Source: Candidatus Multivorans sp. (lineage in GTDB: Bacteria; Acidobacteriota; Thermoanaerobaculia; Multivoradales; Multivoraceae). Taken from it: 64,000 nucleotides of DNA. Where the stretch lies: the NCBI GenBank assembly GCA_965247095.1, contig OZ251997.1, positions 4,553,210 through 4,617,209 on the forward strand, given 5' to 3'. The notes beneath the pieces were generated by a model. The model was not told the DNA's origin, made no database searches, and saw only the letters and a program-made list of their open reading frames with translations. Shown here piece by piece: positions 1 through 64,000 of the stretch; position 1 is the first letter of the stretch; the number at the start of each line of letters is the position of its first letter. Made by a program: the position numbers and the translations under genes.

Positions 1-2
1 AC

Positions 3-485
3 ATCGTCTCGACCTGGACGCCGCCGGAGCTGGGCGGCAACACGGTGTTCAGCTTGGCGCTGAACCACACGGAGACGGAAGTCACGCAGGATTCGGACCT
101 GCTCGGTGCCGGCGACGTGCTCGCCCTGGAACGTGGCGTTCCGAAGACGCGGTGGAACGTGGCCGTCAACCAGGGCATTGGGCCGGTCGATCTGCTCGGA
201 CGTCTGCACTACTTCGGGTCGTGGGTCGACCACCTGGACGCCCGCTCCGTGCGGCGCGCCGACGCGCCGGTCCTCGGCGGCCGCTACATCTTCGACCTGG
301 AGGTCAGCATCCCGCTGGTGCGCGAGACGACGCTCTCGGTCGGCGGCCAGAACGTTTTCGATACGTTCTCGGATCGGATGGACCTGTTCGCGGCGCAGTT
401 CGGCTTGCCCTACAGCCAGTTCACGCCCTGGGGCCTGAGCGGCGGCTACTACTATGTGCGCCTCCACCGCCGGTGGGGCCCGTAG
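3..485 (+). CDS. TonB-dependent receptor, C-terminal part (partial, runs off window start)
   Basis: Amphipathic beta-strand pattern; LSVGGQNVFDTF and terminal GGYYYVRL resemble TBDR C-termini. Confidence 0.7.
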   Translation: MVSTWTPPELGGNTVFSLALNHTETEVTQDSDLLGAGDVLALERGVPKTRWNVAVNQGIGPVDLLGRLHYFGSWVDHLDARSVRRADAPVLGGRYIFDLEVSIPLVRETTLSVGGQNVFDTFSDRMDLFAAQFGLPYSQFTPWGLSGGYYYVRLHRRWGP

Positions 486-550
486 TCAGGCTCCGAACCG
501 CCGAGGGGGCGGTAGAGTGCTCTCATGAGTTGGACATCGGGGCGTACCGC

Positions 551-1561
551 GTGACTACGCTGGCCGCGAAGCTGGAAGACCGGGAAAGTCGTTCGGTAGT
601 AAGCGCGAAGGATAGGCATCCAGAAGCCGGCGAGCGTGAGCAGCCGCCTGGGCCCTTTCTCCTTGAAGGTAACTGGAACTGGGTCGTCCACGCCGACAAC
701 GCCGAGGTAATCCCGGCGCTCCCGGACGGGTCTTTCCGGCTCATCTACATCGATCCGCCCTTCAACACGGGCAAGGTCCGGCAACGGACGGAGATTTCGA
801 CGGTCCGTTCCGGCGACGGTGACAGGGTCGGGTTCGGCGGCCGGCGATACCGCACCGTCGAGCTCGGAACGACTTCCTATGAGGACGCCTTTGACGACTA
901 CCTCGGGTTCATCGGGTCGCGTTTGGAGCATGCTCGCCGCCTGCTGACCATTGATGGCACGCTCTACCTGCATCTCGACCAGCGGGAGGCCCACTACTGC
1001 AAGGTCCTTCTCGACCAGCTCTTCGGTCGTGAGTGCTTCGTCAACGAGATCATCTGGGCCTACGACTACGGCGGCCGCTCGCGCCGCAAGTGGCCGGCGA
1101 AGCACGACACGATCCTCGTCTATGCCAAGGACCCCGATCGTTACTTCTTCGATCAGGATGCGATCGAACGGATTCCCTACATGGCTCCCGGCCTGGTGTC
1201 GAAGGCCAAGGCGGCGCGCGGGAAGCTCCCGACAGACGTCTGGTGGCACACCATTGTGCCCACGAACGGCAAGGAGAAGACAGGCTATGCCTCCCAGAAA
1301 CCGGAGGGCGTCCTGCGCCGGATAGTGAGCGCCTCGTCGCAGGAGGGCGATTGGGTACTGGACTTTTTTGCCGGGTCGGGAACGACTGCGGCGGTAGCGC
1401 AAAAGATGGGTCGGCGGTTCGTGATGGTCGATAGCAACGAGGAGGCGATCTCGGTGATGGCTCGGCGTTTGGGAGTGCAGGGCACGCGCTACGTCGATAG
1501 TGGAGTGCAGGCCTTGCCGATTCAAGAAGCTCAATCCGAGCAACTCGGACTCCTGGTATGA
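551..1561 (+). CDS. Site-specific DNA methyltransferase (N4/N6, beta class)
   Basis: YIDPPFNTG (motif IV) precedes DFFAGSGTT (motif I); QKPEGVLRRI. Start at GTG 551 is uncertain. Confidence 0.9.
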   Translation: MTTLAAKLEDRESRSVVSAKDRHPEAGEREQPPGPFLLEGNWNWVVHADNAEVIPALPDGSFRLIYIDPPFNTGKVRQRTEISTVRSGDGDRVGFGGRRYRTVELGTTSYEDAFDDYLGFIGSRLEHARRLLTIDGTLYLHLDQREAHYCKVLLDQLFGRECFVNEIIWAYDYGGRSRRKWPAKHDTILVYAKDPDRYFFDQDAIERIPYMAPGLVSKAKAARGKLPTDVWWHTIVPTNGKEKTGYASQKPEGVLRRIVSASSQEGDWVLDFFAGSGTTAAVAQKMGRRFVMVDSNEEAISVMARRLGVQGTRYVDSGVQALPIQEAQSEQLGLLV

Positions 1562-2155
1562 GCGAAACGACATCGGTGATTCAGGATCCCGACGTAGATG
1601 TCCTAGCGCTTCACGCTCAACTACTTCGTGACGAGTATGTGACGGCGGAAGCGGATCCCTGGAAGCACAGCCCGTTTGGCTGGATCAAATGCCGACCCAT
1701 CTCGCCGGGTCGGCGCGATTGGCGAGCGACTCGTCCATGCCTGGTGCCTCGCCCAAGGCTTCGAGGTTGAGAGGTCTCCAGACTCCGAGGCAGACCGGAT
1801 CATTGAGGGGTATCGTGTAGAGATCAAGTTCTCCACGCTTTGGAAGGCGGGCGGATATAAGTTCCAGCAGATACGGGACCAGAACTACGACTACCTCTTC
1901 GCATTGGGCATATCGCCCTTCGACGCGAGTGCATGGGTAGTCCCCAAGGCTGTACTGAAGCAGTACGTGATCGGTCACATGGGTCAGCACACAGGCGCTG
2001 CAGCGACTGATACTTCTTGGCTTGGCTTCAAGGTCGGCGAAGAGCAGGACTGGTTGAAGGCGTTTGGGGGGACACTGGCGGAAGCTCGTTGTGTTCTCGC
2101 CGCAATCGGCAGAGGACGTCGCGACGGTTTGCGAGGAAGGGACGGTGCGCAATGA
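1558..2155 (+). pseudogene. Putative type II restriction endonuclease (PD-(D/E)xK), frameshifted at about 1695-1697
   Basis: ATGA overlap with the MTase stop. ORFs 1558-1770 and 1676-2155 join if one C of cgaCCCa is removed (WIKCRP|SRRVGAIGE). ADRIIEGYRVEIKFS is a nuclease-like motif. Confidence 0.7.
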
Positions 2156-2219
2156 AGGCGCAAGGAGGCGTAGTGGGTCCGTAGCCATCTGCGCTCCCAC
2201 GATGTGAGATCATCCGGCC

Positions 2220-3737
2220 ATGGCGCGCCGGGCTCCCCAGGGAACGCAGGCCATCCAGCGGGCGCTGTCCCTCTACCGGTCGTTCACGGCGGAGCAGCCG
2301 GAGCATCGGCTGACGGACCTCGCCGCGGCGCACGGACTCCATCCCTCGACGGCGCACCGGCTGCTCGGTGTGCTGGAGGCGGAGGGACTGGTTGGCCGCA
2401 ACCCGGACACGCAGGGTTACCGTTGGCTGCCCGAGAGTGGCCTCGGCGGCGGCGAGCGGCCTTTGCGCCGCAACGGCATGTCTCTGTTGGAGCCGCTCCG
2501 GACGCCGTTCCATCGCCGTACGGAGGCTCTGTGCGAGAGCGGCGCCTGGCGCGACTGGTCGGGCTACACCTGCGTCCTGAGCTACGAACCGACGCCGGAT
2601 CGCGACTACTGGGCGATCCGCAACACGGCCGCTCTGATCGACGTGTCGCCGCTGTTCAAGTACGAGATCCGGGGCGCCGATGCAGAGCGTCTGCTCGACC
2701 GCGTCATGACGCGCGACTTCACGAAGTGCCGCGTGGGCCGGGTCATGTACACGTCGTGGTGCAATGAGGACGGCCATCTGCTGCAGGACGGCAACGTGCA
2801 GCGACTGGACCGGGAGCGGTTCCTGGTCAGCGCCGCGGCGCCGTGCCTGCGCTGGTTGGAGGACTGCGCCCTCGGCATGGACGCCGAGGTGCGGGACGTT
2901 TCCGCCGACTCCGGCGTGCTGGCGCTCCAGGGACCGCGGGCGCGGGCGATTGCCGAGGCGGCCGTAGAGGGTGTCGACTTCGCCCGGATGCGCTACTTCG
3001 ACCTGGCCGGCGGTGAACTCGGCGTTCCGGCCGGCGACGCCCGCGGCACCCCGGTCACCGTGACCCGCACCGGCTACACCGGCGACCTCGGCTACGAGTT
3101 CTGGATCGCCGCGGAGCACGCGGAGGCGCTGTGGGATGCGCTCGCTGCCGCCGGCGCCGCCCACGGCCTGCAGCCCGCCGGCCTGCTGGCGCTCGACATG
3201 GTTCGAGTCGAGTCGGGTCTGGTGCTGATCGACGTCGACTACGTGTCGGCGTCGCACGCCGAGATCGAGGTGCTCAAGGTCACGCCGGCCGAGGCCGGCC
3301 TGGGCTTCGCCGTGAAGCTCGACAAGCGGGCCGACTTCGTGGGCCGCCGGGCACTGGAGCGGGAGCGCGAACGGGGACCGGCCTGGGCCATGGTGGGGCT
3401 CGAAGTCGACTGGTTCGAGCTGGAGCGGCTGTGGTCCGAGATCGATCTGCGGCCGCAGGTGGTCGGCGACCCGGCGTCGCGGGCGCCGACCCCCGTGTTC
3501 GCGCCGGGAGGTGAGCAGGTCGGGCAGTGCACGACGCGGTTCTTCTCGCCCTTGCTCAAGAAGTACATCGGTCTGGCGACGGTGCAGGCCGACGCGGCCG
3601 CGCTCGGGACCGCCCTGGAGCTCGAGGTCGCGGTCGGCTACGGACGGCGACGGGCCCTCGCCCGGGTCGCGCGAAGGCCGTTCTTCGATCCGGCGCGCAA
3701 GACGGCGGTGGGTGCGGCCCTGGGAGGCGGCGCGTGA
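2220..3737 (+). CDS. IclR-type HTH fused to GcvT-family aminomethyltransferase/demethylase
   Basis: N-terminal AIQRAL...LHPSTAHRLLGVLEAEGLV; then RTPFH, LIDVSPL, TRTGYTGDLGYE, RPFFDP. Confidence 0.85.
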   Translation: MARRAPQGTQAIQRALSLYRSFTAEQPEHRLTDLAAAHGLHPSTAHRLLGVLEAEGLVGRNPDTQGYRWLPESGLGGGERPLRRNGMSLLEPLRTPFHRRTEALCESGAWRDWSGYTCVLSYEPTPDRDYWAIRNTAALIDVSPLFKYEIRGADAERLLDRVMTRDFTKCRVGRVMYTSWCNEDGHLLQDGNVQRLDRERFLVSAAAPCLRWLEDCALGMDAEVRDVSADSGVLALQGPRARAIAEAAVEGVDFARMRYFDLAGGELGVPAGDARGTPVTVTRTGYTGDLGYEFWIAAEHAEALWDALAAAGAAHGLQPAGLLALDMVRVESGLVLIDVDYVSASHAEIEVLKVTPAEAGLGFAVKLDKRADFVGRRALERERERGPAWAMVGLEVDWFELERLWSEIDLRPQVVGDPASRAPTPVFAPGGEQVGQCTTRFFSPLLKKYIGLATVQADAAALGTALELEVAVGYGRRRALARVARRPFFDPARKTAVGAALGGGA

Positions 3738-5449
3738 GCGGCGGCGACGGTTCCGGGCCTGGGAGCGCGGGCGTCTCGCCCGCATCCGATCCGGCCCGCC
3801 GCAGCGGCTGCTTCGACGCGATCGTCGTCGGCGCCGGCCACAACGGTCTCGTCTCCGCGGCCTACCTGGCCCGGGCCGGGCTGGACGTCGTGGTGCTGGA
3901 GCGCGGGCCGGTCATCGGCGGCGCCACGCTGAGCGAGGAGGCGTTCCCGGGCTTCCGGTACAGCGTGTTCTCGTACCTGGTGTCGTTGCTGCGCCCGGAG
4001 GTGATCCACGAACTCGACCTGGTAAGGCACGGCCTGTTCCTGGTGCCGACCGCGAGCACGTTGAACCCGCTGCCGGGCGGCGACTGCCTGCTGCGCGAGG
4101 CGGACCCCCAGCGCACCTACCGCAACATCGCCCGGCACTCGCGGCGCGACGCCGAGGCGCTCTCGGAGTACAAGCTCGAGATGCGCCGTCTGGGGCACTT
4201 GATGTTCCGGCTGCAGCGGGCGGCGCCGGACGAACTCGCGGCGGCGGTCGCCGGTCACGTCGAGGAGGATCCGGAGCAGAGCGGACCGGATGTGTCGGCG
4301 GAAGTGGCGGACATCGCGCGCTACTTCCTCGACCTGCCGAAGGACCGGATGCGCTCCTTCCTGCAGATGCTGACGATGAGTTCGGCCGACTTCCTGGACC
4401 AGTGGTTCGAGTGCGACGCGCTGAAGGCCGCGCTCTCCTCCTCGAGCATCATCGGCTCCTTCCTGTCGCCGCGCACGCCGGGCTCGGCGTACGTGCTGCT
4501 GCACCACTACATGGGCGAGATCGACGGGGTGTACCGGGAGTGGGGCTTCCAGAAGGGCGGCACGGGCGGCGTCGCGGCCGCAATCGCGTCGGCCGCGCGC
4601 GGCTACGGCGCCGAGATCCGCACGGATTGCCCGGTTACCCGCGTCCTTGCGCGTGACGGTCGCGCCTGTGGCGTCGTGCTTGCGAACGGCGACGAACTCA
4701 CCGCCGATGTCGTCGTCTCGTCGGCGGCGCCCCAGGTCAGTCTCGGCCGGCTGCTCGACGCCGGCGACGTTCCCGGCGGAGCGGGGGAGGGGCTTCTCGA
4801 CCGTGTGTCCCGCTGGCAGAGCAGGGGTTGCGCCGGCAAGGTCAACCTGGCGCTCGACGGACTGCCTCGTTTCGAGTGCATGCCGGAACCCGGCCCCCAC
4901 CTCGCGGGCGGGATCACCATCGCTCCGGGTCTCGACTACATCGATCGCGCCTACGACGACGCGAAGTACGGGGGCTTCTCGGAACGTCCGTTCATCGACC
5001 TGATCATCCCCTCCGTCCTCGACCCGGACATGGCGCCGCCGGGGAAGTGCGTGCTGTCCTGCTTCGTGCAGTACGCGCCCTACGAGCTGGCGGGAACCAC
5101 CTGGGACGAGCAGCGCGACGCGTTCGGCGACGCCGTGGTGCGGACCCTGGCCGAGTACGCCCCGGGCATCGAGGACCAGGTGCTGCACCGGCAGGTGCGG
5201 GTACCGCCCGACATCGAGGCGATCGCCGGCATTCCGGGCGGCAACATCTTCCACGGCGAGTTGCGTCTGTCGCAGCTCTTCCTGCTGCGGCCGGATCCGG
5301 CTGCCGCATCCTTCCGGACGCCGTTGCCGGGCTACTACCTCTGCGGCTCGTCGACGCAGTTCGGCGGCGGCATCTCGGGCGGGCCCGGGCGGCTGGCTGC
5401 GCTCCGAATCCTCGAGGACCTGCGGCGTGGCGGGGCGGAGGCGCCGTGA
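3734..5449 (+). CDS. Phytoene dehydrogenase-like FAD-dependent oxidoreductase (PYROXD2-like)
   Basis: VVGAGHNGLVSAAYLA, GGNIFHGEL, YYLCGSS..GGGISG; GTGA overlap with the upstream gene. Confidence 0.9.
   Translation: MSGGDGSGPGSAGVSPASDPARRSGCFDAIVVGAGHNGLVSAAYLARAGLDVVVLERGPVIGGATLSEEAFPGFRYSVFSYLVSLLRPEVIHELDLVRHGLFLVPTASTLNPLPGGDCLLREADPQRTYRNIARHSRRDAEALSEYKLEMRRLGHLMFRLQRAAPDELAAAVAGHVEEDPEQSGPDVSAEVADIARYFLDLPKDRMRSFLQMLTMSSADFLDQWFECDALKAALSSSSIIGSFLSPRTPGSAYVLLHHYMGEIDGVYREWGFQKGGTGGVAAAIASAARGYGAEIRTDCPVTRVLARDGRACGVVLANGDELTADVVVSSAAPQVSLGRLLDAGDVPGGAGEGLLDRVSRWQSRGCAGKVNLALDGLPRFECMPEPGPHLAGGITIAPGLDYIDRAYDDAKYGGFSERPFIDLIIPSVLDPDMAPPGKCVLSCFVQYAPYELAGTTWDEQRDAFGDAVVRTLAEYAPGIEDQVLHRQVRVPPDIEAIAGIPGGNIFHGELRLSQLFLLRPDPAAASFRTPLPGYYLCGSSTQFGGGISGGPGRLAALRILEDLRRGGAEAP
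3758..3788. repeat. REP-like palindrome located inside a coding sequence
   Basis: cctgggagcgcgggcgtctcgcccgcatccg matches copies at 24614, 32634 and 48229. Confidence 0.8.
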
Positions 5450-6960
5450 GCGATCGGGTCGCGATCGTCGGTGGGGGCCACAACGGCCTGGTAGCCGCCG
5501 CGCTGCTGGCGCGCTCCGGGCGGGAAGTCGTGCTGCTCGAGGCGCGGAGCGAACTGGGCGGGCTGGCCTCGACCCGGGAGCTGATTCCCGGCCACCGCGT
5601 CGACTCAGGACACAACGACCTCGGGATGTTCCGCCGCTCCCTGATCGAGGAACTCGAACTGCTTCGCTACGGCCTGGAACTGATCGAGGCGCCGGCGGTG
5701 GCCGCTGTCCCGGCAGCCGGGGACGCCGGCGCCGTCGTGCTCTGGCCTGAAGTCGACCGGACCGTGGAGGGACTCGCTTCGATCAGTGCCCGTGACGCAG
5801 CCGCCTGGCCGCGGTTCGTCGCCGAACTCGCGGAGCGGGCGGAGGCGCTCGAACCGCTGCTGTGCCGGCCGCCGGAACTGGCCGACATGGGGCGCCTGCT
5901 GATTGCGCCGGAACTGCTGCGCTTCGTGTCCGCGCCGCTGGACGAACTGTTGCGCGAGTGGTTCGAGACCCGGGCGCTGGCCGCCGGACTGTGCGGTCTG
6001 GCGCTTCCGGCGACCGGGATGGGACCGCGGGCGAACGGCACCGGCTGGCCGCTGCTCTACCACTGCGCTCTCGGTGGATCCGACCGTCTGGCGTCCGTCG
6101 TGCGGGCGCGGGGCGGCGCGGCCGGGCTGGCAGGGGCGCTCTCGGCTTCGGCCAGGGCCTCCGGCGCGGTGTTCAGGACCGGCGCCGTCGTCTCGCGGAT
6201 CCTGGTGGAGGAGGGCCGTGTCGCGGGTGTGCAACTGGCGGACGGTGAGCGGATCGAAGCCGGGGCGGTGATCTCGACCGCGACGCCCACCGCCACCTTC
6301 CTCGACCTGGTCGGCGCGCCCGACCTCGAACCTCGCTTCGTCCGCCGGCTGCTCAAGGTGAAGTACCGCGGCGCCGCGGCCCGGTTGGCGCTGTCCCTCG
6401 ACGATCTGCCTCGGTTCCAGGGTCTGGAACGTCCGGCTCTCACCGGACGGATCGTGCTCGCCCAGGATCCGGACGACATCGAGCGCGCGGCCGACGCGGC
6501 GAAGTACGGCCGCTTGCCGGCGCGGCCCTGGATCGAAGCGTCGCTGCCGACGGCTCTCGATCCGTCGCTGGCGCCCGCGGGGCGGCACCTGCTGCTGGCG
6601 ACGGCGCACCACTTGCCTTTCGGCCTCGAGGGTGGCTGGAGCTCCGGCGGCCCGGAGCTGCGGGACCGCATGCTGGCCGAACTCGATCGCTGGGCGCCGG
6701 GGATCGACGGTCTGACCCGGGAACACGCTCTGCTGCTTCCCGCGGACTACGAGTCCGAGTACAGCGCCACGGAGGGCGGACTTCACCACGGCGAGATGAA
6801 CCCCGGTCAGAGCCTGTGGCTGCGGCCTTCGGCGGCCGCCTGGGCAGGTGAGCCGTTGCCGGTGGAGGGGTTGTGGCTCGGCGGCGCGGGTTGCCATCCG
6901 GGCGGCGGCGTGACCGGCCTGCCGGGCCGGACGGCCGCGGTGTCCCTGCTCAGGGGATAA
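5446..6960 (+). CDS. Second phytoene dehydrogenase-like FAD oxidoreductase
   Basis: IVGGGHNGLVAA, GGLHHGEM, GAGCHPGGGVTGLPG; GTGA overlap. Confidence 0.9.
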   Translation: MSDRVAIVGGGHNGLVAAALLARSGREVVLLEARSELGGLASTRELIPGHRVDSGHNDLGMFRRSLIEELELLRYGLELIEAPAVAAVPAAGDAGAVVLWPEVDRTVEGLASISARDAAAWPRFVAELAERAEALEPLLCRPPELADMGRLLIAPELLRFVSAPLDELLREWFETRALAAGLCGLALPATGMGPRANGTGWPLLYHCALGGSDRLASVVRARGGAAGLAGALSASARASGAVFRTGAVVSRILVEEGRVAGVQLADGERIEAGAVISTATPTATFLDLVGAPDLEPRFVRRLLKVKYRGAAARLALSLDDLPRFQGLERPALTGRIVLAQDPDDIERAADAAKYGRLPARPWIEASLPTALDPSLAPAGRHLLLATAHHLPFGLEGGWSSGGPELRDRMLAELDRWAPGIDGLTREHALLLPADYESEYSATEGGLHHGEMNPGQSLWLRPSAAAWAGEPLPVEGLWLGGAGCHPGGGVTGLPGRTAAVSLLRG

Positions 6961-7062
6961 CCTCCGGCGACTGGAGCCTACGATCAGACGACCTTTCAAG
7001 CGGCGTTCGCGCTGGCGCCTGCAATGGCGTTCTCGGCCTGACAGCGCACCTGGAGACCATCG

Positions 7063-7599
7063 ATGAAGAACTTCCTCCCCTTCCTGTTCGCTCTCGGCAC
7101 CGCGCTGTGCTGGGGGCTCTACGGCCCGGTGTTGGGCAGGGCACGCCTGGTGGACGAGACGATGTCGCCCTTCAAGCCCTACGTCGGCATCGGCATCGCC
7201 TACCTGGCGATCGCGATCGTCGGCGGTCTGATCGGCATGAGAATCATGGGCGACAGCTTCGAACCCACCGGACCGTCCGGCATCTGGGGCCTCTACGCGG
7301 GCATCCTGGGCGCCCTCGGTGCGCTCTCGCTGACCCTCGCCATGTTCAGCGGCGGCGCGCGGATTCCCTACGCCGTGATGCCGGTCGTGTTCGGCGGCGC
7401 GGTCACGGTCACCGCTCTGTACACGCTGGCGCGCGCCAAGGGCCAGATCGAAGTGAGCCCGCTGCTCTGGGTGGGCATTGTTGGCATGTTGGTCTCGGTG
7501 GTCCTCATTACGATGAACACGCCGCACCCCGGGCCGCCGGGCGGCGGCCACGGCGAGCACACGACCGCCGTTGAGGACGGCGATACGGGAAGCGGCTAG
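7063..7599 (+). CDS. Small multi-pass membrane protein (DMT-like)
   Basis: About 5 hydrophobic helices, CWGLYGP motif, GGAG RBS. Confidence 0.7.
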   Translation: MKNFLPFLFALGTALCWGLYGPVLGRARLVDETMSPFKPYVGIGIAYLAIAIVGGLIGMRIMGDSFEPTGPSGIWGLYAGILGALGALSLTLAMFSGGARIPYAVMPVVFGGAVTVTALYTLARAKGQIEVSPLLWVGIVGMLVSVVLITMNTPHPGPPGGGHGEHTTAVEDGDTGSG

Positions 7600-7677
7600 G
7601 CCCGCCGCTGTCCGATCCCTGAGCCGGATCTGCTGAGCCGGCCCTAGGTCAACCGGCAGAACAGGAAAGGAGTGGAG

Positions 7678-8082
7678 CTACTCGACGGCGCGCGTGGCGG
7701 TCGCGGTCATGTCGCCGAAGTCGGTGGCGAACGTGCCGTTGAGCGAGTCGCCATCGACCATGCCGCTGAAGACCAGCGTGAGCTGCTGGCCACCGGCGTC
7801 GATTTCAACCGTGAAACCCAAGGCGCCGTCTTCGGCAAAGGTGACGTCGGTCGCTTCCACTTCGCCGTCGGGCGAGGCCATCGCGACCATCAGGCCGCTG
7901 GCGTCGCCGCTCACGTTGATGGTCGGCGTCTGGGTGCCGAGCGGCGTCTCGATCGACATGTTCCAGGAGCCGACGGCGGCGGGGAGAGCCGGCGCACCGT
8001 AGGCACTGCAGCCGACGGTGAGCAGGGCCGCGGCCAGTGCGAGCAGGAGGTAGTTGCGGAGTTTCCCAGTTGAGAGGGTCAT
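7678..8082 (-). CDS. Secreted or lipoprotein, beta-rich hypothetical
   Basis: Signal with LTVGC lipobox-like motif; GSWNMSIETPLG repeat-type motif. Confidence 0.65.
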   Translation of the reverse strand: MTLSTGKLRNYLLLALAAALLTVGCSAYGAPALPAAVGSWNMSIETPLGTQTPTINVSGDASGLMVAMASPDGEVEATDVTFAEDGALGFTVEIDAGGQQLTLVFSGMVDGDSLNGTFATDFGDMTATATRAVE

Positions 8083-8196
8083 TTCGGCCTTTCCGGTCCT
8101 CGTTGGGACCCGTGTGGTTCGGAGCGTCAACCGGCCCCGGAGTCAAGATCGTGTAGGCGGCGAATGATAGCCGAGCGGCCTCAGCCCTTATCGGTG

Positions 8197-9102
8197 TCAG
8201 TCGTTCTCCAACTGCCGGCGCATGTCGTCGAACATGGCCAGGTCGGCCAGCGACGGCTCAGGGTTGTGCAGGTCGAGACGGGCCAGGGCGTCGCGCACGA
8301 TGTCGGCCACCGCCCAGCGCATGTACGGCTTGTTGTCGGCTGGAATCGCGTACCACGGCGCGTGGCTCTTCGTGGTGGACCTGATCGTTTCGCCGTACGC
8401 GCTCATGTACTCGTTCCAGAACCCCCGCTCACGGACGTCGCTGATCGCGAACTTCCAGTGCTTGTCGGCGCGGTCGAGGCGGCGCAGGAAGCGGACCTTC
8501 TGCTCGTCGCGGGAGACGTTGAGGAAGAACTTGAGAATCAATGTGCCGTTGCGCGCCAGGTGCCGCTCGTGTTCGACGATGGACTCCATGCGCTGCTGCC
8601 AAAGGCCGTTGGGATCCCGGTACGGCAGTTGTTGCTTCTCCAGCAGCTCGGGATGGACCCGCACCACGAGGACTTCCTCGTAGTAGCTGCGGTTGAAGAC
8701 GCCGATGCGGCCGCGCTCCGGCAGGTTGCGAGCGGTGCGCCACAGGAAGTCGTGATCGAGCTCCTCGGTCGACGGCTGTTTGAAGCTGAACACCTGGCAG
8801 CCGGCAGGGTTGACGCCTGTGAGCAGCGCGTTGATCGTGCTGTCCTTGCCGGCCGCGTCCATCGCCTGGAAGACGAGCAGCACGGCGTGGCGGTTGTCTG
8901 CGTAGAGCAGTCGCTGCAGCCGGCTGATGTCGCGCACGGCGGTTCGGCGCAGTTTGTTCAGCTTCTGGTGGCTGGGCGCGTCCGGCGGCGGCCCCGTGCT
9001 CCACTGCCGCGGGTCGAAGCGCTTCGTGCCCTGGGGCACCAGGTAGCGCTGGGCCGGTTTCTCGGGCTCGCGACGGACGCTTTCGGGACTTTCTGGTGGC
9101 AT
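8197..9102 (-). CDS. ppk2: Polyphosphate kinase 2 (class III-like)
   Basis: QAMDAAGKD, FNRSYYEEVL, LKFFLNVS, APWYAIPADNK. Confidence 0.92.
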   Translation of the reverse strand: MPPESPESVRREPEKPAQRYLVPQGTKRFDPRQWSTGPPPDAPSHQKLNKLRRTAVRDISRLQRLLYADNRHAVLLVFQAMDAAGKDSTINALLTGVNPAGCQVFSFKQPSTEELDHDFLWRTARNLPERGRIGVFNRSYYEEVLVVRVHPELLEKQQLPYRDPNGLWQQRMESIVEHERHLARNGTLILKFFLNVSRDEQKVRFLRRLDRADKHWKFAISDVRERGFWNEYMSAYGETIRSTTKSHAPWYAIPADNKPYMRWAVADIVRDALARLDLHNPEPSLADLAMFDDMRRQLEND

Positions 9103-9272
9103 GAGAGGGGAGGATGCCACAGGCGGCTGGAGGCGCAGAGCGGCCGTGGGCTCTGGATTCCATCAAATGAGTCCACGAGCCGGCCTGAAGGCGGAGCCCG
9201 GCGTCGGTTATGCGCCGATCTGGCGGTGCAGTTTCGTAGACTGTCCCCTCCACCAACGGAAAGGGAGGCAAC

Positions 9273-9602
9273 ATGAACAAAGTCGACTGGTACTACCACC
9301 GCAACGGCTGAACGAGCTGCAAGAAAGCGTCCAAGTTGCTGGATGCACGTGGCGCGGTGATTGCGGACAGGACTTCAGCGAGCCGGAAGCTGGGGCGAGC
9401 CGAGGCGGAAGCTCTGGTCGCCGAGGCGGAGACGATCTACGTCGCCAGGGGGCGCAAGCAGACGGAACTGCCGGCTTCGGAACCGGGCGCGGCTGACCTG
9501 ATGCTGGGGCCGACCGGCAACCTGCGGGCACCGGTGGTCCGGGTCGGCAGCACGCTGATCGTCGGCTACCACGAAGAGGCGCTGAACGAGGTTCTGGGCT
9601 AG
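9273..9602 (+). CDS. ArsC-family selenoprotein (UxxC, TGA at 9309 read as Sec)
   Basis: AAGGGAGG RBS, ATG 9273, MNKVDWYYHRNG-TGA-TSCKKA in frame with ORF 9336-9602 (LGPTGNLRAP..VG). Confidence 0.85.
9327..9346 (+). promoter_or_regulatory. Candidate bacterial SECIS hairpin
   Basis: GCGTCCA-AGTTGC-TGGATGC, a 7-bp stem with one G-U pair; the loop starts 22 nt after the UGA and has G at loop position 2. Confidence 0.65.
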
Positions 9603-9609
9603 CAGCCAG

Positions 9610-12210
<2,601 letters not shown>

Positions 12211-12320
12211 GTCGTTGTCGCCTCGCTGTCCGCGTCGGTTTGTCGGTCGTTTCGCCTTTGGAACGGGGCTGGCGGGAGATCTTATTCCATTTCGCTTAAG
12301 TTGGCTAGATCTGAGTCGTC

Positions 12321-13157
12321 TTACATAAGGATCGCGCTTCGGAGTAGCTCGTCCTTGCGCTGCCAGCGGTCATTGAGCCATTCCTGGACGCGCTCGGGCG
12401 CCACCTCCGTGATCGGGACGGTCTCCCACGCGACGCTCACCGGCCCCGCCGCGCCGCCGAGGAACTCCCAGAACGAAACCGTCCGCGGGTAGGCGAGGGT
12501 CAGGTCGACGATCGTGCCGCCGGCTGGGGCCAGCGCCTCGATCATGGCGGCGAGGCCGCCGGCCCTGGGCGGAAGCACGTGGTCATACGGTCCGCTTCCG
12601 GCTTCGCGCTTGGCCTCCGTGAACCGCGTCCCCTCGGCGAAGGAGAGGATCGCGGCAGGCGAGTCGATCAGGGCAGCGGAGGCTTCGCTGACCCGGCGGC
12701 GGTCGTCGTCCCGGCGGTTCGCCGGGTTGCCTCCCCGGCGCGCGCGGCGCCGGAGGACCGGGAAGTCGAAGGCAAGGATGATGACGCCGAAGATCGGTAC
12801 GTAGAGGAGCTCGCGCTTGCCGAGGAACTTGACGATCGGACCGTTCGTTGCGACGACACTCTGGACGATCAGGATGTCAGCCCAGGATCGGTGGTTGGCA
12901 AGGACGATGTGCGGTCGGGCCGGGTCGAGAGTCAGCTCCTCGAAGTTCCACGAAGCGCCCGAGATGTGCCGGAGCAGCGCGTTGTCGATGCGCACCGTTC
13001 TCCGGTAGATGCGGTTGGACAGGCGGCGGAACCAGGATCGCGTGCGCCGCGGCGCCTTGGCCGGCAGCAGGAGCAGCAGCAGAAGGGCACAGAAGGCCAC
13101 GTTCAGCGTGATGGCGGCGAGGCAGGTCGCGGCCGTCAGGTGGCGCGAGAGCGTCAA
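12321..13157 (-). CDS. PlsC/YihG-like acyltransferase
   Basis: NHRSWADI (NHx4D) and FAEGTRF; TTG start is uncertain. Confidence 0.85.
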   Translation of the reverse strand: MTLSRHLTAATCLAAITLNVAFCALLLLLLLPAKAPRRTRSWFRRLSNRIYRRTVRIDNALLRHISGASWNFEELTLDPARPHIVLANHRSWADILIVQSVVATNGPIVKFLGKRELLYVPIFGVIILAFDFPVLRRRARRGGNPANRRDDDRRRVSEASAALIDSPAAILSFAEGTRFTEAKREAGSGPYDHVLPPRAGGLAAMIEALAPAGGTIVDLTLAYPRTVSFWEFLGGAAGPVSVAWETVPITEVAPERVQEWLNDRWQRKDELLRSAILM

Positions 13158-13401
13158 GTCCGGTGCGGCGGCCAGAGCAGCAGGGAGTTCGTGCGCCGGA
13201 CGTAGTCCTGATAGCCGGGATCGTCGCGCCAGCGGCGGTTCGCTCGGGCGAAGAGGGCGCCTGCGGGCAGGCCGGCTGCGATGCCAAGGAAGGGAAGGGC
13301 TTTCGGCATGGGGCGAACCTAGCAGCCGCTCCTGGGAACCCGGGTGGCGCGATCCGCGCCACCCGCGAACCACTCCGTGTGCCCGTCATCGGACACACGG
13401 A

Positions 13402-13462
13402 TGGAACGCGGGCATCCTGCCCGCATCCGGCGCGAAGCGCCGGCCTTCTGGCCGGCATCCGG
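13402..13462. repeat. Two diverged REP-like palindromes in tandem
   Basis: ggaacgcgggcatcctgcccgcatccgg followed by agcgccggccttctggccggcatccgg. Confidence 0.65.
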
Positions 13463-13466
13463 ACCC

Positions 13467-13832
13467 TCAGTACGGCATATCGTCGTCGCCCAGCCCGAAG
13501 TGGTGCCCCAACTCGTGGACCAGGGTGTCGCGCACCTCGCGCACTACGTCGTCTTCGGTGTCGCAGATCCACAGGATCGGCAGACGGTAGATCACGACGC
13601 GGTCGGGCAGGGAGCTGTAGCCGCTGCCTCGCTCGTCGAGCGGTACGCCGTGGTAGAGCCCCAGCAGGTCGTCCTCTTCCGGGTCCAGGCCGACGAGGCG
13701 CAGATCCTCCTCGCTCGGTTCCTCCTCGACCACGACCGCGATGTTGTCGAGCAGGTCGGCGAAGGCCCGCGGCAACGTGTCCAGGGCTCGGCTCAGCAGC
13801 CGCTCGAACCGCGGCAGGTCGACCTTGATCAT
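13467..13832 (-). CDS. Minimal zincin metallopeptidase (Zincin_1 family)
   Basis: LLGLYHGVPL, PDRVVIYR, HELGHHFG. Confidence 0.9.
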   Translation of the reverse strand: MIKVDLPRFERLLSRALDTLPRAFADLLDNIAVVVEEEPSEEDLRLVGLDPEEDDLLGLYHGVPLDERGSGYSSLPDRVVIYRLPILWICDTEDDVVREVRDTLVHELGHHFGLGDDDMPY

Positions 13833-13913
13833 GGGCGGTGCGTAGTTTCCATGTGTCGCTGCGGCCGACCGGGGTGCTGTTAGGGTCCGCCGAACCGCGA
13901 ACTGAGCGATTCC

Positions 13914-15056
13914 GTGACCGACCCGCGACGATACTTGACCGACGACCCGTTCGAACCCGGGGCCGCCGCAAAGAGCGCCCTGACCTTCCACGAACTGGTC
14001 GTGGCGGCCCGCCGGAAGCTGAACCGGGAAGTCTGGGACTACCTGGTCGGCGGCGCCGAGACGGAAACGTCGGTCAAGCGCAACCGGCAGGCGCTGGACT
14101 CGGTGGCGTTCCGGCCGCGCGTGCTGACCGATGTGTCCGAGGTCGATGCCGGCGGCTCGCTGCTCGGCAACGACCTTCGGATTCCCGTGATCCTGGCGCC
14201 CATCGGCTCGTTGCAGTTGTTCGAGGCCGGCGGCGGCGCCACGGCCGCGAAGGCGGCCGAGGACTTCGGGATCATGAACTTCGTCAGTTCGGTGTGTCTT
14301 CCCGGACTCGAGGGCTCCGCGGAGGCCTCCGATTCAGCCAAGGTGTACCAGCTCTATCTCGCCGACGACGAAGACTGGATGCGGGGACTGATCCGCCGGG
14401 TGCAGAGCGCGGGCTACGACGGTTTCTGTCTCACGGTCGATACCCAGGTTTACAGCCGGCGCGAACGGGACATTCTGAAGCGGTGGCGCCCGCCATCGGT
14501 GGGCGAGTCGACGGTCCGGGTCGCGCCGCTGAACTACCAGGCCCGGATGACCTGGGACCTGGTCAAGCGGATCAAGGACGAGTTCGACATCCCCCTGATC
14601 CTCAAGGGCATCGCCACCGCGGAGGACGCGGGGTTGGCCTGCGAGCACGGTGTCGACGTGGTCTACGTCTCGAACCACGGCGGCCGGCAACTCGACCACG
14701 GCCGCGGCGCCCTCGAGACCCTCCCCGAGGTCGTGAAGGAAGTCGACGGCCGTACCCAGGTCGTCGTCGACGGAGGCTTCCTGCGCGGCACCGACGTGGT
14801 CAAGGCAAAGATCCTCGGCGCCGACGCCGTTGGCATCGGCCGCCTCGAGTGCATCGCCATGGCCGCCGGCGGCCGCGAGGGCGTCGTGCGGATGCTCCGC
14901 ATCCTCGAACACGAGATCGTCACCTGCCTCGGCCTGCTCGGCGTCCGCAATTGGGACCAACTCGACGCCTCCTACCTCCACCGCGCCCTCCCGGTCGATC
15001 CCCCCGGCGTCCTCAGCGCCCTGCCGTTCCTGGACCTCGACTACCCTTACCCCTGA
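13914..15056 (+). CDS. FMN-dependent alpha-hydroxy-acid oxidase/dehydrogenase
   Basis: SNHGGRQLD, LKGI, DGGFLRGTDVVKA. Confidence 0.92.
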   Translation: MTDPRRYLTDDPFEPGAAAKSALTFHELVVAARRKLNREVWDYLVGGAETETSVKRNRQALDSVAFRPRVLTDVSEVDAGGSLLGNDLRIPVILAPIGSLQLFEAGGGATAAKAAEDFGIMNFVSSVCLPGLEGSAEASDSAKVYQLYLADDEDWMRGLIRRVQSAGYDGFCLTVDTQVYSRRERDILKRWRPPSVGESTVRVAPLNYQARMTWDLVKRIKDEFDIPLILKGIATAEDAGLACEHGVDVVYVSNHGGRQLDHGRGALETLPEVVKEVDGRTQVVVDGGFLRGTDVVKAKILGADAVGIGRLECIAMAAGGREGVVRMLRILEHEIVTCLGLLGVRNWDQLDASYLHRALPVDPPGVLSALPFLDLDYPYP

Positions 15057-15311
15057 GTCGGCGGCACGGCGGCGGCGGCGCCTCGCCCGATATAGCCTCC
15101 GGGTAAATCTGCGCAGGTTCGCTTGCGCAGCCCGCCGCGAGCAGCAGGGACGTCGCGACATGCGCGACAACCGCGACCAGGGCGACGGCGAGGCGATTTC
15201 GCCCCGGGGAAGGCCGCGGAGGTTCCCAAGGCGCGGCTGTGCGTCTACTGGAACACTTGCCGGTAGTGCGCACTAAAGAGGCCCCGCGCTCGCGGAGGTT
15301 TCCCGCACCGG

Positions 15312-15752
15312 CTACCGGCGCTTCCGGGACGCTTCGCGCCGACACTCCCGGGAGCAGTACAGGAACCGCTCGCCTGGCCGGGTCCTTGCGGGCACGTCGA
15401 ACATCTTCTCGCAGTTGCGGCAGGCGCGCTGTCCCGTATGCTCCTCCAACTCGTCCTCGATCACCTCTCTGAGCGTCCGGTCGTCTCTGAGCGTCCGGTC
15501 GTCCGGGGCGTCGCTTCCATCCTCCGGAGGTTCGTCGGCTGTCCAGCGGCCGTCAGCGAGACGGTAGGGCGTCCATCCGGCGTTGTCCACCAGGTTACGG
15601 TCATTGCTGCTCAGGCGTTGCCGCCACCTCGGATCCGGCTCAGCGCCGCATCTGCGGCAGGCGACGCCCAGCTTGCCGCCGCACTTCGGGGTCGGGCAGG
15701 TGCCGCAGTCTCGGTCGTCGCGGACTACGCGGGCGTGATGCGGGGGGGGCAG
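15312..15752 (-). CDS. Cys-rich zinc-ribbon hypothetical protein; 5' end interrupted at a G8 tract
   Basis: The open frame extends upstream of the listed ORF to include CGTCPTPKC..CRRC; C-terminal CRNC..CSREC; 18-bp tandem duplication (DDRTLR x2). Confidence 0.45.
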   Translation of the reverse strand: MPPPHHARVVRDDRDCGTCPTPKCGGKLGVACRRCGAEPDPRWRQRLSSNDRNLVDNAGWTPYRLADGRWTADEPPEDGSDAPDDRTLRDDRTLREVIEDELEEHTGQRACRNCEKMFDVPARTRPGERFLYCSRECRREASRKRR

Positions 15753-15815
15753 TCACCTGTCCAAATTTAGCAGGGCCCAAATGACCGCCATAAAGGGACG
15801 AAAAGGCGTGCTCGC

Positions 15816-15866
15816 GCAGGCGGGTTCCCGCAGTTTCCGCTTCAGCGCTCTCGTGAAGCTGGCCAC
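15816..15866 (-). pseudogene. HicA-type toxin N-terminal stub
   Basis: GTG overlapping the DUF1902 stop encodes MASFTRALKRKLREPAC, after which similarity ends. Confidence 0.55.
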
Positions 15867-16111
15867 TATCCGGCGAGGCGGATCGTCTCCAGTCTGCTCG
15901 ACGTCATCCGGAGCGGAATCACTTCCAGGGCCGGTTCACCGAAGAGATGCCGGTTCAGCTCGTACAGCTCAGGCACCAGCGCGCGGATCCTCTTCACCAG
16001 GTCGCGCTCCGACGGCGCCTCGGCGGCTAGGCCGGGGAAATCCGTGTCCGAGACGTACCAGACGCCTGCTTCTTCGTCCCAGGAAATCTCAGCGAAGTAG
16101 CTATGGTCCAT
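15866..16111 (-). CDS. DUF1902 / HicB-like antitoxin
   Basis: WDEEAGVWYVSDTDFPGLAAEA..LVPELYELN. Confidence 0.8.
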   Translation of the reverse strand: MDHSYFAEISWDEEAGVWYVSDTDFPGLAAEAPSERDLVKRIRALVPELYELNRHLFGEPALEVIPLRMTSSRLETIRLAG

Positions 16112-16232
16112 GCCCCCTCCCGGTTGCCGCTCGGCCGCGCGAAGGACATTATGCCCTAGGTCTGCTTCGTCGCGGTGGGCCTGGCCCTCTCCTCTCGCGC
16201 CGCTTTCGCGGGACCCAGGCTCTGTTCCCGTG

Positions 16233-17249
16233 CTACTGCGTTGGATCGGCGCTGATCTGAACCACCATCTTGCCGGTGTTGTCGCCGCGGAAGAGGCCCA
16301 TGAACGCTTCGGGGGCGTTTTCGAGGCCGGAGACGATGGTTTCGCGGTAGGTGACCTTGCCCTCGGCGATCCAGGTTGAGACGTCGCGTACGAAGTCGGC
16401 GCGGCGGTCCAGGTGGTCCGAGACGATGAAGCCCTGCATCTTGAGACGCTTGGGGATGATCGAGATGAGCGTCCTGGGGCCGGGCCTGGGTTCCTTGTCG
16501 TTGTACTGCGAGATCATCCCGCAGACCGGAATGCGGCCGAACATGTTCATGTGCAGGAACACGGCTTCGAGCGTCGGGCCGCCGACGTTCTCGAAGTAGA
16601 CGTCGATGCCGTCCGGGCAGGTCTCGCTCAAGGATCGGTTCAGGTCGCTGTGGTAGTCGAACGCGGCGTCGTAGCCGAGGTCCGAGACGAGGTGGGCGAC
16701 CTTGTCCGCCGAGCCGGCGCTGCCGACGGCCCGGCAACCCTTGATCTTGGCGATCTGGCCCACAAGACTGCCGACGGCGCCCGCCGCGGCCGAGACGAAC
16801 ACCGTTTCGCCATCCTTCGGTTCGCCGATGTCGAGCAGACCGACGTAGGCGGTCATGCCCGGCATGCCGAGCACTCCGAGGAACGCGGAGAGGGGAGCGC
16901 CGTGGGTGTCGATCTTCTGCAGCTCCGCTGCGGGAGCGGCGAAGTGGCTGCGCCAGCCGAAGCGGCTCGACACCAGGTCGCCGGGCGCCAGGGCGTCCGA
17001 GTTCGACTCCTCGACGACCCCCACCGCGCCGCCGTCGAGCGCGGCGCCGATCTGGAACGGCGGCGTGTAGGACTGGATGTCCCGCATGCGGCCTCGCATG
17101 TAGGGATCGACCGACATGTAGACGTTGCGCACCAACGCTTGGCCGGGGCCGGCGCTTGGCATGCCGGTTTCGGCCAGTTCGAAGTTCGCGGATTCCGGCT
17201 CGCCGGCGGGGCGCGAGGCGAGACGGACTTCCAGACTGCGGTTGCTCAC
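16233..17249 (-). CDS. NADP-dependent oxidoreductase (CurA/prostaglandin reductase-like)
   Basis: SVDPYMRGRM, GMPGMTAY, VSAAAGAVGS, CGMISQYN. Confidence 0.92.
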   Translation of the reverse strand: MSNRSLEVRLASRPAGEPESANFELAETGMPSAGPGQALVRNVYMSVDPYMRGRMRDIQSYTPPFQIGAALDGGAVGVVEESNSDALAPGDLVSSRFGWRSHFAAPAAELQKIDTHGAPLSAFLGVLGMPGMTAYVGLLDIGEPKDGETVFVSAAAGAVGSLVGQIAKIKGCRAVGSAGSADKVAHLVSDLGYDAAFDYHSDLNRSLSETCPDGIDVYFENVGGPTLEAVFLHMNMFGRIPVCGMISQYNDKEPRPGPRTLISIIPKRLKMQGFIVSDHLDRRADFVRDVSTWIAEGKVTYRETIVSGLENAPEAFMGLFRGDNTGKMVVQISADPTQ

Positions 17250-17272
17250 CTTCTCTCTTTCCTCCGAACTGG

Positions 17273-18586
17273 TCAGTCGACGATCGCCTGGTAGGCCAGG
17301 TTGCGGAACTCAGTGCCGTACGGCAGGCCGGTGTGGGGGAGGATCTGGATCATGAACACGCCGACCATCTCCTCTTCGGGGTCGATCCAGAACCGGGTGC
17401 CGGCGGCGCCGCCCCAACTGTACTCGCCGACGGAGCCGTAGGCGCCGTTCATGCCCGGGCTCTCGTTGACCCGGAAGGTGAGGCCGAAGCCGTCGCCGGG
17501 CCCCAGGAGCTGGCCTGCGCGCGGCATGTCGCCGATGTGGTCGCTGCCGAGCAGTTCGACCGACTTCGGGCTCAGCATCCGGCCGCCTTCGTACTCCCCG
17601 CCGTCGAGCAGCATCTGGATCATCCGGAAGTAGTCGGTCGTGGTCGAAACCAGGCCGGCGCCGCCGTAGAAGATCTTCGGCTTGGTCAGGTAGGAGTTCT
17701 GCGGCGGTGCGTTCGAGCGGGTGATCTTCCCGTCGCCCGCCTCGCGGTCGAGCGTGTAGAGCACGGCCAGCCGGTCCTCAGTGCCCGGGCGCACGTAGAA
17801 CGCGGTGTCGTTCATGCCCAGCGGCTTGAAGATCTCCTCCTCCAGGAAGACGTCGAACGTCTTGCCCGAGATCACCTCGACCAGGCGTCCCAGGACATCC
17901 ATGCTGAGGCCGTAGCGCCAGACCGTGCCGGGGTGATCGTGGACGGGCGCCTGACCCAGCTTCTCCACGAACTCCTCCAGGGTCTGGTCGCGGTTGCGGA
18001 CTCCGAGTTCGGCGTAGTACGAACCGCCTTGGGCATTGCGCGGCCCGCCGTAGCTGATTCCGGCGGTGTGGGTCAGCAGATCCTGGACCGTCATGTCGCG
18101 GTTCGAGGGCACGAGCTCCAGGCTCGGGTCCCCGGTTCCCGGGTCGACGCTCCATTCGGCGACCTTCTGATCGCCGAGAGCGGGGATCCACTTCGAGGCC
18201 GGGGTGCGGAGGGAGAAGCCGTACTTCTCGTGCAGGATCATGACGGCGACGCCGGTAACCGCCTTGCTCATCGAGTAGATGCGAAAGAGCGCGTCCTTGG
18301 GCATCGGCGCCTTGGACTCGAGGTCGCGGTAGCCGTAGGTGTTGAAGTACGCGATCTCGCCGCGGCGGGCGATCAGGCCCGTGGCGCCGGCGATCTTCCC
18401 CGCCTCGATGTAGCCGTTCATCACTGCGTCGATGCGGGCGAGGCGTTCGGCCGAGAGACCGACCTGTTCCGGCTTCGTGACCGTGACGGTCGCGTCGGCG
18501 GCAGCTAGCGCCGGAGCGGCGCCGAGGGTCAGCGTAAGTAGCAGGGCCGCGATCGAGCGGCAGGTCGGGATCAGGCGTCGAGTCAT
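17273..18586 (-). CDS. Secreted serine hydrolase, beta-lactamase class C-like
   Basis: RIYSMSK (SxxK), LLTHTAG, WGGAAGT; signal peptide. Confidence 0.9.
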   Translation of the reverse strand: MTRRLIPTCRSIAALLLTLTLGAAPALAAADATVTVTKPEQVGLSAERLARIDAVMNGYIEAGKIAGATGLIARRGEIAYFNTYGYRDLESKAPMPKDALFRIYSMSKAVTGVAVMILHEKYGFSLRTPASKWIPALGDQKVAEWSVDPGTGDPSLELVPSNRDMTVQDLLTHTAGISYGGPRNAQGGSYYAELGVRNRDQTLEEFVEKLGQAPVHDHPGTVWRYGLSMDVLGRLVEVISGKTFDVFLEEEIFKPLGMNDTAFYVRPGTEDRLAVLYTLDREAGDGKITRSNAPPQNSYLTKPKIFYGGAGLVSTTTDYFRMIQMLLDGGEYEGGRMLSPKSVELLGSDHIGDMPRAGQLLGPGDGFGLTFRVNESPGMNGAYGSVGEYSWGGAAGTRFWIDPEEEMVGVFMIQILPHTGLPYGTEFRNLAYQAIVD

Positions 18587-18771
18587 CGGCGTGTCTCCTG
18601 CGGGAACGGTCGTGTCGATTACGGGTGGCGGCGACATGGTACCTGCTGCGTCCCACGGTGTGTGCGCGCGATGCGCGCGCTGCTACAGTGTTTCGCGCTC
18701 CACGTTCCCTTGAATCGCGAGAAGCTGGATGGGCGGCTTCGGCCCGTACCGGCATAGAGGAGGTCGTTCAG

Positions 18772-20187
18772 ATGCCGGTACCGATCCCACCGCTGCGCGA
18801 GGAGAACCTCCCGGAACGAAAGCTGTCCTTCTGGCAGCTCGCCGGGCCGGGCGCGATCATGGTCGGCCTCGCGATCGGCGCCGGCGAACTCGCGGTGTGG
18901 CCGTGGGTGACCGCGAAGTTCGGCACGGTCATGTTGTGGGCGGCGGCCCTGGGCGTCTTCCTCCAGCTCTGGATCAACATCGAGATCGGCCGCTGGGCGG
19001 TGGTCACGGGCGAGCACCCGTACACCTCGTACGCCCGGATGTCGATGACCGTCATCTACGCCTTCCTCACTCTGGGCTTCGTCGGCCTGTTCCTGCCGGG
19101 GTGGGCGAGGATGTCGGGCGCGGCGCTCAAGGCCCTGATCTTCGGCCCCGACGGTCCGGGGCCCGAGTGGTTCTGGACCGCGGTCACGTTCGGGTTCATC
19201 GCGCTCATCCTGTTCGGGCCCAAGCAGATGTACAAGGCGGTCGAGCGGGCGATCGGGATCATGGTGCTGGTGATCACGGTCGGCCTGATCTACGTCGCCT
19301 TCTCGGTCGGCACCTGGGACGCGGTCAAGGAGATGGGGCGGGGTCTCGTCAACTTCGGCCACATCGAGCTGGACGACGAGTTCACCTTCGCCCGCTTCTT
19401 CGGCGCGGTCGTCTTTGCCGGCATCGGCGGCACCGGCAACCTCTTCTACGCCTTCTACCTGCGGGACAAGAACATCGGCATGGGGAAGCGCATCCCGGTG
19501 CTGGCCAACCCGCTCCGTCAGCACGGGACAGCAACGGTCCAGTCCGGCTACACGTACCGGGAGAGCCCCGAGAACGCGAGCCGGTTCAAGCGCTGGATGC
19601 GCTACGTGATCCAGGACCAGGTCGTCTTCTTCTGGATCGGGAACACCTTCACCATGTTCCTGTTCATGTTCGGGGCGCTGGCCGTTCTCCGTCCGGCCGG
19701 AATCGTTCCGGCCGAAGGTCAGATCGTCTGGGACATGTCGATCATCCTGGAATCGAGCCTCGGCACCCCCGGCCGCTACGTGTTCCTGCTCATCGGTATG
19801 GCGGCGCTGTTCAGTTCCCAGCTCGGCGCCGTCGACGGCGGCGCCCGCACCTGGTCCTACCTGCTCGGCTCCATGTTCAAGTTTGGCAGGAAGCGCACCC
19901 AGAGCCAGTGGTACCTGACCTTCGCGATCATGTTCATGGTCGCCGGCACCGCCTCGACCGCGTTCTTCGAACTCAGCGGCGTGTCGGCGCTCGGCTTCAT
20001 CTTCAACGCCGCACTGCTGGGCGGCTTCGCGATGGCGATATACGTACCGCTGACGCTGTGGGTGAACCTCACGAAGCTGCCGAAGTCAGCCCGGCCGAAG
20101 GCGCTGAACATCGTGATGATGGTCATCGCCTCCGGCGTCTACGTGTCCTTCACCCTGTTCACGATCTGGACCCTGATCTTCGGCTGA
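18772..20187 (+). CDS. Nramp-family-like transporter
   Basis: GPGAIMVGLAIGAGEL, many TM helices, GAGGAGG RBS. Confidence 0.8.
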   Translation: MPVPIPPLREENLPERKLSFWQLAGPGAIMVGLAIGAGELAVWPWVTAKFGTVMLWAAALGVFLQLWINIEIGRWAVVTGEHPYTSYARMSMTVIYAFLTLGFVGLFLPGWARMSGAALKALIFGPDGPGPEWFWTAVTFGFIALILFGPKQMYKAVERAIGIMVLVITVGLIYVAFSVGTWDAVKEMGRGLVNFGHIELDDEFTFARFFGAVVFAGIGGTGNLFYAFYLRDKNIGMGKRIPVLANPLRQHGTATVQSGYTYRESPENASRFKRWMRYVIQDQVVFFWIGNTFTMFLFMFGALAVLRPAGIVPAEGQIVWDMSIILESSLGTPGRYVFLLIGMAALFSSQLGAVDGGARTWSYLLGSMFKFGRKRTQSQWYLTFAIMFMVAGTASTAFFELSGVSALGFIFNAALLGGFAMAIYVPLTLWVNLTKLPKSARPKALNIVMMVIASGVYVSFTLFTIWTLIFG

Positions 20188-20250
20188 TCGGCTGCCGCTG
20201 GACTGGTATCGTCTTGTCAGCGAGGATCGAGCCAAATGGCGGGGAACCGA

Positions 20251-20511
20251 ATGACGGACTGGCAGAAATGCTCTGAGGTAGAGCGGCACCCGGAGAAGCT
20301 AAGCGGCGCTTGGGTTTTTCGGGGCACGCGTGTTCCCGTAGCCACGCTGTTCGAGAACATCAGGGATGGAGCGTCCGTGGAGCAGTTCCTGGACTGGTTT
20401 CCAGGAGTGGGAGCGGCAAGCGTCGAGGCCGTCCTTGACTTCGAGGTCAGATCGTTGGCGGAGGGCAGCCCGCCCGATTCTTCGGGGGATGTCGCAACCG
20501 CCATCCCGTAG
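20251..20511 (+). CDS. DUF433 protein (antitoxin-like), no toxin partner
   Basis: SGAWVFRGTRVPVATLFEN..FLDWFPGV. Confidence 0.85.
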   Translation: MTDWQKCSEVERHPEKLSGAWVFRGTRVPVATLFENIRDGASVEQFLDWFPGVGAASVEAVLDFEVRSLAEGSPPDSSGDVATAIP

Positions 20512-20564
20512 CGATAGGCGCGCAGCACGCGCTGCAGGCGGCTCAAGGCTTCGGGCAACTCTGG

Positions 20565-22065
20565 CTACGCCGCCTGCGGCTTTGGTTGCTCTCGGAAGCC
20601 TGGTCCGTGCCGCTCCCGGTCGACTACAGCCTGCAGATGGGGTGGCGGCTTCCACAGGCATTCCATCACGTAGCGCAGGTCCATCGGTCTTCCGTCCCAG
20701 GCCGGCATCGACTCTCGGCCGGTGACGAGAAGGCCGGCGTCTTCCAGGTCTCGAACGAGATCCTCGCATGGGTACGGACCGACGGGTGAGGGCGCGGGAC
20801 TTTCTTGGAGTGGCCGTCCGCGAGGATGGAAGAACTGCACGGCGCCATCAGCCCCCATCCGCACCTCGAAGCCGCCTTCGTGCAGCAGACGGTGGTGCCG
20901 GCGACACAGAAGCACCAGGTTCGAGAGCTTCGTTTCGCCGCCATCCGCCCAGTGATGGACATGGTGCGCGTCGCAGTGCCGGGAAGTGCAGCCCGGGAAC
21001 CGGCATCCGCGATCCCTGAACTCCAGAGCCCGGCGGATCGGAGGTGGAATGGTGCGGGTCTTGCGGCCGACGCTCAGGATCTCGCCGTTGCGGTGGCTCA
21101 TTCGTAACTTGCCCGCGTCGCAGGCGATCCGCCGGGCTGTTTCCGCGGAAACAGGGACGTGAGAGTCACCAAGCCAAGCGCCGTTGACCTGCGGCGTTTC
21201 CGCGGAAACACCGGCGTCAACTGCTTCCGCGGAAACTGCGCCCTCGGCCGCTTCCGCGGAAACGCGGGCGTTGGCTGCTTCCGCGGAAACATGAACCGGT
21301 ACACCGTCCACCATCGATCCGTCCTCGCGACGCCTCAATTCCTCTTCGTTCACATGGACGACGACTTGGTAGCGCCCGCCGCTTGAACCCGGATCGAGCC
21401 CGCCCGCGAGCGCGCTCTCGGCCACCAGTGCGAGAGCATCGGCCCGCAGCTTGCCTGCCGGGGGACGGTCCGTCTTTGTCCCTCGCACCGCGGTTCTCGT
21501 CGTACAGCTTCTCGCTCGCCGCGTCGAGCGCCTTCGTCAGCACCTCGCCGACCTCGGGCGCCAGCCGTCCGCGGATAACGAACATGCCGTTCTCGTCGAT
21601 GTGGGTGGAGAAGTGGCTTGCGGCGTCGCGCAGTTCGTCGTGGCGGGTTTCAATGGTGCGGTCGGCCCGCCGCCACGCTCTGACTACTCGTTCGATGTGC
21701 GTCGCGGTGCTGGCCCTCCCGAGCTCCACCAGTGACTTCTCCGTGTCGGGCCTGGCGATCCGCGTGAGCGCTCTGACCTTCGAGTAGGAGAGCTTGCCCC
21801 GCTGCATCGCCTCGCTCATCAGTGGCAGTTCGCCGAGCGCCCGGGCCACCCGCACCCGCTCCCGAGCCGCGCTGGGCGCGAGCCCGATGCGCCAGGTGAG
21901 CCAGTGGGCGCAACTCAGGAAGCCGTTGCTCCAGCCTTCCTGTTCGTCGAACTTGCGAATCAGTACGAGCAACTCATAGGTCGCGGCGTCAATGCGCGCG
22001 GCTAGAGTTGCAATCTTCTCGCGCAGTCGTTCCTTGGGATTCGTGTCGGTGTGTTTATCAATCAT
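20565..22065 (-). pseudogene. DUF222 (13E12-like) HNH endonuclease, frameshifted near 21465-21495
   Basis: N-part SCAHWLTWRIG..LSYSKVRALTR; C-part RDRGCRFPGC..DAHHVHHWADGG..NLVLLCRRHH; the two ORFs overlap in different frames. Confidence 0.85.
21137..21290. repeat. Five G(T/C)TTCCGCGGAAAC palindromes, four with an exact 27-bp period
   Basis: Copies start at 21139, 21196, 21223, 21250 and 21277 and encode VSAE repeats. Confidence 0.9.
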
Positions 22066-22508
22066 TTCAAAGCCTATGTCGCGATCGTTTGGTACGGTAT
22101 CGGAAGGCCAGGGGGCAGCTTCGTGCGCCCAGGCCGAAGGAGCCATTCTAGCATCATTGCTTACGAATCTCAAGGTGCTGAGGCGGTGACGAGAGAGGAG
22201 TTCCCGGTGGCCGCGACGGTTGATCTCGCCTTCGGCGGCAGGGGGTGGAGCCGAGTGAATCCACGAAGTTGATCCTCATTGGCTCGGACAAGTAGGGTTC
22301 CGGCGTGATCCCGGCCCAGAAACTCACGGCGGCAGTCGAGACGTCCTCTCCGATCTCCGGCGCCTACGGGCATCGGGCGGGGCAACCGAGCTACGTACCG
22401 CTCGCGAACTTGTTGACGCCGGTCGTGCCGTCCGCGAAGCCGTCGTCAGGGAGCATTCCGGCTTCTGGAAAGACGATGCGACGTGCTTGCGGAGCGAGGG
22501 AACCGACC

Positions 22509-23383
22509 GTGGATGACGAACGGCTGTTGAGGTTGATCATGGAGTTGGAGGATGAACTATGGGCGCAAGGGATGGGCCCTAAGGAACGCCACTTCCATCT
22601 GCCTATCAGGGCGATGGAAGAGCTGGGTTATCGGAGTTTCGTTGTCGCGGGGTCCGGAACACCCCCGCTGCTGGCTCGTGTCCGTCAGATCCAGGGTGAG
22701 TTCTATCGGACCAGGGACGTTGAGATCGGCGGCGTACATGGGGGCGCGTTCATGTTCCGGGGTATTGCTGCCCAAGTCTACGTACCTTTGATCTACGGAA
22801 AGGTCAAGCTCGACCCGTTTGAATTCAATGACTTGTCGCGACGACAGGTGGAATGGCTGAGGTCTGACGAAACGACCGAGAGAAGTTACTTCGAGAACTT
22901 CTGCAACCTCTTTGACTTTGCCTCATGTCTCAGACCGGTTGCTGGACATCGCGAAGTAACGGACACAGCTTTGCCCTTGCTGCGGTTGGCTGCGTTTCAA
23001 GCGCAGAGTGCCGGCGCGACGCTCTGCGCTGCTTTCGATGAACGAGGGGCGATACAGAGTTCGTTGCTGGCGGCGGAGTTGTCGATGAAAGCGGTCTTGG
23101 TGGGAACCGGTGCCGAGGAGACCAGGCTGAAGGAGCTGGGACATGACCTCAAGGTCCTAGCCGAAGCTGTTGCGGACGCCTACGATGTGTTTGAGCTGTT
23201 GCCAGTGGTCGGACATTTGCAGACCCTGCCCAATTTTGTGCCGAACCGGTATTCGCGATGCAACCCGATCGTAGCGAGACAGGTAGGATTGTGATGGCGA
23301 GTCAAGCGATAGCGGGGGCGGTGGCTCGGGTCCTGACTGGGGGGAGCTTCAAGGCGTTGTGCAGGCGTGCTGAAGTGCCGTAG
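22509..23383 (+). pseudogene. Hypothetical protein with HEPN-like C-terminus, apparent frameshift near 23256
   Basis: AELSMKAVL..GHDL..NRYS; continues in another frame as MQPDRSETGRIVMASQAIAGAVAR to TAG 23383; lower GC. Confidence 0.5.
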
Positions 23384-23606
23384 AGACAGCTTGGAGCGTG
23401 CTCCAGTAGCTTGTCAGGTGATCGGGCTCACCGGGTGAGCCGGCTGATGCACCTCACCGGAGAAACCCAGTGAGCCTCTCTCGGGCCTCGTTCGCCTCGA
23501 GGCGTACACGTCGGCCGCCTGTGCAGTCTTGCGGGACCACCTCACCCGCGGTGTGTTCGTCACCATCGTCCCCCTCCTCTCCGGGAATTAGAACGGATCG
23601 CGAGCT

Positions 23607-24191
23607 CTACTGGACGAGCGCGAGATTGCCCATAGTCGCCGTGGTGCAGGAAACGTTGACGTGGACGGTGAGCAGGACCTCCTTCTCGCACTTGTAGTCC
23701 AGGAGCCGGTCGGTGCTTACGCGAAAGCCGGTAATCAGCTTGTCGTCCTCGAACACGCAGTGGTGCAAGAGGCTCCTGTCGCTGGGCGGCTCGAGCCTCC
23801 GCGCCTGGTTCTCGTCGGGGACGGTTAGCGCATCGAATAGTGTTTTCAACCTGTTGTCAATGTCGCCACCGTCCTTCACGATGTCGCCAGGGCCGCCAGG
23901 GCGGAGAAGCAGGATGTCGAGGTCGGCGACCAAGTGACTCATCTCGTAGACGACAGCGGAGAACCTTAGCCCCCCTCTTTCTTGAACCGCGCACCAGCGC
24001 TTGCCGCTTTCCTCTTCCAACTCTTTGTTCTCCAAGTAGCGCGTCCAGCAAAGCCACTCGCGGTGGTGTTTGAGCGGTGCTCGTTCCCAGAGGTCGTGCA
24101 ACTGTTCGTGAAACTTCATCCGCAGTTTGTGTTTCTCTCTCGCCCCTGCGTTGGACTTCAGCGGGCCTCTGTAGTGAAGCGTGAATCTCAC
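23607..24191 (-). CDS. RusA-like nuclease-fold protein
   Basis: DIDNRLKTLFDAL and EDDKLI match the RusA D.DN..K...D.L and DD motifs; GAGGAG RBS. Confidence 0.6.
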   Translation of the reverse strand: MRFTLHYRGPLKSNAGAREKHKLRMKFHEQLHDLWERAPLKHHREWLCWTRYLENKELEEESGKRWCAVQERGGLRFSAVVYEMSHLVADLDILLLRPGGPGDIVKDGGDIDNRLKTLFDALTVPDENQARRLEPPSDRSLLHHCVFEDDKLITGFRVSTDRLLDYKCEKEVLLTVHVNVSCTTATMGNLALVQ

Positions 24192-24291
24192 TATCGTCTC
24201 CTCTGCGTCAGCGGGTTGGACCTGGCACTCCGGGCCTTGGACCAGGAAGGCTTCCGGACGCGGGCAGCGCTCGTCCTCGCTTCAGCCGCGT

Positions 24292-24552
24292 CTAGAGCGA
24301 CTCGGCTCGGCGAGCCCTCGCCAGATTGTAGGCGCCCTGCATCCGCACCCAATGCCCGGCGTCGCTCCAGCCGAGGCGCTCCAGCGCCAGCGCCAGACGC
24401 GGGGATATGCCCGCTCTCCCGTTGACGACACGCGAGAGGGTGTTACGGGTCACCCCCAGTCGGGCGGCGGCGTCCGACACCGTCCATCCCTCGGCCTCAA
24501 GCGAGTCGCGGATGATCTCGCCTGGGTGCGCGGGGTCGCACATTGCGGACAT
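24292..24552 (-). CDS. higA: HigA-family antitoxin (XRE HTH), no intact toxin
   Basis: HPGEII..LGVTRNTLSRVVNG..ISPRLALALE..WVRMQ.AYNL. Confidence 0.88.
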   Translation of the reverse strand: MSAMCDPAHPGEIIRDSLEAEGWTVSDAAARLGVTRNTLSRVVNGRAGISPRLALALERLGWSDAGHWVRMQGAYNLARARRAESL

Positions 24553-24613
24553 GGCGGTTCCCTTGGTCGGAGTCGATCAGGGAGCCGTCGCGGTAGTTGG
24601 TCCCGCCATGATG

Positions 24614-24645
24614 CCGGATGCGGGCGAGACGCCCGCGTTCCCAGG
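24614..24645. repeat. REP-like palindrome
   Basis: ccggatgcgggcgagacgcccgcgttcccagg, identical to 32634-32665. Confidence 0.85.
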
Positions 24646-24675
24646 GGCAGATCGGGCCGGGGGTTGTCGGACCGT

Positions 24676-25671
24676 TCAGCCGTTGAACCGGAGCAGCATG
24701 GCGCCCCAGTGGAAGCCGGCGCCGAAGGAGGTCAGCAGCACCAGGTCGCCGGGGGAGATGCGGCCGTTGCGGTGGGCTTCCCACAGGGCCAGGGGCACGG
24801 AGGCGGAGCCGGTGTTGCCGTACTCCTGGAGATTCGTGTAGACCTTGTCCATCGGAGCGGAGAGGTTCTTGGCGACCGCCTGGATGATCCGCAGGTTCGC
24901 CTGGTGGGGTATGACCATCGCGATGTCATCGAGCTTGACGCCCACCTTGTCGAGCACTTCGCGGCTGACCTCAGACATGCGGTGGACGGCGTGGCGGAAC
25001 AGGGCCGGGCCGTCCATTTCGAGCTTCATATGCTCTTCCCTTTGTGCTCGCTCGAGCGAAAACGGCTTGCGGGTGCCGCCGATCTGGAGGGTCAGGATCT
25101 TCCACTGGCTGTTGTCGGTGCCGGTGCTGGAGCCGAGGATCTCGGCCATCTGCTGCCCTTTCTCGACGATCACGCAGGCGGCGGCGTCGCCGAACAGGAC
25201 GCACGTTTCGCGGATCTTCCAACTCACGAGCCGCGAAATGAGTTCGACACCGATCACCAGGACCCGTTGGGTGCCGGTGAGTACGCGCGAGCGGGCGATG
25301 TCGACCGCTTGGACCCACCCGGCGCAGCCGCTTCCGCCGAGGTCGTAGGTGGGAATCTCACGCGCGCCGATCATGCGCTGGACGAAGGAGGCGGTGTCCG
25401 GCGTGTAGACCTCGGGCGTGTCGGTCGCGACGATGATCTCGTCGAGCTCCTCGGCGCCGATGCCGCGGCTCTCAAGCGCCGAGTTCGCGGCGGCGGTGGC
25501 GAGATCCGCGGTCGATTCGCCCTCGGCGGCGAAGCGGCGCCGGTGAATGCCGGTCCGCGCGACGATCCACTCGTCGGAGGTGTCTACGTGTTCGGTCCAG
25601 TCCTCGTTCGTCATCACGCGCTCCGGCACGTAGCCGCCGAAGCCGCTGATTCCCACTGTGTTGTTCGTCAA
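24676..25671 (-). CDS. fabH: 3-oxoacyl-ACP synthase III
   Basis: DTSDEWIVARTGI, GSGCAG, PHQAN.RI, YGNTGSAS, FGAGFHWG; TTG start after GGAG. Confidence 0.92.
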   Translation of the reverse strand: MTNNTVGISGFGGYVPERVMTNEDWTEHVDTSDEWIVARTGIHRRRFAAEGESTADLATAAANSALESRGIGAEELDEIIVATDTPEVYTPDTASFVQRMIGAREIPTYDLGGSGCAGWVQAVDIARSRVLTGTQRVLVIGVELISRLVSWKIRETCVLFGDAAACVIVEKGQQMAEILGSSTGTDNSQWKILTLQIGGTRKPFSLERAQREEHMKLEMDGPALFRHAVHRMSEVSREVLDKVGVKLDDIAMVIPHQANLRIIQAVAKNLSAPMDKVYTNLQEYGNTGSASVPLALWEAHRNGRISPGDLVLLTSFGAGFHWGAMLLRFNG

Positions 25672-25754
25672 ATGGTCTCCTGGGGGCCGGGAGTGGCCGG
25701 GGTTCTTCTCACGGTACCACCCCCTGGCGAGCAGTCGTTCGACGGCGAGTTCCG

Positions 25755-26930
25755 CTAGTCGTCGTCCAAGAGCTCGGCGAGCACTTCGTCGGTGTCGGCC
25801 CCGCATGTGGGCGGCGACTTCCGGTAGGTCACCGGCGTCTCGGACATCCTGATCGGGTTGGCGACCATCTTGACGCTGCCGCTTCCGGCCAGCGGGTGCG
25901 GCATGTCGATCGTCATGCCGCGGGCCTGTGCCTGGTCGGAGGCGAGCGCCTCTTCCAGGTTGTGGATCGGGCCGCCGGGCACGCCGCGGGCTTCCAGGCC
26001 GTCCAGTACCTCAGCGCTGGTCAGCTTGCGCACGCGGCGGGACAGCTCGGCTACCAACTCGTCCCGATGGGCGAGCCGGCCGGCGTTCGTGCGGTAGCGC
26101 TCGTCGGACGCGAGTTCGGGGGCGTCGAGGAGATCGCAGAACCGCTCGTACTGCGCGTCGTTGCCGACCGCGACGATGACGTGGCCGTCGGCGGTCTCGA
26201 AGACGCCGTAGGGGACGATGTTCGGGTGCTCGTTGCCGCGCCGGCGGGGCACCTCTCCGGAGGTCAGGTAGTTCGTGCCCTCGTTGACCAGCCAGGCCAT
26301 CTGCGTGTCGACCAGGGCGAGGTCGATGTACTGGCCGCTGCCGGTGCGGTCGCGGTGCCGCAGCGCCGCCAGGATCGCGGTCGCGGCGTACATGCCGCAC
26401 ACGATGTCGGCGATGCCGACGCCGACCTTCATCGGTTCGCCGTCCGGTTCGCCGGTCAGGCTCATGATGCCGCCGTAGCCCTGGGCGAGGAGGTCGTAGC
26501 CGGCGCGGTGAGCGTTCGGGCCGGTCTGGCCGAAGCCGGTGATCGAGCAGTAGACGAGCCCGGGCAGATCGTCCTTCAGGTCGGCGTAGCCGAGGCCGTA
26601 GCGGTGGAGGGCGCCGACCTTGAAGTTCTCGATCAGCACGTCCGAGCGGGCGGCGAGGCGTCGCACCAGGTCCGCGCCTTCGGTGGTGGCGAGGTCGACC
26701 GCGACGGAGCGCTTGTTCCGGTTGGCGCAGAGATAGTAGGCGCTCTCGCTCGTGTCCTCGCCGTCCGCGCCGCGCACGAAGGGTGGCCCCCAGGTTCGCG
26801 TGTCGTCGCCGCGGCCGGGCCGTTCGATCTTGATCACGTCCGCGCCGAGGTCGCCGAGCAACTGGGTGCATGTCGGACCCGCGAGGATGCGGGTCAGGTC
26901 GAGGATGCGGAGACCGTCGAGCGCTGGCAT
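25755..26930 (-). CDS. CaiB/BaiF family III CoA-transferase
   Basis: LAGPTC..LGADVIKIE, NRNKRS, ENFK, GFGQTGP, GYD. Confidence 0.93.
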   Translation of the reverse strand: MPALDGLRILDLTRILAGPTCTQLLGDLGADVIKIERPGRGDDTRTWGPPFVRGADGEDTSESAYYLCANRNKRSVAVDLATTEGADLVRRLAARSDVLIENFKVGALHRYGLGYADLKDDLPGLVYCSITGFGQTGPNAHRAGYDLLAQGYGGIMSLTGEPDGEPMKVGVGIADIVCGMYAATAILAALRHRDRTGSGQYIDLALVDTQMAWLVNEGTNYLTSGEVPRRRGNEHPNIVPYGVFETADGHVIVAVGNDAQYERFCDLLDAPELASDERYRTNAGRLAHRDELVAELSRRVRKLTSAEVLDGLEARGVPGGPIHNLEEALASDQAQARGMTIDMPHPLAGSGSVKMVANPIRMSETPVTYRKSPPTCGADTDEVLAELLDDD

Positions 26931-26955
26931 GTTTCGTAGCATACGATTCCGCGCA
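26931..26955. promoter_or_regulatory. Candidate bidirectional leaderless promoter
   Basis: 25-bp gap between divergent ATGs; TACGAT (+, 26942-47) lies 8 nt before ATG 26956 and TATGCT (-, 26938-43) lies 7 nt before ATG 26930; no SD. Confidence 0.6.
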
Positions 26956-28613
<1,658 letters not shown>

Positions 28614-28617
<4 letters not shown>

Positions 28618-30353
28618 GCAAGAGAACCGGCCTCGTCTTCCTTTCTTCACTCCTTGTCCTCGGAGCGGCGCCTCTGAGCGCCCAGCAGCCCGAGCCGGCG
28701 GCCAGGGTCATCCAGGAGTCCGTCGACGTCGAAGTCGTGAACATCGACGTGCATGTCACCGATCGGCAGGGGGCGCCCATCACGGGCCTGGCCGTGGCCG
28801 ACTTCCAGGTCTTCGAACACGGCCGCCGGGTCGACCCGGTGAACTTCTACGAGGTCGTGGGCGATGATCCGGACGCCACGACGCCGATCTGGCTCATCCT
28901 GTACTTCGATCAGCACAACATGCTGTCCGCGAACCGTGACCGGGCGCTGGCGGAACTAGAGGTCGACCTGCCGGCGGTGCTGGAAGATGGCCGGGTGCGG
29001 GTGATGGTCGCCGCGCACGACCAGGCGCCGCGGGTGCTCCAGAGCTTCACCCGCAATTGGGGATCGATCCGGAGCGCGCTGGCCAGTCTGAAGGGGCAGG
29101 AGACGGTCGGCGATTTGCGGGACGGCCTGCGTCAGAGCGCTCAGCTCTCGGTGACCGATGCGTTCCAAAAAATGCGTGGTTCCGACCGCCTGGACCGCCA
29201 GAACGCGGCTCTGGCCATCGACGCTTTGCTGGCGCAGATGCGGAACTACGCGCGCGAGATCTATGCCGACTCGGAGAGCAGCTTCGAGGCGCTGGGCAAC
29301 TTCGTGCGCACGCTGTCCTGGCTCGAGGGCCGCAAGGCCTTGATCTACGTGTCGGACGGCGTAGCGGAGCGGCCGCTGGGTTCCCTGATGGAGCATCTCC
29401 AGGATCTGCTGACGGGTAGCGCCAGCACCTCCGGCGCCCTGGTCGAAACCCGGCTCGGCGGCCAGGCCGGAGGCACCCCGGGTACCGGCGGCGTCTTCGA
29501 CCGGGACACGAGCATGGAGGCCGGCCGCCTCCAGCAGGAGGTGGAGCAGTACCGGGCGACGGCGACCATCCGCGCCATCGTCGCGGAGGCGAACACCTAC
29601 GGCGTGACGCTGTTCGCGGCCAAGCCGCCGCCGGGCGACGCAGCGACGAGTGCCCGGCGTTCCAAGGGTCGGGGCTCGTTGCTCGAGATCTCGGACTACC
29701 GGGAGGCGCTGCACGGCCTGGCCGAGGGCACGGGCGGATTCGCCCGCACCGGCGGCGGGAGGCTCGGCGGCTTCCTGCCCCGGGCCGTCGGCGGCATGCA
29801 GTCGTACTACTCGCTCGGTCTGTCCTCGGCGGACAAGGTCGAAGGCGAGTTCACCGCCATCGAGATCAAGGTCAAGGGGGGCCGGGGCGTCAACGCGAAC
29901 TACCGGCAGAGCTACATCAAGAAGGGCATCCGGTCCCGCATCTCGGAGCGGGCGCTGGCTGCCGTGGTCATCGGCGAAAGCGACAACCCCCACCGGCTGG
30001 AGGTCCACGTCGACGCGATCGTTCCCGTCGAGGAGCTCGATCTGTTCGAGGTCTCGATGTGGGTCGAGTTTCCGATCGGCAACATAGAACTCGTCGAACT
30101 AGACGGTATGCACAGCGCCTCCGCCCGCCTGGTCGTCGTGGCAATGGACGACGACGACCAGTTGACGGCGGCGCAGCACCTCGACGTGCCGCTGCAGGTG
30201 CCGTCCGAAACGCTGGCGGATGCCCTGGAGAGCCACTACCGCGCCGGCTTGACCCTGCGGCTGCCGGAGGGCCGGCAGCGGATCGCCCTGGGACTCTGGG
30301 ACCAGACGGCACGGGCGGGTTCCGTGCTGACCGACGCACTGACCGTGGAGTGA
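28614..30353 (+). CDS. VWFA-related secreted protein (Acidobacterial type)
   Basis: Signal peptide, VEVVNIDVHVTDRQG.PITGL, GRKALIYVSDG, LAEGTGG, YYSLG. Confidence 0.8.
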
Positions 30354-30355
30354 AA

Positions 30356-31129
30356 ATGATGAAGAACCTGTTCGACGTTTCCGGCAAGGTGGCGGTGGTC
30401 ACCGGCGGCTCCCGCGGCATCGGCGCGATGATCGCCCGCGGCTACGTGGAGAACGGCGTGCGCACCTACATCAGCTCGCGCAAGGCCGCCGTCTGCGACG
30501 CGATGGCCGACGAACTGAGCGCCTACGGCGAGTGCATCTCGCTGCCGAACGACCTCGCTTCGGTCGAGGGCGTTGAACGCTTCTGCGCCGAGTTCCGGGA
30601 GCGCGAGGAGAAGCTCGACATCCTGGTCAACAACGCCGGCGCAGCCTGGGGCGCGCCGCTCGAAGAGTTCCCCGAGTCGGGTTGGGACAAGGTGATGGAC
30701 ATCAACCTGAAGGGACCCTTCTTCCTGACGGTGCGGTTGCTGCCGGAGCTGCGCGCGGCGGCGACCACCGACGACCCGGCGCGGGTGATCAACATCGCCT
30801 CGATCGATGGCCTGCACCTCAACCCGGCGGAGCACTACCCGTACAGCGCCAGCAAGGCCGGGATGATCCACCTCACGCGCGCCCTGGCCCGCCGGCTCGC
30901 GCCCGAGGACATCACGGTTAACGCGGTCTGCCCCGGGCCGTTCGAGAGCAAGATGATGGAGTACAACCTGAAGAAGTTCGGCGACGAGATCCGGGCGCGG
31001 AACCCGAGAAAAAGGATCGGCACGCCGGAAGACATGGCCGGTGTCGCGATCTACCTGGCTTCCCGCGCCGCGGCGTACGTCACCGGCGCCGCCATCCCGG
31101 TCGACGGCGGCATCTTCGCGGTGAGTTGA
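30356..31129 (+). CDS. Short-chain dehydrogenase/reductase
   Basis: TGGSRGIG, NNAG, YSASK. Confidence 0.93.
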   Translation: MMKNLFDVSGKVAVVTGGSRGIGAMIARGYVENGVRTYISSRKAAVCDAMADELSAYGECISLPNDLASVEGVERFCAEFREREEKLDILVNNAGAAWGAPLEEFPESGWDKVMDINLKGPFFLTVRLLPELRAAATTDDPARVINIASIDGLHLNPAEHYPYSASKAGMIHLTRALARRLAPEDITVNAVCPGPFESKMMEYNLKKFGDEIRARNPRKRIGTPEDMAGVAIYLASRAAAYVTGAAIPVDGGIFAVS

Positions 31130-31278
31130 GATTCGAGAACGGTCTTTCGCTGTCCCAGGCCGCCAAGGTCGCCGCGATGGTTCCGGAGGACTTCATCGCT
31201 CTCCTGGGCGAGGCAGGCATCCCCGCGGTTGACTATCCGCCCGAAGAGTTGAAGGAGGAGACCGCCGCGGCCGGATGA
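31126..31278 (+). pseudogene. UPF0175-family antitoxin-like protein, probably 5'-truncated
   Basis: FENGLSLSQAAKVAAMVPEDFIALLGEAGIPAVDYPPEELKEE; not in the ORF track. Confidence 0.65.
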
Positions 31279-31356
31279 GCGGAGTGCCCGGGAGCCGGCT
31301 ATCGGCTGTCTACGCAGCTCGTTGCGGAGGTGTTGGCGGCAGCGGGCGAGGAGTAG
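31275..31356 (+). pseudogene. DUF3368-type PIN toxin remnant (internal deletion)
   Basis: ATGA overlap start (MSGV) and, in another frame, the C-terminus AGYRLSTQLVAEVLAAAGEE*. Confidence 0.55.
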
Positions 31357-31359
31357 CGC

Positions 31360-31767
31360 TCAGTCCTCGTCGCCGCTGAGGCTGCAGATGCCGTTGCCCT
31401 TGGCGGCGATGTAGAGGAACACGAAGCAGAAGAGAACGGCAGTTTCGCCGCGGTTCGCGAGCGGCATCAGAGCGTGCCAGATCGGCTGGTCGTCGCCGAG
31501 CCGGGTGGCGTGGCCGAGGACGTAGGCGAAGGCCATCAGGCCGCTGGCGAGAAAGGCCGCGTAGCGGGTGTAGAGGCCGAGCATGATCATGGCGCCGCCG
31601 ATCAGTTCGATCGGTCCGGCGATGTAGAGGATGAAGGCCGGGGCGTCGGGAGTGTCCAGCGGGAAGCCGAGCAGCTTCTGCGCGCCGTGCCAGAGGAACA
31701 GGAAGCCGGCGAAGATCCGCATCGCGGCGTAGGTCTGGGGCTGGCAGTTCCTGAACGAGTCGAGCAT
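31360..31767 (-). CDS. DoxX family membrane protein
   Basis: HGAQKLLG, ELIGG..LGLYTR.AAFLASGLMA.AY. Confidence 0.9.
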   Translation of the reverse strand: MLDSFRNCQPQTYAAMRIFAGFLFLWHGAQKLLGFPLDTPDAPAFILYIAGPIELIGGAMIMLGLYTRYAAFLASGLMAFAYVLGHATRLGDDQPIWHALMPLANRGETAVLFCFVFLYIAAKGNGICSLSGDED

Positions 31768-31800
31768 CGCGTCCCTCCCTGGGCTGTTGTGGGTTCTAGC

Positions 31801-32616
31801 CTAGCGTCTGAGTGAGCGCTCCAGTGGAGCCAGGAGTTCTTCGTTGCGGCTGGCGAACAGCAGGCGGTGCGGGCGGTCCTTGATCAGGCTGCGCTCGAAG
31901 GGGACGATCCGGAATGCCCAGTTCCGGAGCGCGGGAAACTCCTCGAAGTTGCGGTGGATCGTGAACACGCCGACGGTGTCCTCGTGTGAGATCGACTCGA
32001 ACTCGCTCCAGAAGTCGGCAAGCGACCAGTGGAAGCCGGCTGCGTAGAAGGAGTAGACGAGGTCGTACGGGCCGGGCAGGGCGTCGAGTCGGTGATCCAG
32101 GTCGTGGGCGTCGAAGATCCGGAAGTGCGGGACTTCGTTGTACTCCAGCACCTCTCTGAGAGTGCTCAGGTCGCCGCAGAACGATCGGTCCGTGCGCTCC
32201 GCGCTACGGGGATAGTCGATCCGCGGGCCGTCGCCGTCGTAGAGATGGAACTCCGTTTCCGCCCAGCCGAGGGCGTGCCGGAAGAAGGCGGTCGAGCGGC
32301 CGAGGCCGCAGCCGATGTCCAGTGCCTTGTTCGGCTGGGGCATGGCTCGGAGAACGGGCGCCGCGGCATCGAACTCGCCCCAGCAGGACCCGTTCTGGGT
32401 CAATTCCCAGAACGACCGCGAGGTCTCCCCGGGCTCGAGGTGAAACTGGGGCGACAGGCGGGCGATCGCCGCCACCATCTCCGCCGTCATCGGCGGCGAG
32501 CGGAAGTGCCGCGCCCGCAACCGGAAATGCGGGTGGATGTCGGCTTCGGAGAGTTCGCGACCTGTGCGCTTGCGCCACTCGGCGCGCAGGCGGGGCAGCA
32601 GGTAGCTGACGTTCAT
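31801..32616 (-). CDS. Class I SAM-dependent methyltransferase
   Basis: LDIGCGLGRS, YDLVYSF. Confidence 0.8.
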   Translation of the reverse strand: MNVSYLLPRLRAEWRKRTGRELSEADIHPHFRLRARHFRSPPMTAEMVAAIARLSPQFHLEPGETSRSFWELTQNGSCWGEFDAAAPVLRAMPQPNKALDIGCGLGRSTAFFRHALGWAETEFHLYDGDGPRIDYPRSAERTDRSFCGDLSTLREVLEYNEVPHFRIFDAHDLDHRLDALPGPYDLVYSFYAAGFHWSLADFWSEFESISHEDTVGVFTIHRNFEEFPALRNWAFRIVPFERSLIKDRPHRLLFASRNEELLAPLERSLRR

Positions 32617-32633
32617 GGCCGAAGAACCCCTAG

Positions 32634-32665
32634 CCGGATGCGGGCGAGACGCCCGCGTTCCCAGG
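32634..32665. repeat. REP-like palindrome
   Basis: Identical to 24614-24645. Confidence 0.85.
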
Positions 32666-32684
32666 ACGGATCGTAGGCACGCTG

Positions 32685-35600
32685 TTAGCGCCGGACCCGG
32701 ACCGGGAAGGGCGGCTTGGTCGGCTCGCTCGGAGGGTTCTCTTCCAACTGTTCGAGGACGATCTCGATCGCTTTCTCGAGCTGCGGATCGCGGCCGGCGA
32801 TGACCTCCGCCGGCCATTGCTCGACATCGACGTCGGGCGGCACGCCCACGTTCTCGACCACGAAGCCGTCCTCGGTCCAGATCGCCAGGTTCGGTGCGGT
32901 GACGAAACCGCCGTCCATCAGGATGGGGAAGCCGAGGGTGCCGACCAGGCCGCCCCAGGTGCGCTTGCCGACCAGGGTGCCGAGACCCAGCTTGTTGAAC
33001 ATCCAGGGCAGCAGGTCGCCGCCGGAGCCGGCGGTTTCGTCGATGATCATGACCTTCGGCCCCAGGATCGCCGCGCTCGGGGTGCGGAAGTCTGCGCCGT
33101 AGCGGGTTGCCCAGTGGCTGATGTACGGCCGCCGCAGGTGGTCGATGTAGTAGTCCGCGACCTGGCCGCCGCCGTTGAAGCGCTCGTCGACGATCAGGGC
33201 CTGCTTGTGGACCTGGGGGAAGAAGTAGCGCTTGAAGTAGGTGTGGCCGAGCGTGGTCGTGTTCGGGACGTAGACGTAGGCGACCCGGCCGTCGGTCGCT
33301 TCCTCGACCTTGGCCAGGTTGCGCTCGACCCACTCCCGGTTGCGCAGCGCCGACTCGTTTGGGACCGGGACCACGGAAACGGTGCGCGAGTCCGAGCCGT
33401 CGGCGTTCGGGCCGACGGTCAACTCGACGATCTTGCCGGCGGTGTTCTCGAACCGGGCGAACACGTTGTCCGTGGCGTCGAGATCGATCCCGTCGACGGC
33501 CAGCAGGTACTCGCCGGCGTTCACCGAGACGCCCGGCTCGGTCAACGGCGCCCGCAGTTCGGGATTCCAGTTCAGGCCGCCCAGCACGTGGGCGAAGCGG
33601 TAGCGCCCGTCGGCGAGTTCGAAGTCGGCGCCGAGGAGTCCGCCGCCGACCCGCTCTGGATCGTTCCGCTGGTCGCCGCCGCCGACCCGGTGGTGGCCGA
33701 CCGCGATCTCGCTGCACATCCAGCGCAGCACCTTGTTCAGGTCGGCCCGGTTGGTCACATCGGTGAGGAAACCGCTGTACTTCTCTCCCATCGCCGGCCA
33801 GTCGGCGCCGTGCATGCCGGGGTCGTAGAAGTAGTCGCGGTTGATCCGCCAGACCTCGTCGTAGATCTGCTGCCATTCGGCGCGGGGATCGATGCGCACC
33901 GTCAGCTTGTCGACCGGGATCGCGCTCTTGGTGCGGTCGATCTTGCTGGAAGTGTCGGCGATGCCCCAGTCGTCCTGGCCCGCGTAGAGCACCTTCTTGC
34001 CGTCGGCGCTGAGGGAGAAGCCGCCCACGCCTGAGAGCAGAACCGTTTCCTCGCGCGCTTCGAGGTCGAAGCGGATGAGGTCGCCGCCGCCGCCGCCGAA
34101 GCGGGATGCCGGTTGGGAGCGCAGGTAGTAGAGCTTGCCCTCGGCGCCGGCTTCGACGTTGCTGTAGCCGCCGGTCTCGATCGGAAGCGCCAGGATCCGC
34201 TGGTTGAGCCCGTCGAAGTCGATCTCGACCAGGGGCTCGTTCTCACCGTCGTCGGCCTCGCCTTCGCCGTCGGCTTCCGCGTCCTCATCGCTGCCTTCGC
34301 CGTCGGCGCCCTCTTCGTCGGCCTCCACGGCCTGCTCGTCGCTCTCCGGGGCCAGGGGCGATTCGCCGTCCGCGCGCAGCACGGCGACGTAGATGGAACT
34401 CGAGACCTCCATGTCCGCGTTCGACATCGCGAACCAGTGCTTCACCGGACCGGCGTCGGTGGAGGCGGCGAAGTAGAGGTAGTCGCCACTCCGGTCGAAC
34501 ACCGGTTCGCCGACCTCGCTCAGGCCGTCGGTGACGGGGTGGGAGCTGCCTGCCTCCACGTCGTAGACGAACACCTGCTGCATGTAGGAGCGGGTGTTCA
34601 GGGTGTAGGCGATGTACCGGGAATCGGGCGACCAGGAGTGATCGGGACGCGGACTGGCGGGGCCGTAGTAGTACTCGCTCCCGATCCTCGCCACGTCGCC
34701 GCTGTCCGTGTCGATCGTGAACAGGGTCATCGAGTTGTCGACGTAGCTGATCCGCTTGCCGTCGGGCGACCACTCGGGGTTCTGGTAGAAGCCGTTGCCG
34801 CCGCGCTCGCCGCCGAGTTCGTAGCGGCGGACCTCACCGCTGTCCTGAGTGCGGACGTGGAGCCGGTACTCGCCGCCTTCGTCCGAGAAGTAGGCCATGC
34901 TCCCGCCGTCGGGCGACCAGGTCGGGAAGCGCTCGTGAATGCCCGGAGTCCGCGTCAGGTTGCGAGCGTCACCCTTCTTGGCGGGCAGCGTGAGGACTTC
35001 GCCGCGGTAGCCGAAGGCCGCGCGCGCGCCGGAGGGTGAGATCGAGGCGCTGCGAATGTAGTCCGGGCCCTCGATCCAGCGCGGCCGGGTCTCGGTAAGG
35101 TCCGCCGCGACGCCGATCCGGAGCCGTTCATGGCGGTCCGAGCCCGGGTCGTAGAGGTGCAGGTAGCCGGCCTGCTCGTAGATCACCGTGTCCGCGGATC
35201 CCGCGAGAGCCTCGAGGTGGAAGTCCTCGAACTCGGAATGCTGAACGATCTCCCCGCTGCCGGCGTCGAACGAGAAGAGGTTGAACTCGCCCGCGCGGTC
35301 GGAACGGAAGAAGACCCGGTTGCCGATCCAGGTCGGGTCGGTGTCGTTCGAGCGGCCCTCGGGCTGGGGGATCGTCTGCACGGAGTGGTCCCCGGTGTCG
35401 TAGATCCAGATCCGCGACGTCGTGCCGCCACGGTAGTTCTTCCACTGCTCGAAGCGCTCGGGTGTGGGGATGTAGGCGATGCGACTGCCGTCGGGCGAAT
35501 AGCTGGCCCGCAGCCCGTGCGGGATCGGCAGCTTCGTGGGCATTCCGCCCACAAGGGGCACGACAAAGAGCTGGAAGTGACGGTTCGTGAACATGCTGCG

Positions 35601-35999
35601 CTGGGACGCGAACAGGACCGCGGCGCCGTCGACGGTGAAGCCCTGGACGAGGTCGGCGCCGGGGTGCCAGGTCAGCCGCTTCGGCTCGCCGCCCGCGGCC
35701 GGCATGACGAACACGTCGACGTTGCCGTCGTACTCGCCGCTGAACGCGACCAGCGAACCGTCGGGCGAGAACCGGGGGCTGGTCTCGTTGCCCGGGTGGG
35801 AGGTCAGCCGGCGCCCACCGCCGCCGTCGCGACCGGTGATCCAGAGGTCTCCGGCGTAGGCAAAGACCACATGTTCGGCGCTGACCGCGGGTTGGGACAG
35901 GAGGCGGGTGTCCGAGACGTCGACCGCCGATGCGGCGGTCGACGTGGCGGCGATTAGAACGTGGCCGAGGGTGCGCAGGGCGAGCGGTGTTCTGGTCAT
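32685..35999 (-). CDS. Tricorn-like S41 protease
   Basis: PD40 repeats (FSPDG, WSPDG), PDZ, DERFNGGG, AGSGGD, GKRTWGG. Confidence 0.93.
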   Translation of the reverse strand: MTRTPLALRTLGHVLIAATSTAASAVDVSDTRLLSQPAVSAEHVVFAYAGDLWITGRDGGGGRRLTSHPGNETSPRFSPDGSLVAFSGEYDGNVDVFVMPAAGGEPKRLTWHPGADLVQGFTVDGAAVLFASQRSMFTNRHFQLFVVPLVGGMPTKLPIPHGLRASYSPDGSRIAYIPTPERFEQWKNYRGGTTSRIWIYDTGDHSVQTIPQPEGRSNDTDPTWIGNRVFFRSDRAGEFNLFSFDAGSGEIVQHSEFEDFHLEALAGSADTVIYEQAGYLHLYDPGSDRHERLRIGVAADLTETRPRWIEGPDYIRSASISPSGARAAFGYRGEVLTLPAKKGDARNLTRTPGIHERFPTWSPDGGSMAYFSDEGGEYRLHVRTQDSGEVRRYELGGERGGNGFYQNPEWSPDGKRISYVDNSMTLFTIDTDSGDVARIGSEYYYGPASPRPDHSWSPDSRYIAYTLNTRSYMQQVFVYDVEAGSSHPVTDGLSEVGEPVFDRSGDYLYFAASTDAGPVKHWFAMSNADMEVSSSIYVAVLRADGESPLAPESDEQAVEADEEGADGEGSDEDAEADGEGEADDGENEPLVEIDFDGLNQRILALPIETGGYSNVEAGAEGKLYYLRSQPASRFGGGGGDLIRFDLEAREETVLLSGVGGFSLSADGKKVLYAGQDDWGIADTSSKIDRTKSAIPVDKLTVRIDPRAEWQQIYDEVWRINRDYFYDPGMHGADWPAMGEKYSGFLTDVTNRADLNKVLRWMCSEIAVGHHRVGGGDQRNDPERVGGGLLGADFELADGRYRFAHVLGGLNWNPELRAPLTEPGVSVNAGEYLLAVDGIDLDATDNVFARFENTAGKIVELTVGPNADGSDSRTVSVVPVPNESALRNREWVERNLAKVEEATDGRVAYVYVPNTTTLGHTYFKRYFFPQVHKQALIVDERFNGGGQVADYYIDHLRRPYISHWATRYGADFRTPSAAILGPKVMIIDETAGSGGDLLPWMFNKLGLGTLVGKRTWGGLVGTLGFPILMDGGFVTAPNLAIWTEDGFVVENVGVPPDVDVEQWPAEVIAGRDPQLEKAIEIVLEQLEENPPSEPTKPPFPVRVRR

Positions 36000-36043
36000 A
36001 TCGGTTCCTTCGGGGTCCTCATAGGGGCTGCTACTCTGCCACG

Positions 36044-37039
36044 ATGCATCATTCAAATGGAGACTCCGCAACGGGAATCGGGAGAAGACACTCAGAAGGC
36101 GAGAGTGCGCGACCGATCGGCCGGCGGGAGCTTCTTGCCGGAGGCGCGGCGGCCGTGGCGGCGCTTACGGTAGAGGCCGCCGTGCCGGCCGCGGCCAGAG
36201 CCCGGGCCGCGCAGCCTGCGGTATCAGGTGCATTCCAGCTCAAGTACGCGCCCCACTTCGGGATGTTCCGGCACCATGCCGGCGACGACCACATCGACCA
36301 GCTCAAGTTCATGCACGACGAGGGCTTCCGCGCCCTCGAGGACAACGGCATGGGCGGGCGGGAGGTGTCGCTCCAGGAGAAGATCGCCGCCGAGCTGGAT
36401 CGACTGGGCATGGAGATGGGTGTCTTCGTCGCCCACACCTCCTGGGGCGGCAAGAGCTTCGTCTCGGCCGATTCCGCGGCGAGGGAGGCGATCGAGGCGG
36501 ACATGATGAAGGCGGTCGAGGTCGCCGCGCGGGTGAACGCGAAGTGGTGCACCGTGGTCCCCGGTCAACTCGACCCGGGCCTGGAGTGGGAGTACCAGAC
36601 CGCGAACGTGGTGGAGAACCTGAAGCGGGCCGCGGCGATCCTAGAGCCGGCGGACCTGGTCGCGGTGCTCGAGCCGCTCAATCACTGGACGAACCACCCC
36701 GGCGTGTTCCTGACCGGGATTCCGCAGGCGTACCAGATCTGCAGGTCGGTCGGCTCTCCTTCGGTCAAGATTCTCGACGACCTCTACCACCAGCAGATCA
36801 CCGAGGGGAACCTGATTCCGAATCTCGACCGCGCCTGGGACGAGATCGCCTACATCCAGGTCGGCGACAACCCGAGCCGCAAGGAGCCGACCACGGGCGA
36901 GATCAACTATCTCAACGTGTTCCGGCACTTGAAGCAGAAGGGCTTCGACGGCGTCGTGGGCATGGAGCACGGCAACTCCAAGCCGGGCCGCGAGGGCGAG
37001 CGCGCCGTGATCGACGCCTACCGGGCGTGCGACGTCTGA
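36044..37039 (+). CDS. Hydroxypyruvate isomerase-family TIM barrel with Tat-like signal
   Basis: GRRELLAG; LEPLN, DLYHQQI.EGNL, DNPSRKEP.TGEINY; TACTCT 6 nt before the ATG suggests a leaderless start. Confidence 0.85.
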   Translation: MHHSNGDSATGIGRRHSEGESARPIGRRELLAGGAAAVAALTVEAAVPAAARARAAQPAVSGAFQLKYAPHFGMFRHHAGDDHIDQLKFMHDEGFRALEDNGMGGREVSLQEKIAAELDRLGMEMGVFVAHTSWGGKSFVSADSAAREAIEADMMKAVEVAARVNAKWCTVVPGQLDPGLEWEYQTANVVENLKRAAAILEPADLVAVLEPLNHWTNHPGVFLTGIPQAYQICRSVGSPSVKILDDLYHQQITEGNLIPNLDRAWDEIAYIQVGDNPSRKEPTTGEINYLNVFRHLKQKGFDGVVGMEHGNSKPGREGERAVIDAYRACDV

Positions 37040-37099
37040 GGGCGGAGGCTCCGACCTCGTGTCGGTTCCCGTATACTGAATGCAGGTGAACGAAACTGC

Positions 37100-37378
37100 A
37101 TGCAGGAGGCTGCCTTGCCTACGATGACGCTTCGGCTCGACGACGAGACCCACCGACGGCTCGATCGCCTCGCGAAGTCGACCACCCGCTCGAAGTCCTT
37201 TCTGGCCTCCCAGGCGTTGAACGACTATCTCGAGATGAACGAGTGGCAGGTAGAGCAGATCACGAGAACCCTGGAAGTTTCAGACAGCGCGGCGGCGTCG
37301 CAGTTCGTGGAGCACAGCCGGGTCACTTCGTGGCTCGAGTCCTGGGGTAGCGAGAACGAGGGAGATCCGCCTCGTTGA
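37100..37378 (+). CDS. CopG/RHH antitoxin
   Basis: TMTLRLDDE..RLDRLA..RSKSFL..WQVEQI. Confidence 0.85.
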   Translation: MQEAALPTMTLRLDDETHRRLDRLAKSTTRSKSFLASQALNDYLEMNEWQVEQITRTLEVSDSAAASQFVEHSRVTSWLESWGSENEGDPPR

Positions 37379-37659
37379 AGGTCGTCTGGTTTCGCAGCGC
37401 CATCGCCGATCTCGAAGAGGCGCGGGCGTACATCGCGAGAGACGATCCAGGAGCGGCGCGTCGGGTGGCCTCTGCCATCGTCAACGCTGTGGACCGGCTT
37501 TCGGAACACCCCGGCATCGGCCGTCCCGGACGAGTCCCAGGTACCCGGGAGCTCGTCGTGGGACGGACGCCCTATTTGATTCCGTACAGGGTCCGCGACG
37601 GCGTGGTTGAGATCCTTCGCATCTTCCACGCAAGACGTCGGTGGCCGGGCCACCTTTGA
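37375..37659 (+). CDS. RelE/ParE-family toxin
   Basis: A.ADLE..YIA.DDP..GRPGRVPGTRELV..PYLIPYRV..LRIFH; overlaps the antitoxin by 4 bp. Confidence 0.9.
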   Translation: MKVVWFRSAIADLEEARAYIARDDPGAARRVASAIVNAVDRLSEHPGIGRPGRVPGTRELVVGRTPYLIPYRVRDGVVEILRIFHARRRWPGHL

Positions 37660-37707
37660 CGGCCCTGGCTGCACCGACGCTCCGTGCGCGTCAGAGAGCG
37701 CTGAGGA

Positions 37708-38313
37708 TTACTGGGCGACGCCGAACGGCAGCACGCCCGTCTGGTTGTCCCACATCACGACGATCGCGCCGCCGCCGTCCGAGACGTCGGCGAACAGGAT
37801 CGTCATCTGGTCGATCGAGTACTCCGTCGTTTCGACCGTCATCGGCGCCCGCGCCACATCGTGCTCGGCGTTGTAGCCGTAGGCGCCCCAGGTGAGGCCG
37901 TCGGCCATCTTGTCGCGGTCGAACGTCTCCATGTAGCCCTGCTTGGAGAGGATCGCAGTCCAGGCGCCTTCCTTCAGCTCGACGAACAGGCTGTACTCGC
38001 CCGCCGGCACCGTTGTTTCACCGATCATCAGGTCGGCTTCGGTCTTGATCCGGGTCGTCACGTTCGCGCCGGCGCGCCACAGGGGGCCGCCCGCGTACAG
38101 CGCCTGGCCGTAGGAGTCGCCGGCGCCGAAGTAGCCGCTGCGTCCGCGCAGGATGGGCCGGGAGTAGGTGATGTCGATCCAGGCGTCACCGATTTGGGTC
38201 GAGGCGGCGCCCTCAGGGCTGGCGGGGCGGTCCTGAGCGACGGCGGGGGCGAAGCCGATGACCGCGAGGCACAGGCTGAGCACGAGCAGGCGGCAAGTAG
38301 TGTGTCGGTGCAT
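37708..38313 (-). CDS. DUF2911 secreted protein
   Basis: ASP, ITYSRP..RGR, WRAGAN.TT, VPAGEYSL, WG. Confidence 0.85.
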   Translation of the reverse strand: MHRHTTCRLLVLSLCLAVIGFAPAVAQDRPASPEGAASTQIGDAWIDITYSRPILRGRSGYFGAGDSYGQALYAGGPLWRAGANVTTRIKTEADLMIGETTVPAGEYSLFVELKEGAWTAILSKQGYMETFDRDKMADGLTWGAYGYNAEHDVARAPMTVETTEYSIDQMTILFADVSDGGGAIVVMWDNQTGVLPFGVAQ

Positions 38314-38387
38314 TCTCTGTTGATCTCCTGGGGGGGTATGGGAGGGCTCGAAATCGTGAAGGCGGACTCTAGCAGCTAAGGAGTCAG

Positions 38388-38553
38388 CGGGACCGCGGGT
38401 TCGACCAGGACCGGCCTGGGCTCCACCACTTCTGCTTCCGGGCCGAAGCCGCGCCGATGTCGACGCGATCTACCGCTTCCTGGTGTCCGAACTGGACGCC
38501 ACGGCCATCCACGGTCCGGAGGAGGGCTCACGGTTTGCGCCCGGCTACTACTC
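38388..38553 (+). pseudogene. Diverged internal fragment of the VOC gene (direct repeat of 47892-48058)
   Basis: Shared ggaccggcctgggctccaccacttctgcttccgggcc ... ggctactactc; one 1-nt deletion. Confidence 0.9.
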
Positions 38554-38726
38554 TGGTAGCGACAACATGCGGATGCGCGGGCCTCTACGGTTCACGAGCC
38601 CGCCGTGCGACAATACCGGTTCGCGGTTCCAGGACGCGGGCAGCCCGCTCGAGATTCCCGGACATTCGGTGGTTGGGTGGTCGTTCGCGATCAACAGCCG
38701 CTTTGCCTGGCCCAGCACCTGACGAC

Positions 38727-41177
38727 ATGCCTCTCCGCAAATCCCACCTCTACTCCTCACTTTGGAAGAGCTGCGACGAGCTGCGCGGCGGAATGGACGC
38801 GTCCCAATACAAGGACTACATCCTCACGCTGCTCTTCATGAAGTACGTCTCGGACAAGTACGCGGGGAGCGACGACTTCGCCGACATCACGGTGCCGCCG
38901 GGAGGGAGCTTCGCCGACATGGTGGCGCTCAAGGGGACCAAGGAGATCGGCGAGGGGATCAACAAGGTCATCGGCAAGCTCGCCGATGCCAACAACTACC
39001 TGCTCAAGGGCGTGATCGACCAGGCGGACTTCAACGACGAGGCGAAGCTCGGCAAGGGCAAGGAGATGCAGGAGCGTCTCACGAAGCTCGTCGGGATCTT
39101 CGAGGGACTCGACTTTCGCGCCAACCGTGCCCATGGGGACGACCTCCTGGGCGACGCGTACGAGTACCTCATGCGGCACTTCGCCACCCAGTCAGGCAAG
39201 AGCAAGGGGCAATTCTACACCCCGGCGGAAGTCTCCCGCATCATGGCCCAGGTGATTGGGATCGGCCCGGCTACCAGGAAAGACCACACCGTCTACGATC
39301 CGACGTGTGGTTCAGGATCGCTCCTCATCAAGGCCGCCGACGCGGCCCCGAACGGTCTGACCATCTACGGGCAGGAGAAGGATGTCGCGACCTGGACGAT
39401 GGCCCGCATGAACCTGATCCTTCACGGGCGTGAGGCGGCCGAGATCAAGAGCGACAACACGCTGACAAGTCCGCAGTTCACGGACGGGCCGGGGCGCCTC
39501 AAGCGGTTCGACTTCGCCGTCGCCAATCCTCCGTTCTCCGACAAGGCCTGGACGAACGGCCTGAACCCGGGCCACGACGAATACAGCCGCTTCGACTACG
39601 GCGAGCCTCCAGCGAAGAACGGGGACTATGCCTATCTGCTGCACCTGCTCGCGTCCCTCAAGAGCACTGGCAGGGGCGCGATCGTCATGCCGCACGGCGT
39701 CCTGTTCCGCGGCAACCGCGAGGCCGGCATCCGCCGCAACCTCGTCCGGCGCGGCTGGATCAAGGGCGTCATCGGGCTCCCGGCCAACCTCTTCTACGGC
39801 ACCGGAATCCCGGCGTGCCTCGTGGTGATCGACAAGGAGAATGCGGTCACGCGCGACGGCGTCTTCATGATTGACGCCAGCAAGGGCTTCCAGAAGGACG
39901 GCGCCAAGAACCGGCTCCGGGAACGCGACATCCACCGCATTGTGGACGTGTTCAACGAGCAGAAGGAGATCCGCGGATACGCGCGCCCGGTGCCGCTGGC
40001 CAAGATCGCCAACGAGACGAACGACTACAACCTCAACATTCCGCGCTACATTGCCTCCGGCGACCCCGAGGATCTGCACGACCTGAGAGCGCACCTGCAA
40101 GGCGGTATCCCAAACCAGGACATCGACGCCCTCGGCGACTACTGGGAGGTCTTTCCGGCGATTCGGTCGCGGCTGTTCTCGCCGAATGGGCGGGAGGGGT
40201 ACGGCGACGCGCTGGTTGAAGCGGACGAGGTGCGGTCGCTGATTCTCGAACACGAGGAGTTCAAGACTTACGCGGGCCGGATCCGCCAGGTGTTGGACGC
40301 CTGGCGGCAGGAGCATGCCCCCCGCCTTCGCCGACTCGAAGTGGGCGCCTTGCCCAAGGCGCTGATTCGGGAATTGTCGGAGGACCTGCTACGCCGCTTC
40401 TCCGGTCTTCCGCTACTCGACCGCTACGCCGTCTACCAGTGCCTGATGGACTACTGGGATGAGGTGATGCAGGACGATGTCTACCTGGTTGTGACTGAGG
40501 GGTGGGCGGAGGCGGCGCGGCCCCGGGTGCTGGTGCCGGCCCGGGGCAAGGTGGCCGCTGAAACGGCCGACCTGACCGTGAAACGCAAGAAGTACAGGAT
40601 GGACCTGCTCTCTCCCGGTCTGGTCGTTGCCCGGTACTTCGCGGCGGAACGCGCCGCCGTCGATGGCCTGCGGACCGAGGAGGAGGGGATCGCCCTGGAG
40701 TTGGAAGAACACATCGAGGAGAGTTCCGGAGAGGATGGGCTGCTTGACGGCGCGACCTCGGATACTGGGAAGGTGACACAGACCGCGGTGAAGGCGCGGC
40801 TGAAAGAGGTGCTCCATGATCCCGAGGCACGTGAGGAACGTGACGCGTTGGACGTCTGCCTGGAGTTGATGACGGCCCACGCCTCTGCCAAGAAATCGAC
40901 GAAGGCGGCGCAGACGGAACTGGACGCGAAAGTGCTTGCGCGGTACAAGACGCTGACCGCGGTGGAAGTCGCCGAGATGGTCGTCGACGACAAGTGGATG
41001 GCAAGCATCGAGGGCGCCATCGGGAAGGAGGTCGAGCGTCTGACCGGTGGACTGGTGGACCGGGTCAGGGAGCTGGAGGGGCGGTATGCCGACGCGCTGC
41101 CGCAGTTGGAGCAACGTGTTGAGGACCACAGCGCGAAGGTCGAGGGCCATCTGAGGCGGATGGGCCTTCCGGCGTGA
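38727..41177 (+). CDS. hsdM: Type I R-M methyltransferase subunit
   Basis: CDELRGGMDASQYKDY, GQFYTP, YDPTCGSG, NPPF. Confidence 0.95.
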   Translation: MPLRKSHLYSSLWKSCDELRGGMDASQYKDYILTLLFMKYVSDKYAGSDDFADITVPPGGSFADMVALKGTKEIGEGINKVIGKLADANNYLLKGVIDQADFNDEAKLGKGKEMQERLTKLVGIFEGLDFRANRAHGDDLLGDAYEYLMRHFATQSGKSKGQFYTPAEVSRIMAQVIGIGPATRKDHTVYDPTCGSGSLLIKAADAAPNGLTIYGQEKDVATWTMARMNLILHGREAAEIKSDNTLTSPQFTDGPGRLKRFDFAVANPPFSDKAWTNGLNPGHDEYSRFDYGEPPAKNGDYAYLLHLLASLKSTGRGAIVMPHGVLFRGNREAGIRRNLVRRGWIKGVIGLPANLFYGTGIPACLVVIDKENAVTRDGVFMIDASKGFQKDGAKNRLRERDIHRIVDVFNEQKEIRGYARPVPLAKIANETNDYNLNIPRYIASGDPEDLHDLRAHLQGGIPNQDIDALGDYWEVFPAIRSRLFSPNGREGYGDALVEADEVRSLILEHEEFKTYAGRIRQVLDAWRQEHAPRLRRLEVGALPKALIRELSEDLLRRFSGLPLLDRYAVYQCLMDYWDEVMQDDVYLVVTEGWAEAARPRVLVPARGKVAAETADLTVKRKKYRMDLLSPGLVVARYFAAERAAVDGLRTEEEGIALELEEHIEESSGEDGLLDGATSDTGKVTQTAVKARLKEVLHDPEAREERDALDVCLELMTAHASAKKSTKAAQTELDAKVLARYKTLTAVEVAEMVVDDKWMASIEGAIGKEVERLTGGLVDRVRELEGRYADALPQLEQRVEDHSAKVEGHLRRMGLPA

Positions 41178-42331
41178 ACCAGCCGTTCGATTTCGAGCGC
41201 CTCGTCGAGCTGTGCCGGCGGACCCACGAGGAAACACGACACTCGGCCGCCCGCTTCGTCGACCGCTCGCTGGTCGTGCGGAACTGGCTGTTCGGGTGGT
41301 ACATCGTGGAGTACGAGCAGAGCGGCGCGGACCGGGCCGAGTATGGCGCGCAGACCATCGAGAAGTTGTCGACGGCTCTGAGGGAGAGGATCGGGCGGGG
41401 CTTCTCCGTGCGATCCCTTGAGCAGTTTCGACGCTTCTACGTGCAGTTCGAAGAGACCCTGCCGCAGGCTGGAACACCGCAGACAGTGTCTGCGGTTTCC
41501 GCCGCTGCACAGATTCCGCAGACACCGTCTACGAAATCTGCGGCATCAGGAGAGGAACTGTCCCGGGTGCTGCGGTCGGCGTCCACCGCGCTGCTTGAGC
41601 GCCTCTCCCTCGGCTGGTCCCACTACGTCACCCTGCTGTCGGTAACCAACCCCGAAGCCCGCCGCTTCTACGAGATTGAGGCTGCGGGGAACGCCTGGAG
41701 CGTCCGCGAGCTCAAGCGACAACTGGACAGCTCGCTCTACGAGCGGCTCGCCCTCAGCCGTGACAAGCACGAAGTCCGCCGCCTCGCCCGCGAGGGACAG
41801 GTGGTCGAGAAGGCCTCGGACCTGATCAAGGACCCGGTGGTGCTCGAGTTCCTGGGTCTCGAGGAGAAGCCGGCCTACTCCGAGAACGACCTGGAGACCG
41901 CGATCATCGACCGGCTTCAGCAGTTCCTGCTGGAACTCGGCAAGGGTTTCCTGTTCGAGGCGCGCCAGAAGCGCTTCAGCTTCGACGGCCGCCACTTCTT
42001 CGTCGACCTTGTCTTCTACAACCGACTGCTGCGCTGCTACGTGCTGATCGACCTGAAACGCGGCGAACTGGCCCATCAGGACCTCGGCCAGATGCAGATG
42101 TACGTGAACTACTTCGACCGCCATGTGAGGACCGACGACGAACTGCCGACCATCGGAATCCTCCTCTGCGACCAGAAGAACGAAGCCGTGGTCGAGCTGA
42201 CGCTGCCCGAAGACGCCAACATCTACGCGTCGAAGTACCAGTTGTACCTGCCGTCGCGGGAGGAACTTGCGGACCAGGTCGCGAGGGTTCGGCGGGAGAT
42301 TCGAGGGAGTGCGGGTGGACTTGATAGGTGA
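41174..42331 (+). CDS. yhcG: YhcG/DUF1016 PD-(D/E)xK nuclease-domain protein
   Basis: LGWSHY, WSVRELKRQ, KDPVVLEFL, FLLELGKGF, DLVFYNRLLRCYVLIDLK, GQMQMYVNY. Confidence 0.92.
   Translation: MNQPFDFERLVELCRRTHEETRHSAARFVDRSLVVRNWLFGWYIVEYEQSGADRAEYGAQTIEKLSTALRERIGRGFSVRSLEQFRRFYVQFEETLPQAGTPQTVSAVSAAAQIPQTPSTKSAASGEELSRVLRSASTALLERLSLGWSHYVTLLSVTNPEARRFYEIEAAGNAWSVRELKRQLDSSLYERLALSRDKHEVRRLAREGQVVEKASDLIKDPVVLEFLGLEEKPAYSENDLETAIIDRLQQFLLELGKGFLFEARQKRFSFDGRHFFVDLVFYNRLLRCYVLIDLKRGELAHQDLGQMQMYVNYFDRHVRTDDELPTIGILLCDQKNEAVVELTLPEDANIYASKYQLYLPSREELADQVARVRREIRGSAGGLDR
41476..41538. repeat. Two in-frame hairpin repeats (39-bp period) in the yhcG linker
   Basis: accgcagac-agt-gtctgcggt and gattccgcagac-acc-gtctacgaaatc; encode PQTVSA / PQTPST. 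Confidence 0.7.
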
Positions 42332-42341
42332 GGGGCAGCGG

Positions 42342-43589
42342 ATGACTGCGACTGAACGGCTCGGTGTCGAGTGGGAGGTGAGGCGGCTGGGCGATCATCT
42401 CAGGTTCCTTCGGCACGGGACCAACTCTCGCTCCGAGCTCACGGCCGACGGCGCTGTGCAGTACCTGCACTATGGGGATATTCACACCCACGCCAGCGCC
42501 TATCTCGACCTGGACGTCAGTTCGATGCCGTGTCTCCCGATTGAACGTGCCAGATCGTTGGACCTGCTTGACGACGGGGACCTAGTGTTCGTCGACGCAT
42601 CAGAAGATATCGAAGGCGTGGGGAAATCCGTCGAGATCAAGGGATTGCGAGATCGGCACGTTGTTTCCGGGTTGCACACCATTGCAATCAGATTCAACAG
42701 GTCCGTGCTCGCTGATGACTTCAAGGCATACCTACAGTACTGCCCAGAGTTTCTTCGTCACCTTCGACGGCTCGCGGCAGGCACCAAGGTCTATGCAACT
42801 AACCGCGCGCACATTGCGAGCGCAGAGCTACGCCTCCCTCCCGTCCCCGAACAACGCGCCATCGCCGCCGTTCTGGCCGACGTGGACGAACTGATCGGAT
42901 CGCTGGAGGCGCTGATCGCCAAGAAGCGGGCCATCAAGCAGGCCGCGATGCAGGAGCTGCTCACCGGGAGGACGCGGCTGCCGGGGTTCGGGGGGGAGTG
43001 GGAGAGGAGGCGGCTGGAAGACCTTGTGGACTGTCTCGATCATCTGCGTGTGCCGTTGAATGAGAGTCAACGGCGAGACATGCCGGGACCGTTTCCCTAT
43101 TGCGGCGCCAACGGTGTCGTCGATCACATTGCCGATTATCTGATTGACGATGACGTGATCCTCATCGCCGAGGACGGCGGTTACTTTGATGAGTATGAGG
43201 ATCGGGCCATCGCCTATCGTATGAAGGGGAAGATCTGGGTAAACAACCATGCCCATGTACTCAAGGCAAAGCGCGGATTCAGCCAGGGGTTTCTTCTTTG
43301 TGCGTTGGCGCACAAGAATATCCTTCGATTTCTGGCCAGTGGAACCCGTGCCAAGCTCAATCGCGGCGAGATGGACAAGATTGTCGTACTTCTCCCTCGA
43401 CATGAGGAAGAACAACAGGCCATCGCCACCGTCCTCTCCGACATGGACGCTGAGATCGCCGCGCTGGAGCACCGCCTCGACAAGACCCGCGCGATCAAGC
43501 AAGGTGTGATGCAGCAACTCCTCACCGGTTCCATTCGCTTGCCCATTCCCGATTACGAAGCGGAAGATGACGACGCCCATGCCGCCTGA
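42342..43589 (+). CDS. hsdS: Type I R-M specificity subunit
   Basis: Two TRDs, each followed by conserved EQ.AIA.VL.D.D..I..LE..K.RAIKQ..MQ.LLTG. Confidence 0.93.
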   Translation: MTATERLGVEWEVRRLGDHLRFLRHGTNSRSELTADGAVQYLHYGDIHTHASAYLDLDVSSMPCLPIERARSLDLLDDGDLVFVDASEDIEGVGKSVEIKGLRDRHVVSGLHTIAIRFNRSVLADDFKAYLQYCPEFLRHLRRLAAGTKVYATNRAHIASAELRLPPVPEQRAIAAVLADVDELIGSLEALIAKKRAIKQAAMQELLTGRTRLPGFGGEWERRRLEDLVDCLDHLRVPLNESQRRDMPGPFPYCGANGVVDHIADYLIDDDVILIAEDGGYFDEYEDRAIAYRMKGKIWVNNHAHVLKAKRGFSQGFLLCALAHKNILRFLASGTRAKLNRGEMDKIVVLLPRHEEEQQAIATVLSDMDAEIAALEHRLDKTRAIKQGVMQQLLTGSIRLPIPDYEAEDDDAHAA

Positions 43590-43716
43590 GTCACCAAGCG
43601 TCGAACGGAAGTCGGCCTGGCGCAAGGATCACCTGCACTGCGTCTGCGGACTCGCGAACGGCCGCGCCGGCGTTCTCGAGATCGGGCGGAACGACCGCGG
43701 CAGGGCCCGCCAATGA
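43579..43716 (+). pseudogene. AlbA_2/Schlafen-like domain N-terminal stub
   Basis: MPPESPSVERKSAWRKDHLHCVCGLANGRAGVLEIGRNDRG resembles ES..vE.K..W.....vcgfAN..GG.l.IG..D.G. Confidence 0.65.
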
Positions 43717-46700
43717 GCGCCGTCGGCGAACTCGAAGCCCGTACCCAGCGCCGGGTCATCGACTTCTTCCGGGAGCAGCTCGGCTACAGGTATCTGGGCA
43801 ACTGGCACGAGCGACCGCACAATCGGAACATCGAGGAGGACCTCCTCCGGCAGTTCCTCACCCGCCAGGAACACGAGCCGGCCATCATCGCCAAAGCGCT
43901 GGAGAAACTCGGCAAGGCCGCTGCTCTCGGCGGAAGCAAGACCCTCTACGACGCCAACCGCGAGGTGTACGGCCTCCTGCGCTACGGAGCGAACCTCAGC
44001 CCGGGGCTCGGCGAGCACACGGTCACCGTCAACCTGATCGATTGGGAGAACCCGGGCTCGAACGACTTCGCCATCGCCGAAGAGGTCACGGTCGAGGGGC
44101 ACCACACCAAGCGGCCCGACATCGTGCTCTACGTCAACGGGATCGCCATCGGCGTCCTTGAACTCAAGCGCTCGACCGTCTCCGTGGCCCAGGGCATCCG
44201 CCAGAACCTGGACAACCAGAAGAAGGACTTCATCCAGCCGTTCTTCACCACGGTGCAGCTCGTCATGGCGGGCAACGAGACCGAAGGATTGCGTTACGGC
44301 GTGATCGAGACAGCGGAGAAGTACTGGCTCCGCTGGAAGGAGGCCGACGCCCCAGACACCGACGCTCCGCTCCAAGCCGAGCTCGGATACCTCTGCACAC
44401 CCGCCCGCTTGCTCGAACTCCTGCACGACTTCGTGGTCTTCGACGCGGGCGTCAAGAAGATCTGCCGGCACAACCAGTACTTCGGCGTGAAGTCGGCACG
44501 GGCTTTTGTCCAGCGGCGCGAGGGCGGGATCATCTGGCACACCCAGGGCAGCGGCAAGAGCCTCACGATGGTGTGGCTGGCGAAGTGGATCCGTGAGCTC
44601 AAGGGCGTGGACGGCCGCGTGCTGATCGTCACCGACCGCACGGAACTCGACGAACAGATCGAGAAGGTCTTCAAGGGCGTGGACGAGGACATCTACAGGA
44701 CGAAAAGTGGGGCCGACCTCGCGGAAGTCCTTCGCGACCCGGCCAAGTCGCTGATCTGTTCGCTCGTCCACAAGTTCGGTAGCTCCGAGGACGGCAGCGT
44801 CGACCGGTACGTGAGAGACCTGCAGTCCAACATGTCAGGTGGTTTCCAGCCCGCCGGCGAGATCTTCGTCTTCGTGGACGAGTGTCACCGCACCCAATCG
44901 GGCAAGCTCCACCGGGCCATGAAGGCCATCCTCCCCGGCGCTACGCTCATCGGCTTCACGGGAACCCCGCTCCTCAGGGCCGACAAGCAGCGGAGCATCG
45001 AGACCTTCGGCCCGTACATCCACACCTACAAGTACGACGAGGCGGTTGGCGACAAGGTGGTGCTCGACCTCCGCTACGAAGCGCGGGACATTGACCAGGA
45101 CATCACGTCGGAGGCGAAGATCGACCAGTGGTTCGACGGCAAGACCAAGGGCCTCAGCGACCTGGCCCGAGCGCAGCTCAGGCAGAAATGGGGCACCATG
45201 CGCAAGGTCACGAGCTCGCTCGACCGGATCCGGAAGATCGTGGCCGACATGCTGATGGACATGGAGATGAAGGACCGCCTGCAGAGCGGCCGCGGCAACG
45301 CCATGCTCGTGTCCGGCAGCGTTTACGCCGCCTGCCGGTTCTTCGAGGCGTTCAGTGGGACCGGCCTGAAGGGCAGGTGCGCCATCGTCACTTCCTACGT
45401 TCCGGCGTCAAGCGACATCAAGGGAGAAGAGACGGGCGAGGGCCTGACCGAAAAGCTGCTCAAGTACGACGTCTACCGGAAGATGCTCGCGGACCACTTC
45501 GGCGAGCCCGAGGACAGGGCCATGCACAAGGCCGAGCAGTTCGAGCAGGAGGTCAAGCGCCGGTTCGTGAACGAGCCCGGCCAGATGAAGCTGCTCATCG
45601 TCGTCGACAAGCTGCTGACCGGCTTCGACGCACCGCCCGCGACCTATCTCTACATCGACAAGAGAATGCAGGATCACGGTCTCTTCCAGGCGATCTGCCG
45701 CGTCAACCGGTTGGACCGCGACGACAAGGAGTACGGCTACATCATCGACTACAAGGACCTGTTCCGGTCGCTGGAGGGCGCGATCAAGGACTACACGGGC
45801 GAAGCGTTCGAGGGATATGACCGCGAGGACGTGGAGGGGCTGCTGAAGGACCGGCTGGAGCAGGGGCGAGAGCGCCTGGAGGAGACCCGGGAAGCGGTCA
45901 AGGCGCTGTGCGAACCCGTCGAGCCACCGTACGACACGGACGCGTATCTGCGCTACTTTTGCCACGGCGGAGAGGGCGGCGCTGCCAACCAGTCCGGCCG
46001 GAATGAACGAAAACGTCTTACGCTGTACAGAATGGTGGCGGCATTCCTGCGCGCCTACGCCAACCTGGCCAACGAGATGACCGAGGCCGGTTACACGGAG
46101 TCCGAGCGGCTCGTCATCAGGGACGAAGTCAGCCACTACGAGAAGGTCCGCCAGGAGGTCAAGCTGGCCAGCGGCGACTATGTGGATCTGAAGGTGTTCG
46201 AGCCCGCCATGCGGCACCTGCTCGATACCTACATCCGGGCCGAGGACAGCGAGGTCGTGTCCGCGTTCAACGACATGACGCTCGTGGACCTGCTCGTGCG
46301 GGACGGGGTGGGAGCCATCGGCGAGCTTCCCGAGGGGATTCGGAGTAGCCAGGGCGCCGTCGCCGAGACCATCGAAAACAACGTCCGCCGCCTGATCGTC
46401 GACGAGATGGCCGTCAATCCGAAGTACTACGAGAAGATGTCGGCGGTGCTCGATGCGTTGATCAAGCAGCGCAAGGAAGAGGCGATCGAGTACGAGGCCT
46501 ATCTCAGGAAGGTGATCGAGCTCGCTGAGAAGGTGAAGAGCGGTGAGGGTGGCGCGTCGTATCCCGAGAGCATCAAGACAAAGGCGCTCCGCGCCATCTA
46601 CGACAACCTGTGGGAGGAGGTGCCGGCGACGACGTTGGCTGAGTCTGGCCCGGACGGAAGTTCTGAGGGCGACGCCGACCCGCGTGAGGCCGTGGCATTG

Positions 46701-46859
46701 GATGTCGACAATGCGGTCCGGGAGGCTCGAATGGACGGTTGGCGCGACAGCCCCATCAAGGAGAAGCGAATCCGGAGGGCAATCCGGGACGCACTCGGCC
46801 CCTTCCGCGAGCAGGTCAACACGCTGTTCCAGGTCGTGAGGAATCAGAGTGAGTACTAG
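43713..46859 (+). CDS. hsdR: Type I R-M restriction subunit
   Basis: RPDIVLYVNG..ELK, HTQGSGKS, DECHR, FTGTP, LLTGFDAP, QAICRVNR. Confidence 0.96.
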   Translation: MSAVGELEARTQRRVIDFFREQLGYRYLGNWHERPHNRNIEEDLLRQFLTRQEHEPAIIAKALEKLGKAAALGGSKTLYDANREVYGLLRYGANLSPGLGEHTVTVNLIDWENPGSNDFAIAEEVTVEGHHTKRPDIVLYVNGIAIGVLELKRSTVSVAQGIRQNLDNQKKDFIQPFFTTVQLVMAGNETEGLRYGVIETAEKYWLRWKEADAPDTDAPLQAELGYLCTPARLLELLHDFVVFDAGVKKICRHNQYFGVKSARAFVQRREGGIIWHTQGSGKSLTMVWLAKWIRELKGVDGRVLIVTDRTELDEQIEKVFKGVDEDIYRTKSGADLAEVLRDPAKSLICSLVHKFGSSEDGSVDRYVRDLQSNMSGGFQPAGEIFVFVDECHRTQSGKLHRAMKAILPGATLIGFTGTPLLRADKQRSIETFGPYIHTYKYDEAVGDKVVLDLRYEARDIDQDITSEAKIDQWFDGKTKGLSDLARAQLRQKWGTMRKVTSSLDRIRKIVADMLMDMEMKDRLQSGRGNAMLVSGSVYAACRFFEAFSGTGLKGRCAIVTSYVPASSDIKGEETGEGLTEKLLKYDVYRKMLADHFGEPEDRAMHKAEQFEQEVKRRFVNEPGQMKLLIVVDKLLTGFDAPPATYLYIDKRMQDHGLFQAICRVNRLDRDDKEYGYIIDYKDLFRSLEGAIKDYTGEAFEGYDREDVEGLLKDRLEQGRERLEETREAVKALCEPVEPPYDTDAYLRYFCHGGEGGAANQSGRNERKRLTLYRMVAAFLRAYANLANEMTEAGYTESERLVIRDEVSHYEKVRQEVKLASGDYVDLKVFEPAMRHLLDTYIRAEDSEVVSAFNDMTLVDLLVRDGVGAIGELPEGIRSSQGAVAETIENNVRRLIVDEMAVNPKYYEKMSAVLDALIKQRKEEAIEYEAYLRKVIELAEKVKSGEGGASYPESIKTKALRAIYDNLWEEVPATTLAESGPDGSSEGDADPREAVALDVDNAVREARMDGWRDSPIKEKRIRRAIRDALGPFREQVNTLFQVVRNQSEY

Positions 46860-47694
46860 CGGTACCTGCATTGAGATCCGCGGCGTCGAGGTGGAGGTCG
46901 TCCGCAAGGACATCAAGCACCTGCACCTCGGCGTCTATCCCCCGGAGGGAAGGGTCCGGGTCGCCGCTCCTCTACACCTCGACGACGACGCGGTACGGTT
47001 GGCGGTGATCTCCCGGTTGGCCTGGATTCGCCGGAAGCGGGCGGAGTTCGAGCGGCAGGATCGCCAGTCCCGGCGCGAGTATGTGACCGGCGAGAGCCAC
47101 TACTTCGAAGGGTGCCGCTACCGTCTGGACGTGGTCGTCTCGGGCGGCCGGAACGGGATTCGACTACGCGACAAGGCCTGGTTGGAAATGCGCGTAGGCC
47201 CCGGCACGGGCCGTGACGCCCGCGAAGCGATGCTCTACAGGTGGTACCGGCTCCAACTGCGAAGGCGCAGCCCGTCGCTGGTCGCCGAGTGGGAGACCAG
47301 GCTCGGCGTCCGTGTGGCGGAGTGGCGTCTCCGGCGCATGAAGACGCGGTGGGGCACGTGCAACTGTGAAGCCCGTCGCATTTGGCTCAATACCGAACTG
47401 GCCAAAAAGCCCATTCGTTGTCTGGAATACGTTGTCGTCCACGAGATGGTCCATCTGGTCGAACGGTCCCACAACGAGCGTTTCCGGGCCATTCTGGACC
47501 GCGTACTGCCCGGCTGGCGTCAACGTCTCGACGAATTGAACAGCGGACACTTGGCCGACGAGGGTTGGGAGGAGTGTCCGGCCTCCGGCGGGCGTCTCGT
47601 CGAGGTCTCCGCCGATCCGATGGAACCAAGTTCGGCATCTTTGAACTTGACCGAGGTCGCCACGGCGGAGTCAGCCGCGGCGGACGCTGAGTGA
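46849..47694 (+). CDS. M48/YgjP-like (DUF45) metallopeptidase domain protein
   Basis: MKTRWGTCN, YVVVHEMVHL..HNERF; common neighbour of hsdR. Confidence 0.9.
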   Translation: MSTSGTCIEIRGVEVEVVRKDIKHLHLGVYPPEGRVRVAAPLHLDDDAVRLAVISRLAWIRRKRAEFERQDRQSRREYVTGESHYFEGCRYRLDVVVSGGRNGIRLRDKAWLEMRVGPGTGRDAREAMLYRWYRLQLRRRSPSLVAEWETRLGVRVAEWRLRRMKTRWGTCNCEARRIWLNTELAKKPIRCLEYVVVHEMVHLVERSHNERFRAILDRVLPGWRQRLDELNSGHLADEGWEECPASGGRLVEVSADPMEPSSASLNLTEVATAESAAADAE

Positions 47695-48203
47695 GCAGCG
47701 GCGGCGAGACCGTCGGCGTCAACGGGATCGCGCACATCCAGTTGACGGTCCGTGACCCGGAGCGTTGCCTGCCGTTCTGGGAGCGGCTATGCAACTTCCT
47801 CGACATGCGCACGCTGATCCGCGGCGAGGACGTGCTGTACTGCATCGGCAGTCGCACCGGCATCCTGGTGCGGGCCGCGCCGGCGGACAAACGGGGCCGC
47901 GGGTTCGATCAGGACCGGCCTGGGCTCCACCACTTCTGCTTCCGGGCCAGGAGCCGCGCCGATGTCGACGCGATCTATCGCTTCATCGTGTCCGAACTCG
48001 ACGCCACGATCGTCCACGGCCCTAAGGAAGGCAGTCGCTTCGCACCAGGCTACTACTCGATCCTGGTTGAGGATCCGGACGGCATCCGGGTCGAAGTGAA
48101 CCACGTTCCGGGCAAGGGGCACTTCGGAGACGGCGGGCGTCTGGGACCCGGTGGGACCGGTCCCGCCAGTACCTACGGCGATCACGGGCTGGGCGACGCC
48201 TGA
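47691..48203 (+). CDS. VOC/glyoxalase family protein
   Basis: GIAHIQLTV.D, GLHHFCFRA, EDPDGIRVEV. Confidence 0.9.
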   Translation: MSSGGETVGVNGIAHIQLTVRDPERCLPFWERLCNFLDMRTLIRGEDVLYCIGSRTGILVRAAPADKRGRGFDQDRPGLHHFCFRARSRADVDAIYRFIVSELDATIVHGPKEGSRFAPGYYSILVEDPDGIRVEVNHVPGKGHFGDGGRLGPGGTGPASTYGDHGLGDA

Positions 48204-48260
48204 CGGGCGAGACGCCCGCATCTGGTCCCCTGGGAACGCGGGCGTCTCGCCCGCATCTGG
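48204..48260. repeat. Pair of REP-like palindromes between convergent genes
   Basis: cgggcgagacgcccgcatctgg then cctgggaacgcgggcgtctcgcccgcatctgg. Confidence 0.85.
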
Positions 48261-48291
48261 TCTGTGGCTGACTTCCTGGCCGCTTGGCTCT

Positions 48292-50004
48292 TCAGCCGTC
48301 GAGATCGACCACGTAGATCGTGTTCGCGGCGTCGCCGGCGACCCAGGCGCTCTCGCCGTCCGTCGCGATGCCGTTGAACAGCATCGTGTTGGGGAAGGCG
48401 CCGCTCGGCGGCACGTGCAATTCGAGCCCCTCGACGACGACCTGCGCCGCGCCGCTTGCCGGATCGATTGCAGTAACTCGCCCCGCGCCGGCTTCGACGA
48501 CGTAGATCGAGCCGTTGGCCGCCGCCAGCCCCTCCGGCTGCACGAGCCCGCTCGCCACTTCCTCGGCGCCGCCGTCGCCGATGCGTAGCAGGGTGCCGGC
48601 GAGGTTGTCGGTGACGTAGAGGCTGCCGTCCAACTCCGTCAGACCGGCCGGCCCCTCAAGACCGTCTGCGAGAACCCGCTGTTCGTCCGGGCTTTCGGGC
48701 GAGAACGCGATCACGTTGCCGGTGCCCCACTGGCTGGCGACGATGTCGCCTTGGAACTGCAACGCGTCGACGGGCGCGGACAGACCGGGGAAGGTCTGGA
48801 TTAGCGCGCCGCCGGCCGCGTCCCAGAGCCGCACCGCGTTGTCGAACCAGCTCGAGAGCACGAGGCGGCCGTCGTCCATGGCATGGACCGACATCGACGT
48901 GCCGATGGCTGAGAAACCGATCACGTCGCGCACCACGTCAAGCTCCTCACCGGTCTGCGGGTCAAGCTGCCGCAATGCGAAGAAATCGGCGACAACCAGG
49001 CGGGTCGCGTCGCCGCTCCCGATCAGCGCCAAGCCGCCGGGCATGTTCAGCCCGCCCTCGAGCACGACCCGGTTTTCCTCCGGCGACAGCGCCTCGACGA
49101 TGAAGCCGTCGGCGAAGCTGGAGATGAACAGCCGGTCCGAGGCGTCGAAAGCGAAGTTGTCGAGCCCGGGCTGGACACGCGCGACGACGTCCTTGCTGCC
49201 GTCCTCACCGACGCGGACCACCTCGCCGCGGAGCGCGTCGAGCACGTGGAGCACGCCGGCGCCGTTGAACTTGACCGCCGCCGGCACGCCGAAGCCGCTG
49301 GCCACGGTTTCCATCTCGCCGCTGTCGACGTCGACGCGCACGACCTCGCCGCGGAACCAGCGCGGGCCGTAGAGCTTGCCGTCGGCGGCGCCCCAGTCCA
49401 TGCCGTTCAGGCCGCAGCCGGGGCCGAGGTCGTCGCGGATGAGTCGTGGCGCCGCTTCGCCCGCCGGGTCGAGCTCGAACAGACGGGTGTCCATGAAGCA
49501 CTGGGAGACGAATAGCCTGCCGTCGTCCGAGAAGGTGATCGGGTTGACGCCGGCCCCCGGGGCGGCGATCACCCGGGTTTCGCCGTCGGGGGTGCGCATG
49601 GCGACCTCGCCGTTGCTGATGTCCGTCCAATACAGCGAGCCGTCGGGGCCGAAGGCAAGGTCGTCGGGCGACTTGGGGCCGTCGCCGAGGCCCCAGTTAT
49701 CGAGGATCTCGCCGCTTTCCGGATCGAGACGCGCCACGGCCGGGGTCACGACGGAGGCCAGGTACAGATCGCCGTCGGGGCCGAAGAGGATGCCGTTGAT
49801 GCCGCGGAAACTGGCGCTCTCACCGATGGTTCGGACTCCTCCCATGTCCGCTTCCGGAACGTCTGCGTCCGGAGAGCTGCAGGCCGCGGTCAGAACGGTG
49901 AGGCAGAGGGTGGCGCAGCACAGCGCGGCGCGTCGTTCCTTCGTAGCGAAGGCCACTCGTGGTACTCCGCCGGCAGCCGGCGGGTGATTCATCGCTTCGA
50001 ACAT
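48292..50004 (-). CDS. Beta-propeller lipoprotein (SMP-30/gluconolactonase-like)
   Basis: LTAAC lipobox; repeated FGPDG.LY and PDDLAFGPDG blades; start uncertain. Confidence 0.75.
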   Translation of the reverse strand: MFEAMNHPPAAGGVPRVAFATKERRAALCCATLCLTVLTAACSSPDADVPEADMGGVRTIGESASFRGINGILFGPDGDLYLASVVTPAVARLDPESGEILDNWGLGDGPKSPDDLAFGPDGSLYWTDISNGEVAMRTPDGETRVIAAPGAGVNPITFSDDGRLFVSQCFMDTRLFELDPAGEAAPRLIRDDLGPGCGLNGMDWGAADGKLYGPRWFRGEVVRVDVDSGEMETVASGFGVPAAVKFNGAGVLHVLDALRGEVVRVGEDGSKDVVARVQPGLDNFAFDASDRLFISSFADGFIVEALSPEENRVVLEGGLNMPGGLALIGSGDATRLVVADFFALRQLDPQTGEELDVVRDVIGFSAIGTSMSVHAMDDGRLVLSSWFDNAVRLWDAAGGALIQTFPGLSAPVDALQFQGDIVASQWGTGNVIAFSPESPDEQRVLADGLEGPAGLTELDGSLYVTDNLAGTLLRIGDGGAEEVASGLVQPEGLAAANGSIYVVEAGAGRVTAIDPASGAAQVVVEGLELHVPPSGAFPNTMLFNGIATDGESAWVAGDAANTIYVVDLDG

Positions 50005-50013
50005 CGTCGCTCC

Positions 50014-51405
50014 TCAGTCAAGTAGTCGCGCAAGGACCACGTACCGGATCACGAACCCCGCCATGACCAGTTCGAACAGGAAGATGGCCCAGACGGCGGT
50101 ACGTATTCCCATGCCCGGGCGAATGCGCGGGTCCATCCGGTGTTTCTGGAACCAGAGCACGGCGCCGCTCTGGATCGGCAGCAGCATCCCGATGACCAGC
50201 GAACTGATCGTGACCAGCAGCACCGGGTTCGGTATCGCCACGTAGACGGCGAACGCGAAGACCGGGATCCCCGTGCAGTAGGCGCGGATCCAGGACGTGC
50301 GGGCGGTCAGGTTCCGCCGCCGCAGGTAGCCCAGCTCCATGATGTAGTCGGGGATGTAGCGGGCGCCGCCGGCGATGGCCGAGAGCATGGTCGAGAACAG
50401 GATGCAGAAGGCGCCGACACCGAACAGCCACAGGGACCAGGGTCCCAGGGTCTGGGTGAACATCTCGGACAGCACAGAGATCGTCTCGAGGCCCTCCGGC
50501 TCCATGCCCCTAGCGCGCAGAACGCCGGCGCCGAGGATGTAGAAGGGCAGCGTGGCGCAGGTCAGAATCACGAGGGTGACCCAGACATCGGTCTGCATGA
50601 CCTTGATCCACCCTTTGGCGCGCGCCTCCCATCCCGGAGCGTCGGGGCGTCCGACGAAGTTCGGATAGCCCTTCTCGACACACCAGTACTGGTAGGCCGA
50701 AGTCTCCGAAGAGTTCACTCCGGTGTAGCCGTAGACGGCGAGAGCGGCGATGAAGTACTCGGCCGGGAAATCGAAGGTGAAGCCCGAGGCGAGGTCCGCG
50801 CGCGTGACGGCGAACTCGGTGAACTGCATCAGGATGGCGCACACCAGAGTGGCGCCGGTGAAGGTCATCACCAGCACCAGCATCACGCCTTCCAGCAGCT
50901 TGTACGAGCCGGTCACCAGCAGGGCTACCGTGCCGACGGCGAGCACACCGGCGGCCCAGGTGGACGGTATCTGCGGCGCCAGCAGAGTGAGCGCCTGGCC
51001 GGCGCCGCCGATGATCCCTCCGAGACCCAGAAGTCCCGGCGCCAGGGCGATCAGGGCGATCGCCACCGGGAAGCTGATATGGCCGCGTCCGATCGGGATG
51101 CGGCCGGGAAGCCGGTTCATCGCCCGCACGTACGTGTCGCCGGAAACCAGGGTGTAGCGGGCGAGTTCCGCCTGGATCAGCGACTTGATCCAGCAGGAAA
51201 GGAGGACCCACCACAACAGGACGAAGCCGGCGGAGGCGCCCAGGCCTGAGGTGAGGATGATCTCGCCCGAGCCGACGATCGAGCCGGAAATGACGACGCT
51301 GGGACCGAGGTAGCGCAGTCGGCTGCGCCAGTTGGTCGGCGGCGGAACGGCACCGCCCTCGCGGACGGTGTATGGGTCGCTCCGCGGAATGGGGGAGTCG
51401 CTCAT
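50014..51405 (-). CDS. Nramp-family-like transporter
   Basis: LGPSVVISGSIVGSGE, YQYWCVEKGY, many TM helices. Confidence 0.8.
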   Translation of the reverse strand: MSDSPIPRSDPYTVREGGAVPPPTNWRSRLRYLGPSVVISGSIVGSGEIILTSGLGASAGFVLLWWVLLSCWIKSLIQAELARYTLVSGDTYVRAMNRLPGRIPIGRGHISFPVAIALIALAPGLLGLGGIIGGAGQALTLLAPQIPSTWAAGVLAVGTVALLVTGSYKLLEGVMLVLVMTFTGATLVCAILMQFTEFAVTRADLASGFTFDFPAEYFIAALAVYGYTGVNSSETSAYQYWCVEKGYPNFVGRPDAPGWEARAKGWIKVMQTDVWVTLVILTCATLPFYILGAGVLRARGMEPEGLETISVLSEMFTQTLGPWSLWLFGVGAFCILFSTMLSAIAGGARYIPDYIMELGYLRRRNLTARTSWIRAYCTGIPVFAFAVYVAIPNPVLLVTISSLVIGMLLPIQSGAVLWFQKHRMDPRIRPGMGIRTAVWAIFLFELVMAGFVIRYVVLARLLD

Positions 51406-51540
51406 CGAGATGTCGGAGGGAACCGGGACTCTACACCGGCGCGGCTGGCGGCCGGCGGCCGGCTGACTGGTACTCTCAGCGTCCGAGCCGGCACTGGCGC
51501 CGGCATTCTGCAGGAACGGAGCGCAGGCCCGGAGACGAGA

Positions 51541-51984
51541 ATGATGAGGGATGGACATCGCTTTCGTGGGACCGTAGGACTCGGCTTTGCCGTACTGGCC
51601 TTGACGCTCGCGGCCGCGGCCTTCGCGCACCTCAAGGCGCTCAACACCAGTCCGGAGGATGGTGCAACCCTGAGCGGTCCTGTACGCACGCTCCGGGTCT
51701 TCTTCAACCAGGAACCGGACGTGCCGCTGAGCAAGCTCGAACTCGAAGGGCCGCAGGGCCCGCTGAGAGTCGAGGGTCTGCACACGATGGGCGAGAAGGA
51801 CCTGATGGCCAGGGTTTCGGGTCGCATGCCCGACGGCGCCTACACCGCCCGCTGGCAGACGACCGGCGACGACGGGCACGTCCTCAAGGGCGAGTGGACG
51901 TTCACGATTGCCAGGGAGGTTCGAGCTGTCGAGCCTGCCCTTGCGCCGCGTGAGTTCGCACGCATTGACCGCGGCGGTCGCTGA
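51541..51984 (+). CDS. copC: Copper resistance protein CopC
   Basis: Signal AFA then His1 (HLKAL..SP.DG); DGH copper motif. Confidence 0.88.
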   Translation: MMRDGHRFRGTVGLGFAVLALTLAAAAFAHLKALNTSPEDGATLSGPVRTLRVFFNQEPDVPLSKLELEGPQGPLRVEGLHTMGEKDLMARVSGRMPDGAYTARWQTTGDDGHVLKGEWTFTIAREVRAVEPALAPREFARIDRGGR

Positions 51985-52005
51985 CCTGCTGACCCGGTAC
52001 CGGCA

Positions 52006-52887
52006 GTGAGCTGGGAGATGGCCGGCCGCTGGTCGGTCTACCTGCCCCTGCTGCTGGTTTACGGTGTTCTGGGCATGCGGGTGCTGGTAGCTGCCCGCGG
52101 GTCCTCGTTCTCGGTTCGCGACCCGCAGTTGGCGCTCTGGCGTCTCGGATGGATGTCGGCGCTGCTGCTTGTTGCCGCGTTGCTGCTGCGGGCCGTGTTT
52201 CAGTCAATCGAGGTCTGGGGGACCGGCGGCGGACTGTCTCTCGAGAACCTTCGGGCGGTGGCGCTTGAGAGCCGATGGGGCAATCGCTGGCAGTGGCAGG
52301 CGGGCGCCGCCGCGCTGGCGGCGTTCGGATCCCTCGTGCTGCTCCGGCTCCCGGCCCTCGGCGGCGCCCTCGCCTGGATCGGCGCGTTCGGTGTGGGTGC
52401 GGCGCTGCCGATGACCGGTCACGCCTACGGCGATTCCCTGGCTTGGACTGCGCAGAGTGTTCATATCGTGGGCGCCGGGTTCTGGATCGGCACCTTGATC
52501 GTGCTGCTCGCTGTCCCTCTGGGTTTGTCGGGAATCTCGAAGCCTGAGGCGGCTTCGATTCGACGTTTCTGGCTACAGGCTTTCGCGCCTCTGGCGGTGA
52601 CTGGCGCGACGCTGCTTGTTGCCAGCGGCGGGCTGCTGGCCTATCGCTACCTGCCGGCCTGGGACGCACTGTGGACCGATCGGTACGGTCAGATCCTCCT
52701 GATCAAGGTGGCGCTGAGCGTGCTGGTCCTTTCTTTCGGGGTCAGGAACTACGTACAGATGCACTTCCGACCCGACCAGTACACGGATCCGCTGCCGAAG
52801 ACCGTCTTCCTCGAGGTCGGCTTTGCCCTGCTGGTGCTGGCTGCCACGGGCGTGCTGACGAGCACGGCGCAGCCCGACATGCACTGA
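52006..52887 (+). CDS. copD: Copper resistance membrane protein CopD
   Basis: TGHA, H..GAG.WIG.L, YGQILLIK; follows copC. Confidence 0.88.
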   Translation: MSWEMAGRWSVYLPLLLVYGVLGMRVLVAARGSSFSVRDPQLALWRLGWMSALLLVAALLLRAVFQSIEVWGTGGGLSLENLRAVALESRWGNRWQWQAGAAALAAFGSLVLLRLPALGGALAWIGAFGVGAALPMTGHAYGDSLAWTAQSVHIVGAGFWIGTLIVLLAVPLGLSGISKPEAASIRRFWLQAFAPLAVTGATLLVASGGLLAYRYLPAWDALWTDRYGQILLIKVALSVLVLSFGVRNYVQMHFRPDQYTDPLPKTVFLEVGFALLVLAATGVLTSTAQPDMH

Positions 52888-52902
52888 GCGGGCGCCTTCC
52901 GG

Positions 52903-55323
52903 CTAGAAGTTGATCCGGCTCGTTATCCCGAACGTCCGCGGCTGGTTCGTCAGGTAGCCGACCCGGGCCCGCGTACCGCGCTCCTGGTCGAGGGCCAGAA
53001 AGGCCCGTTCGTCCGTTGCGTTGTTGACGAAGAGTGCGATGTCCCAGCGCTCACCCAAAAAGCCCAGCCGCAGGTTCAGGAGGTCGTAGGCCGGCATCTC
53101 CGGATCGAACCGAAACACACTCTGGGTCAGCGGACCGCCGATCGGGTTGGTGGCGGAGAGAGCCAGAAGATCCACGGTGCCGAAGCCGGGGGCATGGTCG
53201 CCGATCTGGGTGAAGCGGGAACCGACGTGCTGGAAGGCAGAGGAAAGGTAGCCGGCCCAGTTGCCGGCCTCCCAGCGGTAGGTCGCGGCGACCGCGGCCT
53301 GGAACTTCGGCACCGTCGGCAGGCGGTTGCCCTTCTCGATGCCGGAGACCACGGTCGTGGTGCCGTCGGCGGCGGTCGAGGTCAGGGTCGAGCCGATCTC
53401 GGAGTCCGCGTAGCTGGCCGAGATCGCGTAGTCGAACGCGCCGTTGGGCTGCCCGGTGATCTCGAGTTCCAATCCCGTGCTGCGCGCGCTCGGCACGTTG
53501 AAGATCAGCCGGGACGAACAGGACCCGGCGGTGACGGTCGTCTGCAGGTCCGAGATGTCCATGGTGAACGCGGCGATGTTGAAGGTGCCGCGGCCGCCCA
53601 GGATCGTCGACTTCGAGCCGACCTCGTAGTTCCAGAGCTCCTCGTCGTTCCAACTGTCGCGGCCGCTGAAGGTTTCGAGATCCTCGGGCGTGCACACCGG
53701 TTTGTTGAGCGGATCGTTGATGCCGCCGAGCCGGAAGCCCTTGGCGACCTGCGCGTTGAGCCGCGTGTTCTCGCTGACCTCGAAACTGGCGATGAAGCGC
53801 GGCGCGATGCCGTCCGCGCTGGTCTCCCCTTCGGTCGGTCCCGGATCGGCGAACAGGCCGTCGAAGACCTGGCTGCGGCTCTCCTCGTAGTCGTACCAGC
53901 GGGCGCCCGCCGTCAGATCGACCCGTTCGCTGGCGGTCCAGGTGATCTCGAAGAACGCCGCCGTTTGGTCGAACTCGTAGTTCAGGTCGGAGTAGAAGAG
54001 CTCGTCGGTGGCCGCGCCGAAGGCGCCCGCGGTGGGAATCTCGCTCATGGCTTCGAAGCCGGTGACCGGCAGGCTCTGGCCGTAGTTCCGTTCGCTGCTG
54101 CTGTAGAACAGGCCGAGAACCCAGTGGGTGTACTCGTCCCCACTGGACAGCCGCAACTCCTGGGTCAGGCCGGTGGCGGTCGTCGCGTCGATCAGGGGAG
54201 CGTCCAGGGTGTAGATCTGCTCGGGAAGGCCGATCGTTGCGCCGGCGACGCTTGCGTAGAGGGCGGTCGAGTCGCGCACGACGAGCACGTCGCGGTCCGT
54301 CGTCGTCGTGATCGAGGTGAAGGAGTATCCGTCGTCGAGGTCGATCTCGATCTTCAGGTCGGCGAGCAGGAACTCGTCGGTGTAGGGCTCCTCGAACTGG
54401 GTGAAGAGCTCGCGCTCGCCGAGGTTCACCGCGGGGCGCGTCGTCGTGTAGGGGTTGGCCAGGATGTTGAAATCGTCGATCCGGTTCCAGCCGTCCATGT
54501 TGACTTCCTGGTAGATCACGCGGGGAGTCACGGTGACGTTGTCGTTGGGCTCGAAGCGGAGGGCCCAACGGGCGCCGGTCCGCTCGCCGGAGTTCACGTC
54601 CTCGTTGACGCTCAGATCGGGCTGCACCGCGTCCATGAAACCGCCGAAGGCCGTGTGGTAGGCGGTGATCCGCATCGCCGAGGTGTCGCCCACGGGAACG
54701 TTGACCGCGACCTTCGCGTTGCCGCCGGTGCCGCCGTCGCCTATCGAGTTGAGCGAGAACTCGCCGAAGCCCTCCGAGACACCGACCTCAGGCTGGTTCG
54801 TGATGTAGCGGACGGTTCCGGCCAGCGAACCGGACCCGAACAGGGTGCCCTGCGGTCCCCGCAGGACCTCCACGCGCGACATGTCGAAGAGGTCAATGTC
54901 CGGCGTGAACAGCGAAAGGGAGATCACCGACTCGTCGAGGTAGATGCCCACCTGCTCCTTGACCCCGGGCTGGTCGCGGACGATCTGCCCGGCGGCGACG
55001 CCGCGCATGGCGACCTGGCTCTGGCCGGGGCCGAGGTTCTGCACGGTGAACCCGGCCACGTTGGCCGAGATCTCCTCCAGGTTGGAGACGCCGCGGTTGC
55101 GCAGCACGTCCTCGCTCGGAGCGACGATCGAGAAGGGAACCTCCTGGAGGTTCTCCTCCCGTTTTCGGGCGGTCACGGTGATTTCCTCGGAGAACGTCTG
55201 GCCGGGCGCCGCCTCGGCTTCTTCCGGTTCCGCATCTTGCCCAGCCGCCGGACTTCCGAGGCCGGACCACAGGAGGGCCAGCGTGCAGGTCAGGAAGAGT
55301 TGCGCGAAGCGGGTCCGAGTCAT
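52903..55323 (-). CDS. TonB-dependent receptor
   Basis: EEITVTARKREE.LQ.VP, RVEVLRGPQGTLFG, terminal PRTFG..F. Confidence 0.95.
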   Translation of the reverse strand: MTRTRFAQLFLTCTLALLWSGLGSPAAGQDAEPEEAEAAPGQTFSEEITVTARKREENLQEVPFSIVAPSEDVLRNRGVSNLEEISANVAGFTVQNLGPGQSQVAMRGVAAGQIVRDQPGVKEQVGIYLDESVISLSLFTPDIDLFDMSRVEVLRGPQGTLFGSGSLAGTVRYITNQPEVGVSEGFGEFSLNSIGDGGTGGNAKVAVNVPVGDTSAMRITAYHTAFGGFMDAVQPDLSVNEDVNSGERTGARWALRFEPNDNVTVTPRVIYQEVNMDGWNRIDDFNILANPYTTTRPAVNLGERELFTQFEEPYTDEFLLADLKIEIDLDDGYSFTSITTTTDRDVLVVRDSTALYASVAGATIGLPEQIYTLDAPLIDATTATGLTQELRLSSGDEYTHWVLGLFYSSSERNYGQSLPVTGFEAMSEIPTAGAFGAATDELFYSDLNYEFDQTAAFFEITWTASERVDLTAGARWYDYEESRSQVFDGLFADPGPTEGETSADGIAPRFIASFEVSENTRLNAQVAKGFRLGGINDPLNKPVCTPEDLETFSGRDSWNDEELWNYEVGSKSTILGGRGTFNIAAFTMDISDLQTTVTAGSCSSRLIFNVPSARSTGLELEITGQPNGAFDYAISASYADSEIGSTLTSTAADGTTTVVSGIEKGNRLPTVPKFQAAVAATYRWEAGNWAGYLSSAFQHVGSRFTQIGDHAPGFGTVDLLALSATNPIGGPLTQSVFRFDPEMPAYDLLNLRLGFLGERWDIALFVNNATDERAFLALDQERGTRARVGYLTNQPRTFGITSRINF

Positions 55324-55445
55324 GGCAGCCTCCAGGTGCTGGGGATTTGGCGAGCTCGTGCAGTTGCTATCTACGTTCAGAGCCCGTTGGGTTCTCGAGC
55401 TCGGGCGGTCGTCGCCGGTTGCCCTGTCAGGGCCGCCGGTGCCGC

Positions 55446-55635
55446 TCGAGCGTACGGCAATCCCCTTGCCTGGTCGTTGTGGGGCTCGGCGTTGCGAACT
55501 ACTTGGGGCTCCGATTCCGCCCCGACCGGGACACGGATCCGCTACCCGCCACCGTGACCTTAGAAGTCGTCTTCGCCGCTTGTGCTTGCAGCCACCGGCG
55601 TGCTCACAGGCACGGCGCAGCCGCATGGCCACTGA
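55446..55635 (+). pseudogene. Diverged copD 3'-end remnant no. 1
   Basis: GVANYLGLRFRPDRDTDPLPATVTLEVVFA/LVLAATGVLTGTAQPHGH* versus CopD GVRNYVQMHFRPDQYTDPLPKTVFLEVGFALLVLAATGVLTSTAQPDMH*. Confidence 0.9.
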
Positions 55636-55719
55636 TGGACGCAGAGTAGACGAATCACTTGATCGGCCTACCGGCCGGCACGCACTGCGTCTTGTTGAGA
55701 ACTCGAACGGCGAGCCAAG

Positions 55720-55835
55720 CTAGGCCGCGCGCGATGTCTCGCGTTCCCGTGCCACCACGGCCTCCAGATGAGGCGGCGGTCGCCACAGGCACTCCATGAC
55801 GTAGGGCAGGTCCATGGGCAGGCCGTCCCAGGCGC
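55720..55835 (-). pseudogene. 3'-end remnant of a DUF222-HNH gene
   Basis: AWDGLPMDLPYVMECLWRPPPHLEAVVARER versus AWDGRPMDLRYVMECLWKPPPHLQAVVDRER near 20610-20705. Confidence 0.9.
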
Positions 55836-56060
55836 CCTTGGGTGCTTCCGGGGACGCGGACGGCTCGCGATGCGAAGCGTGTCGCTCGGCCTGCGAGAGC
55901 AGCGCGAATGCGTTGCAGTTGAAACGCCGACTTGGAAGACGGTTTGGACCGACCCGTACGACCACATGGTCCTCGTCAGAGTGTCACTGAGCTTGGTCGC
56001 TCTGGAGGCTGTTCACCCTGGTGCTGACAGCGTGCCGCTCGGAGGGGAGACCCACCCTGG

Positions 56061-56711
56061 TCACAAACGTCGCTGTCCGACCCAGAGGTAGATGGCGCCG
56101 GCGTAGAACTCCTGGTACCGGACCTCGTCCAGGTGCCGCCTGACTGACTCCCAGGGCGTTCGCTCGGCGTAGCCAGGGCTTACTCCAAAGGGCCGGAGGA
56201 GCCAGGTTCCGAAACGAACCATCCACTCCGGCCGCCCTTCCGGTCGCTTCATTTCCAAGATGGCTAGGCGTCCCCCGGGGCGCAGCGCCTCCGCCGCCCG
56301 CTGGATGACACCGTCGTAATCGTCGAACATGGTCATGGCGAAGGTGGACAGCACGCCTCCGATGTTGCCCGGAAGCTCGTAGTCGCCCGCGGCGGACTCC
56401 ACCAGGTCGACATTCGCCCATCCCGCGCTCTCCACGCGATGCCGAGCTTCTCGCAGCATGGCATCGGTAAGGTCGACGCCGACGATGCGCCCCGAGTCGG
56501 TGACGGCGCGTTCCAACCACAGAAAGTTCCGCCCCGTGCCACATCCGAGGTCCAACACGGTGTCGCCTGGTGAAACACCTAACGCCTCCACGGCACGGCG
56601 ACGGTACGTGCTCACCCGCGCACCGGAGAGCCCAAACAGCCCGACGAGGCGGTCGTAGTGACGGGCGCGTCGGCGATAGAGCGCTCGCGTCTGAGACGGA
56701 GTCAGCACCAC
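56061..56711 (-). CDS. Class I SAM-dependent methyltransferase (UbiE-like)
   Basis: VLDLGCGTG, GVDLT..ML, LRPGGRL. Confidence 0.85.
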   Translation of the reverse strand: MVLTPSQTRALYRRRARHYDRLVGLFGLSGARVSTYRRRAVEALGVSPGDTVLDLGCGTGRNFLWLERAVTDSGRIVGVDLTDAMLREARHRVESAGWANVDLVESAAGDYELPGNIGGVLSTFAMTMFDDYDGVIQRAAEALRPGGRLAILEMKRPEGRPEWMVRFGTWLLRPFGVSPGYAERTPWESVRRHLDEVRYQEFYAGAIYLWVGQRRL

Positions 56712-56809
56712 GAGTTCCAGGTCCTTTCTCTGTGTGTGGCGACTGGATCGAGCGAGAATTCTGACCCCCTTGTGGCCCACGCGCTTCCATCGCGCCGCAG
56801 GTCCGGGGC

Positions 56810-56910
56810 CCGTGGACGCTACCAGCCCACGGTCTCTCAACCCTGTCAGTGCCTGCCTGCAGCCACCGGCGTGCTCGCGGGTACGGCGCCGGCGGGCATA
56901 CGCTCTGATG
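56810..56910 (+). pseudogene. More decayed copD 3'-end remnant no. 2
   Basis: tgcagccaccggcgtgctc (56858-76) is identical to 55597-615; encodes AATGVLAGTA; upstream ggacgctaccagcccacggt resembles ggatccgctacccgccaccgt. Confidence 0.7.
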
Positions 56911-57246
56911 AAGCCGGGTGTCCCCTATTGGTGACCCGCGAAGGGTCGATTCCGCCGGCGCGCCATCAGCCGACGCCTCCGCGCCCTGCCACATAACGGC
57001 CCCGCTGTCACTGTGAACCAGATTCGATCGGGCAGTCGCCGACGGGATCGCCGAAAGGAATCGGAATGACCGAGGGCGTCGCGATGGCGGAAGGTCACGA
57101 CTAGGTGGCTCGTGCGGCGTTCCCACGTCGAAAGCCTGGCTCCTGGACTATTCCACCTGATAATCCCGGTTGCAGCCGAACGACGCGCAGGGCCCATGGC
57201 CCGGAAACGTTTGAAAGCGGTGTGGCTGCTGTAGACTCAATTGGCT

Positions 57247-58522
57247 CACTGCTGTCCCACAAACGGGGAGAAGGTATGGGTCTGAACCGTGCCTTGTCGT
57301 ATGATTGGTTTTCACGAAATGCCAATGACGGCAAGGAGATCCAGACCCATGGCGCACAATAGTACCGTACTCGGTCAGTTCCTCAAGCTGGTGTCGAGAC
57401 ATGAGTTCGAGCGGGAGGCCCGACGGCATCACAGGGGACGCAAGCTGCGCTCGATGAGTCGCTGGGGCCAGTTCGTGGCGATGGCGACGGCGCAGCTTTC
57501 CGGGCGGCGCAGTCTGCGAGACATCGTGTCGAACCTGGAAGCTCAGACTCACAAGCTGTACCATCTCGGCGTTGGCCGAGTGGCCCGATCTTCGCTGGCG
57601 CGGGTGAACAGGGAGCAGCCTCACGAACTGTACGAGGCGCTGTTCGGGCGCCTTCTGAGGCGTTGTCAGGCGTCGGCGCCGGGGCATGGGTTCCGGTTCC
57701 GGAACAAGTTGGTGTCGCTGGACGCGACGTACGTGGACCTGTGCCTGGCGGTGTTTCCCTGGGCGCAGTACCGCAAGACCAAGGGTGCGTTGAAGCTGCA
57801 CGTGGGTCTTGACCACGAGGGCTGTCTGCCGTCGTTCCTGCACGTCACCGACGGCAAGGGATCGGACCTTGAAGTGGCCCGGTCGCTTCGGCTGCCGAAG
57901 GGGAGCATCGTCGCGGCGGACCGGCTGTACCTCGACTTCGGGTGGCTGAACGACCTTGATGCACAAGGGGTTTTCCTGGTCGCCCGCCTGAAGCGGGGAG
58001 TCCGATACGCGGTTCGGGAGCGACGCTCGTTTGCGCCCAAACGCGGCGTGACGTCGGACCAGACCATCGTGCTGACCAGCGCCAAGGGGCGCAGGCGATG
58101 CCCCATTCCCCTGCGTCGGGTCGGTTACCGCGACCCGAAGACAGGTCGGCACTACGCCTTCCTGACCAACAACTTCAGTCTGGCGGCGAAGACCATCGCG
58201 GACATCTACAAGGCCCGCTGGCAGATCGAGCTGTTCTTCAAGTGGATCAAACAGAATCTGCGCATCAAGAGTTTCGTCGGCGCCTCGCCCAACGCGGTCA
58301 TGACGCAGATCTGGATCGCCGTGTGCGTCCATCTGCTGCTCGCCTACCTGAAATTCGCCAACAAGATGTCGTGGACCATGAGCCAGATCCTGCGCCTCCT
58401 GCAACTCAACCTGTTCGACCGAAGACCGCTGTTGGACCTGTTCGAACCCGGGGGCGGACCGCCCGACCCGAGAAACACACAAACTCAACTCGCTCTACGT
58501 TGAAGTTTGTGGGACAGCAATG
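57247..58522 (+). mobile_element. IS4-family insertion sequence, complete
   Basis: 18-bp TIRs cactgctgtcccacaaac / gtttgtgggacagcaatg; 9-bp target duplication caattggct (57238-46 and 58523-31). Confidence 0.95.
57349..58503 (+). CDS. IS4-family DDE transposase
   Basis: LDAT, KLH, ADR.Y, FLTN, YKARWQIELFFKWIKQ (YREK signature). Confidence 0.95.
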   Translation: MAHNSTVLGQFLKLVSRHEFEREARRHHRGRKLRSMSRWGQFVAMATAQLSGRRSLRDIVSNLEAQTHKLYHLGVGRVARSSLARVNREQPHELYEALFGRLLRRCQASAPGHGFRFRNKLVSLDATYVDLCLAVFPWAQYRKTKGALKLHVGLDHEGCLPSFLHVTDGKGSDLEVARSLRLPKGSIVAADRLYLDFGWLNDLDAQGVFLVARLKRGVRYAVRERRSFAPKRGVTSDQTIVLTSAKGRRRCPIPLRRVGYRDPKTGRHYAFLTNNFSLAAKTIADIYKARWQIELFFKWIKQNLRIKSFVGASPNAVMTQIWIAVCVHLLLAYLKFANKMSWTMSQILRLLQLNLFDRRPLLDLFEPGGGPPDPRNTQTQLALR

Positions 58523-58596
58523 CAATTGGCTAGAGAGTGCTAACGGTATCTTCGAGTCGCTAAGAGTCATTACTAACAGAGCAGAGCCGAAGTCAA

Positions 58597-59769
58597 ATGG
58601 GTCATAAAATCACCTTCTTGCTGGGCGCCGGATCGTCGCAGGCCGCTGGATTCCCGTCTACGAAGAATCTAACTGAAAAGACTGTTTCCGGCCGCGGAGT
58701 TTCACGAAATGGCGACGGCTCCTACTACGTCGGTGAAGACGATGGACCCCCAAACGGTGTACTGCGGCTTGTCACGAGCATGGTGAGACGACTTCATGCA
58801 GAGGCGGTTCGCTACTACTCGGGAACCGCCGGAAGACCCACCAACTACGAGGACATATACTACTTGGCCTCTCAGGTGCGGGACGAGCTGTCAGGCGATC
58901 TGGAGAACCCGGCCATTCGTGGGTTCGTAAGCGAGCTGAGAGCCGATATGTCCCCATTGGTGGCAGATGCGAGTGCAAGAGTGGAAGATGGGCGATGGGA
59001 ACAGCACATGCCGGTCGATCTAGAGGGTCTCCTCAAGGAGGTATGCCTCTACATTGCAGGCATAGTCTCGCAGAGCCTAATCTCTCACCGCTCTGCGTCA
59101 GAGTCTAAGCCGAGTGTCATCGCATCCGTCTGCAAGTCCGCTGACGTGAGCAGCATATCGACGGTTTGTCACGACACCCACCTAGAAGAGTTCCTCGAAT
59201 CAGAGGGCGTTGAGTTAGTCGACGGGTTTTCAGATTCCGACCGTAGCGTCCCACATTGGACCGGCGGCTTCTCGTCGGATGTTAAGACGCCTTTCCTGAA
59301 GCTTCACGGCTCCGTCAACTGGTTCCGCTATACCGACAGGAGTATCAGGCGTGTTCCGCCCCTTTGTTACCCACAGCGTCTAGCTGACGCGGAGAGCCAC
59401 TATGCTGAAGACGGTCGTCCGCTGTTGCTGATCGGCACGTTCAACAAGATGGCAGATTACAGCTCGGGTGTCTTCCTCGAACTGCACTATCGATTTCGTG
59501 CAACCCTCCGAGAATCTAGCAAGCTCGTTGTTTGTGGATATAGTTTCGGGGACAAGGGCATTAACGAAGAGATTGTCGGGTGGATCGAGGGCGGGAAAGG
59601 AAGGCTGCTAGTAGTTATTCACCCAGATCCAAGTAGCCTCGTTGCCAGTGCGCGCGGCGCGATAAGGAATGGCTGGGAGGAATGGAACAGGAGGGGCGTC
59701 ATTAGGTTAATAGAGAAGCGTTTGGAGTTTGTAACGATGGATGATTGTGTAGGTGCGGTGTTGTCGTAG
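58597..59769 (+). CDS. SIR2-family (SIR2_2-like) protein, candidate anti-phage NADase
   Basis: FLLGAGSS, LKLHGSVNW, GYSFGD; clearly lower GC than the backbone. Confidence 0.8.
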   Translation: MGHKITFLLGAGSSQAAGFPSTKNLTEKTVSGRGVSRNGDGSYYVGEDDGPPNGVLRLVTSMVRRLHAEAVRYYSGTAGRPTNYEDIYYLASQVRDELSGDLENPAIRGFVSELRADMSPLVADASARVEDGRWEQHMPVDLEGLLKEVCLYIAGIVSQSLISHRSASESKPSVIASVCKSADVSSISTVCHDTHLEEFLESEGVELVDGFSDSDRSVPHWTGGFSSDVKTPFLKLHGSVNWFRYTDRSIRRVPPLCYPQRLADAESHYAEDGRPLLLIGTFNKMADYSSGVFLELHYRFRATLRESSKLVVCGYSFGDKGINEEIVGWIEGGKGRLLVVIHPDPSSLVASARGAIRNGWEEWNRRGVIRLIEKRLEFVTMDDCVGAVLS

Positions 59770-59799
59770 TGGCGCTGACGCCGGAAGATAACGGTCACC

Positions 59800-60940
59800 T
59801 AGTGTAGTGTCTCCGACATGGGTTGACAGTCTCGGGCAAGTTCGTCAGTATTCCGTTCATGTGGGAACCAGCGGAACGACTTCACATCGAAGAGAGGGAT
59901 CGAGCGCTTCTCAAGAAATGGGTAGAGGCGCCGACGACGACGCAACGCACGGTCCGGCGTAGCCGGATCGTGCTCGCTGCGGCGGAGGGCACGGCCAATC
60001 GGGCGATTGCGGCGAAACTCGGCGTTTCGCGGCCCACGGTGCTGCTGTGGCGTCGTCGGTTCGCGGAGGACGGACCTTCGGGGCTGACCAGGGATCGTCC
60101 CCGCGGTTGCGGAAAGCCGCCGCTCTCGGAGTCGGTCGTGCGTAAAGTGATCGAAGCGACGCTGCACGAGAAGCCGCCCGGTCAGACCCACTGGAGCGTG
60201 CGTTCGATGGCTCGGGCCCAGGGCATCAGTCCGGCGGCGGTCCAGCGCATCTGGGTGGCGCACGGGCTGAAGCCCCATCTGGTCAAGACGTTCAAGCTGA
60301 GCAACGACCCCAGGTTCGTGGAAAAGCTGCGGGACGTTGTGGGCCTGTACCGGAATCCGCCCGAGAACGCGCTTGTGCTGTGCGTGGACGAGAAGAGCCA
60401 GATCCAGGCTCTGGACCGGACCCAGCCGGGCTTGCCGCTCAAGCGCGGCCGCGCGGGAACGATGACCCACGACTACAAGCGCAACGGGACGACGACGTTG
60501 TTCGCTGCGCTGAACGTGTTGGAGGGCACGGTGATCGCGGAGTGCATGGGCCGGCAGCGCCACCAGGAGTTTCTCCGTTTCCTCAAGCGTCTCGACCGTG
60601 AGATCCCGAAGCATCTCGACCTGCACCTGATCCTGGACAACTACCAGACCCACAAACACGCCGCCGTGCGCGCATGGCTGGAGCGAAAGCCTCGCTTCCA
60701 CTTCCATTTCATTCCCACTTCGTCGCCCTGGCTCAACCTGGTCGAACGCTGGCTGGGCGGTCTGACCACGAAGGCGATCCGGCGCGGTGCATTCCAGAGC
60801 GTCAACGACCTCGTAAAGACCATCTACGACTACGTGGAGCACAGCAACGAAAACTCCCGGCCGTTCGTCTGGACGGCCACCGCCGACAGCATCATCGCAA
60901 AGGTTACACGTGGTAAAGCCATGTTGGAGACAGTACACTA
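59800..60940 (+). mobile_element. IS630-family insertion sequence, complete
   Basis: TIRs tagtgtagtgtctccgacatgg / ccatgttggagacagtacacta; TA at both ends within CTAG. Confidence 0.95.
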
Positions 60941-60941
60941 G
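59859..60941 (+). CDS. IS630-family transposase
   Basis: THWS.R.MA, CVDEKSQIQAL, HDYKRNGT, LDNY.TH, WLNLVERW. Confidence 0.95.
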   Translation: MWEPAERLHIEERDRALLKKWVEAPTTTQRTVRRSRIVLAAAEGTANRAIAAKLGVSRPTVLLWRRRFAEDGPSGLTRDRPRGCGKPPLSESVVRKVIEATLHEKPPGQTHWSVRSMARAQGISPAAVQRIWVAHGLKPHLVKTFKLSNDPRFVEKLRDVVGLYRNPPENALVLCVDEKSQIQALDRTQPGLPLKRGRAGTMTHDYKRNGTTTLFAALNVLEGTVIAECMGRQRHQEFLRFLKRLDREIPKHLDLHLILDNYQTHKHAAVRAWLERKPRFHFHFIPTSSPWLNLVERWLGGLTTKAIRRGAFQSVNDLVKTIYDYVEHSNENSRPFVWTATADSIIAKVTRGKAMLETVH

Positions 60942-60974
60942 GAGGAGAGAGCAGCCAGGGGCGCTACTGTGCCG

Positions 60975-61220
60975 AGAGGTCTTGCCGAAAGTATGAGGTC
61001 GGCGGTCTGATCAGGCAGCGTCCTTGATCGGATTTCCGTTGTTGAATCGTACTCCTTCTCTGACCGGAGCGACGGCGGGTGGCGCGTTGACCCGTGGCCA
61101 TCCTTGTTGCGCCATGTCGGGCAGCTTGAACGCCTTCAGGAAGGCCTTGGTTTGTGGAGCCGGCGCCCTTGGTGATGCGCTTGCGCAGCCGGACCGTGCG
61201 AACGTCGAGTCGATCGCCTT
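60975..61220 (-). pseudogene. IS256-family transposase 3' remnant
   Basis: With frameshifts reads IDSTFA/VRLRKRITKGAGS/AFKL..AQQGW.RVNAP..V..VREGVRF.NG..AA*. Confidence 0.65.
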
Positions 61221-61266
61221 TAGGGGTGGCCTGGCGCCGTAGTCCACCGTCGATTCGCTGGAGCAG

Positions 61267-61670
61267 TCAGACGGTCATCTTCGGGGTTGCCCAGAGCAGG
61301 CGAGGGGGCACCGCGTAGAGACCGTCGCCGAAACTCATAGAAGTGTCACCGTCGTTCAGCACGACGCCGCTGGCAAACCGACTACCGGTCGCTGCCCTCA
61401 GCTTGCGCAGGCCGCGGAAGTCCGCCTTGTTCACCCTGGGTCCTGCCTCGACTTCCTCTCCTGCGACTTGCAGTGCTCCCCGCTCAATGACGATATCCAG
61501 CTCCACCTTTTCCTTGTCGCGGTAGTGGAAGAGCTCCAGGGGGCATCGTCCCTGCTCGCCTGTCGCCTCAGTTCCTGAAACACGAACGTCTTAAGGAGTT
61601 GGCGCAACAACGGCCGGCTGCCGGCCAGCGCTGCGGCGTCGACGCCCAGGAGCGCGCAGGCAAGGGCGTC
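61267..61670 (-). pseudogene. AAA+ ATPase DUF4143 C-terminal remnant
   Basis: LACALLG..LL.TFVFQELRRQ / FHYRDKEKVELDIVIE..DFRGLRKL..GVVL.DG..FGDGLYAVP; frameshifted and 5' deleted. Confidence 0.75.
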
Positions 61671-61891
61671 TAATTGCAAGGTCAGGTGTCGTCCAATTGA
61701 AATGTTGGCGCCGTCCGATTGAAAGGACGCCGATCGGCCAACTGCAGTTCGTGCTGTCTACGCGCGCCCCTGCGGGAACGCCTCCGCCAGACTCATCGGG
61801 CTACAGCAGCGAGGACAGAATCGGGTCCTTCAGCGACAACGGAGAGTGCGAGCGTCCGGTGCCCGCGCCCACGGTTCCGCTGACCAGAACC

Positions 61892-62440
61892 CTATTGACC
61901 CTCTCCGCCAGACGACCGCAGGTGCGGTTCTAGCAGGTTGCCCCACTGGTCGGCGTATGGGTGTACGCGGTCGACCTCGACCTCGCCGCGGTAGACGGGC
62001 CTGCCCGAGTTGGCCCACTCGAAGATCGAGCCTTCGAGGTTCCAGACCCGGCCGCCGATCTCCGGGTCATTCAACTGGATCAGGTCGGCGACGGCGGCCG
62101 ACGAACGGTAGCCCACGGAGCAGTAGAGGATGATCGGGCGGTCGGGCTCTGAAGCCGCTACGAGTTCGGCGATGTCGGCGCCCTGGGCATGGATTGCGCC
62201 GGGGAGATGGCTGACGTCGTACTCGAACGGCTCGCGGACGTCGATCACGAGGGGCGGGGGCTCGTCGTCGAGCCTTCGGTCGAGTTCCTCGACGCTCATC
62301 TGGGGCACGCCGGGGAAACTGGCGCGGACCAGGGCCCTGAGTTGGGACATGCTTGGCCCGCCGCAGGCTGCCGCGAGCATCGCGGCGACCAGCGATGCAG
62401 CGAGCCGGGCTCGGTTCCTGGATGCGCGCGCTGTCGTCAC
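61892..62440 (-). CDS. Rhodanese-like lipoprotein
   Basis: LAAAC lipobox; IDVREP.EY..SHLPGA, YCSVGYRS, NLEGSIFEW. Confidence 0.88.
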   Translation of the reverse strand: MTTARASRNRARLAASLVAAMLAAACGGPSMSQLRALVRASFPGVPQMSVEELDRRLDDEPPPLVIDVREPFEYDVSHLPGAIHAQGADIAELVAASEPDRPIILYCSVGYRSSAAVADLIQLNDPEIGGRVWNLEGSIFEWANSGRPVYRGEVEVDRVHPYADQWGNLLEPHLRSSGGEGQ

Positions 62441-64000
62441 TCGCCGCCGCCGGCGCCGGTGGCTTCGCTGGCCGTGGCTGTTCCCGCCGGCGTTGCCAGC
62501 ATCTTGATCTCGAACGGCCGTTCCCGGTCGGCGCCGATGGCGATCGTTCCTTCAAGCCGCCCCTCGGCGTCGAGCTGGCCTTCGATCACGGTGGTGATCG
62601 CCGATGCCTCCGGGGTCGGGAACTGAGTGTTCACGCGGAGGCGATTGCCGGACCAGGCGAAATCGTCCAGGGTGATCGTGAACATCTGCAGGCCGCTGAC
62701 GAAGTAGAGGATGCCTTCGCCTTCGTGCGGTGCGTGGAAAGCGATCGGCATAAAGCTATCGACCAGGAAGGATGTGCCCCTGGGGTGCGGCGCAATCAGA
62801 TCAGCCAGCTTGTCGAGGTTCTTCTTCGGCCGATGATAGCCGCCCTCCTTGCGGACGATCTCCATGAAGCCGACGAACATCTCGTTGAACACGTTGCCCC
62901 GGTAGATGATCTCTCGGGTCGGATCGGGGTTGGCGGGGTTCTCCTTCGAGTTGTCCCACACGGCGGTGACCTCGACCCGGCTGCCGGCCGGCAGATCGAT
63001 CGGCTCAGTCGGGTAGTAGAGCCACTGCCAGTTGTAGTTGTACTTCGGCACGTCGAGCAGGGTCTCGGTGGAGCCGTCGGGATAAACGAGGCGGTAGGTC
63101 ATCGCCTTGCCGCGAACGTGCATGTGGGGGCTGAAGGCGAGGATCTGCATGTCCTCGTCCGGTACGAAGAAGCCCTCCTCCGCGTGGTGGTCGGCGCCGG
63201 GCGGAATCCGGATGCCGGTGTTGGCTACCGAGACAGTCGCCACTTCGCGCTCGAGCTCGCCTTCTCCGAAGTAGATGCCGATTCGGGTCTGGTCCGATGT
63301 CGCCTCGCCGAACGGGTGGTAGTGGGAGTCGACCGTGATCGTCGTGTTCGGGCCGAGGACGCGGCCGGTGCCCTCGGGAAAGACGAAGGGCGGCATGCCC
63401 GCGGTCCAGATGCCGAACACGCCGCTGCCGCCCGCGCCGTGGCTCACCCGGTCGCCGGAGCCGATCTGGCCGCCGCTCTGCCGCCTCGGCGTGGTGTAGG
63501 TGGTCTGAACGTGGTGCGTGGCGCGCCGGTCGCCGGGCATGAACTCGATCGCCCGCACCCAGCGCTGCTCGGGAAGATCAAGCACGATCCGCTGCTTGGG
63601 GAAGATGTCCTCGCCTTCGGCCGGCACCTCGACCCGGTCGAGGGTGAGCACGTAGTCCGGTTCACCCAGCGTCCAGCCCTCGGAGAAGGTGGGGGTCGGC
63701 GGCAGGTCCGTGGGATCGCCTTCGGGCGCGCCGCCAGCAGCCCAGGCGGTGATCGTCGCGATCTGCTTGGCGGAGAGGGAGAGGTCGTTGCGGAACACGG
63801 CGCGCTCCGATTCGCCGCTCCAGGGCGGCATGTCGCGGTTCTCGACCGCGCGCGCCATGCCGCGCGCCCAGGGCCGCGCATGGCGGTAGCTGAGCAGGGA
63901 CATCGGCGCGGCTTGGTTCGGGCGGTGGCACTGGACGCATTTCTCGAACAGGATGGGCGCCACGTCGCGGCTGAAGGTGGGGGTCTCGGCTGCGCTGACA
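62437..64000 (-). CDS. c-type heme plus copper monooxygenase-like (PHM/DBH-fold) protein, partial
   Basis: TFSRDVAPIL..CVQCH, MPPW, HH, HYH, PHMH.RG, YNYNWQ..Y, EM; the frame runs off the window end. Confidence 0.75.
   Translation of the reverse strand, partial: VSAAETPTFSRDVAPILFEKCVQCHRPNQAAPMSLLSYRHARPWARGMARAVENRDMPPWSGESERAVFRNDLSLSAKQIATITAWAAGGAPEGDPTDLPPTPTFSEGWTLGEPDYVLTLDRVEVPAEGEDIFPKQRIVLDLPEQRWVRAIEFMPGDRRATHHVQTTYTTPRRQSGGQIGSGDRVSHGAGGSGVFGIWTAGMPPFVFPEGTGRVLGPNTTITVDSHYHPFGEATSDQTRIGIYFGEGELEREVATVSVANTGIRIPPGADHHAEEGFFVPDEDMQILAFSPHMHVRGKAMTYRLVYPDGSTETLLDVPKYNYNWQWLYYPTEPIDLPAGSRVEVTAVWDNSKENPANPDPTREIIYRGNVFNEMFVGFMEIVRKEGGYHRPKKNLDKLADLIAPHPRGTSFLVDSFMPIAFHAPHEGEGILYFVSGLQMFTITLDDFAWSGNRLRVNTQFPTPEASAITTVIEGQLDAEGRLEGTIAIGADRERPFEIKMLATPAGTATASEATGAGGGE

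Follow-up and report, generated by a model that had tools for sequence, protein, structure and literature searches.

Diverged copD 3′ tails in an Acidobacteriota genome are probably passengers of a recombined, rhodanese-bounded island

Introduction

A genome-wide search found only one full copy of the copper-resistance gene copD in the 4.6-Mb genome of Candidatus Multivorans sp. studied here (G000; other G numbers denote further genomes of the genus), and fragments of copD 3′ ends lie on the far side of the neighboring TonB receptor gene. How did these tails come to be there? An initial annotation of the window, i.e., the whole 64,000-nucleotide stretch analyzed, proposed that incoming DNA repeatedly recombined within copD, each time supplying a new 3′ end plus downstream cargo and pushing older ends outward. 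The copD fragments proved to be real, but their description needed corrections, and the proposed history was re-evaluated by comparison with relatives.

Results

Gene order at the copD locus

The order recorded initially, namely copD, receptor, first tail (rem1), HNH remnant, methyltransferase and second tail (rem2), with all copD copies on the + strand, was confirmed. A further copD piece at 55846–56040, a 25-nt rhodanese remnant and two IS elements, the latter 0.3–4 kb past rem2, had been overlooked. The features are as follows.

51541–51984, +, copC (Pfam CopC, E 7.9e-15)
52006–52887, +, intact copD, single copy, native allele (Pfam CopD; 93% amino acid identity to G055)
52903–55323, −, TonB-dependent receptor, convergent to copD (Pfam Plug and TonB_dep_Rec_b-barrel; synteny)
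55324–55426, no strand, canonical receptor–rhodanese intergenic region of the G012/G054 type (alignment to relatives)
55427–55451, −, remnant comprising the last 25 nt of a canonical rhodanese gene, stop included (alignment to relatives)
55452–55635, +, rem1, copD residues ~233–293 and stop (TGA 55633–55635; blastx, nucleotide match, tree)
55720–55833, −, C-terminal remnant (37 aa) of a DUF222-HNH endonuclease (tblastn; Pfam on G012 ORFs)
55846–56040, +, 5′ part of copy II, copD residues ~190–265 with internal deletions (blastx, nucleotide score)
56061–56840, −, SAM-dependent methyltransferase, longest ORF (Pfam Methyltransf_25/11, Ubie_methyltran)
56854–56910, +, rem2, tail of copy II, copD residues ~276–293 and TGA (56906–56908; alignment scores versus shuffles)
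57247–58522, +, IS element with 18-nt terminal inverted repeats; DUF4372 and DDE_Tnp_1 transposase at 57289–58503 (Pfam, repeats)
58597–59769, +, SIR2_2-domain gene in a region of ~55% GC (Pfam)
59798–60942, +, IS630-family element with 30-nt terminal inverted repeats; transposase at 59823–60941 (Pfam, repeats)
61267–61679, −, DUF4143 ATPase remnant common to the G012 island (weak Pfam match; G012 ORF, E 3.7e-6)
61892–62440, −, rhodanese with the non-canonical tail ...HLR-SSGGEGQ(stop) instead of ...HLRP(stop) (Pfam Rhodanese, alignment)
62437–63963, −, 508-aa gene with a weak Cu2_monoox_C match, in the putatively imported tract (nucleotide identities)

The copD remnants and the genes between them

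As determined by blastx, rem1 covers copD residues 233–293, and it matched copD at 77% over 108 nt (E 4.6e-17) in the genome-wide search. It carries a 2-nt deletion after 55577 that causes a frameshift, so that its LVLAATGVLT stretch is read in a different frame from the preceding part. This stretch had been quoted as evidence of mostly synonymous divergence. It is present in both copies with 6 synonymous differences, but the labels had been swapped: the version starting ctg gtg ctg gct belongs to intact copD (52831–52860), and that starting ctt gtg ctt gca to rem1 (55579–55608). Moreover, the differences are mostly synonymous in the quoted 10 codons but not over 60 codons, where rem1 and resident copD have 28.3 synonymous differences at 49.3 sites versus 34.7 non-synonymous differences at 130.7 sites (dS 1.09, dN 0.33, dN/dS about 0.3). 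In the tree, rem1 fell outside all 31 intact genus alleles, and the clade of the resident allele (G000, G055 and G053; support 99/99) excluded it. Substitution pattern and tree position identify rem1 as an ex-allele, diverged under purifying selection, and not as a decayed recent duplicate, in agreement with the initial interpretation. The rem1 orthologue of G012 is 81% identical, and its disabling indels differ from those in G000.

With the additional piece at 55846–56040, the second remnant turned out to be a copy of ~100 codons (copy II) split by the methyltransferase cassette. The 5′ part gave blastx E values of 7.8e-7 to G049 CopD and 2.6e-6 to G050, matched G024 copD at the nucleotide level (E 8.5e-5), and had a nucleotide score of 56 versus a shuffle maximum of 40. 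Its tail, rem2, scored 53 against rem1 (best of 300 shuffles, 28) and 35 against intact alleles (best shuffle, 32). Thus rem1, copy II and rem2 are all significantly similar to CopD (PF05425), collinear with it and on the same strand, and decay grows outward. As rem1 and rem2 are closer to each other than either is to any intact allele, internal duplication of a tail within the island is a possible alternative origin.

The HNH remnant lies 84 nt after rem1 in convergent orientation and is 89% identical to residues 118–154 of a G012 protein, as examined by tblastn; G012 holds a whole but frameshifted gene at the same place (Pfam DUF222 and HNH). Copy II reaches to within 8 nt of the DUF222 start codon (ATG), on its upstream side. 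DUF222-HNH genes are multi-copy, with 5 other copies in G000 and matches to the segment in 38 of 41 relatives, and conservation between copies is restricted to the ORF. Neither duplicated flanking gene ends nor an adjacent copD was found at the 5 other G000 copies. The methyltransferase cassette shows homology over ~56054–56783, and the part of the gene conserved across genomes begins close to a GTG at 56711. The cassette also occurs, at 86–91% nucleotide identity, in unrelated contexts at 5 further loci from Acidobacteriota MAGs.

Conservation of the resident locus

The receptor gene, which ends 15 nt after copD, is the convergent neighbor of copD or a copD remnant in 32 of the 34 judgeable genus loci (29 intact and 3 degraded), indicating that the receptor is not cargo, contrary to what had been assumed. 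Furthermore, the resident copD 3′ end is 94% identical to that of G055, the closest relative and a genome free of remnants. The end is therefore a native, G055-like allele, and no new end was supplied in G000, contrary to the initial proposal. The G000 receptor is likewise 92–94% identical to those of G055 and G053, and these relatives lack the island. An allele comparison showed that copD tails are conserved across alleles; in-situ copD deletions in relatives stop at residues 229 (G057) and 260 (G003).

An island bounded by rhodanese sequence

All copD remnants are inside an island of 6.46 kb (55452–61915) between the receptor upstream region and the rhodanese gene. At its left border, G054 matches 55355–55451 at 75% (E 4.1e-9), and the rhodanese remnant is identical to the G054 rhodanese end at 23 of 25 nt, as counted by eye; the same remnant is present in G012. 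Junction J, between 55451 and 55452 with an uncertainty up to ~55465, joins this rhodanese end to copD residue ~233. No microhomology was readable at J, where the joined sequences are unrelated and their parents are not sampled. The right border is at 61915, inside the last two rhodanese codons, and homology of relatives begins at 61916. An imperfect ~19-nt direct repeat of the rhodanese end (gct.ga.c.gcacc.gcgg) flanks the island, with matches by eye at 15/19 positions in G000 and about 11/19 in G012. In line with the initial annotation, Pfam scans of 47 window ORFs and of the G012 island ORFs detected neither an integrase nor another recombinase domain, and the window has 0 tRNAs.

Among 42 genus genomes, the island or the methyltransferase occurs in 2, G000 and G012. 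G012 is a non-sister species, and the closest relatives of both lack the island, including G054, the sister of G012 (94.8% identical to it). G012 shares J, the 25-nt rhodanese remnant, rem1, copy II and the altered rhodanese tail, and is 85.5% identical in nucleotides over 61255–61804; its island also contains a rhodanese-like fragment. Since this rhodanese-bounded island is common to non-sister genomes and absent from the sisters of both, the copD remnants arrived in G000 as passengers, and the age-ordered accretion at copD envisaged for this genome was not borne out.

The affinities of G000 to its relatives shift across the island, as examined by a sliding profile and pairwise identities. 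The receptor places G000 with G055, G053 and G016 (91–94%). On the right, the 508-aa gene of G000 is 84–86% identical in nucleotides to all relatives, whereas those three are 90–94% identical to one another. The window has a second case, a type I restriction-modification (R-M) island between a glyoxalase fragment and a full glyoxalase copy; over the same segment, identity to G055 is 93.5% for the fragment, which is native, and 88.6% for the full copy. Differing relationships on the two sides of a joint, which characterize homology-facilitated illegitimate recombination (HFIR), were thus found both for the receptor versus the right gene and for glyoxalase.

Discussion

Origin of the copD tails

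Our preferred reading, to which we give a probability of roughly 0.6, is that the copD tails are dead ex-alleles caught by one-sided homologous plus illegitimate joining of diverged variants of the locus Nramp-copC-copD><TonB receptor-rhodanese. Recombination with an illegitimate end, as the initial annotation had suggested, is the best mechanism, and the tails are best read as leftovers from two or more joins, illegitimate or homology-facilitated, in unsampled lineages. Specifically, HFIR or an unequal illegitimate crossover would have linked two forms of the locus at J: a canonical one, retained through the last 25 nt of rhodanese, and a variant one (Y-type), joined from copD residue ~233 onward. 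This variant would have had a convergent DUF222-HNH gene and further DNA in place of the receptor, and it would already have carried an older copD tail (from residue ~190) left by an earlier event of like kind, to be split afterwards by the methyltransferase cassette. The founding anchor may have been on either the copD or the rhodanese side, and the reaction would have combined a RecA anchor with end joining. The finished island then presumably moved between lineages by homologous recombination in its flanks, G000 acquiring a tract of ~9 kb from near the receptor start to past the gene after rhodanese; IS elements and the SIR2-like gene would have been added. A Y-type locus, in which DUF222-HNH would immediately follow copD and the receptor would be missing, was found neither among 36 mapped genus loci nor in a metagenome pattern scan. 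The island is best regarded as a patchwork that related soil bacteria have exchanged through recombination, both ordinary and sloppy. The process is of a known kind and involves no special cargo-collecting site; as the junctions differ (copD residues about 190 and about 233), the joins are not site-specific, which disfavors the unknown site-specific system suggested at first.

Polarized accretion at copD would be the mirror image of the preferred reading and give an identical product. Here, DNA anchored in copC or 5′ copD would supply a new 3′ end plus cargo to a lineage without a receptor, the receptor being regained as cargo while older ends are displaced outward. The outward rise in decay, the convergent gene closely trailing every copD end, and receptor loss or decay in G049, G050, G055 and G056 fit such a history. 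We nevertheless consider it unlikely, because copD and the receptor in G000 are native G055/G053-type alleles, the island ends are rhodanese sequence, the junction positions are unequal, and rhodanese and glyoxalase remnants indicate that the process is not copD-specific; moreover, 0 of 36 mapped loci had cargo adjoining the copD end and a remnant beyond it. Less probable again is a decayed integrase-type island in the rhodanese 3′ end, with the ~19-nt repeats as attL/attR and the copD pieces as carried junk. It would explain the direct repeat, the replaced rhodanese tail with the old end displaced to the far side, and the identical site in two non-sister genomes, but the repeats resemble two diverged alleles with no conserved core, and the ORFs scanned in the window and the G012 island encode no integrase or recombinase domain.

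The order of new end (rem1), HNH gene and displaced older end (copy II, immediately upstream of the DUF222 ATG) would also be produced if DUF222-HNH, a multi-copy family with only the ORF conserved, carried a replacement copD 3′ end, cut alleles lacking the gene and thereby induced one-sided repair. Given the other G000 copies, which have no duplicated gene ends and do not lie beside copD, and the degenerate state of the gene here (frameshifted in G012, a 37-aa stub in G000), such homing is improbable. An in-situ tandem duplication of the segment between residue 233 of copD and the end of rhodanese, with the second receptor decayed and replaced, would create exactly the novel joint seen at J. 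However, the dS of 1.09 to the resident allele, the position of rem1 outside its clade and the lack of the duplication in sisters make this very improbable; no receptor remnant was found after rem1 or rem2, where scores were at or below the 95% level of shuffles. Finally, mis-assembly of strain haplotypes, a concern raised initially, could be suspected from the methyltransferase and IS630 segments, which occur with variants at 3–10 times the depth of their neighbors in the sample's contigs. Contigs of 4 runs bridge 55012–56112 (or 54460–55752) with zero differences; these runs come from one sample, probably the source sample, so that they are not independent support. The independent assembly of G012 has identical joints, and we regard this explanation as negligible.

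Comparison with known systems

HFIR has been described in Acinetobacter, Streptococcus pneumoniae, Pseudomonas stutzeri and E. coli conjugation (PMC3240628; PMC5361080). There, as would apply here, one homologous anchor and one illegitimate joint trap foreign DNA without an integrase, which accounts for a gene fragment beside a full, diverged copy with foreign DNA in between (copD, and glyoxalase with the R-M island). HFIR is known from laboratory transformation and conjugation, whereas here it is deduced from genome comparison with an unsampled donor. It has also been proposed as the mechanism behind V. cholerae T6SS effector-immunity arrays and Rhs C-terminal displacement (PMC5361080). As presented in that source, successive imports leave orphan 3′ pieces downstream in one orientation, similar to the tails here, but there the pieces immediately follow a gene whose 5′ part is constant and whose 3′ part is variable and toxic, and the orphan immunity genes are under selection. 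On the other hand, the copD product is an ordinary membrane protein and the remnants are dead; between them and copD lies the conserved receptor gene of 2.4 kb, and the array was not built by this genome. No immunity-like partners of the copD tails were found, and the locus is thus not a C-terminal displacement array.

Integrative elements such as e14 and phage 21 in icd, and islands in tRNA genes, carry a substitute for the 3′ end of the gene they target, so that a diverged gene-end duplicate with synonymous-biased differences flanks inserted DNA, as here. However, an integrase and a conserved core belong to such elements; here, no integrase was found, no clear core was seen, and the end repeats are rhodanese and not copD sequence. 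In the fungal mitochondrial gene atp6 of Allomyces, an endonuclease gene is linked to replacement of the gene's 3′ end, again giving a new end, an endonuclease gene and a displaced old end; unlike that case, there is no sign that DUF222-HNH targets copD, and its other copies have no such flanks. The Neisseria minimal mobile elements, variable cassettes between conserved genes that are swapped via flanking homology, resemble the island in occupying one intergenic site, varying among close relatives and moving with flanking tracts, although we know of no report of stacked remnants of neighboring genes in them. Ku, ComEC-like and DprA domains, which would bear on DNA uptake and end joining, are encoded in the G000 genome; ComEC-like and DprA domains also occur in 10 of 14 control genomes, and such near-universal competence genes carry little weight.

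Remnants of copD and their origin

The window covers the final 64 kb of G000, a 4.62-Mb genome in one contig, and its copD region is arranged as follows.

Features of the copD region (window coordinates; minus strand where stated)
Before copC, minus strand: Nramp-like transporter, first in the local order
51541-51984: copC
52006-52887: copD
52903-55323, minus strand: TonB-dependent receptor, convergent with copD
103 nt between receptor and rhodanese-end remnant: receptor upstream sequence
55427-55451: rhodanese-end remnant, 25 nt
55452-55635: rem1, a copD 3' remnant, followed by an 84-nt spacer
55720-55833, minus strand: HNH stub
55846-56040: copD copy II
56061-56840, minus strand: methyltransferase
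56854-56910: rem2, a copD 3' remnant
57247-58522: IS element with a DUF4372/DDE transposase
58597-59769: SIR2_2 gene, GC ~55%
59798-60942: IS630 element
Between the IS630 element and rhodanese: DUF4143 remnant
61892-62440, minus strand: rhodanese
62437-63963, minus strand: 508-aa gene

The copD gene is single-copy in the G000 genome. In a genome-wide match search, rem1 matched copD with 77% identity across 108 nt (E 4.6e-17), and the sole match under E 0.01 beyond rem1 itself and copD was rem2 (89% over 36 nt, E 3.2e-6), the other 21 having E values of at least 0.02. A longer alignment extended rem2 through a TGA, and the rem2-rem1 score of 53 was reached in 0 of 300 shuffles (maximum 28). The copD remnants described in the initial annotation are real, but a third piece, at 55846-56040, had been overlooked. 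This piece encodes copD residues ~190-265 (blastx E 7.8e-7 to the relative G049; nucleotide score 56, best shuffle 40). Since it and rem2 flank the methyltransferase cassette, the two are parts of one ~100-codon copD copy (copy II) split by the cassette. In their short overlap, copy II and rem1 showed no similarity beyond chance (score 20; shuffle 95% level 22).

A stretch of synonymous differences had been quoted as a sign that rem1 diverged while still functional; its sequence was right, but the labels of intact copD and rem1 had been exchanged, and a 2-nt deletion lies in rem1 immediately 5' of it. Compared with resident copD over 60 codons, rem1 carries 28.3 synonymous changes at 49.3 sites and 34.7 non-synonymous changes at 130.7 sites (dS 1.09, dN 0.33, ratio ~0.3); pN/pS among intact alleles at the same codons is 0.24-0.41, with G011 at 0.6. 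The rem1-type tail ends ...GTAQPHGH*. When 35 copD tails, 31 intact alleles among them, were placed in a maximum-likelihood tree, the resident allele clustered with those of G055 and G053 (support 99/99), and the rem1 copies of G000 and of the relative G012 formed a separate long branch outside all 31 intact alleles. Note that their grouping with the in-situ remnant of G003 may reflect long-branch attraction. The closest of the 31 genus tails to rem1 was only 70% identical over 184 nt. The low dN/dS ratio, the position in the tree and the identity of at most 70% to any allele together indicate that rem1 diverged while functional, so this claim stands. A degenerate 20-nt rem1 pattern recovered 21 loci in metagenome contigs, none of which encodes CopD or the neighbouring genes; apart from two 23-26-nt matches at the position of the pattern, they showed no similarity to the island containing rem1.

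Gene order around copD in relatives

We mapped 36 genus loci with copD or a copD remnant. An intact receptor lies convergent and directly downstream of copD in 29 of them, and a degraded one occupies the same position in three (G050, G055 and G056); the contig edge is reached in two (G019 and G057), and two are rearranged (G049 with fn3/PKD genes, and G052 with the copCD pair inverted). Rhodanese follows within about 200 nt after the receptor wherever both are visible, with G012 as the sole exception. This gene order refutes the earlier view of the receptor as cargo. No receptor remnants were detected after rem1 or rem2 when the next 100-200 nt were locally aligned with the 220-nt downstream segments of 31 copD genes (scores 23, 23 and 22 against shuffle 95% levels of 24, 28 and 27). 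An arrangement with copD followed by a DUF222-HNH gene was absent from the 36 loci, and family-level CopD matches outside the genus were 37-44% identical.

Several relatives show reduction in place. Only residues 260-293 of copD are left in G003 (L056), and residues 1-55 and 228-293 in G057 (L174). The receptor is cut to the same three fragments in G050 (L168) and G056 (L233), has internal deletions in G055 (L170), and by eye is a mere 3' stub before the fn3/PKD genes in G049 (L167). In G012, the copD-receptor spacer has an apparent extra ~27-nt receptor 3'-end remnant, seen by eye only. The copD allele of G000 is also discordant with its flanks, being 73-81% identical to that of G016 (L037; window 51750-52900), as compared with 91-97% in the Nramp and receptor genes. 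Along the 3' end of copC and the spacer before copD (51750-52000), identity to every relative, even G055, is just 61-73%, and the copCD pair of G052 is inverted between receptor and Nramp. The discordant allele, diverged spacer and inversion suggest that copCD is swapped as a two-gene cassette.

Boundaries and import of the island

The island boundaries were examined by aligning the receptor-rhodanese region of 10 relatives with both island sides of G000 and G012. The canonical intergenic region is complete to the left of rem1 and is followed there by the 3'-terminal 25 nt of the canonical rhodanese gene with its stop, identical to G054 at 23 of 25 nt (counted by eye). On the other side, the working rhodanese of G000 and G012 keeps to the canonical form only until two codons before the stop, ending ...HLR-SSGGEGQ* in G000 and -SSDGDGQ* in G012, and all 10 relatives end ...HLRP*. 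The remnant on the left and the altered tail on the right delimit the island as 55452-61915 (6,464 bp), with rhodanese-end sequence at both sides and rem1 as its initial ~180 nt.

Island-specific segments occurred only in G000 and G012 among 42 genus genomes, with identities between the two of 81% over 55349-55833, 84% over 55878-56853 and 85.5% over 61255-61804. The G012 island also has the junction, rem1 with different indels, copy II and a frameshifted methyltransferase; its DUF222-HNH gene is near-complete and frameshifted, and G000 retains only 37 codons. At ~5157-5316 of L040, the G012 island further contains a fragment resembling rhodanese residues 69-121 (53% identity, E 9e-8). The receptor gene of G000 is 94.3% identical to that of G055, 91.8% to G053, 91.3% to G016 and 88.4% to G012, and those of G012 and G054 are 94.8% identical; judged by these receptor identities, G000 and G012 are not sisters. 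The island is missing in G055, G053, G016 and G054.

For the next gene rightward of the island, G000 is 84-86% identical to every relative, with G055, G053 and G016 mutually 90-94% identical, and further out on both sides identity between G000 and G055 is back to 89-94%. The intergenic stretch left of the junction belongs to the G012/G054 type rather than to that of G016/G053. From the shifts in identity across the island and this intergenic type, we infer that G000 acquired a ~9-kb tract from an unsampled lineage. The tract runs from about the receptor start past the window end and brought the copD remnants along. The initial annotation had incoming DNA supplying a new copD 3' end; none was supplied in G000, to judge from the 94% identity between the resident tail and that of G055. 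An assembly artefact was not borne out. Contigs of four runs of one sample (probably the source sample, hence not independent) bridge the receptor start, junction, rem1, HNH stub and copy II without differences, and the junctions are present in the independent G012 assembly.

How the stack may have arisen

The junction between 55451 and 55452 reads as a canonical locus up to 25 nt inside rhodanese, joined to a second locus whose copD is entered at residue ~233. In this second locus, the gene after copD would have been a convergent DUF222-HNH gene in place of the receptor. Such a joint would be expected if two structural variants of the locus had recombined unequally and illegitimately. Homology-facilitated illegitimate recombination (HFIR), which combines one homologous anchor with one illegitimate joint, would yield this product with either partner as donor, so that an anchor in copD, as proposed earlier, and an anchor in rhodanese and the next gene are indistinguishable. 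Copy II sets in at residue ~190, directly against the start of DUF222 (8 nt upstream of its ATG), and probably records an earlier event of the same type.

A site-specific system had been offered as an alternative to HFIR. The differing junction positions, at residues ~190 and ~233, argue against site-specific chemistry, and the in-situ deletions of G057 and G003 (residues 229-293 and 260-293 left) also oppose it. Nor is the process specific to copD, judging from the rhodanese-end remnant in the island, the rhodanese-like fragment in G012 and a glyoxalase case in the window. HFIR is the nearest known process. The nearest pattern is sequential displacement, described for the T6SS arrays of V. 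cholerae and for Rhs loci; in these, orphaned 3' pieces build up, and HFIR has been proposed as the mechanism (PMC5361080; PMC3240628). The copD case lacks the defining features of such displacement arrays, and the recombinase gene of an integrase island was not found in the ORFs scanned in the window and the G012 island. G000 encodes Ku, which is present in 1 of 14 control genomes, and ComEC-like and DprA domains, which are common among them.

The copD stack is best filed as an ordinary, though unusually legible, product of illegitimate and homologous recombination, that is, a new example of a kind already known, and it reveals no new mobile-element mechanism. It offers a clear and datable trace of how diverged alleles recombined illegitimately, in a soil phylum that is uncultured and whose gene-transfer mechanisms are largely unstudied. 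As the locus shows, a striking gene-end stack can be inherited wholesale via flanking homology instead of being built in place, and dead gene ends beside islands can flag donor lineages and recombination breakpoints.

Later insertions into the island

The methyltransferase cassette (~56054-56783) is 86-91% identical at the nucleotide level to five other Acidobacteriota MAG loci (L087-L091) with unrelated neighbours, three of which share another flanking element (ctaataggggtcagataggggtc). Neither copD, receptor nor rhodanese was found within ±8 kb of these five loci, CopD tblastn matches there having E values of at least 0.08. In the sample's contigs, the cassette had 3-7x the depth of its surroundings, with variants. 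The DUF222-HNH gene also counts among the later arrivals. Both IS elements have clear terminal inverted repeats. The SIR2_2-domain gene between them (weak Pfam match, E 2e-5) is a putative defence gene that may have been carried in by the IS elements.

Other islands and gene-end remnants

The window contains a second island beside a gene-end fragment, a type I R-M island missing in the closest relative, G055.

Glyoxalase fragment and type I R-M island (window coordinates)
38386-38553: 168-nt glyoxalase fragment, 93.5% identical to G055
~38554-47690: type I R-M island with hsdM, YhcG-like nuclease, hsdR and YgjP
47691-48203: complete glyoxalase gene, just 88.6% identical to G055 in the same segment

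The two glyoxalase copies are 87% identical to each other, and the 5' part of the native gene was removed by a 352-nt deletion.

A local self-comparison of the genome gave 186 short direct repeats no more than 20 kb apart. Under a crude, home-made ORF filter (2,996 ORFs), 56 of them, uncurated, match part of a gene to a copy that is non-genic or conflicting. In about ten of the 56 the last fifth of a gene is involved, i.e., 3'-end remnants within 20 kb of the parent. Seven remnant regions were inspected, of which two were traced into relatives. Their 39 ORFs contained no integrase domain; among the cargo were toxin-antitoxin genes (PIN and HipA) and a DDE transposase. At the following sites, gene 3' ends are repeated 0.8-8 kb away at 80-92% identity, with PIN, HipA, DDE transposase and a TonB-type outer-membrane protein as cargo between the repeated ends.

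Other repeated 3' ends (G000:C1)
1875777-1877986
1913533-1925356
2518706-2526871
2961141-2967809
4210182-4214297
4226889-4228954

In one case, an aminotransferase gene has a native-like 3' end (91-93% to G055/G053), and a 222-nt copy of this end behind a PIN module, also found in G016, is 88% identical to it and 85.5-86% to G055/G053. These repeats suggest that the gene-end remnant phenomenon recurs in the genome. It seems rather unlikely that integrase-free gene-end displacement is a general route by which small islands are built and traded in this acidobacterial genus. On this reading, DNA of diverged relatives would be caught through one homologous anchor and one illegitimate join, which may depend on Ku, and a dead fragment of some adjacent gene would stay behind next to the cargo (R-M systems, toxin-antitoxin pairs or HNH genes). 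Two islands of this kind lie in the window.

In a bolder variant, multi-copy DUF222-HNH genes would drive some events as homing elements. They do form a multi-copy family, with conservation between copies confined to the ORF and stopping at its ends; G000 has five other copies, and the C-terminal segment matches 38 of 41 relatives, often several times per genome. A ~30-nt leader is common to three copies.

Other DUF222-HNH copies
Window ~20610-22035, minus strand
G000:C1 466381-467761
G000:C1 2514236-2515515
G000:C1 2861456-2862615
G000:C1 4309978-4311387

The surroundings of these five copies held nothing but REP-like repeats and a single pair of 1.8-kb paralogues; the lack of duplicated gene ends there weakens the homing model. 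No tRNA genes were detected by aragorn in the intergenic repeats of G000:C1 2840983-2911429, which form a REP-like family of ~70-170 nt with the core gggaacgcgggcatcctgcccgc, spread over ~70 kb.
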